Positions 1 through 32,000 of a stretch of 32,000 bases of DNA are shown piece by piece. The stretch lies in the NCBI RefSeq assembly GCF_016282985.1, contig NZ_JAEELZ010000041.1, positions 17,498-49,497 on the forward strand, in the 5' to 3' direction. Both the position numbers and the translations under genes were made by a program. This stretch comes from Methanosphaera sp. GTDB taxonomy: Archaea; Methanobacteriota; Methanobacteria; Methanobacteriales; Methanobacteriaceae. The notes below the pieces were generated by a model, which saw nothing but the letters and a program-made list of their open reading frames with translations, was not told where the DNA came from and did not search any database. Position 1 is the first letter of the stretch; every line of letters starts with the position of its first letter.

Positions 1-514
1 TCAATCATTAATGACTCCTGATTTTGATTCATTGGAAATTACAGGTGGTGAACCATTAATTCATAGTGAATATATTAAAGATTTCCTTTTAAAATATAAT
101 TACAGGGCAATGCTTGAAACTAATGCCACATTACCTGAGAATTTACTGGATTTGGTGGATGTCATTGACATTGTTTCTATGGATATTAAATTACCCGAGC
201 ATTTTGATACAAAAAATGAGTGGTTAACTGTATATGAAAATGAATTAAAATCTATTAGGATAATGGAAGATAATAATTTAAAATATTATGTTAAAATAGT
301 TGTATCTCCAACAACATCTACTAAAATTATTGAAGATATTTTGAATGATCTGAAGACTATTGTTAGTAGTGATGTGGAACTTATTGTTCAACCGGTTAGT
401 CCGATGTCATTATGGGATAGTAAAAAAAATCTGTTTACAATATCCGAATTAATAGGGAAATATTATAATGTGTCAATAATCCCTCAAATTCATAAATACC
501 TGGAAATAGAATAA
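1..514 (+). CDS. Radical-SAM enzyme, 7-carboxy-7-deazaguanine synthase (QueE)-like, C-terminal part; 5' end lies outside the window
   Basis: The track ORF 11..514 stays open upstream to base 2 in the same frame. Motifs ITGGEPL, LETNAT and VSMDIKLP resemble the QueE/activase-type radical-SAM C-terminal half. A T9 run follows the stop. Confidence 0.55.
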   Translation, partial: QSLMTPDFDSLEITGGEPLIHSEYIKDFLLKYNYRAMLETNATLPENLLDLVDVIDIVSMDIKLPEHFDTKNEWLTVYENELKSIRIMEDNNLKYYVKIVVSPTTSTKIIEDILNDLKTIVSSDVELIVQPVSPMSLWDSKKNLFTISELIGKYYNVSIIPQIHKYLEIE

Positions 515-528
515 GTTTCATTCACTTC

Positions 529-537
529 TTTTTTTTT
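529..537 (+). terminator. Oligo-T (T9) terminator after the QueE-like gene
   Basis: The T9 run starts 15 nt after the stop codon at 512-514. Confidence 0.45.
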
Positions 538-784
538 AATATTATGGTTTCCGACATAATTATCTTTTGTTGTTTTGTATTACTTTTTTGTAATTGGAAC
601 AAAGATTATTAGCTATTATTATTTAGTAATACCTTTATTCTGTCAAAAAAAAATATTTTTGTCGGAGACTCGATTAATTTAGTAATATCATTTAATGTTT
701 AAAGAAAAGAATAGTATATAATAAAAAACATAATAGTAATTATGTTATTATAAAAATTTTTAATAACCCGGAGTAGTGATTAAC

Positions 785-1363
785 ATGGAATTAGAAATGG
801 ATAACAATTTTGGTATTAAAGATGCTGTAACATATGATGTTATTACAGCAAGTAGTGATACTGTTATATCGGATATAGCAGATATAATGACTAAAAATGA
901 TATTAGTTCCGTGGTTATAGAAGATGAAAAAGTAGAAGGAATAGTTACAACCAATAATATTATTTCTAAGGTTGTATCAAAAAATATTTCGCCACAGGAC
1001 ATATCTGCAGGCATGGTTATGGAAAAATATGTTGGAATAAATTCTGATGCTTCATTAAACGAAGCTTCTTCTGTAATGATAAAGAATAATTGTAAAGTTT
1101 TATTGGTCTTTGAAGAAGAAGAATTTAAGGGTATTTTGACTTTAACGGATATTGTTCGTGTATCCCCTGAACTTATTGAAATTTTTGTAGAACAGAAAAA
1201 TATTGATGATAAAAATTTCCATGATGATGCAAACTATTCAAACGACTATGATGAAAACTTAGACGAAGGTGTTTGTGAAAACTGTGGTGTATATGGTCAA
1301 TTAGATGAAAGGGATGGCCAATTCCTTTGTTCAGAATGTATCGATGATGACTTAGACAGTTAA
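785..1363 (+). CDS. CBS-pair domain protein with C-terminal zinc ribbon
   Basis: Track frame 776..1363. I prefer ATG 785 (GGAG at 770-773, 11-nt spacer) because GTG 776 is only 2 nt from that GGAG. Two CBS motifs are present (GIVTTNNII, GILTLTDIV), followed by an acidic linker and CENC-x14-CSEC. Confidence 0.8.
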   Translation: MELEMDNNFGIKDAVTYDVITASSDTVISDIADIMTKNDISSVVIEDEKVEGIVTTNNIISKVVSKNISPQDISAGMVMEKYVGINSDASLNEASSVMIKNNCKVLLVFEEEEFKGILTLTDIVRVSPELIEIFVEQKNIDDKNFHDDANYSNDYDENLDEGVCENCGVYGQLDERDGQFLCSECIDDDLDS

Positions 1364-1412
1364 ATAATAACAGCATTCAATTATTACTTAAACAACTGAT
1401 GGAGACGAATAT

Positions 1413-2345
1413 ATGAAAAATAAATTAATCAAAAAATTAAAAAACTATGATAACTTAAATTTACAAACTAAAAAAGCAGACAATGATGGAGACATAATGG
1501 ACATAGCATTTAAAGATGTTGTTACAGCTTCACAAAGTTCAACCATAATTGAAATTGCAAATTTAATGAGTCAAAAAGACATCAGAAGAGTTCCAATTAC
1601 AGATCCTGGAACCGGTAAATTAATTGGAATAGTAACCACAATGGATATCCTCGATTTCTTTGGAGGAGGAAAAAAATACAGTTTAATAACTGATAAACAT
1701 AAAGGAAACTTCTTATCAGCTATAAACGCACCAATAAAAGAAATTATGACTACCGGCGTAAAAACAATGACTAATAAGGATACAATTCTTGATGCCGTAG
1801 ATTTAATGTTGGAAGATGATATTGGAGGATTCCCTATTGTAAATTCTGAAAACAAAATTGTAGGTATGGTTACCGAAGGAGACGTTGTAAAAAAATTACA
1901 AAAATTAATTTCTGATGTTGAAGTTCAGGATGTCATGGCTACTGATTTAATTACAACAACACCTGGTACAAAAATAGAAGCAATTACAAAAATAATGGTT
2001 AGAAATTCATTAAGAAGAATTCCTATAGTGGGAGAAGACATTAAGTCAAATTCCAAAGAAGAAAAATTATTAGGTTTCATTACAGCTTCAGACATACTTA
2101 AATACATAGGTGAACATAAATTATTCGCTAAATTGTTCTCAAATGAAGGGGAAGATGTTGTAAATATTCCTGTTGAAGAATTGATGGTAACTGACGTAAT
2201 ATCAGTATCAAAATATGATAACCTGTCTGATGTAGCTGAAGTAATGTTTGATAAAAACATCAGAGGTTTAACAGTAGTGGACGATGAAACAGGAAAATTG
2301 ATTGGTATAATTACAATAAGAGATTTATTAAAAGCTGTAATATAA
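1413..2345 (+). CDS. CBS-domain protein (four CBS motifs)
   Basis: 310-aa ORF with GGAG about 8 nt upstream. It has repeated CBS hallmarks: RRVPITD...GIVTTMDIL, GGFPIVNSENKIVGMVTEGDV, RRIPIVGE...GFITASDIL, RGLTVVDDETGKLIGIITIRDLL. Confidence 0.85.
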   Translation: MKNKLIKKLKNYDNLNLQTKKADNDGDIMDIAFKDVVTASQSSTIIEIANLMSQKDIRRVPITDPGTGKLIGIVTTMDILDFFGGGKKYSLITDKHKGNFLSAINAPIKEIMTTGVKTMTNKDTILDAVDLMLEDDIGGFPIVNSENKIVGMVTEGDVVKKLQKLISDVEVQDVMATDLITTTPGTKIEAITKIMVRNSLRRIPIVGEDIKSNSKEEKLLGFITASDILKYIGEHKLFAKLFSNEGEDVVNIPVEELMVTDVISVSKYDNLSDVAEVMFDKNIRGLTVVDDETGKLIGIITIRDLLKAVI

Positions 2346-2454
2346 AATCAATAATAATACCTCTTTTTAAATATTATTAAAAGGGAAATATTTTATACCA
2401 AAAAAGAGTAATAGTATTATTATAAGGTTTAAAAAATTTATGGAGTTGATTTTA

Positions 2455-3279
2455 ATGACAATAGAAAATGTAATGGCTAAAGGGATAGTAACAGTACGCA
2501 AAGATCAAACAGTATCTGATGCTTTAAAACTAATGAGTAAACATAAAATCTCAAGATTGCCTGTCATCTCTCCTAAAACTGATGAACTTGTTGGAATAAT
2601 CACTGAAAAAGATATGGCACTTAAAATTGCTTCAGCAAAATACGAAGATGTACCATTATCTCATATGAGAATTTCTACAATTATGACTGATAATGTTATA
2701 ACTGCAGACATTTCAGAATCCAAAGTACAAGTTCTTAAAAAAATGGTTGAAAATCATATTGGTGGAATTCCAATTATGGATGGAGACAAAATTGTTGGTA
2801 TGGTCACCAAAACAGACTTCTTAAAAGAAGCTGATATGGTTCCATTTGAAAATACTCAAATAAAAGATGTCATGACTAAACGTGTAATTACAGTTGGTCC
2901 TGATGACAGATTAGTACACGCAAGAAGATTAATGATTGATAATGACATTGCAAGACTGGTAGTAGTTAGCTCTGGTGTTATCATGGGTATTATAACTGCA
3001 AAAGATGTTGCAAAAACAGTTATTGATTTCAAAAAACGTGTACCTGAAAAATATCAACATTCTCAAATAAGAAACTTATTTGTACAAGAAGTTATGTCTC
3101 AAACTATTGAAACAACCACTAAAGATGCTACAATTCCTGAAGTAGCAAAAATAATGATTGAAAAAGAGTTTAGTGGAATGCCTGTGGCTGATGATAAAAA
3201 CAAAGTGCAGGGTATAGTTTCAAAAACTGATTTACTAAAACACATATATGATTTCAATAGAAAAAGAGGAAATTACTAA
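2455..3279 (+). CDS. CBS-domain protein (four CBS motifs)
   Basis: Track frame 2440..3279. ATG 2455 has GGAG (2442-2445) 9 nt upstream, so I prefer it; ATG 2440 remains possible. Motifs: SRLPVISPKTDELVGIITEKDM, GGIPIMDGDKIVGMVTKTDF, ARLVVVSSGVIMGIITAKDV, SGMPVADDKNKVQGIVSKTDLL. Confidence 0.85.
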   Translation: MTIENVMAKGIVTVRKDQTVSDALKLMSKHKISRLPVISPKTDELVGIITEKDMALKIASAKYEDVPLSHMRISTIMTDNVITADISESKVQVLKKMVENHIGGIPIMDGDKIVGMVTKTDFLKEADMVPFENTQIKDVMTKRVITVGPDDRLVHARRLMIDNDIARLVVVSSGVIMGIITAKDVAKTVIDFKKRVPEKYQHSQIRNLFVQEVMSQTIETTTKDATIPEVAKIMIEKEFSGMPVADDKNKVQGIVSKTDLLKHIYDFNRKRGNY

Positions 3280-3390
3280 TTAATTTCCTTTAAACCTTAT
3301 TTTTTTAAACACGACTATTTTTTATTTACTTTTAAAATTTTACTAATTCTTCACAATACTTAAAAATTTAGTTATACATAGTAATATATA

Positions 3391-4227
3391 ATGGAAAAAA
3401 ATAAACAGATAGGTTATCTAGGACCTGAAGGTACATTTTCTCATGAAGCTGTGTTAAACTATGTGGATGAGGATTCTAAAATTGTTCCTTTTGATAATAT
3501 ATTACATATTTTTGAATCAGTGGAACAAGGGGATATCGACGAAGCTGTAGTCCCTATAGAAAATTCAACCGAAGGATCAGTATTGGTAACTTTGGATGCT
3601 TTAACATATTTTGATTTAAATATTGTAAAGGAATTGGAATTGCCTATTAAACATAATCTTTTGGCACAAAAGGGTTCTTCAATAGATGACATTACAGTAA
3701 TATGTTCTCATCAGCAAGCACTGGCACAATGCAGGAAATATCTTAATAAATTAAATAAACAGGTTCATGCAATGTCAAGTACTGCTACTGCAGCACGTTA
3801 CGTTACGGAATTGTCCTCAGCAGCAGTTATAGGTAATGAAATTTTATCTCAGAAGTATAATCTGGAAATAATAGCCAGTAATATTCAGGATTATGATAAT
3901 AATCTTACACGTTTTGTTGTTATTTCCAAATCTTTTCAGGAAGAAATTACTGGAAATGACAAAACTTCGATAGTTATCTCTCTTAAAGGAGATAAACCTG
4001 GTGGATTGTATGAAATACTGCGTGTTTTTGCTGAAGAAGATATAAATCTTACAAAAATAGAATCAAGACCTTCAAAAAAGGGAATGGGTAACTATTTGTT
4101 TTTTATTGATATGCAGGGACATAGAAATGAATCTCATATAAATAAAACATTATCCGTCATTGAATCCGAGGTAAGCATGATAAAAATATTGGGTTCGTAT
4201 GCAACCATAAATGTTGGGGGGAATTAA
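3391..4227 (+). CDS. pheA: Prephenate dehydratase (PDT domain plus ACT domain, no chorismate mutase domain)
   Basis: 278 aa. It starts with the IGYLGPEGTFSHEA N-terminus, has the TRF motif (LTRFVVIS), and has an ACT domain with the ESRP motif (LTKIESRPSKK). Confidence 0.9.
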   Translation: MEKNKQIGYLGPEGTFSHEAVLNYVDEDSKIVPFDNILHIFESVEQGDIDEAVVPIENSTEGSVLVTLDALTYFDLNIVKELELPIKHNLLAQKGSSIDDITVICSHQQALAQCRKYLNKLNKQVHAMSSTATAARYVTELSSAAVIGNEILSQKYNLEIIASNIQDYDNNLTRFVVISKSFQEEITGNDKTSIVISLKGDKPGGLYEILRVFAEEDINLTKIESRPSKKGMGNYLFFIDMQGHRNESHINKTLSVIESEVSMIKILGSYATINVGGN

Positions 4228-4903
4228 AATAGTTAGAGAAAGCTCTCGACACAGCATAGAAAGAAAATTAAAAGAACTGGAAGAAGAAAAAGATAAGGGA
4301 AATATTTCTCTTGAAGATTATGATACTTTACGAATTCGTTATGAAAGAAAATTAGGAAACAAAGAAACAGTATCTAAATTACAGGAACAAAAAGGTTTTA
4401 AACCATCAATCATTAAAGAAAAAAAGGCTAAAAAACAAGAGTTGTATGATGATTTTGTAGATAAATATTCTAAAAGTGAAGGAAAAGACTATGGAGAAAT
4501 ACAACGTTCAAAAATGTTCAATAAATCTACGAAAAGAGCATTTATAATTCTTTTCATATTATTGGCATTTGCAATTGGTATTTTGGCAGGATTTTCTGCA
4601 ATCAGTTCTAATCAACAGAATACAACACCGAATGTTACTATATCTGATTCTGCTTTTAGTGCTAATCAGACAATTACACAACAGACTAATATTTCTGCAG
4701 ATACTTCAAATATAACTTATAACAACACTAAAAAAACAACTAAGAAAAAAACAACCACTAAAAAGTCATCAAGTTCAAATTCATCATCAAGTTCGTCTAC
4801 ATCCGGGTCGGATAGTAGTTCATCATCAAGCAGTAAAAAACAGTCTAGTTCAGGTTCATCAGATACAAGTAAAAAAAGTAGTTATTCTTCAAGGAGTAAT
4901 TAA
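4211..4903 (+). CDS. Single-pass membrane protein with SHOCT-like N-terminal segment and Ser/Thr/Lys-rich extracellular tail
   Basis: ATG 4211 overlaps the pheA 3' end by 17 nt. GNISLEDYDTLRIRYERKL resembles a SHOCT motif. A TM helix (AFIILFILLAFAIGILAGFSAI) is followed by a low-complexity tail (KKTTKKKTTTKKSSSSNSSSSSSTSGSDSSSSSSS...). Confidence 0.6.
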   Translation: MLGGIKIVRESSRHSIERKLKELEEEKDKGNISLEDYDTLRIRYERKLGNKETVSKLQEQKGFKPSIIKEKKAKKQELYDDFVDKYSKSEGKDYGEIQRSKMFNKSTKRAFIILFILLAFAIGILAGFSAISSNQQNTTPNVTISDSAFSANQTITQQTNISADTSNITYNNTKKTTKKKTTTKKSSSSNSSSSSSTSGSDSSSSSSSKKQSSSGSSDTSKKSSYSSRSN

Positions 4904-4920
4904 AAAATTGGGGTTAAAAT

Positions 4921-5520
4921 ATGAAATTAAATAAAACATTGGTATTGGTTCCATTATTAATAATTCTTGTTGTTTCATTAAGCGGTTGTATAACCGATGG
5001 TTTAATTAAATCCGGTGAAACATTTGAAGCAAATGGGATAACATTCCAATATCCTGAGAGTTGGCAAGTAGTTAATAGTGTTGCCGAAGGATCTGTAGCT
5101 GCAGTTGCATCTAAAGAGAATTCACAAATTTCAACAGTTATTCAACAGGTACCTTCAGAACTTGGAACAGATATTCAATCTGCTTGCAGTAACAATAATA
5201 AAAATTTAGTACAATCTCCAAACTATATTAACCTTCAGGAGGTTAAAACATCAGTAAATGGACAACCGGTAATTTTACATAGATATATAGTAAATGAAGC
5301 TGATGGTTCACAGAAGGAACATGTTGCTACATGGATTCAGATGAGCGATGGAAAATTATATGTAGTACTCTTTAACACACCTCTTGAATCATATGAGCAA
5401 GAAAGATCAAGTTATGATTTAATCGTCGGTACCTTTGCATTACAGGGAGATTCAAACGGTAATGGTAGCTCATTACAAGCACAATTAATGGAACGAATAA
5501 ATGCGTTTTTCTCAATTTAG
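4921..5520 (+). CDS. Secreted/lipoprotein-like hypothetical protein
   Basis: 199 aa with GGGG about 8 nt upstream. The N-terminal signal sequence ends in a lipobox-like LSGC. I recognise no family. Confidence 0.6.
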   Translation: MKLNKTLVLVPLLIILVVSLSGCITDGLIKSGETFEANGITFQYPESWQVVNSVAEGSVAAVASKENSQISTVIQQVPSELGTDIQSACSNNNKNLVQSPNYINLQEVKTSVNGQPVILHRYIVNEADGSQKEHVATWIQMSDGKLYVVLFNTPLESYEQERSSYDLIVGTFALQGDSNGNGSSLQAQLMERINAFFSI

Positions 5521-5529
5521 GGCGATAAA

Positions 5530-6684
5530 ATGAAAATAATATTATGTATAACTGGTAGTATAGCCGCTACGGAAGATTTGAAATTAGTTCATGAATTACA
5601 AAGGCACGGGTTTGATGTTGAATGCTTTATGACTGAAGCAGCAACCGAAATAATCACTCCTTTATCAATGGAATTTGCAACTAAAAAAAGGGTAGTTACT
5701 AAGATTACTGGTTATGTTGAACATGTAACAAATGCACAGGCAGATTTAATTCTTGTTGCTCCTGCAACGGCCAATACTATCAGTAAATTTGCTCATAAAG
5801 TTGCAGACACTACAGTAACAACATTGTTATTAACGGCTAGTGGGTATGATACTCCGATATTATTTGTTCCTTCCATGCATATTTCAATGTATGATGCTAT
5901 TAGTGAAAATATACGAAAGATTAGGGAAGATAACAAAAATGTCTATTTCATGGAACCTAATGAAGCTGAACGTAAGGCTAAGTTTCCGTCAAAACATGAT
6001 ATCGTTCTGGAAGTTGAGAGATTAACTTCAGCTAAAAAGCTGTCTGGAAAAAATGTTATGATTGCCACAGGCGCAACTTTTGAAAAAATGGATGCTATGC
6101 GTGGTTTAACTAATAGAAGTTCTGGAAGGATGGGTGTTGAAATAGCTAAGGAGTTTTATCGTCAGGGTGCAAATGTTACATTAATATGTGGTTTAATGCA
6201 TGTTCATGTTCCAAAAGTCTTTGCACGGGTTGATGTAGAATCTACACGAGAAATGGTGGATGCAGTTACTCAAAGAATTAAAGATATGGATATTTATGTT
6301 TCAGTAGCAGCAATATCTGATTTTACATTTGAAGATGTATCCCTTGGAAAGATTTCTTCCGATGAGGATATAACTGTTAAATTAACAAGATTGCCTAAGT
6401 TATTGGAACAAGTTAAAAAAATTAATCCTGACGTATTTGCAGTGGGTTTTAAAGCTGAAGCAGGTCTCAATGAGGATGAGTTAATACAAAAAGCTAAAAA
6501 CCGCATGCAAAAATATGATTTGGATATGATTGTTGCAAATGATATTTTGGTTGAAGATGGCGGACCCGGCTCAAATAATAATGAAGTTTACATTATTGAT
6601 AAAGAGGATTATGAAAAAGTGTCCCTGGATTCTAAAAGCAATGTTTCTAAAAAAATAGTTGAAAAAGTATGTTTATTCTTTTAA
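5530..6684 (+). CDS. coaBC: Bifunctional phosphopantothenoylcysteine decarboxylase / phosphopantothenate-cysteine ligase
   Basis: 384 aa. The N-terminal flavoprotein half has MKIILCITGSIAA and APATANTISKFA. The C-terminal CoaB-like half has ITGATFEK-type, SSGRMG and AAISDF motifs. Confidence 0.9.
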   Translation: MKIILCITGSIAATEDLKLVHELQRHGFDVECFMTEAATEIITPLSMEFATKKRVVTKITGYVEHVTNAQADLILVAPATANTISKFAHKVADTTVTTLLLTASGYDTPILFVPSMHISMYDAISENIRKIREDNKNVYFMEPNEAERKAKFPSKHDIVLEVERLTSAKKLSGKNVMIATGATFEKMDAMRGLTNRSSGRMGVEIAKEFYRQGANVTLICGLMHVHVPKVFARVDVESTREMVDAVTQRIKDMDIYVSVAAISDFTFEDVSLGKISSDEDITVKLTRLPKLLEQVKKINPDVFAVGFKAEAGLNEDELIQKAKNRMQKYDLDMIVANDILVEDGGPGSNNNEVYIIDKEDYEKVSLDSKSNVSKKIVEKVCLFF

Positions 6685-6704
6685 ACTTTTTTTGCATACT
6701 TTTT

Positions 6705-7370
6705 TTAAAATGATTTTTCGCAAATAAACGCAATATGGTCCTTCTCATAAGGGTCAAGTTTTATTTCTTCAATAACTTTAAGACCACCCTCTTTTAAATT
6801 CTTTTTTTCCTGCCTAAAAATATCATTTGGTTTCATTGTCACATCAATACTTCTAGCTTTTATCATTAATATGCCAATGGTATCTTCTTTTGAAAATAGT
6901 TTGAAATTATCAAGGAACAATTTTGTCTGAGTAGCTTGAGCAACATCACTATAAATTACATCTACTTTCTCAACCAGGTGTTGGTAATTTGTTGGACGGG
7001 TGGCATCATCCAATATCGGAAGAAGATTTTCACGTAAGGCCGAAACGTCAAGGAAGTCACGCATCATTGTAGGGGAAAATTCTACAGAATATATTCTACC
7101 TTCAGTACATATGTCCGAAATGTGGGAAGGGGTTGTACCGGCTGAAGCTCCTAAATATAAAACTTTGGAATCTTTTTTAAATGGAAATGTATGCAATCCC
7201 TTAATAATGCTTGCAGCTAATTTGGAACGTCTGGGATTCCATAAACGCAATTCCTTGTCTTCATATTCCAGCAATTTTTCCTGATAAACCTGTACGCCGG
7301 GAGTTAAATTAACAGTAGCTATATTATTGTCTACCTGATAAACATTTTCACCGATCTTATTAATCTGCAT
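6705..7370 (-). CDS. flpA: Fibrillarin-like rRNA/tRNA 2'-O-methyltransferase
   Basis: 221 aa. It has LRLWNPRRSKLAA and the SAM-binding motif VLYLGASAGTTPSHISDI. It starts 11 nt downstream of nop5, the classic archaeal nop5-flpA operon arrangement. Confidence 0.95.
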   Translation of the reverse strand: MQINKIGENVYQVDNNIATVNLTPGVQVYQEKLLEYEDKELRLWNPRRSKLAASIIKGLHTFPFKKDSKVLYLGASAGTTPSHISDICTEGRIYSVEFSPTMMRDFLDVSALRENLLPILDDATRPTNYQHLVEKVDVIYSDVAQATQTKLFLDNFKLFSKEDTIGILMIKARSIDVTMKPNDIFRQEKKNLKEGGLKVIEEIKLDPYEKDHIAFICEKSF

Positions 7371-7381
7371 AATTTTTCCTC

Positions 7382-8605
7382 CTAGTAATTGTATTCTCCT
7401 TTACGTAATTTCCTCTTGTTACGTTTCTTTTTCTTTCCCTTTTCTTTTTTAGATTTTTTTCCTTTCTTGGACTTTTTATCATTCTCTTCTTTTTTATTTT
7501 TTTTACGTTCAGGGAAAGGATGTGATTTTTTAATTTCTTCAATTCGTTCATCGAGTTCAACTTTTAAGTTCGGATCATATTCATTACTGAAAGCGTCTTT
7601 TCTTGCGGCAATAGTAATTTTGCTTGCTACAGCACGTGCCAGTTTACCTCTTACCCACCAGTTAGAACCGCGAATGCTTGGATGTTGGAAGATAAGACCA
7701 TGTTTAGGGGGATTTTCACCAGTCTTCAAATGTCTAAATATTGCTTTTTCTGCCCCGATAATCTGTATGGTACTGCTTGGAAGTTTTGCAAGATTTTCCA
7801 ATCCATTAGTGTGTGCAATTAATTTGGCGGCAAGATTGGCACCTGCAACGTCATACATATTGGGTGCAACCTCTTTAATTTTTTCATCAATATATTCTTC
7901 CAGTTCATTTTTACTTTCATATAAACTGTAAACGCTGTTTGCAAATGATTTGATAATTTCCAAATCACTTTCACTAATGTCCACATCATAATTTTCGGAT
8001 AAAGAAACATGTGTATTATCTAAAATTCTGGAGTTTATGATGTTTTCACGGGATGTTTGTGTTGCAATAACTTTGGAATACAATTCATGATTATGTAACT
8101 TTTCCATCTCAGGCAAATAAGGAGTACACCATTCACGTAAACGTTCAATTAATTTTCCGGCAGTATCTTCAATTTCTTCAAGTGAATTGATTGTTTCAAC
8201 AATCATAACGTCATTTGTTTTAATTGATTCCCTAATTTTTTCGGAAGTTATCTCATTGTAAGTTTCATTCATTGTCTTTCTTATGTTCGCATCAGTAAGT
8301 TGAGTTAATACTTCATCAAAATGTTCTCTGATATAGTCTCCATGAACGGTAGTCTTTTCAACAGATATTTTTTCTATTTCATCAATTTCATAACTGGACT
8401 TTGTTTTAAGTGTTTCAATGATAATTTCATCATATTTTTCGGAAAGTCTTGTTATAAGTTCAAGTTCTTCTTCGATGATCTGTTTCTGTTGAATTTTCTC
8501 TAAAATTTCAATCTGTTTTTTCTCAAACAAGAATTTATCAACAACATTAAATTCTTCATCTGTAGCAATAAATCCAAAACTAGTTGTGGTAATAAAAGCT
8601 TTCAT
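7382..8605 (-). CDS. nop5: Nop5 (Nop56/58) box C/D sRNP core protein with KKE-rich tail
   Basis: 407 aa. Nop-domain motifs are present (IGAEKAIFRHLKTG, PKHGLIFQHP), and the C-terminus is Lys/Glu-rich (KKNKKEENDKKSKKGKKSKKEKGKKKK). Confidence 0.9.
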   Translation of the reverse strand: MKAFITTTSFGFIATDEEFNVVDKFLFEKKQIEILEKIQQKQIIEEELELITRLSEKYDEIIIETLKTKSSYEIDEIEKISVEKTTVHGDYIREHFDEVLTQLTDANIRKTMNETYNEITSEKIRESIKTNDVMIVETINSLEEIEDTAGKLIERLREWCTPYLPEMEKLHNHELYSKVIATQTSRENIINSRILDNTHVSLSENYDVDISESDLEIIKSFANSVYSLYESKNELEEYIDEKIKEVAPNMYDVAGANLAAKLIAHTNGLENLAKLPSSTIQIIGAEKAIFRHLKTGENPPKHGLIFQHPSIRGSNWWVRGKLARAVASKITIAARKDAFSNEYDPNLKVELDERIEEIKKSHPFPERKKNKKEENDKKSKKGKKSKKEKGKKKKRNKRKLRKGEYNY

Positions 8606-8711
8606 GTATAATATTTTTAGTATTATTAATTAATATTAATTAAGTTTGAAAGACAAAAATTATAATGATAAAAAATTTACTCTATAAATCAAAAGATAGG
8701 AAAATAGTATT

Positions 8712-9629
8712 ATGTTAAAATCTGACATTTTGGGAATGAAACTTAAAAATCCATTATTTTTAGCAGCAGGTATTCTTGGTACAACTGCAAGTGGTATGAA
8801 AATGGTTGCAAATGCAGGTGCTGGTGGAATTGTAACAAAATCATTTAGTTTGGAGGCAAATGATGGTTATGATAATCCAACAATTGTTAAAATAGAAGGT
8901 GGAGTAATAAACTCGGTGGGTCTGGCAAGTCCGGGAGTTGAAGCAAAAAAGGAAGAACTTAAAGAACTGCAGGAAATGAGAAAGGAAACGCCGGTTATAG
9001 CTTCAATTTATGGTGATAGTGAAGAGGTATTTTGTGAAGTTGCAGAACGTACAAAAGATCTTGTGGATGCATTCGAACTAAATGTGTCCTGTCCACATGC
9101 AAAATGTGGTTTTGGTTCAAACATTGGTGAAAATCCTGAGATGACTTATGACATTGTCAGCAGTGTTAAAGATGCTATTAAAGATGTGCCAATAGTTGTT
9201 AAATTAACGCCAAACGTCACGGACATTACTGAAATTGCTAAGGCAAGTCAGGATGCCGGAGCCGATGCATTAACATTGATAAACAGTGTTGGTCCTGGTT
9301 TAAGGATTGATTATCAAACTGCAAGACCAATATTGAATAATGTTCTTGGTGGAATAGCAGGGCCAATGATAAAACCTATAGCATTAAAGTGTGTATACAA
9401 TACTTACAAAACAGTGGATATACCAATATTTGGTGTTGGTGGAATAAAAGATTATAAGGATGTTCTTGAATTCATGTATGCAGGAGCAAGTTTACTGCAG
9501 ATTGGAACATCAATTATGTATTCCGGACCGGAAATATTCCAGACAATTTCCGATGATTTAAGTAATTTCTTGGAAGAGAATGGATACAAGAATGTGACAG
9601 AGATAATAGGATTATCACATGAGTTATAA
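8712..9629 (+). CDS. pyrD: Dihydroorotate dehydrogenase, class 1B catalytic subunit
   Basis: 305 aa. Motifs: GIVTKS, ELNVSCPHA, LINSVGPG, GVGGI. It is followed directly by pyrK. Confidence 0.9.
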   Translation: MLKSDILGMKLKNPLFLAAGILGTTASGMKMVANAGAGGIVTKSFSLEANDGYDNPTIVKIEGGVINSVGLASPGVEAKKEELKELQEMRKETPVIASIYGDSEEVFCEVAERTKDLVDAFELNVSCPHAKCGFGSNIGENPEMTYDIVSSVKDAIKDVPIVVKLTPNVTDITEIAKASQDAGADALTLINSVGPGLRIDYQTARPILNNVLGGIAGPMIKPIALKCVYNTYKTVDIPIFGVGGIKDYKDVLEFMYAGASLLQIGTSIMYSGPEIFQTISDDLSNFLEENGYKNVTEIIGLSHEL

Positions 9630-9641
9630 GGAGTGTTTATA

Positions 9642-10454
9642 TTGATAAAAAATGTTTACGATGATGAAGTGCCAAAAGTTGTTACAATTCAGGAAACAAT
9701 AATTGAAACACCGACCGTTAAAACTTTTGTATTTCCCTTTGAAATTACGGAGGATATACATCCGGGACAGTTTGTAATGGTATGGGATTTGACTAATGAA
9801 AAACCTATGACAATTTCTATTATTGACAGAGAAAACAATCTTATGGGAATAACAGTACGTAAAGCCGGGCCTTTCACAAACAATATGTATGATAATATTG
9901 ATGTAGGCGATAAAATAGGTATCCGCGGACCTTATGGTCATGGATATGACTTATCTGATTATAAGAAAGTGTTGGCTGTAGGTGGAGGTTCAGGTATTGC
10001 TTCGTTAGCTCCATTATTATCCTTCTATGATAATGTTGAATTAATATCTGCAGCTTCCACAAAAGATGAATTGGTATTTGTGGATAGGTTTAAAAAAGAG
10101 GGCATTTCTGTACATGAATGTACCGATGATGGTAGTTGTGGTTTCTGTGGTTTCAGTACTCAATTGGCCGAAGAAATGTTAGCTGAAGGAGATTACGATA
10201 TAATTGTTGGATGCGGACCCGAAATTATGTCTTACAAACTTCTGGAATTAAGTGAAAAATATGATGTTGACTGTCAATTGGCCTTGGACAGATATATGAA
10301 ATGCGGATTAGGAATCTGTGGACAATGCTGTATAGATGATACGGGTTATAGGGTATGTGTTGAAGGACCTGTATTTGATAAAGAACAGTTAAGTCAGTTA
10401 TCCGAGTTTGGTAAGTATCGTAGGGATGCTGCGGGAAGTATTGTTAAGTATTGA
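9642..10454 (+). CDS. pyrK: Dihydroorotate dehydrogenase electron-transfer subunit (FAD, 2Fe-2S)
   Basis: Track frame 9633..10454. GTG 9633 lies inside the AAGGAG (9628-9633), so in-frame TTG 9642 (8-nt spacer) is more likely. It has a ferredoxin-reductase-like fold and the C-terminal Cys cluster CGLGICGQCC...C. Confidence 0.85.
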   Translation: MIKNVYDDEVPKVVTIQETIIETPTVKTFVFPFEITEDIHPGQFVMVWDLTNEKPMTISIIDRENNLMGITVRKAGPFTNNMYDNIDVGDKIGIRGPYGHGYDLSDYKKVLAVGGGSGIASLAPLLSFYDNVELISAASTKDELVFVDRFKKEGISVHECTDDGSCGFCGFSTQLAEEMLAEGDYDIIVGCGPEIMSYKLLELSEKYDVDCQLALDRYMKCGLGICGQCCIDDTGYRVCVEGPVFDKEQLSQLSEFGKYRRDAAGSIVKY

Positions 10455-10485
10455 TACTTCTCTTTTATTTTTTAAACAATTATAT

Positions 10486-10520
10486 TATAACTTAATAAGT
10501 TATAACTAATAAGTTATAAA
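10486..10520. repeat. Intergenic palindromic repeat family, copy A (variant)
   Basis: The sequence is TTATAACTTAATAAGTTATAACTAATAAGTTATAA, containing AAGTTATAAC(T) twice. It sits between the convergent pyrK and hjc stops and is flanked by their T-runs. Confidence 0.7.
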
Positions 10521-10525
10521 AAAAA

Positions 10526-10936
10526 TTAGATTAATTTGGTTTGTTTTGTTCCACCAATAATCTCTTCAAAATCCAATCCTTTACTAAAAGCAAGATCTGT
10601 ATTAACACGATAATTGTTGCTACGGGTTACGTGCAAATCTTCTAATTTTATGAATCTCCAAGGTTTTCTAATAAATTTGGCGCCGACATACGGTTTTGCA
10701 CCAAAAATTTCAGAAAATTCTATTAAATTAGTAATCTTTTCATTATCTATATAAATATGGTCTTGTTTAGTAGATTTAACTTCAATTGCAAGATATAACT
10801 TACTATTTCCTGCAAGAACATCAGGTAATGGTCTTTTAGTAGCACCACCACTTGCAGGTGCACGCATAGCTGCAAAACCTGCTTCCCATAATTTGTTTAC
10901 CAAATCTCTTTCTTCAACAGAACCCGTTTTACTCAT
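10526..10936 (-). CDS. hjc: Holliday junction resolvase Hjc
   Basis: 136 aa. It aligns by eye to archaeal Hjc: GSVEERDLVNKLWEAGFAAMRAPASG, PDVLAG, LAIEVKSTK, plus the C-terminal WRF. Confidence 0.9.
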   Translation of the reverse strand: MSKTGSVEERDLVNKLWEAGFAAMRAPASGGATKRPLPDVLAGNSKLYLAIEVKSTKQDHIYIDNEKITNLIEFSEIFGAKPYVGAKFIRKPWRFIKLEDLHVTRSNNYRVNTDLAFSKGLDFEEIIGGTKQTKLI

Positions 10937-11039
10937 ATTATTAATTCCAAAAAATTATAATTATATCTTTATTAAACATTCCTTATTAATTTTGAATTTT
11001 CTTTTAAACTTTAACTTCTATTATTATAAGTAATTATTA

Positions 11040-11062
11040 AATAAGTTATAACTTATAACTTA
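11040..11062. repeat. Intergenic palindromic repeat family, copy B
   Basis: The sequence is AATAAGTTATAACTTATAACTTA. The 18-mer core AAGTTATAACTTATAACT is at 11043-11060. AAGTTATAACTT is a perfect 12-bp palindrome. Confidence 0.8.
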
Positions 11063-11086
11063 GTTACTTATATGATTATTATCATC

Positions 11087-11096
11087 AAAAAAAAAA
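11087..11096 (-). terminator. Oligo-T (T10) terminator of the thioesterase gene
   Basis: A10 on the plus strand lies 29 nt past the stop codon at 11125-11127. Confidence 0.5.
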
Positions 11097-11124
11097 TATC
11101 TTTAAAAAGAGGAAGATTTAAAAA

Positions 11125-11523
11125 TTATAATTTAAATCCTGTTCCAATAAATTGAGCAACATCACGTCCTGTGTCATCACTTACATCCACATTAATGATG
11201 GATGTTGTTCGGCCATTTTTTCTGCACGTTGCTTTTGCAATCAGTTTATCGCCTTTGGGTGCACTGAGGTATAATATATTTACATTCTGAGCTACAGTTA
11301 ATGAATGTATATTGTTTGATAATATAGCAAACGCAAAGTCAGCAAGTGTAAATATGGCTCCACCCATTACTCCGCCATATGCATTTCTATGATTGTCATT
11401 AAGTTCCATGCTACAGATACAATATTCTTCAGTAAGTTCATCTAAAGTAACTCCTGCATTTGTAGCAAATTTATCATTTTTAAAATTTTTTCGAGCTTCC
11501 TCAAGTGTTTTATATGTTCCCAT
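11125..11523 (-). CDS. PaaI-family hotdog-fold thioesterase
   Basis: 132 aa. The GGVMGGAIFTLADFAFA motif and overall size are typical of PaaI/4HBT thioesterases. Confidence 0.75.
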   Translation of the reverse strand: MGTYKTLEEARKNFKNDKFATNAGVTLDELTEEYCICSMELNDNHRNAYGGVMGGAIFTLADFAFAILSNNIHSLTVAQNVNILYLSAPKGDKLIAKATCRKNGRTTSIINVDVSDDTGRDVAQFIGTGFKL

Positions 11524-11742
11524 TATATCACATGTATTCTATTTAACTAAATTTAATTAATATTTTATATGTATATTATCATTAAAAAAATGTTTCATCG
11601 ATATATCAATTTTTATAATATATGGTTCCTTTTTTTTCAATTTTATTAATTTTTACTCTTGATTGAAATTTCATTGTAAAACCATGGGGGTATTATGAAA
11701 TTTATGAAAAATACTTTTAATAATAAAAACAGATATAGAATT

Positions 11743-11766
11743 AACGATATTACTAATATCGTTTTT
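11743..11766 (+). promoter_or_regulatory. Perfect 9-bp hairpin/palindrome plus T-run upstream of the 712-aa adhesin gene
   Basis: AACGATATT-ACT-AATATCGTT is followed by TTT. It ends 36 nt before ATG 11802. Confidence 0.3.
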
Positions 11767-11801
11767 AGATTTTTTATTAATTGATTTAAAGGGAGGTAAC
11801 T

Positions 11802-13940
11802 ATGAAAACGAAGTATTTGTTCTCATTTATCGCATTAATTATATTATTTTTTTCAGTAAGTTGTGTTTTTGCAGTAGATGATTTTACTACATTGGATCAA
11901 TCTGCTTCTGTAAGTCAGGAATCTGATATTACTCTTGAAAAAATTAATCAAGTAAATGTAGATAATCATGTATCGATTAAGGGTAACGTAACGGATAATA
12001 ATGGTCAAGCCATTAAAAATACTGATGTTAATGTTTCATTAACAAGATTAGGTTATGGTGATAATGAATATTTGCCTGTAGCTTCAGAAATTATAAAAAC
12101 TGATGAAAATGGTGTTTATAATTATTCTTATAAATCCGATATTGGTGGACAATTAAATATCACTGTATTTAATAAAGATATTAACAAAGGGGTTAATGCA
12201 TCAGTATTTATCGCACCAAAATCTACAAATGTTTCAATGACTGATCTTGAAGATATTGATTTGGGAGATGCTGTTAATATTACCGGAAAATTAACGGATT
12301 GTGACGGTAATGTTCTTAGATATACTGGAGTTGGTGTATTGATTTCAGGTAAAGGATACGGTGAAAAAAATATAACCCAATATGTTAAGGAATACGTCAA
12401 AACGGATAAAGATGGTAATTACAATTATCTTTACAAACCAGTTGTTGGTGGAAGTTTAGATGTATGCGTTTATTATGGGGGATATCATTATTACCGATTT
12501 AATCAATCAACTTCACATTTATGGGTCATGCCAAAATCAACCAAGGTTTCATTAAATGAAATACAAAAAACTGGTGATGAAATTTTCACGATAAGTGGTA
12601 GATTAACTGATGTGAATGATAAACCTTTGAGAAATACTAGTGTTGGATTATTATTCAATGGCGGTGAGAAAGTATATGTTAAAACGGATCTGTCCGGAAA
12701 TTTCACCTATGATTACATTCCTAAGTATACTGGAATAACAAGAGTTACAGCATACTATCCGGGATATCAAGTTTACAGATTCAACAAAACAGAAACTGTA
12801 CTTGATGTTGATGCAAAAGAATTAATTGTTACTATAGAGCCTATTAAAGATGTTTTTGTAGGGGATAATATTATAGTATATGGTAAAGTGACAGATGAAA
12901 ATGGAGTTTCAATAAGTAATATGGATGTTGAAGTGGTATTACCAAAAGAGTATACTCGAGATAAAAAAGATGTTACAAGGAAAGATAGGACATATAATGG
13001 TTTATTCTCGGCTAATTTTGAATATTACCGTACTCATCCGGTTGATGGAAATATAACTTTATTAATAAATATAATTGGAAATAAAAAGCCAGTAAATATA
13101 AATACATATACTTTCGAGTATCCTAAACCAGTTACTAAAATAGGTAGGGTGATTTTGGATCCTATAAAAAATATTACATTTGGTGAAAATTTAACAATAT
13201 CTGGTAAAGTCATTGATGAAAATAATATGCCAATTAAACATAGAAAAATGACGATTTTCATTGATGATTCTAGAAAATTTGTTACAACAGATGAAAATGG
13301 ATTATTTGCTCTATCAACTAGTTATTTGGATCCTAGTGGTCATGATATAGGTCAACATCATGTGTATGTATTATTTGATCATCAAAATAATTTTTTCGAG
13401 GATAAAGTAGTTCAATCATCAGAATTTTCAATTAAAGATTTAACTGACTATTCAAATTTTCCAATGTATACTTTTGATATCTTAAGTTCATATAATAGGA
13501 ATGCATTTTTATCATTCGATATAGTATGGGCAGCTCGCTATAGAGATGATTATCAATCAACTGTTGTAGCCGCTTTTATTTTTGATGATTCAGGTAACAC
13601 TGATGGAATTAATGGTTTTGGTACTTCTCGTAAATATCATCCAATAAGTTTTTCAAGTGCGGGTTGTGATTTTTCAAAACAGTCAGCAACATATACGTTA
13701 TATGCAAGAAAAATTTATTATTCGACTGTTACTACTGTTAAATATTTAGTAAGGATAGGAACTCCAAATTCTTTAAGATATTATTATTATAACTCTTCTA
13801 AATTCACTGAAAGCAATCAATATGTGCAAAATAATGACTATAAATGGTTGAGAATTGCGAAAGTCACTGTGGATAATGGAGAATTCAAATCAATTGAACA
13901 TCTTCTTCCAGTGGATGAGGAATATGTAACATATTATTAA
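11802..13940 (+). CDS. Secreted adhesin-like protein with about six carboxypeptidase-regulatory-like (Ig-like beta-sandwich) repeats and an unassigned C-terminal domain
   Basis: 712 aa with GGAGG 6 nt upstream and a signal peptide (MKTKYLFSFIALIILFFSVSCVFA). An ~100-aa unit recurs: I(K/T/S)G(N/K/R)(V/L)TD.(N/D)G..(I/L).N(T)..V...... (V/I)KTD.(N/D)G.(Y/F).Y.Y. The last ~190 aa match nothing I recognise. Confidence 0.8.
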   Translation: MKTKYLFSFIALIILFFSVSCVFAVDDFTTLDQSASVSQESDITLEKINQVNVDNHVSIKGNVTDNNGQAIKNTDVNVSLTRLGYGDNEYLPVASEIIKTDENGVYNYSYKSDIGGQLNITVFNKDINKGVNASVFIAPKSTNVSMTDLEDIDLGDAVNITGKLTDCDGNVLRYTGVGVLISGKGYGEKNITQYVKEYVKTDKDGNYNYLYKPVVGGSLDVCVYYGGYHYYRFNQSTSHLWVMPKSTKVSLNEIQKTGDEIFTISGRLTDVNDKPLRNTSVGLLFNGGEKVYVKTDLSGNFTYDYIPKYTGITRVTAYYPGYQVYRFNKTETVLDVDAKELIVTIEPIKDVFVGDNIIVYGKVTDENGVSISNMDVEVVLPKEYTRDKKDVTRKDRTYNGLFSANFEYYRTHPVDGNITLLINIIGNKKPVNINTYTFEYPKPVTKIGRVILDPIKNITFGENLTISGKVIDENNMPIKHRKMTIFIDDSRKFVTTDENGLFALSTSYLDPSGHDIGQHHVYVLFDHQNNFFEDKVVQSSEFSIKDLTDYSNFPMYTFDILSSYNRNAFLSFDIVWAARYRDDYQSTVVAAFIFDDSGNTDGINGFGTSRKYHPISFSSAGCDFSKQSATYTLYARKIYYSTVTTVKYLVRIGTPNSLRYYYYNSSKFTESNQYVQNNDYKWLRIAKVTVDNGEFKSIEHLLPVDEEYVTYY

Positions 13941-13946
13941 AAATCC

Positions 13947-13963
13947 TTTTTTTTCTTTTTTTT
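13947..13963 (+). terminator. Oligo-T terminator of the 712-aa adhesin gene
   Basis: The sequence is T8-C-T8, starting 7 nt after the stop codon. Archaeal termination occurs at oligo-T tracts. Confidence 0.55.
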
Positions 13964-14094
13964 GAAAATTATTTTTTAAATTTATTTTGTAAAGATTTAT
14001 TGTTTATATAAATCCAATGAGTAATCTCTTTTTAAAATTAGCATATTATAATTGATGATTTTTAAAATTTTATTAGAATAGTTAGAAAGGTGGT

Positions 14095-14127
14095 TAAAAA
14101 AAAGAAATGTATTGATTCTAAACGAAT

Positions 14128-14128
<1 letters not shown>
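14095..14128 (-). terminator. gdhA terminator: short hairpin plus T9
   Basis: GATTC-TAAAC-GAATC (14114-14128) overlaps the stop codon by 1 nt. T9 on the minus strand (A9 at 14095-14103) follows. Confidence 0.5.
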
Positions 14129-15477
<1,349 letters not shown>

Positions 15478-15526
15478 CTATAATAATTTTATTATTTCTT
15501 AGTATCGTTTGGTATTAAGAACATAG

Positions 15527-15540
15527 GAAACATATTTCCG
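15527..15540. promoter_or_regulatory. GGAA-N6-TTCC palindrome (NrpR nitrogen-operator consensus) in the gdhA promoter
   Basis: The sequence is GGAAACATATTTCC, a perfect GGAAA-N4-TTTCC inverted repeat. It lies 65-78 nt upstream of the gdhA ATG and 13-15 nt downstream of the TATA-like box, where the transcription start is expected. Confidence 0.45.
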
Positions 15541-15552
15541 TTTCCTCTACAC

Positions 15553-15563
15553 TTATATATGGT
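15553..15563 (-). promoter_or_regulatory. Putative TATA box of gdhA
   Basis: The minus strand reads CCATATATAAG, about 95 nt upstream of the gdhA start codon. This is the only strong TATA-like element close to the gene. Confidence 0.4.
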
Positions 15564-15730
15564 TTTCATAGTATTTATAATTATTTTTTATAGTGTTTAA
15601 AAAAGCTATTTTGTTTAATTTTATAGTTATTTAAATTAATTTTTCTAAAAATTTTTTAAACCTTGTCCTTTTTTCTTTATTTTGTTTAATTCTGTGATTC
15701 TATTTTTATGTTTTTGTTTTATCAAATTCT

Positions 15731-15803
15731 TTGTTATAACTACTATCTTATTAACTTATATCTTATTTCTTATAACTAAAAAGTTATAACTTATAACTTA
15801 TAA
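15731..15803. repeat. Intergenic palindromic repeat family, copy C (extended)
   Basis: GTTATAAC is at 15733-15740. CTTATTTCTTATAACT at 15762-15777 is shared with copy D. The identical 18-mer core is at 15781-15798. Confidence 0.8.
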
Positions 15804-15814
15804 TAATAATATTT

Positions 15815-15822
15815 AAAAAAAA
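15815..15822 (-). terminator. Oligo-T (T8) terminator of the AAA ATPase operon
   Basis: A8 on the plus strand lies 5 nt past the stop codon at 15827-15829. Confidence 0.5.
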
Positions 15823-15826
15823 TAAA

Positions 15827-16942
15827 TTAGGAAAACATGGCATCGGATTTTACAAACTCTTTATGACTTTCACTGATTGCATAATCAATATCTTCATCAG
15901 TTATCACTTCTTTAGACTCAGATATTGCCTTATGAAGTGCTGTCTTTAAAACTTTTTGTTTAATGTCCCTACCAGAAAAACCTTTGGTTTTTTCAACACA
16001 ATCATTTAAATTAAACATACATTCCAAAGGTAAAGTTTTCATATTTTTCTCTAAAATTTTTAACCTATCCTCTTCATCAGGTAATGTAAATTCAATCTCT
16101 TCCTCGAACCTGCTTCTAATAGCATAATCAAGCAATGATGGATTATTGGTAGCACAAATTGTTATAACGCTATCATTATCGTCCATACCATCCATTTCAG
16201 TAAGAAGAGCATTTACTATTTCTGTAACGTCTCCTCTCAGTGATTGGTATTTTCTCTCCAGGGCAATAGCATCAATCTCATCAATAAATATGACTGTAGG
16301 TTTTTTAAGTCTGGCTTGAGCATACAGCTCATGGATTTGACTGGAACCATCACCTACATGATTACCTATTAAACTTGTTGCTTTAATCATTTGAATATTA
16401 ACATTTAATTCATTTGCCAAAGCTTGAGCAAGCATGGTTTTACCGGTACCCGGCATACCATAAAATAATATGTTTTTAGGGGCCCATCCATTAAATTTTT
16501 CAGGTTCCTCCAGATACTTTGTAATAATTTTTGTTTTTGATTTAGCCTTTTCCTGACCTATAACGTCATCAAAGCAAATGTCTCTTTGAGTTTTTAAAAG
16601 GTTCACATTACTTTCCGGAGCAATTACTAATATGGATGTATTGTTGGTAATATATGAATTGTCCGGTCTTGCTTCTGCAACCTGGAAAGCAAAATCAGGC
16701 ATTAATTTCTGATCAAAGATGTACTGATTTTTATGTACTCTATAGCCATTCCATTGTTCCTTTGCATATATCTCAAATAATTCTTTATTACTTACTTCAA
16801 TTTGAGGAGATTCAATGAAATTACTTTCAACCGGGTAACCAACCGGTTCCAATACTAACAATTTTGTTTCTATTCTGTTTTGGACGATTTGTTGTCTAAT
16901 CTGTTGATCAGTCATGTATCTATTATCATTTCTATTTTTCAT
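15827..16942 (-). CDS. Single-module AAA+ ATPase (resembles the AMA-type AAA protein of methanogens/Archaeoglobus)
   Basis: 371 aa. Walker A is GMPGTGKT, Walker B is VIFIDEIDA, and the second region of homology is ATNNPSLLDYAIRSRF. A strong GGGGTGAT lies 4-5 nt upstream of the ATG. It is too short for PAN and has no coiled coil or OB domain. Confidence 0.8.
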   Translation of the reverse strand: MKNRNDNRYMTDQQIRQQIVQNRIETKLLVLEPVGYPVESNFIESPQIEVSNKELFEIYAKEQWNGYRVHKNQYIFDQKLMPDFAFQVAEARPDNSYITNNTSILVIAPESNVNLLKTQRDICFDDVIGQEKAKSKTKIITKYLEEPEKFNGWAPKNILFYGMPGTGKTMLAQALANELNVNIQMIKATSLIGNHVGDGSSQIHELYAQARLKKPTVIFIDEIDAIALERKYQSLRGDVTEIVNALLTEMDGMDDNDSVITICATNNPSLLDYAIRSRFEEEIEFTLPDEEDRLKILEKNMKTLPLECMFNLNDCVEKTKGFSGRDIKQKVLKTALHKAISESKEVITDEDIDYAISESHKEFVKSDAMFS

Positions 16943-16965
16943 TGTATCACCCCTTTTAATTTGGA

Positions 16966-17175
16966 TTATATTTTGATAATTATATGATTTTCTTCATCTT
17001 TATCCATATTAAACTCAACGTCATCTAATCCTTTATAAAGAATATCAAATATTTCCCATAACGTATCATCATCGGCTTTAATCACTATGGAAGTTTCCTC
17101 TTTTTCAACAATAATGTTGGGAAAATCGTTTTTTAAATCATTAATTATCTGGTTTTGTAATTTTTCTTTTGACAT
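16966..17175 (-). CDS. Small acidic hypothetical protein (69 aa)
   Basis: It sits between trxB (7-nt gap) and the AAA ATPase (23-nt gap) on the same strand. AGGA lies 6 nt upstream of its ATG. I recognise no family. Confidence 0.5.
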   Translation of the reverse strand: MSKEKLQNQIINDLKNDFPNIIVEKEETSIVIKADDDTLWEIFDILYKGLDDVEFNMDKDEENHIIIKI

Positions 17176-17182
17176 AACAATC

Positions 17183-18085
17183 CTAGATTAATAAATATTG
17201 GATTTTTTCTGCAGCTATGGCTCCTTGTCCTTCTGCCACCACAATCTGTTTTATTCCACCGGTAACATCACCAACAGCATAGATTCCATCACCATTGGTT
17301 TTCATGTTTTTATCTGTGACGATATATCCTAAATCATCACATTCAACACCTAACTCCAATGCTAACTGATTATTTGGAATATTTCCTATGGCAATGAATA
17401 TGCCGCTTACCTTGACAGTTATTTCTTCGCCTGTCATTCTGTTGGAAATTACAGCTTCTTCTACTCGCATATCTCCCTTGACTTCTTTCAATTCACTGTT
17501 CCAATAAACGGGGATTTTATTTTTTGCAAGATCTTCCTGTAGTTTAATATCACATCTTAATGTGTCACGTCTGTGTACAATGCTACATTTCACGCCGATA
17601 CGTTTCAGGTATAAAGCTTCGGTAGCTGCACTGTTTCCTCCACCGATAACAAGAACTTCTTTGTCAACGAAGAAATTTCCATCACATACGGCACAGTATG
17701 ATACACCTCTGCCCGTAAATTCTTCAACACCAGGAGCATCCAATGTTTGATGGGTGGATCCTGTTGCAAGTATTAAAAATTGTGAACTGAAATTACCCTT
17801 ATTTGTTTCAAGGTTATAACTTAAACCAATTGCCTTTTCAATTTTTGTGATATTTACAAATTCAATTATTTCACAGTACTGTTTTGCCTGTTCGGAAGTA
17901 CTTTTCATTAAGTCCATACCAGGTACTTTGTCAATACCTGGGAAATTTTCCACTAGGGGGGCAGTATTTGCAGTACCTCCACACTGGGCTTTATCCAAGA
18001 TTAAGGTATTGAGTCCTGCACGTCCTGCATAAATGCCTGCAGTAAGACCGGCAGGTCCTGCTCCTATTATAATAAGATCATACAT
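17183..18085 (-). CDS. trxB: Thioredoxin-disulfide reductase (NADPH-type motifs)
   Basis: 300 aa. Motifs: GAGPAG (FAD), redox-active CAVCDG, GGGNSA plus HRRDTLR (NADPH 2'-phosphate binding), GDVTG. Confidence 0.9.
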   Translation of the reverse strand: MYDLIIIGAGPAGLTAGIYAGRAGLNTLILDKAQCGGTANTAPLVENFPGIDKVPGMDLMKSTSEQAKQYCEIIEFVNITKIEKAIGLSYNLETNKGNFSSQFLILATGSTHQTLDAPGVEEFTGRGVSYCAVCDGNFFVDKEVLVIGGGNSAATEALYLKRIGVKCSIVHRRDTLRCDIKLQEDLAKNKIPVYWNSELKEVKGDMRVEEAVISNRMTGEEITVKVSGIFIAIGNIPNNQLALELGVECDDLGYIVTDKNMKTNGDGIYAVGDVTGGIKQIVVAEGQGAIAAEKIQYLLI

Positions 18086-18277
18086 ATAATTTCACTTTTA
18101 TTCTTTTTTTAATAAATAATAATTATATATGTATTATTCTTTTAGTTAAAATTTTACATATTTGATTTTTTCTATTCAAAAGATTGATTTTTAAATTTTA
18201 TATACTATTCTTATCATATAAAATATTGGAAGAATATTTTTAAATAAAAATATATTAAATGCTTCGAGGTTTTTCAA

Positions 18278-19702
18278 TTGGTTAATAATTTTAAGTTTTT
18301 TGTAGCTAAAACATTAGGTAAATTATCATTTCCTATTTTAAAGGTTTTACCTACGGGAGGAAAAAGTTTTCCCGGTTTGGTTTATTTAAACATTGCAGGA
18401 AAAGAAGCATTGGGTGATTTATCTAATCATCAGATAGATGACGGTTCTATATTAATCACTGGGACAAATGGTAAGACAACCACAACCACCATGATAATAA
18501 AAATATTGTCTAATGATTATAAATTAGCCACGTCTGTGGGAAACAACACAATTTATGCTTTAGCAACAGGTTTACTTCATGATAAAGGACAAATGGGTGT
18601 GTTTGAGTATGGAATAAGGGATATTGCACACGGAACACCTGATCTGATTTGTGATCAGATTCAACCAATATGTGTTGTTTATACTAATATTTCAAGAGAA
18701 CATACTCAGGTTGCCGGAGTAAAAAATCCATTTAAGGATTATGTAAAAGCTAAAACCTTATTGTCCGAATCAATGCATGATGGAATATTGATTACAAATG
18801 CGGATGATCCAAATACAACATTCATAGGATTAAATAAAGAAAAAGATAATCATGTTATTTATTATGGATTGGAATTGGAGGATTATGAAGATATTTTTGT
18901 AGAAGAAGATGTTTTATGTCCAAACTGTAATAATAATTTGGAATATACCAATCATTATTTTAATCAAAGAGGAATTTACCATTGCAGTTGTGGTTTCAAA
19001 AGACCGGAACCTGATGTCAAATTAACAAGATTGCTACAAGAGAATAACAAATATTATATTACAATTGATGTGGATGCATATAACTATCGTAAAAAGAATA
19101 ATATCCAGTACACATTGGAAATGGAATTGCCTGTTGTGGGAATACATAATTTATACAACTGTTTGGCAACAATAGCAACATACACGGCATTCACGGATAA
19201 AGAAAATATTAAAGATAATGTAATTAATTTCTTTGAAAACTATGAGTTTGTAATACCTCCCGGACGATTTGAAATTATTAAAATAGGTGGAAAAACTATC
19301 GGAGTAGGTCAGGGAGATAATGGGGATGCACTAAAAGTCAATTCCCTGTTGATGAAGAATTATGTTGATGATGAATTGGAATTTATTTATACAACGCCTG
19401 ATGTAAATGAGGAAGAAATATTTGAAGATCACTGTTTATCAATTAAGGGATTAAATCCTGATAAACTTGTTGTAATGCCCGGACGGGTTTCAACTGAAAT
19501 TTCAGAGGAATATTATAATCAAATTAAGGATCAATTCAATTCGGAATATTGTCCTGTAGAATTTGACTTTGAGAAAAGAATCAATAAAGTATTGGAATTG
19601 ATTAAAAATTCAGAATATAATTATATTATTATCTCAGGTTGTGGTGAAGAAATAATCTTTTGGGATGAATTAAAGAAAAAAATCAGACAATTGAATTTAT
19701 AA
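18278..19702 (+). CDS. MurT-like Mur ligase family protein (central Mur ligase domain with Cys4 zinc ribbon)
   Basis: 474 aa. It starts at TTG with GAGG 10 nt upstream. The P-loop is ITGTNGKTTT. A CPNC-x19-CSC insertion matches the CxxC...CxC ribbon typical of MurT. A GDNGDA segment resembles the MurT DNAAD region. A small hairpin and a T8 terminator follow the stop. Confidence 0.7.
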   Translation: MVNNFKFFVAKTLGKLSFPILKVLPTGGKSFPGLVYLNIAGKEALGDLSNHQIDDGSILITGTNGKTTTTTMIIKILSNDYKLATSVGNNTIYALATGLLHDKGQMGVFEYGIRDIAHGTPDLICDQIQPICVVYTNISREHTQVAGVKNPFKDYVKAKTLLSESMHDGILITNADDPNTTFIGLNKEKDNHVIYYGLELEDYEDIFVEEDVLCPNCNNNLEYTNHYFNQRGIYHCSCGFKRPEPDVKLTRLLQENNKYYITIDVDAYNYRKKNNIQYTLEMELPVVGIHNLYNCLATIATYTAFTDKENIKDNVINFFENYEFVIPPGRFEIIKIGGKTIGVGQGDNGDALKVNSLLMKNYVDDELEFIYTTPDVNEEEIFEDHCLSIKGLNPDKLVVMPGRVSTEISEEYYNQIKDQFNSEYCPVEFDFEKRINKVLELIKNSEYNYIIISGCGEEIIFWDELKKKIRQLNL

Positions 19703-19704
19703 AT

Positions 19705-19730
19705 GGTATTTTTACCAATTACTTTTTTTT
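19705..19730 (+). terminator. Terminator of the MurT-like gene: GGTA-TTTT-TACC hairpin plus T8
   Basis: The hairpin is at 19705-19716 and T8 at 19723-19730, immediately after the stop codon at 19700-19702. Confidence 0.45.
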
Positions 19731-19764
19731 ATAAAATAAAAGGAGTTTAGTATGGAATATAATT

Positions 19765-21660
19765 TTAGTTAATTATATTCTGTATCTCTTTTGTTAATAT
19801 TTTACTAACTATTTTACCGTCAGCTTTTCCTTGGAATTTTGCCATAGCTTTACCCATTAGTGGACCCATAGCACCCATCTTACGTTCTTCTATCATTGAC
19901 TTATTTTCTTCAACGATTTCTTTAATACCCTGGGCAACGGTATCTTCTGATAGTTTTTCCAGGTTGTTCTTTTTAACAGAATCCATTGGACTAATGTCTT
20001 CACAAGCATCCTTGAATATAACTTCTGTTTTTGCTGCAGGAATAACGTCATTATCTACAAGTGCAAATATTTCAACCAAAACGTCCTTGTTGAGTTTTTT
20101 AACATCATAACCGTCACGTTTCAAGTCTCTTATTGTTGACACAATATCTGAAGCAATCTTTGTAGCATCCATATTCGGTAGTTCTGCTTTAATTTCTTCG
20201 AATAAGCCTGCATTGTTACGTTGTACTAACTGTTCAGCCAGTTCATCACTAAGGGAATATTCTTTTTGGATACGTTCTTTTTTAACTGCCGGTAACTCCG
20301 GAAGATTTGATGCAATTCTTGCTACTCTTTCAGGGTCTATGATTTCTGTAGGAATGTCTGTTTCCACATACATTCTACTTGCAGTAGGTAACGGTCTCAT
20401 GTACTCGGTATTTCCATTGTCCTGTGCACGACGAGTTTCCTCAGGAACTCCAATAATCGCATCCTTTGCCCTTTCAATAACTTCATTCAATGCGTTATGT
20501 GCCTTGTCTTTTGGTCCTGCAACAAGGATGAATGCGTCATCATCTTCCAATAATAAATCATTTCTGATACTGTCAACTTCTTCCTGTGTAATACCGTAAT
20601 TTGGCAATTCGTCGGTATGGAATAATCCGGATACTCCCATTTTCTTTCCATGTTCGGAAAACTCTGTACCTAAACGTTTTCCAGGTTGTACTTCACGACC
20701 GATTAAACCGGCAAAGTGTTTGAGTTTAATAGCTAATACTCCACTGTTATCTGCTTCAAGAATACCTTTTACGACTTTGGAGTTGGTGTTTTCAAGTAAT
20801 CCTGTAACATCATAGATGCATGTTTCTACTTTAGCATCACGTTTTTGAAGCTCTTTTGCTATGTCAATAAGGTTTAATTGTCTTTGAACTTCATTTTCCA
20901 CAATGGTTGGCATAAGTTCCAGGTCCTGTACACCTTTAACTTCTATTCTTGCACCTTCCCTAATGGATATGTTAAGGTCTTGTCTAATGGTTCCAAGTCC
21001 CCTTTTAACTTTGGTACTTCTTAAGATTTGACCAAGCTGGTAGGCTACCTGTTGAACCTGTTGTGGGTGATGCATATCAGGGGAAGTTGTAATTTCTGCC
21101 AGAGGAATACCAAGTCGGTCAAGTCGGAATACTATTTTTCCTTCTTCTTCACCAATACGTCTAGCAGCATCTTCTTCAAGACCTAAAGTTTCAATTGTAA
21201 CGTTACCGAATTCTGTTTCAACATAACCGTCTGTTGCAAGGATACCTGTCCTTTGGAAACCGCTGGTGTTACTTCCGTCAATTACCTGTTTACGCATTGT
21301 GTGGAATTCATCGACAACGGTCATGTTCATAAGACTTGCAAGGATGATTGAAATATCAACGGCTTCCTGGTTAAGTTTTGCAGGAGGTTCTTCATCAGCT
21401 TCAACAAGACATGTGTGATGGTTATATGCTTCATAAACAAATTGCAGATTTCTTTGTGATTCCTCGTATGCTGCCCTGTCTATTTCACCAAGTTCACTTT
21501 GGGTAGGTCTAAGTCTACGATATATTCTACGTTCCGGTTTTTTGTCTGTTAAGGAATTTGGACATCTGCAGAATAGTTTTGTTTTGCTGTCTAATTGTTG
21601 GTGAATTTCAAGACCCATCATCAATCCTAATTCTTCATAATTAAATTTATCTTCGGACAT
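19765..21660 (-). CDS. gatE: Glutamyl-tRNA(Gln) amidotransferase subunit E
   Basis: 631 aa. The archaeal GatE N-terminus (GLEIHQQL...KLFC) is present, with a GatB/YqeY-like C-terminal tail. It lies 12 nt downstream of gatD. Confidence 0.95.
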
Positions 21661-21672
21661 ATTATCTTTCCC

Positions 21673-22989
21673 CTAGTTTTTTATAAAGTAGTTTTGAGAT
21701 AATGTGGTATCCATTTCTCCTTTAAGATTAGTCTGCATAATCTTACGAATTTCATCTACATTATCGCTTTGGCCTGCAGCCCATAACAGTTTGGTATAAG
21801 CAGTTTCAGGTAGCATATCACTGACTGGTATAACATTACTGTTTAGAAGTCTACGTCCACTACTATAGACGTTCATGTTTGTTCTACCGAATATGCACTG
21901 GGATGTCATTACTACAGGGATTCCTTCTCCGGTAGCACGTGAAACACTGTCAATTACCTCATCGCTGCAATGTCCAAGACCGGTTCCTTCGAGTACAATT
22001 CCATCATATCCCTTGTCTGTGTATATGTCAATCAATTCTGCATCCATACCAGGATACATTTTCACAAGAGCAACTTTATCTGCTAAATTATTGTTTAATG
22101 ATAATTCAACGTCGCCTCTTTTAGTGTAGCTTACTTCTTCATCATTAATTTTCAGGGTATTGTTTTCAATAGTTGCCAATGGATCCATGTTTATGCTTGT
22201 GAATGTGTCACGACGTGAAGTGTGCATTTTACGTGCTCTTGTTCCTCTGTGAAGTGCACAAGTTGGATCGTCTTCTGATGAATGCATACAGATAGTTACT
22301 TCTGCAACATCTGATTTTGCTGATACAACGGAAGCCATAAGGTTGGTGAATGCGTCACTTGATGGTCTGTCAGAACTACGTTGTGCCCCCGTTAAGACTA
22401 TAGGTACTGGTGTGTCTATCATAAAGCTTAGTGCTGAAGCAGTGTAATGCATGGTATCGGTTCCATGTGCTATGATAACTCCGTCTGCACCATCATTTAT
22501 TTCATCATATACTGCTTCTGCCGTTTCTTTCCAGTATTGTGGGGTCATGTTTTCACTAAGTATGTTGAATATTGCCTTAGCGGTTATGTTTGCATGGTCC
22601 ACTAGTTCGGGTGTTGCTCTTAATAAATCGTCTGCAGTAAATGCCGGATGTACTGCTCCAGTTTTATAATCAATTACACTTGCTACTGTACCACCGGTTG
22701 ATAATATGGAAAGATTATCTTTTTCATCACTTATTTGTTTGTCAACAGGGTCAAGTTCGATTTTCGGTTTTTTTCCTTCCTTTATTTTTTCAATTTTTGC
22801 GTCTTTAACATCAATTCCGATGTTATATCCACTACTGAGTTTGATTATTATTGTATTTTTGTTTGTATAATCTGGTTTTTCAAGTAACATTCCTTCATGT
22901 TCAATGTTTGGTTTTGTTACTCGTACTGTGTCTCCAACGTCTATGTCAGATAATTCCAGAAATTCTTTGAGATATCCTTCATAAGCCAA
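21673..22989 (-). CDS. gatD: Glutamyl-tRNA(Gln) amidotransferase subunit D (asparaginase-like)
   Basis: 438 aa. It starts at TTG with GGAGG 6 nt upstream. Asparaginase-type motifs are present: LSTGGTVAS and IIAHGTDTM. Confidence 0.95.
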
Positions 22990-23057
22990 AGTATTTCCTC
23001 CAAATTTTTAGTTAGTATAAGTTAATCGTGATAATTATCTTTTTTATTTCAATAATT

Positions 23058-23079
23058 AGCAATATATAATTATATTGCT
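23058..23079 (-). promoter_or_regulatory. Perfect 9-bp inverted repeat embedding a TATA-like element upstream of gatD
   Basis: AGCAATATA-TAAT-TATATTGCT lies 69-90 nt upstream of the gatD TTG start. On the minus strand, TTATATAT sits at its centre. Confidence 0.3.
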
Positions 23080-23113
23080 TTCATAGTTTTTATTTTTTCT
23101 TAATGATTCGTTG

Positions 23114-23190
23114 CTTATTTCTTATAACTTTTAACTAATAACTAAAAATTACATTAATTATAACTTTTTAAGTTATAACTTATAACTATA
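23114..23190. repeat. Intergenic palindromic repeat family, copy D (extended)
   Basis: CTTATTTCTTATAACT is at 23114-23129, followed by further TAACT/ATAACT units. The identical 18-mer core is at 23170-23187. Confidence 0.8.
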
Positions 23191-23247
23191 TGAATCATTT
23201 TAATTAATGGAAGTGGTATTATTTATAAAAAGATAAAAAAAGAGAAT

Positions 23248-23709
23248 TTATTCCTCGTTAGGAATAACAAGAATAGGTACTTTGGTATGTCTGACGGTTT
23301 TTTCTGTTACACTGCCTAAAAGGAATCTGTCAAGCATGTGTTTACCACTACTTGCAATAACAATCAAGTCGATGTCGTCGCTTTCAGATATTTTAAGAAT
23401 AACATCTGCAGCATTTCCTTCAATGGTTTTTGTAGTAATTTTTATATCTTTACCTTCAGAACCTTTTTCTTCTTCAATTTCTTTAATGATTGATTCGACT
23501 CTGGAAGTAACTTTTTTACTTTCTTCTTCAAGAATCATTTCGGATTTGGTAATCAAGTCTTCTTCAGGAAGTCCTGTTAGGTAAACACTATCAACAACAT
23601 TTAGAACCACAATTTCAGCATCTTCAAATTCTGCTATTGTTAATGCATGGGCAATAGCCCTTTCAGAATTTTTTGATCCATCGGTAGGTAATAATATTTT
23701 ATTATACAT
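23248..23709 (-). CDS. Universal stress protein (UspA family)
   Basis: 153 aa with GGAGG upstream. Motifs: KILLPTDGS at the N-terminus, and GSVTEKTVRHTKVPILVI at the C-terminus. Confidence 0.85.
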   Translation of the reverse strand: MYNKILLPTDGSKNSERAIAHALTIAEFEDAEIVVLNVVDSVYLTGLPEEDLITKSEMILEEESKKVTSRVESIIKEIEEEKGSEGKDIKITTKTIEGNAADVILKISESDDIDLIVIASSGKHMLDRFLLGSVTEKTVRHTKVPILVIPNEE

Positions 23710-24601
23710 AATTTAACCTCCAGTTTCTTTTACATTTTTTTATGGATATTTAAAATTATATTACTAACATTTAATATTATTATTGTTTAAGTGACGATAT
23801 TTATTTAGAGTATGATTCTTTTGTTTTGTCTTTCTTTTTTGTATTTAAAAATAAAATAAGGTATATATTTCATGTATATGTATATCATAAAAATGTAAGA
23901 TTTTATTAATAAAGTAGGTTATTTAATATTTTAACTGGAATAAAATGGCATGTAATTAGAAAATAACTAAAATTATGTTGGTTGTATTTTATTATTTTTA
24001 ATTGTAATTTACTTTGTAAATGCGTTATTTTATTATGATGTTTTGTCTTTAAAAAATTGATTGTTAGTATTTTATTTTTAATTTATCTTGAGTATATTGT
24101 TTTGATATTGAATATATTAATTAATTGTTTTTAATTAATAAAATTATTATTTTTTTTATTAATAATTATCTTGTTAATCATTTTAAAATAGTTTTTTTTT
24201 ATTAAAAATTGAACATGTTTCAAATATTTTTTTTCATATTAACTAATTTTCATCAGGATTTCTATTTTTTAAAAATTTTTCATAAATCTTTAATATAATC
24301 AATTTGTTTTTAAAATAATTAATTATATGAGTTAATTTTATGGTATAATAAAATAATATAATTATATATAGCAATTTATTCTATAAAATAACTTCAAATT
24401 AAAAATTATTAAAGGATTTATTAAAAAATAAGTTCTAATGTAATTTTTTTGGATATTTCAAATAGTAAAAAATGTATTTGGCAATATCCTATATAAAAAA
24501 TTTAGTTATATCTATAAATTGACTATATATTTTATCTTTTACTTTTGTACCGGAAGTAGGATAAAATTATTTATTAAAACAATGTTTTTTAAGGAGTCAA
24601 C

Positions 24602-27600
24602 ATGAAATTTAATAAGAAATATTGTCTTTTATTTCTTATGACAGTTCTTGTTCTACTCTTGGGTGCGGGAATGGTTTCTGCATCCGAAGCAGGCAGTGAT
24701 GTCCAAGTAATAAAAGACAATCAAGTTTTATCCACACCCGACAATTATGATGTGGATAAAGTGGTACAATCCGATAGGATTCTAACCAAATCGGAGGCAA
24801 ACGTAGAAAAGACAAGCACAAAAGATGACACAAAAAATAACATCAAATCCAATATAGACACATTTGTTAACACATCTAAAACAAATGGAGACAATCAAAC
24901 AATTGCTAATGATAAAAGTCATGGTGCAAAAATTAGTGTTAATGAAATTAGTGGAAGAACATTAAACATTGCAGGCCTGGAAAATTCCGGACTATTGCAA
25001 GAAACAATAGATGTTAAAAAAATATCTGTTAGCGACACAAACAGTATGTCCCTAAATGAAGATATGACTCCTATCTTCAAGGATAATGCTGAAGTTTCTT
25101 CAAATGATGGAATTGACATTAATACAAAGTCAAATAATCAATTACAAGAAACAGACAAAACCATAGTTAAAGAAAATCTTAACCAAAATGTCAAAACAGC
25201 TGATGGTGAAGACTCTGATGAAAGATATAGTGTTATAGTATTTGATGAGCAATATCAAAGAGTTATATATCAGAAACCATGGTTGATGAATGATACTACA
25301 TGGGTATTTTCATTAGGTGCTGGTGAAAACCAAGGCTCTGGTGCAAACCAAAACCTTACTCCGGCATATCAATACTCTTCTAAACCTGTGGGAATATATA
25401 AAAGGATTAAACTGACTGATGATTATGAGATTATTCATCCAATAACAGGTGAAAATATCTTGCCTTATGTTAGAACATTAATCTACAATAATTTTGATAT
25501 TGGGGTTATTGGTTCACACAGCAATGATTTACAAATAGTTGTCAGTAAATTTTCAAATCCTAAAATCAATTACACAAATATCACTTCTATTCCTACTCAA
25601 TCAGTATATAATGGAACTATCCGAGATTATGTAAACAGGACCATTAATCAGGTTCAATCTGGAAATGCCGTGAGCAGTTCTGGTAAATACAAGGATTCAG
25701 ATTTCTTGACTTATCAGTTTTATTTATATAAGGCTGATGAAGAGTTGAATGAATATCATCATTTTGATGCTATTGGATTCCAAATATTATCTAACATTAA
25801 TGTTAAAAAAATATGGAATGATACAAATCATACTAGTGAAAGACCGGATAATGTTACCGTAAAATTATATGCTGATGGTAATAATATTAAAAATATTACT
25901 CTAAATGAATCAAATGATTGGAAAGGTAACTTTACAGATTTACCAGTATATGCTATAGATGAAAATCCAAATCCATTAAATTCAAGTAATTGTCGAATTA
26001 CTGTAGAACCTATTGAACTTGTTGATTTAAATATCAGAAGAACAAGTACTGGAACATGGTATTATAATATCACTGCGAATGGTGAATCTATTATGGGGGT
26101 TTTTACTCTATCTTATAGTTCTAAATCTGTATTTTATAGAAATTTACCAAAATATGATTCAAATGGAAACGAAATTGTCTATGGTGCAATCAGGACTAAT
26201 AGTGCTGGTAAAATATATTCAGCAACTCAAAACTATTTCACAGTTACTACAACAGATAAAACCGGTCAAAATATAACAATACAGGTATATAATAAATCCG
26301 AAAATGAAACCATGCATCTTGGATTGTATCGAAATGGTTCTTTGTGTAATGAGTTCAATGCTTCAGGGGATAATTATACCTTTGCATTTTTAAGAGCTGA
26401 TTCAACATCAAGTTATGAATTAGTCAGATACGATATCATGCACGTGGTTAATTATACCATTGGTGAAGTAGCGGATCCTGATGTTTATGACCAAATTATT
26501 AATGTTACTACTGTGGATATTGGCCCATTGCATAATTCATTAAGAACTTCCATAATATCTAATGATTTTCTTGTTTACAAGGATAATTTAAATCCACTAA
26601 TTAAAGACATAACAATCACTAATACTTATCCTAATAGACCAAAAATATGGGATAATATTGGATTAAAATATATTACAAGTGAAGATTCTATAGTTTCTGA
26701 TGGAAATTACAGTACTTTGTCCTACTGGTATAAATATAATGTTTATTATTATTGGGATTCTTATGCATTGCCATTTTTAATGAATGATACTACCTGGGCT
26801 TACTGTATAGAACCAAGCAATCGAGCACAACCAAATGGTTTATATGGAGAAGGATTATTACCTGGAAGTTTCAAACGATTGACTTTAACGAATGAAAAGA
26901 TTATTCACCCAGTAACTGGTGAGGACATATTACCTTATCTAAGAACTGCATTATATTATCACTTTAATGATACAGAAAACTTCACTACTCAAAGTGGAGG
27001 AAAACCACAAATAAGGTGGTTATTATATGCATTTACTGGTGGTTACAATTATACTGATCCAAATGCTCCTGAAAGTATGGAAACTTATAGGGCGGATGGA
27101 CCTACCAGAATGGAATTTGTTAGAGAAATTATGGATCTAGTTAAATCTGGTAAAGGAATAAACAACACAGGTTCATTCTATGGTTCTGATTATTTAACAT
27201 ATCAATTCTATATTTATTATACTGAAACTGACAATATTGAAGATCATTACCAAAATACCATTGGTTTCAATATTTTAACTAAAATAAATGTCACCAAAGA
27301 CTGGAAAGATTTTGACAATATTGATAATACCAGGCCAGAGAATATAACTGTGGACTTATTGGCTGATAATGTTGTTGTCGCTAATGCTACATTAAATTCA
27401 ACAAATGGTTGGAAGTATAATTTTACAGATTTACCAGTTTATAAAATATATAATGAAGAAGTTAAAGAACCAGACTTTACAGTTACAACTACAACTGCAG
27501 AGGCATGGAATGTAACAGTTAAATTGAACTGGGTTGATGGTACACCTACAGCAGATCATGTTATTGTTTATCCAATAAAAGGATCACAATATCTTCAACC

Positions 27601-30600
27601 ATATCTTTATTTATCCGAAGATAATGATTGGACTGGTAACATAATCTTACCTGTGTATAATTATAGAACCGGTGCTGAAATAACAAACTATAATTTCAGA
27701 TCCAGTAATGGAAATGCAACTTTGGTACTAACTAATGTAACTATTTCTGATGGAGTTAAAAATATTAAGGTAGTACTTAATAATGAAGCTTTAAAAGAAG
27801 AATGGGTTACAGTAGCATTAACAGAAGACGGTTATGAATTCAGGGGAGAACTATTAAATACAGAGAATCCTGAATGTACTTTCGCTGATTTAATCAATTA
27901 TAATGAGGAAGGTAATGAAATTAATTACAATTTAACCATGAGAAGATATGGATGTATTAATGTAATTAATTACACTATCAATGAAACAGGTATTCCTGGT
28001 GAATACACAGTTAAAATAACAAATCATAGTGAAGAAATTAATCCTTTAATGCCAACAAGGGAACAAAATTCAGAAAAATATGTCCATGAATTAATTAATC
28101 CTTTAAATAATCTTTCAACAAGTTTCGAAATTGTAAACACATATGAATTAACCAACTTGACAGTTAAAAAAGTCTGGGATGATTCTGATGATAAAGATGG
28201 TCTAAGACCAAAAAGTATTCAAGTACACATTTATTCTGAAGAAACAGGATATGATGAGGTTATAGTTTTAAACAAAAACAATAACTGGACCAAGACCATA
28301 ACAAAATTACAAAAATATGGTAAAGACTCTTCATTAATACAATATAATGTAGAAGAATTGGAAGTTCCAAATGAATATGCTGTCAGTGTAAAAGAAGATT
28401 CATATAACTTTACAATAACAAATACTCACATACCCGAAATGTTAAGTATATCCGTTGAAAAAGTCTGGAACGATTCTGATGATATTGAAGGCTTCAGACC
28501 ATCAAATGTCACAATTAAAGTTTTAGCTAATGGAGAACAATACGGTGATGAAATCATTCTAACCAATGAAACAAATTGGTCTTATAATGTAACAGGTCTT
28601 CCAAAATACTTAAATGGAAAATTAATGAACTACACTATTGAAGAAATAGTTCCAGAACATTATAATGTTTCTTATAACATATCAAATGTGGATGAAAATA
28701 AGAAAATACCTACAAAAGCACGTGTGGAACTTGTTTCATTTGATACTAATGCTATTACATATCGTATATTTGTTACAAATTTAACAAATGATCTTGTTAA
28801 ATCTGGAAATATCGAGGTTATTGATAAAGAGGGCAATGTTAATGCTACTGGTGAATTATCCGAGGGTTATGTTGATATTCTATGGTCATTAAGTAAAGAT
28901 TTTGAAGTTACAGTTAACTATCTAGGAAATGATGAATATCTTGAAAGTAATACTACTATCAAGGAATCAGAAGTACTTGTTGAATATATGGGTCCGGGAG
29001 TATTGCCATATCTAATGACTGACGGTATTTGGGGATATTGTATTCAGAGAGGAGCACAAGATCCAAACAATGAAATAGGTTCTGATGGTGATACTCCAGT
29101 TTGGATGCCATATAAAAAAATTGCAATGACTAATGAAACCATAATGAATCCAAGAACTCATGAAGATGTACTACCATATATTCGTACATTACTGTTCTAT
29201 CATGCTAAAGATGGTGAAAATTTCACATTAATGGATAATGGTTTGGCAGCTAATATTAATGATCCTAGTATATATATATTTTTAGAGGGCAACAGAACTC
29301 ATTCTGATGGTAGGTATGTAGGCACCCATTATGAGGATCGTAGTACTTATAGTGGTCCTGGGGGGACTGCAGAACTTAATCAAAAAGAAGGTGATGCAGT
29401 TTATGAAGTTTACCAAATGGTTCAAAATGGTAATGCTATTGGAAATAAAGGTGTAGTTAATTATACAGAAAATGGAAAATGGATGTATCAATTTTATTTA
29501 TACAAACCTTTATTACACAGTGCTTGGCAGAGTCTAATTGGTCTAGAATATTATTTTGTTCCTCTAGAACCTAATTACGAAGTAGAAATTATCAATACTC
29601 ACATTCCTGAAAATGTTACTATAAATGTAACCAAAGTATGGAATGACACTGATAATCAGGATGGTATGCGTCCAGTAAACGTTACAGTTGCTTTATTTAA
29701 GGATGGTATTTTAAATGATACTATTGTATTAAATGAATCTAACGGTTGGATGGGTAATTTTACAGATTTACCAAAATATGCTAATGCCCATTTAATTAAT
29801 TATACTGTTAATGAAACGAAAGTTCCTGTAAATTATACTCAAGAAGTTTCAAATTCAGGTAACAATTATACAATTACCAATACTCACATTCCATTAGTAA
29901 CAAGTTTAAATGTTACAAAAAAATGGGATGATAAAAATAATACTGATGGAAAAAGACCTGATGTTATATTAGTTCAGTTATATGCTAATAATGTAACAAA
30001 AGGTGAACCGATATCATTATATAGTGGTAATAATTGGACTTATGTATTTGAAAACTTGGATAAATACAGCAATGGTGTTTTAATCAATTATACTGTTGAT
30101 GAGATAACGGTTCCTGAAGGTTATACTAAAACCATTACAAACAAATCCAATAACTTTACTATAAAGAACACTCATGTTCCTGAAAAAACTACTGTTAACG
30201 TGACTAAGGTATGGAATGATGTTAACAATACTGATGGTTTAAGACCTGTCAGTGTAAACATCACTTTGGTTATTGATGGTAAAAAATCAGATCAGACTGT
30301 TCAGATTAATGCTACTAATTGGACGTATACTTTTGAAAACTTACCAAAATATCGTGACAATGGTACATTAATTAAATATAATGTAACAGAAGAAAAAGTA
30401 GAGAACTATGAAACTACTATTGTATTCTGTGAAGGTATTTTCAAAGTAATCAACTCACATATTCCTGAAAATACTTCAGTAAATGTGACTAAAGTTTGGA
30501 ATGACAATAATAACCAGGATGGTGTTCGTCCTGCTAACGTAACAGTGCAGTTATTACGTGATGGTAAAGAATACAATTCCACAGTATTATCCGAGAATAA

Positions 30601-32000
30601 TAATTGGTATGCTGTATTCAACAATTTACCTAAATATCATGATGAAGGTAAAGAGTACAAATATACTATTATAGAAGTTGCTATTCCTGGTTACTCTGGC
30701 GTTGTTACAAATGTTTCAACAGAATTCACAGTAAACAACACTCACATTCCTGAAAATACTTCAGTAAATGTAAGTAAAGTTTGGAATGATGCAGATAACA
30801 ATGATGCTCTTCGTCCAAACAATGTAACTATAACTTTGGTTATAGATGGTGTTGTAAGTGACAATAAAGTACAAATTAACAGTACAAACTGGAACTACAC
30901 ATTTGAAAACCTTCCTAAGTATCGTGATGGTGGAATTTTAATAGTGTATAATGTTACCGAGGATGCTGTTGAGGATTACACTACTGATATTGTCTTCTGT
31001 GAAGGTAGATTCAAGGTTATCAACACTCATGTTCCTGAAGTTGTTAACAAAACAGTTAACAAGGTTTGGGATGATGCTGATAACAGGGATAATATGAGAC
31101 CTTCTAAAGTTACCATTAAATTGAAATCAAATGATGGTAATGAGTATGTTGCAGTTATTGAGGAAGTTAACGGAAAATGGAATTACACATTCACTGATTT
31201 ACCAAAATATGCAAATGGTAAATTAATTGAATATACAGTAGAGGAAAGTGTTGTTCCTGATGGTTATGATGTTGAATATGATCAGGATACATTAACAATA
31301 ACCAACATTCATGAATTCTTAACTAAGGAAATAAATGTTGTTAAAGTATGGGATGATGCTGATACAGCTAAAGATCGTCCTGAAAATATTACAGTCTTCT
31401 TAGTTGCTGATGACGAAGTTGTTGCCAATCTTACTTTAACTGGTGATAAATGGACTGATAAGTTCGCAGACTTGCCAGTATATAAAGAAGGAGAAGTTGG
31501 TGTGGAAATTGTTTACTCAATTAAAGAGTTAACAGTTGCTAACTACACAACTGTAATAACAAACATTAGCGATGATTGGACCATTACCAACACTCACATT
31601 CCAGAACTTGTAGATATTACAATCAACAAAGTATGGAACGATAACAATAATCAGGACGCTTTAAGAACTAATGTTACCATAATTCTTAAGGCCGAGGGTG
31701 TAAACGTTCAAAATGGAACAGTTCAAGTCAACAGTACTGATGACTGGACATACACATTCAGTAATTTACCTAAGTATGCAAATGGTAAAGAAATAGTTTA
31801 CACAATTGAAGAGGTTGTACCTTATGGTTACACCGTAACAATTGAAGGTTATACTATTACCAACACCCATGAAGTATACACCAAGGAAATTAACGTGACA
31901 AAAGTTTGGAATGATAACAATGATAATGACAATGCCAGAATGGATGTTGTTGTTGAATTACTGGCTGATGGTGAAAAGGTAGATGAAACCACTCTTAATG
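24602..32000 (+). CDS. Giant secreted adhesin-like protein (more than 2,466 aa, 3' end outside window): signal peptide, N/T/S-rich linker, three thioester-domain-like modules, many Cna-B-type repeats
   Basis: This ORF is not in the supplied track. AAGGAG (24591-24596) is followed by a 5-nt spacer and ATG 24602. I translated every codon through 27300 and from 27301 to 29940, and read the rest by eye; I found no in-frame stop to base 32000. The signal peptide is MKFNKKYCLLFLMTVLVLLLGAGMVSA. All track ORFs in this span are short and antisense or out of frame. Confidence 0.9.
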   Translation, partial: MKFNKKYCLLFLMTVLVLLLGAGMVSASEAGSDVQVIKDNQVLSTPDNYDVDKVVQSDRILTKSEANVEKTSTKDDTKNNIKSNIDTFVNTSKTNGDNQTIANDKSHGAKISVNEISGRTLNIAGLENSGLLQETIDVKKISVSDTNSMSLNEDMTPIFKDNAEVSSNDGIDINTKSNNQLQETDKTIVKENLNQNVKTADGEDSDERYSVIVFDEQYQRVIYQKPWLMNDTTWVFSLGAGENQGSGANQNLTPAYQYSSKPVGIYKRIKLTDDYEIIHPITGENILPYVRTLIYNNFDIGVIGSHSNDLQIVVSKFSNPKINYTNITSIPTQSVYNGTIRDYVNRTINQVQSGNAVSSSGKYKDSDFLTYQFYLYKADEELNEYHHFDAIGFQILSNINVKKIWNDTNHTSERPDNVTVKLYADGNNIKNITLNESNDWKGNFTDLPVYAIDENPNPLNSSNCRITVEPIELVDLNIRRTSTGTWYYNITANGESIMGVFTLSYSSKSVFYRNLPKYDSNGNEIVYGAIRTNSAGKIYSATQNYFTVTTTDKTGQNITIQVYNKSENETMHLGLYRNGSLCNEFNASGDNYTFAFLRADSTSSYELVRYDIMHVVNYTIGEVADPDVYDQIINVTTVDIGPLHNSLRTSIISNDFLVYKDNLNPLIKDITITNTYPNRPKIWDNIGLKYITSEDSIVSDGNYSTLSYWYKYNVYYYWDSYALPFLMNDTTWAYCIEPSNRAQPNGLYGEGLLPGSFKRLTLTNEKIIHPVTGEDILPYLRTALYYHFNDTENFTTQSGGKPQIRWLLYAFTGGYNYTDPNAPESMETYRADGPTRMEFVREIMDLVKSGKGINNTGSFYGSDYLTYQFYIYYTETDNIEDHYQNTIGFNILTKINVTKDWKDFDNIDNTRPENITVDLLADNVVVANATLNSTNGWKYNFTDLPVYKIYNEEVKEPDFTVTTTTAEAWNVTVKLNWVDGTPTADHVIVYPIKGSQYLQPYLYLSEDNDWTGNIILPVYNYRTGAEITNYNFRSSNGNATLVLTNVTISDGVKNIKVVLNNEALKEEWVTVALTEDGYEFRGELLNTENPECTFADLINYNEEGNEINYNLTMRRYGCINVINYTINETGIPGEYTVKITNHSEEINPLMPTREQNSEKYVHELINPLNNLSTSFEIVNTYELTNLTVKKVWDDSDDKDGLRPKSIQVHIYSEETGYDEVIVLNKNNNWTKTITKLQKYGKDSSLIQYNVEELEVPNEYAVSVKEDSYNFTITNTHIPEMLSISVEKVWNDSDDIEGFRPSNVTIKVLANGEQYGDEIILTNETNWSYNVTGLPKYLNGKLMNYTIEEIVPEHYNVSYNISNVDENKKIPTKARVELVSFDTNAITYRIFVTNLTNDLVKSGNIEVIDKEGNVNATGELSEGYVDILWSLSKDFEVTVNYLGNDEYLESNTTIKESEVLVEYMGPGVLPYLMTDGIWGYCIQRGAQDPNNEIGSDGDTPVWMPYKKIAMTNETIMNPRTHEDVLPYIRTLLFYHAKDGENFTLMDNGLAANINDPSIYIFLEGNRTHSDGRYVGTHYEDRSTYSGPGGTAELNQKEGDAVYEVYQMVQNGNAIGNKGVVNYTENGKWMYQFYLYKPLLHSAWQSLIGLEYYFVPLEPNYEVEIINTHIPENVTINVTKVWNDTDNQDGMRPVNVTVALFKDGILNDTIVLNESNGWMGNFTDLPKYANAHLINYTVNETKVPVNYTQEVSNSGNNYTITNTHIPLVTSLNVTKKWDDKNNTDGKRPDVILVQLYANNVTKGEPISLYSGNNWTYVFENLDKYSNGVLINYTVDEITVPEGYTKTITNKSNNFTIKNTHVPEKTTVNVTKVWNDVNNTDGLRPVSVNITLVIDGKKSDQTVQINATNWTYTFENLPKYRDNGTLIKYNVTEEKVENYETTIVFCEGIFKVINSHIPENTSVNVTKVWNDNNNQDGVRPANVTVQLLRDGKEYNSTVLSENNNWYAVFNNLPKYHDEGKEYKYTIIEVAIPGYSGVVTNVSTEFTVNNTHIPENTSVNVSKVWNDADNNDALRPNNVTITLVIDGVVSDNKVQINSTNWNYTFENLPKYRDGGILIVYNVTEDAVEDYTTDIVFCEGRFKVINTHVPEVVNKTVNKVWDDADNRDNMRPSKVTIKLKSNDGNEYVAVIEEVNGKWNYTFTDLPKYANGKLIEYTVEESVVPDGYDVEYDQDTLTITNIHEFLTKEINVVKVWDDADTAKDRPENITVFLVADDEVVANLTLTGDKWTDKFADLPVYKEGEVGVEIVYSIKELTVANYTTVITNISDDWTITNTHIPELVDITINKVWNDNNNQDALRTNVTIILKAEGVNVQNGTVQVNSTDDWTYTFSNLPKYANGKEIVYTIEEVVPYGYTVTIEGYTITNTHEVYTKEINVTKVWNDNNDNDNARMDVVVELLADGEKVDETTLN
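25225..25795 (+). other. TED-like module 1 (degenerate: Ser and Asp at the positions of the Cys and Gln in modules 2/3)
   Basis: It is paralogous to modules 2 and 3, sharing LMNDTTW, IIHPITGENILPYVRT, LTYQFYLY and AIGF. It has WVFSLG (Ser codon 25310-25312) and HHFDAIGF (Asp codon 25766-25768). Confidence 0.5.
26752..27285 (+). other. TED-like module 2 (putative internal Cys-Gln thioester domain)
   Basis: It has NDTTWAYCIEPS (Cys codon 26804-26806) and DHYQNTIGF (Gln codon 27251-27253), with the Gln 149 residues after the Cys. A Cna-B-type domain follows directly. Confidence 0.5.
28148..28690 (+). repeat. Two Cna-B-type domain repeats (coding)
   Basis: Repeat 1: LTVKKVWDDSDDKDGLRP...NW...KLQKYG...YNVEELEVPNEY...FTITNTH. 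Repeat 2: ISVEKVWNDSDDIEGFRP...NW...GLPKY...YTIEEIVPEHY. Confidence 0.75.
28982..29575 (+). other. TED-like module 3 (putative internal Cys-Gln thioester domain)
   Basis: It has DGIWGYCIQRG (Cys codon 29039-29041) and SAWQSLIGL (Gln codon 29528-29530), with the Gln 163 residues after the Cys. It is flanked by Ig-like/Cna-B domains. Confidence 0.5.
29596..32000 (+). repeat. Tandem array of nine Cna-B-type domain repeats (last one truncated by the window edge), period ~272-290 bp
   Basis: The T-H-(I/V)-P / I-H-E-F / T-H-E-V linkers start at 29596, 29881, 30171, 30454, 30741, 31024, 31306, 31592 and 31864. Each unit reads V.KVW(N/D)D..N.D..RP..V.(V/I).L.......NW.Y.F..LPKY..G..I.Y.V.E..VP.GY......(I/V).N(T/S)H. 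Confidence 0.85.

What the first reader, a model, noticed from the sequence alone, without database searches (positions are those of the whole stretch)
24602..32000. Giant secreted ORF (more than 2,466 codons, runs off the window) that the supplied ORF track does not list
From ATG 24602 (AAGGAG 24591-24596, 5-nt spacer), the frame with codon starts at 24602+3n stays open to the last base of the window. I translated it line by line and found no stop. The track shows only 60-70-aa antisense or out-of-frame ORFs in this 7.4 kb, probably because it requires a terminating stop codon. The product starts with a signal peptide (MKFNKKYCLLFLMTVLVLLLGAGMVSA/SEA), then ~170 aa of N/T/S/K-rich linker, then repeated modules (see separate findings). 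It occupies 23% of the window. Its C-terminus, and therefore its anchoring mechanism, is not visible.
Basis: seen in the sequence. Interest (0 to 1): 0.7.

Follow-up and report, generated by a model that had tools for sequence, protein, structure and literature searches.

The report
Giant archaeal thioester-type surface adhesin
The open frame is real: it is the first 2,466 residues of a giant, sugar-coated surface fibre of a gut methanogen (Methanosphaera), built like the covalent "thioester-isopeptide" adhesins of Gram-positive bacteria, a design not yet described in archaea in the literature searched.

Summary
Observation confirmed. ATG 24602, preceded by AAGGAG and an in-frame TAA at 24590, opens a frame with no stop through base 31999 (2,466 codons, chance about 1e-95). 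The ORF tool omits it only because it runs off the window. Neighbouring genes (GatD/GatE, aNOP56, fibrillarin) and 98% identical contigs place it in Methanosphaera. Four other assemblies carry the same gene (more than 3,035 and more than 4,109 residues) and none reaches a stop, so the C-terminus remains unseen.

Architecture:
- a cleavable-looking signal peptide and an N/T/S/K-rich linker;
- three roughly 200-residue modules interspersed with Cna_B domains;
- a terminal array of at least nine Cna_B repeats that keep the Lys/Glu/Asn isopeptide triad.

The three modules belong to a tiny family found only in Methanosphaera and Methanobrevibacter. They are divergent thioester domains (TEDs):
- they carry the YCI[EQ] and [YW]Q-x-[LI][IL]G motifs with TED-like spacing;
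- Cys and Gln are kept together or lost together;
- they give sub-threshold hits to Pfam and NCBIfam thioester models;
- hhalign against genuine bacterial TEDs gives P=7.6e-5, aligning Cys to Cys and Gln to Gln.

Against this, Foldseek found no TED structure. N-glycosylation sequons are 2.5-fold enriched (z=11.6), unlike in bacterial homologues.

Most likely this is a covalent-binding fibrillar adhesin acquired from gut Firmicutes and adapted to an archaeal surface.

The parts
24591..24596 (+). Shine-Dalgarno-like AAGGAG, 5 nt before the ATG
   Evidence: Read directly from the sequence. An in-frame TAA lies at 24590.
24602..31999 (+). Giant ORF: 2,466 complete codons, truncated at its 3' end by the window edge
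   Evidence: No stop codon. Pfam Cna_B E=3.4e-247 with 14 stretches. Orthologues exceed 3,035 aa (L010, L011) and 4,109 aa (L001) and are also truncated.
24602..24682 (+). Signal peptide or N-terminal hydrophobic helix (aa 1-27, MKFNKKYCLLFLMTVLVLLLGAGMVSA|SEA)
   Evidence: It is the only TM-like segment in the visible protein. The VSA|S site is conserved in relatives. Cleavage is inferred, not shown.
24683..25216 (+). N/T/S/K-rich linker (aa 28-205)
   Evidence: Translation. By my reading of the sequences, it is largely shared with fragments P0008 and P0010, whose downstream domains differ.
25226..25816 (+). TED-like module M1 (aa 209-405), degenerate: Ser237 replaces the Cys and Phe388 replaces the Gln
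   Evidence: Family HMM E=1.6e-84. Alignment A3. Residue positions.
25802..26701 (+). Cna_B domain split by an insert of about 190 aa made of degenerate beta domains (aa 401-700)
   Evidence: Custom Cna_B HMM hits at 401-466, 489-562 and 556-651. Together with M1 it forms a supermodule of about 490 aa, repeated at 32% identity.
26708..27304 (+). TED-like module M2 (aa 703-901): Cys735 in YCIE, Gln884 in HYQNTIG
   Evidence: Pfam TED_2 E=3.5e-4, below the curated cut-off. AlphaFold2 model pLDDT 84 with beta/helix/beta topology. hhalign to bacterial TEDs P=7.6e-5. Residue positions.
27290..28741 (+). Second split Cna_B (aa 897-1187) followed by two canonical Cna_B repeats (aa 1188-1380)
   Evidence: Custom HMM coordinates.
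28754..28951 (+). Short beta-rich spacer domain (aa 1385-1450) with no family assignment
   Evidence: Not covered by the Cna_B or TED-like HMMs. The same segment precedes TED-like modules in P0008, P0010 and P0002.
28967..29602 (+). TED-like module M3 (aa 1456-1667): Cys1480 in YCIQ, Gln1643 in AWQSLIG
   Evidence: Family HMM E=1.2e-82. 94% identical to the matching module in the Methanosphaera MAG locus L001. Residue positions.
29627..31999 (+). Array of nine complete Cna_B repeats plus the start of a tenth (aa 1676-2466), keeping the Lys/Glu/Asn triad
   Evidence: Custom HMM E=1e-31 to 1e-40 per repeat. Triad conserved in at least 9 of 10 repeats, with spacing K->E 60 and E->N 22 against 61 and 23 in Cna 1D2O. 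40-48% identical to Firmicute plasmid Cna_B proteins.
30177..30183 (+). Junction where this strain lacks an in-frame 853-codon cassette (a fourth TED-like module plus Cna_B repeats) present in three other strains
   Evidence: blastn against L001, L010 and L032. The window follows copy A up to TTCCTGA and copy B after it. The two flanking copies are 81% identical and share only 7 nt at the junction.

Best explanation
The frame is a real, intact gene in the core chromosome of a Methanosphaera, a pseudomurein-walled gut methanogen. It encodes the N-terminal 2,466 residues of a surface fibre that is probably 3,000 to more than 4,000 residues long.

**Shown**
- An export signal and a long low-complexity linker.
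- Three modules of about 200 residues belonging to a very small family restricted to Methanosphaera and Methanobrevibacter.
- At least 13 Cna_B domains.
- Strong enrichment of N-X-S/T sequons.

**Inferred, in decreasing order of support**
1. The Cna_B repeats form Lys-Asn isopeptide bonds and act as a rigid, protease-resistant stalk.
2. The three modules are divergent class-I-like thioester domains. M2 and M3 carry a buried Cys-Gln thioester that can react with a nucleophile, typically a lysine amine, on a target surface and so attach the cell covalently. M1 has lost both residues and can at most bind non-covalently.
3. The protein is heavily N-glycosylated by the archaeal AglB pathway.
4. The ancestral gene came from gut Firmicutes, whose thioester-isopeptide-ester (TIE) adhesins have the same TED-plus-Cna_B layout. 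It was then expanded by duplication and cassette exchange of a TED/Cna_B supermodule of about 490 aa.

The target (partner bacteria, mucus or host protein) and the anchor (an uncleaved N-terminal helix or an unseen C-terminal signal) are unknown.
For: **Gene reality.** The frame has no stop in 2,466 codons. Four independent assemblies are 94-98% identical.

**Organism.** Neighbouring genes encode GatD, GatE, aNOP56, fibrillarin and a Mur-ligase-like protein. The closest loci are Methanosphaera MAGs.

**Stalk.**
- Pfam Cna_B E=3.4e-247.
- The K/E/N triad is conserved in at least 9 of 10 repeats, with the same spacing as Lys633/Glu694/Asn717 of Cna 1D2O (PMC12617251).

**Thioester-domain (TED) homology.**
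- Motifs YCIE/YCIQ and YQNTI/WQSLI fit [YFL]C-Phi-zeta and Phi-Q-zeta-Phi-Phi of Walden 2015 (PMC4450167).
- Cys-to-Gln spacing is 149 and 163 residues, against 129-153 in solved TEDs.
- In 18 modules, all 15 with the Cys keep the Gln, and the 3 without the Cys also lack the Gln.
- Pfam TED_2 gives E=3.5e-4.
- NCBIfam NF012162 'thioester-forming surface-anchored protein' gives E=7.4e-4 and 0.012, covering profile positions 72-231 of 234.
- hhalign of the archaeal profile against two genuine bacterial TEDs gives P=7.6e-5 over 131 columns, with Cys on Cys and Gln on Gln. Forty shuffled controls reached at most score 17.2, against 35.4 for the real alignment.
- The AlphaFold2 model (pLDDT 84) has the beta / core helices / beta layout, with both motifs next to strands.

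**Glycosylation.** There are 108 sequons against 42.6 +/- 5.6 in shuffles (z=11.6). Bacterial homologues give z of about 1.6.

**Firmicute link.**
- The Cna_B repeats are 40-48% identical to Enterococcus and Lactococcus plasmid proteins.
- They are 47% identical to a Streptococcus infantarius TED+Cna_B protein.

**Same layout in small complete relatives.** Signal, TED-like module, Cna_B repeats, then a C-terminal xATGNP + TM + basic tail.
Against: - No curated thioester model reaches its cut-off: 20.9 bits against 27, and 19.4 against 40.
- Only 1 of 18 modules hits Pfam TED_2 and 2 of 18 hit NF012162.
- A profile search of PDB sequences found nothing.
- The model coordinates could not be read, so the Cys-Gln distance is unknown.
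- The three Cys/Gln-less modules are probably orthologous, so the co-loss may represent only one or two evolutionary events.
- TEDs interspersed along a stalk are atypical. Bacterial TEDs are almost always N-terminal.
- If the N-terminal helix is an uncleaved anchor, as PMC11532034 proposes for methanogen adhesin-like proteins, the modules would sit near the membrane and not at the tip.
- No experiment shows expression, thioester formation, glycosylation or adhesion.
Confidence: 0.62

Rival explanations
1. The protein is a giant Cna_B-stalk surface protein, but the 200-residue modules are not reactive thioester domains. They would be TED-derived or merely TED-like binding or spacer domains that act non-covalently, or only structurally.
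For: - All curated thioester models score below their cut-offs.
- Foldseek finds no TED structure.
- M1 has demonstrably lost Cys and Gln yet is conserved across three proteins, so the fold has a function that needs no thioester.
- The modules sit at internal positions along the stalk, unlike bacterial TEDs.
Against: - Cys is rare in this protein (9 in 2,466 residues), yet it is kept in the YC[IL]x motif in 15 of 18 modules, always together with the Gln.
- The alignment to genuine TEDs places Cys on Cys and Gln on Gln.
Confidence: 0.25
2. The protein is not an adhesin. It would be a structural or protective component of the cell envelope: a heavily glycosylated coat or sheath fibre over the pseudomurein.
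For: - Extreme sequon enrichment.
- The gene lies among housekeeping genes.
- Its size is large and no binding partner is known.
Against: - The domain set (Cna_B, TED-like) is the one used by bacterial fibrillar adhesins.
- The gene varies between strains by cassette indels, which is typical of interaction proteins.
- The family is confined to gut and rumen Methanobacteriales.
Confidence: 0.1
3. The long frame is an assembly artefact (repeat collapse or chimera) or a decaying pseudogene.
For: - The window lacks 2,559 nt that three other assemblies have.
- Related genes in other assemblies carry frameshifts (P0002, P0010) or sit on a chimeric contig (L032).
- Most assemblies break at this gene.
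Against: - The frame is intact for 7.4 kb.
- Internal DNA repeats are at most 83% identical.
- The missing segment is exactly 853 codons and is bounded at a domain border. The flanking copies share only 7 nt there, too little for a k-mer collapse.
- Elsewhere the sequence is 98% identical to L010.
Confidence: 0.03

Closest known systems
TIE (thioester-isopeptide-ester) adhesins of Gram-positive bacteria, e.g. SfbI, Cpa, BaTIE, TIE-pLS20 (Walden 2015, PMC4450167; Miller 2018, PMC6194298)
   Same: - Secretion signal.
- A Cys/Gln thioester-type module followed directly by Cna_B-type isopeptide domains that form a stalk.
- The same Cys and Gln motifs and spacing.
   Different: - The host is an archaeon, whereas the 2015 survey found TEDs 'exclusively in Gram-positive bacteria'.
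- There are three to four modules per protein, spread along the stalk, and the first is inactivated.
- The modules are too divergent for Pfam and NCBIfam cut-offs.
- Sequons are strongly enriched.
- No LPXTG is seen, and M. stadtmanae DSM 3091 is reported to have no sortase (PMC2812497).
Staphylococcus aureus Cna B-region / Pfam Cna_B (PF05738) fibrillar-adhesin stalks, including large Enterococcus plasmid Cna_B proteins (L008, 2,551 aa)
   Same: - 40-48% identity per repeat pair.
- The same Lys/Glu/Asn triad and spacing.
- Tandem arrays of a comparable number of repeats.
   Different: - The bacterial proteins end in LPXTG.
- They show no sequon enrichment (z about 1.5).
- The Enterococcus and Bacillus examples checked carry no TED-like module.
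Adhesin-like proteins (ALPs) of Methanobrevibacter smithii and Methanosphaera stadtmanae (PMC11532034; bioRxiv 2026.08.03.742440; Leahy 2010, PMC2812497). From my own knowledge, also the 'Asn/Thr-rich large proteins' of Fricke et al. 2006
   Same: - Very large, repeat-rich, Asn/Thr-rich surface proteins of gut methanogens with an N-terminal hydrophobic helix.
- 37-42 such proteins per M. stadtmanae genome.
   Different: - Described ALPs are built from archaeal Big domains, right-handed beta-helix domains and a membrane anchor.
- The two ALP architecture papers (PMC11532034 and the 2026 preprint) never mention Cna_B, isopeptide, thioester or sortase.
- This protein gives no Big or beta-helix Pfam hit.
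Small Methanobrevibacter relatives (P0003-P0006, L003-L007; 750-1,835 aa)
   Same: - The same supermodule of TED-like module plus split Cna_B, at 35-38% identity over about 500 aa.
- A similar signal peptide.
   Different: - They have one module only and are complete genes.
- Their C-termini are visible: either xATGNP + TM + basic tail, or an acidic tail.
- The giant concatenates several such units.

Membership tests
Cna_B (PF05738) isopeptide stalk domain | Match to the curated model above the gathering score | tested here: met
   800 bits against a cut-off of 22.3, with 14 stretches.
Cna_B (PF05738) isopeptide stalk domain | Lys (first strand), catalytic Glu and Asn (last strand) triad | tested here: met
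   K in V-x-K-V-W, E in Y-x-x-x-E and N in N-x-H are conserved in at least 9 of 10 repeats. Spacing is 60 and 22, against 61 and 23 in 1D2O.
Cna_B (PF05738) isopeptide stalk domain | The isopeptide bond is actually formed | not testable with these tools
   Needs mass spectrometry or a crystal structure.
Thioester domain (TED; PF08341, PF20610, NF012162) | Match to a curated model above its cut-off | tested here: not met
   TED_2 scores 20.9 bits against 27 (E=3.5e-4), in 1 of 18 modules. NF012162 scores 19.4 bits against 40 (E=7.4e-4), in 2 of 18 modules.
Thioester domain (TED; PF08341, PF20610, NF012162) | [YFL]-C-hydrophobic-hydrophilic motif in a beta context | tested here: met
   YCIE (Cys735) and YCIQ (Cys1480). 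In the model the Cys ends strand 38-41. Not met in M1, which has VFSLG.
Thioester domain (TED; PF08341, PF20610, NF012162) | [quoted passage not shown] | tested here: met
   YQNTI (Gln884, spacing 149) and WQSLI (Gln1643, spacing 163). The same YQ[DN]xLG occurs in a PGAP-named Cys-Gln thioester protein.
Thioester domain (TED; PF08341, PF20610, NF012162) | Profile-level homology to genuine TEDs over the whole domain | tested here: met
   hhalign P=7.6e-5, probability 62%, 131 columns, with C on C and Q on Q. Shuffled controls reach at most 17.2 against 35.4. The template profile holds only two sequences.
Thioester domain (TED; PF08341, PF20610, NF012162) | Fold: central core helices between two beta regions, similar to solved TEDs | tested here: inconclusive
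Thioester domain (TED; PF08341, PF20610, NF012162) | Cys-Gln thioester formed (-17 Da, amine-reactive) | not testable with these tools
   Needs intact-mass MS of recombinant modules and their Cys-to-Ala variants.
TIE proteins (Walden 2015) | Secretion signal, then TED, then tandem isopeptide/ester stalk repeats | tested here: met
   The difference is several TED-like modules interspersed along the stalk.
TIE proteins (Walden 2015) | C-terminal LPXTG sortase signal | not testable with these tools
   The C-terminus is absent from the window and from every assembly found. Small relatives end in xATGNP + TM + basic tail, which matches no sorting model.
TIE proteins (Walden 2015) | Found in Gram-positive bacteria | tested here: not met
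   The host is a Methanosphaera archaeon.
Methanobacteriales adhesin-like proteins of the ABD/RBH/MAD type (PMC11532034) | Archaeal Big domains and/or right-handed beta-helix domains | tested here: not met
   The Pfam scan of the 2,466 aa returns only Cna_B and a weak TED_2 hit.
Methanobacteriales adhesin-like proteins of the ABD/RBH/MAD type (PMC11532034) | N-terminal hydrophobic helix (signal or anchor); large, Asn/Thr-rich, repeat-rich | tested here: met
   The helix spans aa 6-28. Composition is N 11.7% and T 9.8%.

The most novel reading that the evidence does not exclude
These would be the first thioester (TIE-type) covalent adhesins of Archaea. The family is confined to gut and rumen Methanobacteriales, was acquired from Firmicutes, and was then rebuilt:
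- several thioester 'warheads' plus one inactivated module per molecule;
- an isopeptide-locked stalk;
- dense archaeal N-glycosylation;
- strain-to-strain cassette exchange.

Such a protein could let a methanogen bond covalently to its hydrogen- or methanol-producing bacterial partners, or to host mucus.
Probability: 0.5. Interest if true: 0.75.

Novelty: new variant of a known kind. Interest (0 to 1): 0.58.

Why it matters
How gut methanogens hold on to partner bacteria or to the host is an open question. Their many 'adhesin-like proteins' have no demonstrated mechanism (PMC11532034 and the 2026 preprint).

A thioester-bearing, isopeptide-stabilised fibre gives a concrete hypothesis that can be tested with a simple experiment: intact-mass MS of a 200-residue recombinant module and its Cys-to-Ala mutant.

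If confirmed, it would:
- extend covalent thioester adhesion from Gram-positive bacteria to Archaea;
- document an inter-domain transfer followed by adaptation to archaeal glycosylation;
- define a domain family that Pfam and NCBIfam do not currently recognise.

On the practical side, the gene breaks most short-read assemblies and is missed by ORF callers that require a stop codon, so it is likely under-annotated.

Tried and rejected
**Finding the stop codon**
- A genome-contig scan found L001, which is open to the contig end at 4,109 aa.
- A neighbour look-up with the Usp protein showed that most contigs end within 1 kb of the gene start. L010 and L011 carry it open to 3,035 aa.
- A metagenome scan returned only distant Methanobrevibacter-type loci, at most 36% identical.
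- P0002 and P0010 end in frameshifts and continue in another frame.
- The 60.8-kb contig L032 looked as if it showed the gene end. It is a chimera that switches in mid-domain to a GC-rich bacterial gene.

**Structure route to the TED question**
- The first AlphaFold2 run, with a 4-sequence alignment, was unusable (pLDDT 45).
- The second run, with 18 sequences, was good, but Foldseek against the PDB gave only noise.

**Sequence route to the TED question**
- phmmer and hmmsearch against PDB sequences found nothing.
- tblastn of M2 against plasmids found nothing relevant.
- hhalign against a truncated single TED (P0030) gave only a 10-column match.
- pLS20 (AB615352) is not in the plasmid collection.
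- Two large plasmid Cna_B proteins, examined as possible sources of a TED, had none.

**Other**
- The word-indexed protein database returned only proteins of 357 aa or less. It therefore never showed the protein itself or long relatives.
- The sortase idea: no TLxTC-type gene lies next to the relatives, and the C-terminal tails match no known sorting model.
Full report

Yes. Translating 24602-32000 on the + strand gives 2,466 codons and no stop.

An in-frame TAA at 24590 rules out an earlier start. With the local base composition (31% G+C), a stop-free run of this length has a probability of about 1e-95.

The ORF tool lists only seven ORFs of 54-72 aa in 23710-32000.

**2. Whose gene is it?**

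The rest of the window holds housekeeping genes:
- CBS-domain proteins, prephenate dehydratase, CoaBC, fibrillarin, aNOP56 and PyrD/PyrK;
- NADP-glutamate dehydrogenase, an AAA ATPase and thioredoxin reductase;
- a Mur-ligase-like protein with weak pMurC similarity;
- archaeal GatE and GatD, and a universal stress protein (Usp).

The Usp neighbour is found with identical sequence on many contigs. Contigs L012 and L013 (the latter from GCA_045657765.1) match window 13,241-24,118 at 97.6-98.4% DNA identity. The best genome locus is a MAG labelled Methanosphaera stadtmanae (L001).

The organism is therefore a Methanosphaera. The gene sits in the core chromosome and has the same G+C content as its surroundings.

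**3. Is it an assembly artefact?**

No.
- L010 and L011 (Logan), L001 (a MAG) and L032 (a long-read contig) carry the same gene at 94-98% identity over 5.7-8.4 kb.
- Inside the ORF, DNA repeats are at most 83% identical over no more than 308 nt. A repeat collapse is therefore unlikely.

There is one structural difference. At window 30177-30183 this sequence lacks exactly 2,559 nt (853 codons) that L001, L010 and L032 have.
- The missing segment holds a fourth TED-like module and several Cna_B repeats.
- The window follows the upstream repeat copy up to the domain-border sequence ...NTHVPE and the downstream copy after it.
- The two copies are 81% identical and share only 7 nt at the switch.

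This looks like a genuine in-frame cassette deletion or insertion between strains, not a k-mer mis-join. Only reads from the source sample could prove it.

**4. How long is the protein, and how does it end?**

Both are unknown. The orthologue in L001 is open for 4,109 residues to the contig end. L010 and L011 are open for 3,035 residues.

Of 138 database blocks that carry the Usp neighbour, 118 have contigs under 5 kb. Most of the longer contigs stop within 1 kb of the gene start. Related genes end in frameshifts, and the one contig that seemed to show an end is chimeric.

The visible part has a single hydrophobic segment, at aa 6-28.

**5. Anatomy**

| Residues | Feature |
|---|---|
| 1-27 | Signal peptide with VSA\|SEA |
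| 28-205 | N/T/S/K-rich linker |
| 209-405 | Module M1 |
| 401-700 | Cna_B domain split by an insert of about 190 aa |
| 703-901 | Module M2 |
| 897-1187 | Second split Cna_B |
| 1188-1380 | Two canonical Cna_B repeats |
| 1385-1450 | Short beta-rich domain, unassigned |
| 1456-1667 | Module M3 |
| 1676-2466 | Nine Cna_B repeats and the start of a tenth |

M1 plus the first split Cna_B, and M2 plus the second, form a supermodule of about 490 aa that is repeated at 32% identity. The same supermodule makes up the body of small Methanobrevibacter proteins, at 35-38% identity.

**6. The stalk**

Pfam Cna_B scores E=3.4e-247. The repeats conserve K (VxKVW), E (YxxxE) and N (NxH) in at least 9 of 10 copies. 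The spacing is 60 and 22 residues, against 61 and 23 for the Lys633/Glu694/Asn717 isopeptide triad of S. aureus Cna (PMC12617251).

The repeats are 40-48% identical to Cna_B proteins on Enterococcus, Lactococcus and Lactobacillus plasmids. They are 47% identical to a Streptococcus infantarius protein that itself carries a TED followed by Cna_B repeats.

**7. The 200-residue modules**

The family is very small.
- An exhaustive profile search of 1.84 billion representative proteins found 12 members.
- The genome scan found 7 loci and the metagenome scan 8.
- Every genome locus comes from a Methanosphaera, Methanobrevibacter or Methanobacteriaceae assembly.
- No Pfam or NCBIfam model claims the modules.

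Evidence that they are divergent thioester domains:
- (a) The motifs YCIE/YCIQ and YQNTI/WQSLI fit the two defining TED motifs. The Cys-to-Gln spacing is 149 and 163 residues, against 129-153 in solved TEDs.
- (b) Cys makes up only 0.4% of the protein. Even so, 15 of 18 aligned modules keep this Cys, and all 15 keep the Gln. The three modules without the Cys (M1 here, and the first modules of L002 and P0002) also lack the Gln. These three are probably orthologous, so they represent one or two evolutionary events, not three.
- (c) The best Pfam hit of M2 is TED_2 (E=3.5e-4). The best NCBIfam hit of two Methanobrevibacter modules is NF012162, 'thioester-forming surface-anchored protein' (E=7.4e-4 and 0.012). 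That alignment runs from the Cys to the Gln, covering profile positions 72-231 of 234.
- (d) I retrieved a PGAP-annotated 'Cys-Gln thioester bond-forming surface protein' from a Ligilactobacillus salivarius plasmid. It shows VAYCINE, RIIYNGYP, TQLAIWHYSDS and LNLNIYVKDDSTYQDLLG. The archaeal modules show WAYCIEP, LRTALYYHFND, LLYAFTGG and LTYQFYLY...HYQNILG.
- (e) hhalign of the 18-module profile against this protein gives P=7.7e-4. Adding the S. infantarius TED to the template improves it to P=7.6e-5, probability 62%, 131 columns, with Cys on Cys and Gln on Gln.
- (f) Forty column-shuffled templates scored at most 17.2, and the reversed template 19.5, against 35.4 for the real alignment.
- (g) The AlphaFold2 model of M2 (18-sequence alignment, pLDDT 84, pTM 0.83) has N-terminal strands, a central block of helices and C-terminal strands. 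The Cys lies at a strand end and the Gln at a strand start. This matches the TED description in PMC4450167.

Evidence against:
- Every curated model stays below its cut-off.
- Foldseek of the model against the PDB finds nothing, TEDs included.
- I could not measure the Cys-Gln distance.

I put TED homology at about 0.8, and an actually formed, reactive thioester in M2 and M3 at about 0.55-0.6.

**8. Glycosylation signal**

There are 108 N-X-S/T sequons, against 42.6 +/- 5.6 in composition-preserving shuffles (z=11.6). The orthologue L001 gives z=13.8, and the Methanobrevibacter relatives give z=4-6.5. The Enterococcus, Bacillus and Streptococcus homologues give z=1.5-1.7.

Many sequons fall on conserved repeat positions (NVT, NWT, NYT, NTH). 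This fits adaptation of a bacterial scaffold to archaeal N-glycosylation. That reading is an inference.

**9. Mechanism proposed**

The protein is exported by Sec. Its Cna_B domains lock themselves with isopeptide bonds into a long, protease-resistant, glycan-covered stalk. M2 and M3 present buried thioesters that react with amines on a target and bond the cell to it covalently, as SfbI does with fibrinogen Lys100 (PMC4450167). M1 has lost its chemistry and may contribute recognition.

Not known:
- the target;
- which end is anchored;
- whether the signal peptide is cleaved.

Small complete relatives have the bacterial topology: signal, TED-like module, Cna_B repeats, then xATGNP + TM + basic tail. 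Methanobrevibacter genomes have one sortase each, but M. stadtmanae DSM 3091 is reported to have none (PMC2812497).

**10. Comparison and novelty**

Giant Asn/Thr-rich adhesin-like proteins are known in Methanosphaera, with 37-42 per genome. A very large surface ORF is therefore expected there.

What appears to be new is the type. The architecture papers on methanogen adhesin-like proteins describe Big-like domains, beta-helix domains and anchor domains. They never mention Cna_B, isopeptide, thioester or sortase. The TED literature reports TEDs only in Gram-positive bacteria. Full-text searches combining thioester domain or Cna B-type with Methanobrevibacter, Methanosphaera, methanogen or archaea found no report. 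Subscription journals are not covered by these searches.

I class it as a new variant of a known kind: a TIE-like adhesin in an archaeon, with several warheads and sequon enrichment.

**11. Verdict**

The finding as worded (a big ORF missed by a track) is ordinary. What the ORF encodes is moderately to clearly interesting and can be tested directly.

Noticed in passing
window 30177-30183; L001 11282-13841; L010 (reverse complement) about 8385-10945: Compared with three other strains, the window lacks an in-frame 853-codon cassette holding a fourth TED-like module and several Cna_B repeats. The break lies exactly at an NTH[VI]PE domain border, and the flanking copies share only 7 nt there. This suggests cassette-type variation of the adhesin between strains.
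   Followed up: yes
L005 6304-10380, L006 9551-15055, L007 695-2983; P0004, P0005, P0006 C-termini: Complete Methanobrevibacter relatives end in a conserved K-x-[AR]-T-G-N-P + hydrophobic helix of about 18 aa + R/K tail. The layout resembles LPXTG, but no Pfam or NCBIfam sorting model matches it and no sortase gene lies nearby. It may be an undescribed sorting signal of pseudomurein archaea.
   Followed up: partly
P0003 (aa 690-854), L003, L004, P0012, P0013 C-termini: A second type of C-terminus has no TM helix. Instead there is a conserved block of about 100 aa (...YLY...Y.DFVA.L.ENG...D...N.....D.DN..D.P) followed by an acidic tail. It is shared between a TED+Cna_B protein and TED-like proteins that carry Chlam_PMP/NosD beta-helix repeats. 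The TED-like module therefore also occurs in the classical beta-helix type of methanogen adhesin-like protein.
   Followed up: partly
window 24602-31999 and orthologues: N-X-S/T sequons are 2.5-fold over-represented (z=11.6). They sit at conserved positions of the Cna_B repeats. Bacterial homologues show no enrichment (z about 1.6).
   Followed up: yes
window 24683-25216 (aa 28-205); P0008 and P0010 N-termini: Fragments P0008 and P0010 share much the same signal peptide and linker (similarity judged by eye, not measured) but continue into different domain orders, with Cna_B repeats first and a TED-like module much later. They are either alleles of this locus or paralogues that share a 5' cassette. 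Their contigs are too short to tell.
   Followed up: partly
window 23710-24601: The intergenic region upstream of the giant gene is 892 nt long and very AT-rich (22-24% G+C), with several TATA-like runs. This is unusually long for this compact genome. I did not analyse it for promoters or small RNAs.
   Followed up: no
window 11802-13940 (+): A second surface-type protein of 712 aa lies in the window. It has Big_1, Big_3_5 and CarboxypepD_reg domains and an N-terminal match to TIGR04134, 'radical SAM-associated putative lipoprotein'.
   Followed up: no
L032 9870-9900 (ENA ERZ4902868 contig_87833): This long-read contig switches in mid-domain (...INSTNWNY|QTSRYHH...) from the Methanosphaera adhesin to GC-rich bacterial genes (PYC_OADA, LptD_2). 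It is a chimeric assembly and carries many frameshifts.
   Followed up: yes
L030 10560-10830; L031 4900-4930: The related giant genes encoding P0002 (3,117 aa, four TED-like modules) and P0010 each 'end' at a frameshift and continue in another frame to the contig end. Their database lengths are therefore underestimates.
   Followed up: partly
window 18278-19702 (+): A 474-aa Mur-ligase-family protein matches the pseudomurein ligase pMurC (119 bits against a cut-off of 560) and MurT only weakly. It may be an uncharacterised member of the pseudomurein ligase set.
   Followed up: no
Neither the giant protein nor any long relative could be retrieved from it. The exhaustive representative search did return long relatives.
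   Followed up: no

Follow-up and report, generated by a model that had tools for sequence, protein, structure and literature searches.

The long open reading frame that fills the last part of our window (the whole 32,000-nucleotide stretch of Methanosphaera DNA analysed here) is best explained as encoding an adhesin with a Cna_B stalk that carries very divergent relatives of the bacterial thioester domains (TEDs), two of which, modules 2 and 3, would form a Cys-Gln thioester for covalent adhesion. We put the probability of this reading at about 0.6. Judging from their sequences and structural models, the modules are probably a divergent and unannotated archaeal class of thioester domain, in which the Cys-Gln bond itself is a prediction. 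A preceding sequence-only reading had proposed TED-like Cys...Gln modules on an archaeal Cna_B stalk; the motifs, a profile comparison, the fold of module 3 and the joint retention of the two residues all speak for that proposal, but the curated profiles and the fold of module 2 do not.

The reading frame (24602..32000, + strand) is open throughout its 2466 codons, with no stop, and continues beyond the window. Its translation gives the 5' part of a giant secreted adhesin-like protein with 15 Cna_B stretches (Pfam, E=3.4e-247). The protein starts with what can be read directly from the sequence as a Sec-type signal peptide (24602..24682, +), MKFNKKYCLLFLMTVLVLLLGAGMVSA, with presumed cleavage before SE; the ...VSASE ending is common to the homologues. 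Three modules of roughly 200 aa are then interspersed in the Cna_B (isopeptide-type) stalk, each with a Cna_B domain directly 3' of it. Module 1 (residues 205-403; 25214..25810, +) is a degenerate thioester-like copy detected by the family profile (hmmsearch, 271 bits). The Cna_B-type domain right after it (25808..26695, +; Pfam Cna_B E=4.3e-15) has its KIWND start motif at residue 403, and its Pfam match spans the first 48 residues only; judging from an ...ITITNTY end motif, it apparently houses a large nested insert. Module 2 (residues 699-899; 26696..27298, +) and module 3 (residues 1453-1662; 28958..29587, +), both delimited by translation and family profile, are thioester-like, with Cys735 in YCIE and Gln884 in YQNTI for the former, and Cys1480 in YCIQ and Gln1643 in WQSLI for the latter. 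Between them lies a spacer stalk (27296..28957, +) of four Cna_B stretches (Pfam, E=4.3e-58) with start motifs at residues 899, 1190 and 1287. Finally, module 3 is followed by a tandem Cna_B array (29633..32000, +), recognised from its repeat starts and by Pfam, of at least nine repeats with a ~95 aa period, in each of which the pattern VTKVW.D..N.DG.RP ... F(T/E)(D/N)LP ... ITNTH can be seen. Going by their sequence and by what is generally known of CnaB domains, these repeats presumably contain the Lys/Asp-Glu/Asn isopeptide triad.

This arrangement of signal peptide, TED-like module and tandem CnaB stalk is that of a TIE adhesin. The C-terminus of the protein lies beyond the window, but the corresponding anchor is known from a complete relative (L016), which ends in ...KHATGNP, then a hydrophobic helix, then RKK. 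An orthologue of no fewer than 4109 aa, from locus L011 of a M. stadtmanae MAG, is itself cut by the end of its contig. The product is best seen as a giant, secreted fibrillar adhesin, probably with heavy N-glycosylation. As to the surroundings, GatD/GatE adjoin the reading frame and a Mur-ligase gene is found nearby within the window. The presence of GatD/GatE, together with collinearity between the window and a MAG contig of Methanosphaera stadtmanae, confirms that the DNA is archaeal.

The sequence-only reading had placed the four critical residues correctly. On translation, Cys735 (26804-26806) stands in the context ...NDTTWAYCIEPS... and Cys1480 (29039-29041) in ...DGIWGYCIQRG..., with Gln884 (27251-27253, in DHYQNTIGF) 149 residues and Gln1643 (29528-29530, in SAWQSLIGL) 163 residues after the respective Cys. 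It had also recognised two paralogous modules; alignment confirms that modules 2 and 3 are true paralogues, but a third copy, the degenerate module 1, had been overlooked. In this copy the Cys is replaced by Ser237 (25310-25312) and the Gln by Phe388 (25763-25765). Where the earlier reading erred was in comparing the Gln with TQxA(I/V)W, a separate helical motif; the bond-forming residues of TEDs are a Cys in [YFL]CΦζ and a Gln in the weak β-strand motif ΦQζΦΦ (PMC4450167, PMC6194298). Both YCIE and YQNTI of module 2 and YCIQ and WQSLI of module 3 fit these patterns, the second fit being of low specificity because the ΦQζΦΦ motif is weak. In the AF2 models of the two modules the Cys is in a β-strand (Cys735 ends strand 53-56 of module 2) and the Gln opens the last β-strand. 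There are nine Cys in all 2466 residues. The family alignment has no conserved Thr-Gln...Trp pattern that could represent the helical TQxxΦW: around helix α2, module 2 has PQIRWLLYAF and module 3 has DPSIYIFLEG, and TQEILQ occurs only in the fourth module of L011. This motif is common, but neither universal nor essential, and in some TEDs it has no counterpart (PMC4450167).

The module family is tiny, with 14 clusters among 1.84 billion representatives. It was found in Methanosphaera and Methanobrevibacter only and is annotated as a thioester domain in none of them; some of the relatives are fused to the β-helix/Chlam_PMP repeats typical of the adhesin-like proteins (ALPs). The Cys is present in 18 of the 20 full-length modules, as [YFWV]C[ILVT][EDQNHM], and so is the equivalent of Gln884, as [YWF]Q[NSQATRED][ILMT][ILV]; the same two modules are without both. 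On this alignment, with the pair in the same columns of 18/20 full-length homologous modules, the Cys/Gln pattern is far beyond chance. No module keeps a single member of the pair, either among these 20 or among L011 m1-m4, L012 m1 and L024 m1/m2. The alternative Gln868 (in YQFY) does not follow the presence of the Cys in the 20 modules. The first modules of the orthologues P0010, L011, L012 and L024 are equally degenerate, with S, E or G in place of the Cys and F, Y or N in place of the Gln. Probably the two residues were lost together in a single ancestral event within one orthologous module, and the joint loss should thus be taken as a single observation.

The hmmscan against TED profiles that had been suggested as a check went largely against the proposal. 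Module 2 reaches 20.5 bits (E=5e-4) on the Pfam model TED_2 (PF20610), short of the gathering cut-off of 27, and modules 1 and 3 have no TED_2 match in Pfam; family-wide, 1/18 members match. For PF08341 there is no Pfam match with any of the 18 members, and no NCBIfam family, the thioester/TQXA models included, matched at E<=1, with the whole protein or with single modules. Nor did sequence or profile searches find a TED in the PDB. The authentic pLS20 TED, which we used as calibration, scores just 28.8 bits on TED_2 (cut-off 27) and 23.6 on TED (cut-off 22), and has no phmmer match in the PDB. Since a real TED is barely above the cut-offs, module 2, with its 20.5 bits on TED_2, comes near real-TED level.

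We have compared a profile of the module family (A4) with one of nine authentic class II TEDs of conjugative plasmids (A5), built from the experimentally supported pLS20 adhesin as seed. The hhalign comparison gave a probability of 71.6% (P=3.5e-5) and a score of 40.4, against a mean of 12.4 (SD 1.9, maximum 20.1) for 150 column shuffles and 11.2 for the reversed profile. Two sub-families each reach P~1e-4 against the TED profile, and for the group containing module 2 there are 71 collinear columns running through the Cys strand, α1 (RTxxYY vs aiLYYG) and α2. With mact relaxed, the Gln is placed on the Gln. The significant similarity does not extend beyond the region of the Cys and helices α1 and α2, the part C-terminal to the Cys alone being at null level (11.8 vs 12.2). 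Homology to the TEDs is our inference.

The AF2 models are confident for module 2 (pLDDT 86, pTM 0.85) and module 3 (pLDDT 82.9, pTM 0.82). When the model of module 3 was compared by Foldseek, without bias, with 350,542 PDB chains, TEDs took ranks 1, 2, 7 and 16. The best match is 6fwy, the E. faecium TIE86 TED (E=7.1e-3, probability 0.91, TMq 0.38, rmsd 11.9 Å), and 6fwv, the B. anthracis TIE TED, is also found (TMq 0.35); such a match (E=7e-3, TM 0.38) is weak in absolute terms. The comparison with the fold of solved TEDs (a β-barrel plus a three-helix bundle), likewise suggested beforehand, is thus divided: it points to TEDs for module 3 but not for module 2, whose model has no TED among its Foldseek matches (top TM about 0.1).

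Such modules could have a TED-related or TED-like fold and nevertheless form no thioester, acting instead as a non-covalent binding head or a spacer in which the Cys and Gln take part in packing, in hydrogen bonds or in contacts with a ligand. Pointing in this direction are module 1 and its orthologues, as they retain the residues that define the fold (LMND, LPYxRT and YQFY) without Cys and Gln, which implies that the fold is independent of the pair; the curated TED models below threshold and the absence of TQxxΦW do so as well. However, packing alone is a poor explanation for a near-invariant single Cys in a secreted domain and for a Gln that is lost only with this Cys. Moreover, both residues are found in the exact motif contexts of the bond-forming residues, and they are the sole residues universally conserved in known TEDs (PMC4450167). 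We regard a fold without the bond as unlikely, although by no means negligible.

If modules 2 and 3 are indeed thioester-forming, the Cys within the YCI(E/Q) strand would, on folding, react with the amide group in the side chain of the Gln in the C-terminal (Y/W)Q-x-Φ-Φ strand, to which it should lie close, and with the release of NH3 a Cys-Gln thioester would be left buried. A primary amine on the target, for example a Lys of a surface molecule of the host or of a partner cell, would then attack the thioester, the outcome being an intermolecular isopeptide bond with this Gln and a freed thiol, i.e. covalent adhesion. SfbI, Cpa and the adhesin of pLS20 have been shown to adhere by this chemistry. 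Module 1 would keep the fold with both reactive residues gone and thus have only a non-covalent or structural role.

Alternatively, the thioester may form but have a target other than the host. It might join the protein to the cell's own pseudomurein or to adjacent adhesin chains, for self-anchoring or to cross-link a matrix, or else tether the methanogen to a bacterial syntrophic partner. The wall of the Methanobacteriales is made of pseudomurein, which contains amines, and the Mur-ligase gene near the reading frame would be in keeping with such a target, as would the spacing of several warheads along a single stalk. By analogy, the pLS20 TED adhesin acts in microbe-microbe contact, namely mating-pair formation (PMC8092201). 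Against this, the complete relatives already have a C-terminal hydrophobic anchor, which leaves no obvious need for another anchoring chemistry, and the idea differs from our best explanation in the target only; on balance we find it rather improbable. Lastly, an enzyme that depends on the Cys and resembles papain, a transglutaminase or another peptidase, displayed on an adhesin stalk, would have precedents in the transglutaminase-like and papain-family domains of M. smithii and M. stadtmanae adhesin-like proteins (PMC11532034) and would suit the conserved Cys and the invariant Asp729 of the family alignment, but it is highly improbable, given that the AF2 models put the Cys at a β-strand end and not at a helix N-terminus, that neither Pfam nor NCBIfam yields a peptidase or transglutaminase match at E<=1, and that TEDs rank first and no peptidase appears among the Foldseek matches of module 3. 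A papain/transglutaminase-type fold, which the sequence-only reading had named among the results that would overturn it, is also argued against by the lack of a conserved His in the 20 full-length modules (best column 8/20).

Methanosphaera stadtmanae is a prevalent and immunogenic archaeon of the human gut, and to our knowledge next to nothing has been established on how gut methanogens attach to their hosts or to syntrophic partners. If our explanation in terms of covalent TED-like modules is right, Methanosphaera could lock covalently onto the mucosa of its host or onto bacteria supplying it with H2 and methanol. We consider the odds evenly balanced that the modules are functional, self-activating Cys-Gln warheads; they would then be the first covalent "harpoon" adhesins in Archaea and a compact new TED class (with an N-terminal β extension and without TQxxΦW) that is limited to gut and rumen Methanobacteriaceae, with at most three active copies and one decoy per stalk. 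The founding survey placed internal thioester adhesins "exclusively in Gram-positive bacteria" (PMC4450167), and the literature that we searched on archaeal adhesin-like proteins makes no mention of thioester or Cna_B domains. Our protein would then clearly exemplify a toolkit for covalent adhesion of the bacterial style in an archaeon, with a thioester plus isopeptide stalk that probably came by gene transfer. The sequence definition of TEDs would widen, because the current Pfam and NCBIfam models miss the family. In practical terms, the small, well-delimited and unannotated module would offer a concrete molecular handle on methanogen attachment, with a directly testable chemistry and, in the naturally Cys- and Gln-less module 1, a built-in negative control.

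With respect to known systems, the protein resembles the ALPs of the Methanobacteriales M. smithii and M. stadtmanae, which come from the same organisms and are likewise very large, Asn/Thr-rich, repeat-rich and secreted. However, the module is not one of the domains described for ALPs, and the ALP domain surveys consulted contain no thioester, Cna_B or isopeptide domains. With the class I TEDs (S. pyogenes Cpa/Spy0125, SfbI-TED 5A0L, C. perfringens CpTIE 5A0G and S. pneumoniae PnTIE 5A0N) the modules share a compact form without a β-sandwich insert and a Cys-Gln spacing of about 150 (149 in module 2, 163 in module 3 and 149 for Cys426-Gln575 of Spy0125; PMC4282584), and Cpa has two TEDs within one chain (PMC6194298). 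No class I structure was matched by sequence, profile or Foldseek, the profile-profile comparison having covered class II TEDs. From the latter, which belong to Gram-positive TIE proteins (EfmTIE86-TED 6FWY, BaTIE 6FWV, S. aureus SaTIE 6FX6 and the TIE adhesin of B. subtilis plasmid pLS20; PF20610/PF08341), the modules differ in lacking, at only ~200 aa, the class-defining β-sandwich insert of ~75 residues, in carrying an additional β extension at the N-terminus and, where the Cys strand leads to α1, an insert of 13 to 26 residues, in not conserving TQxxΦW and in scoring under the Pfam cut-offs. They also differ in their archaeal host and in their number, with 3-4 modules per chain that are internal as well as near the N-terminus. 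Nevertheless, class II TEDs provide the best fold matches of module 3 and the profile match at P=3.5e-5, and the modules share with them the Cys in a [YFL]CΦζ β-strand, the Gln in a late ΦQζΦΦ β-strand, the order β, three helices, β with the xxLYYxF signature in helix α1, and, as in class II TIE proteins, a place after a signal peptide on a stalk of isopeptide-type Cna_B domains.

The adhesin gene starts with an ATG at 24602 (+ strand, frame 2) and its translation runs for 2466 codons without a stop to the end of the window. The product has a Sec-type signal peptide (MKFNKKYCLLFLMTVLVLLLGAGMVSA, followed by SE), shows a high content of Asn (11.7%) and Thr (9.8%) and contains 15 stretches matching the Pfam Cna_B domain (E=3.4e-247). 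A family profile matches three paralogous modules in it, all on the + strand: module 1 (residues 205-403; 25214-25810), module 2 (residues 699-899) and module 3 (residues 1453-1662), each with a Cna_B domain directly on its C-terminal side. The sequence-only reading had proposed two modules; both are real, but with the third its count was incomplete. The Cys and Gln codons that it named agree with the translation at all four positions: Cys735 (26804-26806, +; WAYCIEPS) and Gln884 (27251-27253, +; DHYQNTIGF) in module 2, separated by 149 residues, and Cys1480 (29039-29041, +; WGYCIQRG) and Gln1643 (29528-29530, +; SAWQSLIGL) in module 3, separated by 163. Module 1 has Ser237 for the Cys and Phe388 for the Gln. 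We consider modules 2 and 3 to be a divergent, hitherto unrecognised class of thioester domain (TED), a reading to which we give a probability of roughly 0.6.

Several other features of this protein deserve mention. The region 24602-32000 encodes 108 N-x-S/T sequons, against 43 expected from composition, and each putatively reactive Cys is closely preceded by a conserved N-D-T sequon; the adhesin is probably heavily N-glycosylated. In the Cna_B domain after module 1 (25808-26695), the Pfam match covers only the first ~48 residues and the domain apparently closes ~240 residues later (...ITITNTY), which suggests a large nested insert. Finally, Cys1943 (30428-30430) and Cys2133 (30998-31000) lie in a recurring ...IVFCEG(I/R)FKVIN(S/T)H... 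motif, which gives some Cna_B-like repeats a conserved Cys in their final strand. The same type of Cys occurs at residues 2793, 2983 and 3919 of the orthologue in the M. stadtmanae MAG (locus L011), which also has a VNCNG variant.

The residues that form the bond in known TEDs lie in the motifs [YFL]CΦζ and, more weakly defined, ΦQζΦΦ, both in β-strands; a third, helical motif, TQxxΦW (formerly TQxA(I/V)W), has a Gln and a Trp that are not essential, and it is absent from some TEDs (PMC4450167, PMC6194298). YCIE and YCIQ match the first of these, and the second has the consensus [YWF]Q-polar-Φ-Φ in the archaeal family, where no equivalent of TQxxΦW is conserved. The sequence-only reading had judged its Gln residues against TQxA(I/V)W. 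This was the wrong motif, since the bond-forming Gln sits in ΦQζΦΦ, which both YQNTI and WQSLI fit. The Cys426-Gln575 pair that it gave for Spy0125 is correct (PMC4282584).

Of 20 full-length modules, 18 have the Cys and 18 the Gln884 equivalent, and the two that lack one lack the other as well: module 1 of the window (Ser/Phe) and module 1 of the homologous protein P0010 (Glu/Tyr). The first modules of further orthologues are similarly altered (Ser/Phe at loci L011 and L012, Gly/Asn at L024). All the remaining orthologue modules in which both positions are visible, including a fourth module of L011, keep Cys and Gln, and no module with just one of the two was seen in either set. The degenerate copies are in every case the orthologous first module, retaining the fold-defining residues and differing in their replacements; they therefore probably go back to a single ancient loss, after which both positions drifted, and not to independent events. 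The comparison of these copies shows the Cys and Gln positions losing constraint together, with the rest of the fold kept. As for other partners of the Cys, Gln868, in the invariant YQFY strand, was rejected: it is present in the Cys-less module 1 and is a His in the Cys-bearing P0019. A disulfide was likewise rejected, there being a single conserved Cys per module.

Searches with standard profiles gave little. The hmmscan proposed in the sequence-only reading, against PF08341 and TIGR03934, formally failed: module 2 reached 20.5 bits (E=5e-4) on PF20610 TED_2, below the cut-off of 27, modules 1 and 3 did not match TED_2, and PF08341 and NCBIfam gave no match. A Pfam scan of 18 family members found TED_2 touched by one, module 2. 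The PDB, searched by HMMER with single sequences and profiles (modules 2 and 3; alignments A2 and A4, the latter of 18 archaeal modules), yielded no TED, only chance matches such as UBA6 and axin. For calibration we used the pLS20 conjugation adhesin (NC_015148, 6477-8780), an experimentally supported TED (PMC8092201). On the two Pfam TED models it reaches just 28.8 and 23.6 bits, and it has no phmmer match in the PDB, so that the negative PDB sequence searches with our modules are of limited value. Even a profile of nine plasmid relatives of the pLS20 TED found SaTIE-TED (6FX6) at only E=1.7e-4, and in its N-terminal part alone. TEDs are very divergent, and near-threshold scores are therefore normal for real members.

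In a profile-profile comparison, A4 was aligned by hhalign with A5, the profile of nine class II plasmid TEDs seeded by the pLS20 adhesin. The match had a probability of 71.6%, P=3.5e-5 and a score of 40.4, with the Cys strand at its centre. The null from 150 column-shuffled versions of A5 had a mean of 12.4, SD of 1.9 and maximum of 20.1, and the reversed profile scored 11.2. Taken separately, two archaeal sub-families each gave P~1e-4; the alignment of the module-2 sub-family is collinear over 71 columns, from the Cys strand through α1 (RTxxYYxF versus aiLYYGxG) to α2. Relaxed settings spanned both domains and placed Gln on Gln. The region after the Cys was not significant by itself in hhalign (11.8 versus a null of 12.2); support for the Gln-on-Gln register therefore comes from motif, position and covariation and not from alignment statistics.

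The AlphaFold2 models of module 2 (pLDDT 86, pTM 0.85) and module 3 (pLDDT 82.9, pTM 0.82) both have N-terminal β-strands, with the Cys at a strand end just before a long loop, then three main helices and a C-terminal β-hairpin whose second strand starts with the Gln. This β-α3-β order is the general one described for TEDs. Against 350,542 PDB chains, the module 2 model had no significant Foldseek match (best E=0.76, TM ~0.1). With the module 3 model, TEDs took ranks 1, 2, 7 and 16, among them the E. faecium TIE86 TED (6fwy; E=7.1e-3, probability 0.91, TMq 0.38, essentially full length) and the B. anthracis TIE (6fwv; TMq 0.35). This match is weak in absolute terms, yet it is strong ranking evidence, because TEDs are a handful of library entries and the hypothesis had been stated beforehand. 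Overall, the sequence-only proposal of TED-like Cys...Gln warheads on a Cna_B stalk is favoured by the motifs, the profile-profile comparison and the module 3 fold; the Pfam and NCBIfam thresholds and the Foldseek result for module 2 go against it.

The module family is small: when 1.84 billion representative proteins were searched exhaustively by HMMER with a profile of four sequences, only 14 clusters matched at E<=1e-3. Word-indexed homologue searches gave 1, 9 and 2 matches. Apart from one 3-kb MAG contig that carries the label Eubacterium, all named members come from Methanobrevibacter or Methanosphaera. They are annotated as "Cna B-type domain-containing", "hypothetical" or "β-helix repeat" proteins, in no case with a thioester domain. 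Genome (using A2) and metagenome scans yielded further loci, from Methanosphaera and from Methanobrevibacter (several of the latter under isolate names that begin with RUG). No relative turned up when module 2 was compared by tblastn with 72,556 plasmids. A more divergent branch (P0019, P0020 and P0021; FC[VTI][QE] ... YQ[DN]M[LI]), whose members include WP_274871046.1 of Candidatus Methanosphaera massiliense, is fused to right-handed β-helix/Chlam_PMP repeats in place of Cna_B stalks. The module has thus moved between two types of methanogen adhesin scaffold. In a Methanobrevibacter relative that is complete at 1833 aa (locus L016), the C-terminus (14339-15058) has a weak DUF7507 match, then ...PDKHATGNP, a hydrophobic helix (IFVLVLVLFTLSV) and RKK. 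The tail, with its three parts, resembles the LPXTG sorting signals of Gram-positive bacteria; it may be left over from a bacterial origin or serve as a sorting signal in archaea.

That the adhesin is an archaeal surface protein was borne out by its setting: the genes upstream include those for GatD and GatE, which make up the archaeal Glu-tRNA(Gln) amidotransferase, and one of the Mur-ligase family, and the window (~30% G+C) is collinear with the M. stadtmanae MAG contig at L011. When positions 16677-31870 of the window are compared with this contig (SIG24), the adhesin gene shows 95.7% identity across 6.1 kb, but identity in the housekeeping genes on its flank (GatD/GatE, Mur ligase and others) is only 85%. 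This suggests that Methanosphaera lineages exchanged the adhesin gene recently, that it is under unusual constraint or that an assembly is chimeric. L011 has an extra segment of ~2.2-2.5 kb (~13547-15765; protein residues ~2279-2484) with the fourth thioester-like module (YCAD ... YQRTF, plus a TQEILQ helix motif), which is without counterpart at ~30250 in the window; this indicates that module and repeat number vary between close relatives. Elsewhere in the window, 11802-13940 (+) encodes another adhesin-like protein that is secreted, with 712 aa, a signal peptide and repeated CarboxypepD_reg/Big_1-type Ig-like domains; it is unrelated to the thioester-like module. The ~890-bp intergenic region 5' of the adhesin gene (23710-24601) is very AT-rich and has many stop codons in the adhesin's frame; the composition bin 24001-26000 has 26% G+C.

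Homology to TEDs, proximity of the two residues, bond formation and target are all things that we infer. By the known TED mechanism, the Cys-Gln thioester would form autocatalytically with loss of NH3, and attack by a target amine would then join the two molecules through an isopeptide bond. Module 1, as a decayed copy, would play a non-covalent or structural part. The main rival, a TED-like fold that forms no bond, seems to us clearly the less probable reading. Less probable again is a variant in which the bond is kept and aimed at pseudomurein, sister chains or partner bacteria, not the host. An enzymatic role of the Cys is very improbable: Asp729 is invariant and each module has one conserved Cys, but no His column is conserved (the best is 8 of 20 modules) and the Cys is on a β-strand, for which reasons a papain/transglutaminase-type Cys-His hydrolase was rejected.

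The founding survey placed TEDs exclusively in Gram-positive bacteria (PMC4450167). In full-text literature searches, no paper connected thioester domains with archaeal adhesins, and two dedicated surveys of Methanobrevibacter/Methanosphaera adhesin-like proteins mention neither thioester, Cna_B nor isopeptide domains. A 2025 isopeptide survey noted archaeal isopeptide domains, their partner domains being mostly unrecognised. The archaeal thioester-like modules are not categorically new; they are of real interest for archaeal attachment to hosts and partners and are open to immediate bench tests. Compared with bacterial TEDs, the archaeal modules are compact like those of class I and, unlike those of class II, have no β-sandwich; they differ in an extra N-terminal β extension, an insert between the Cys strand and α1 and the lack of TQxxΦW. 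As in bacterial thioester-isopeptide-ester (TIE) proteins, the thioester-like modules sit on a Cna_B stalk.
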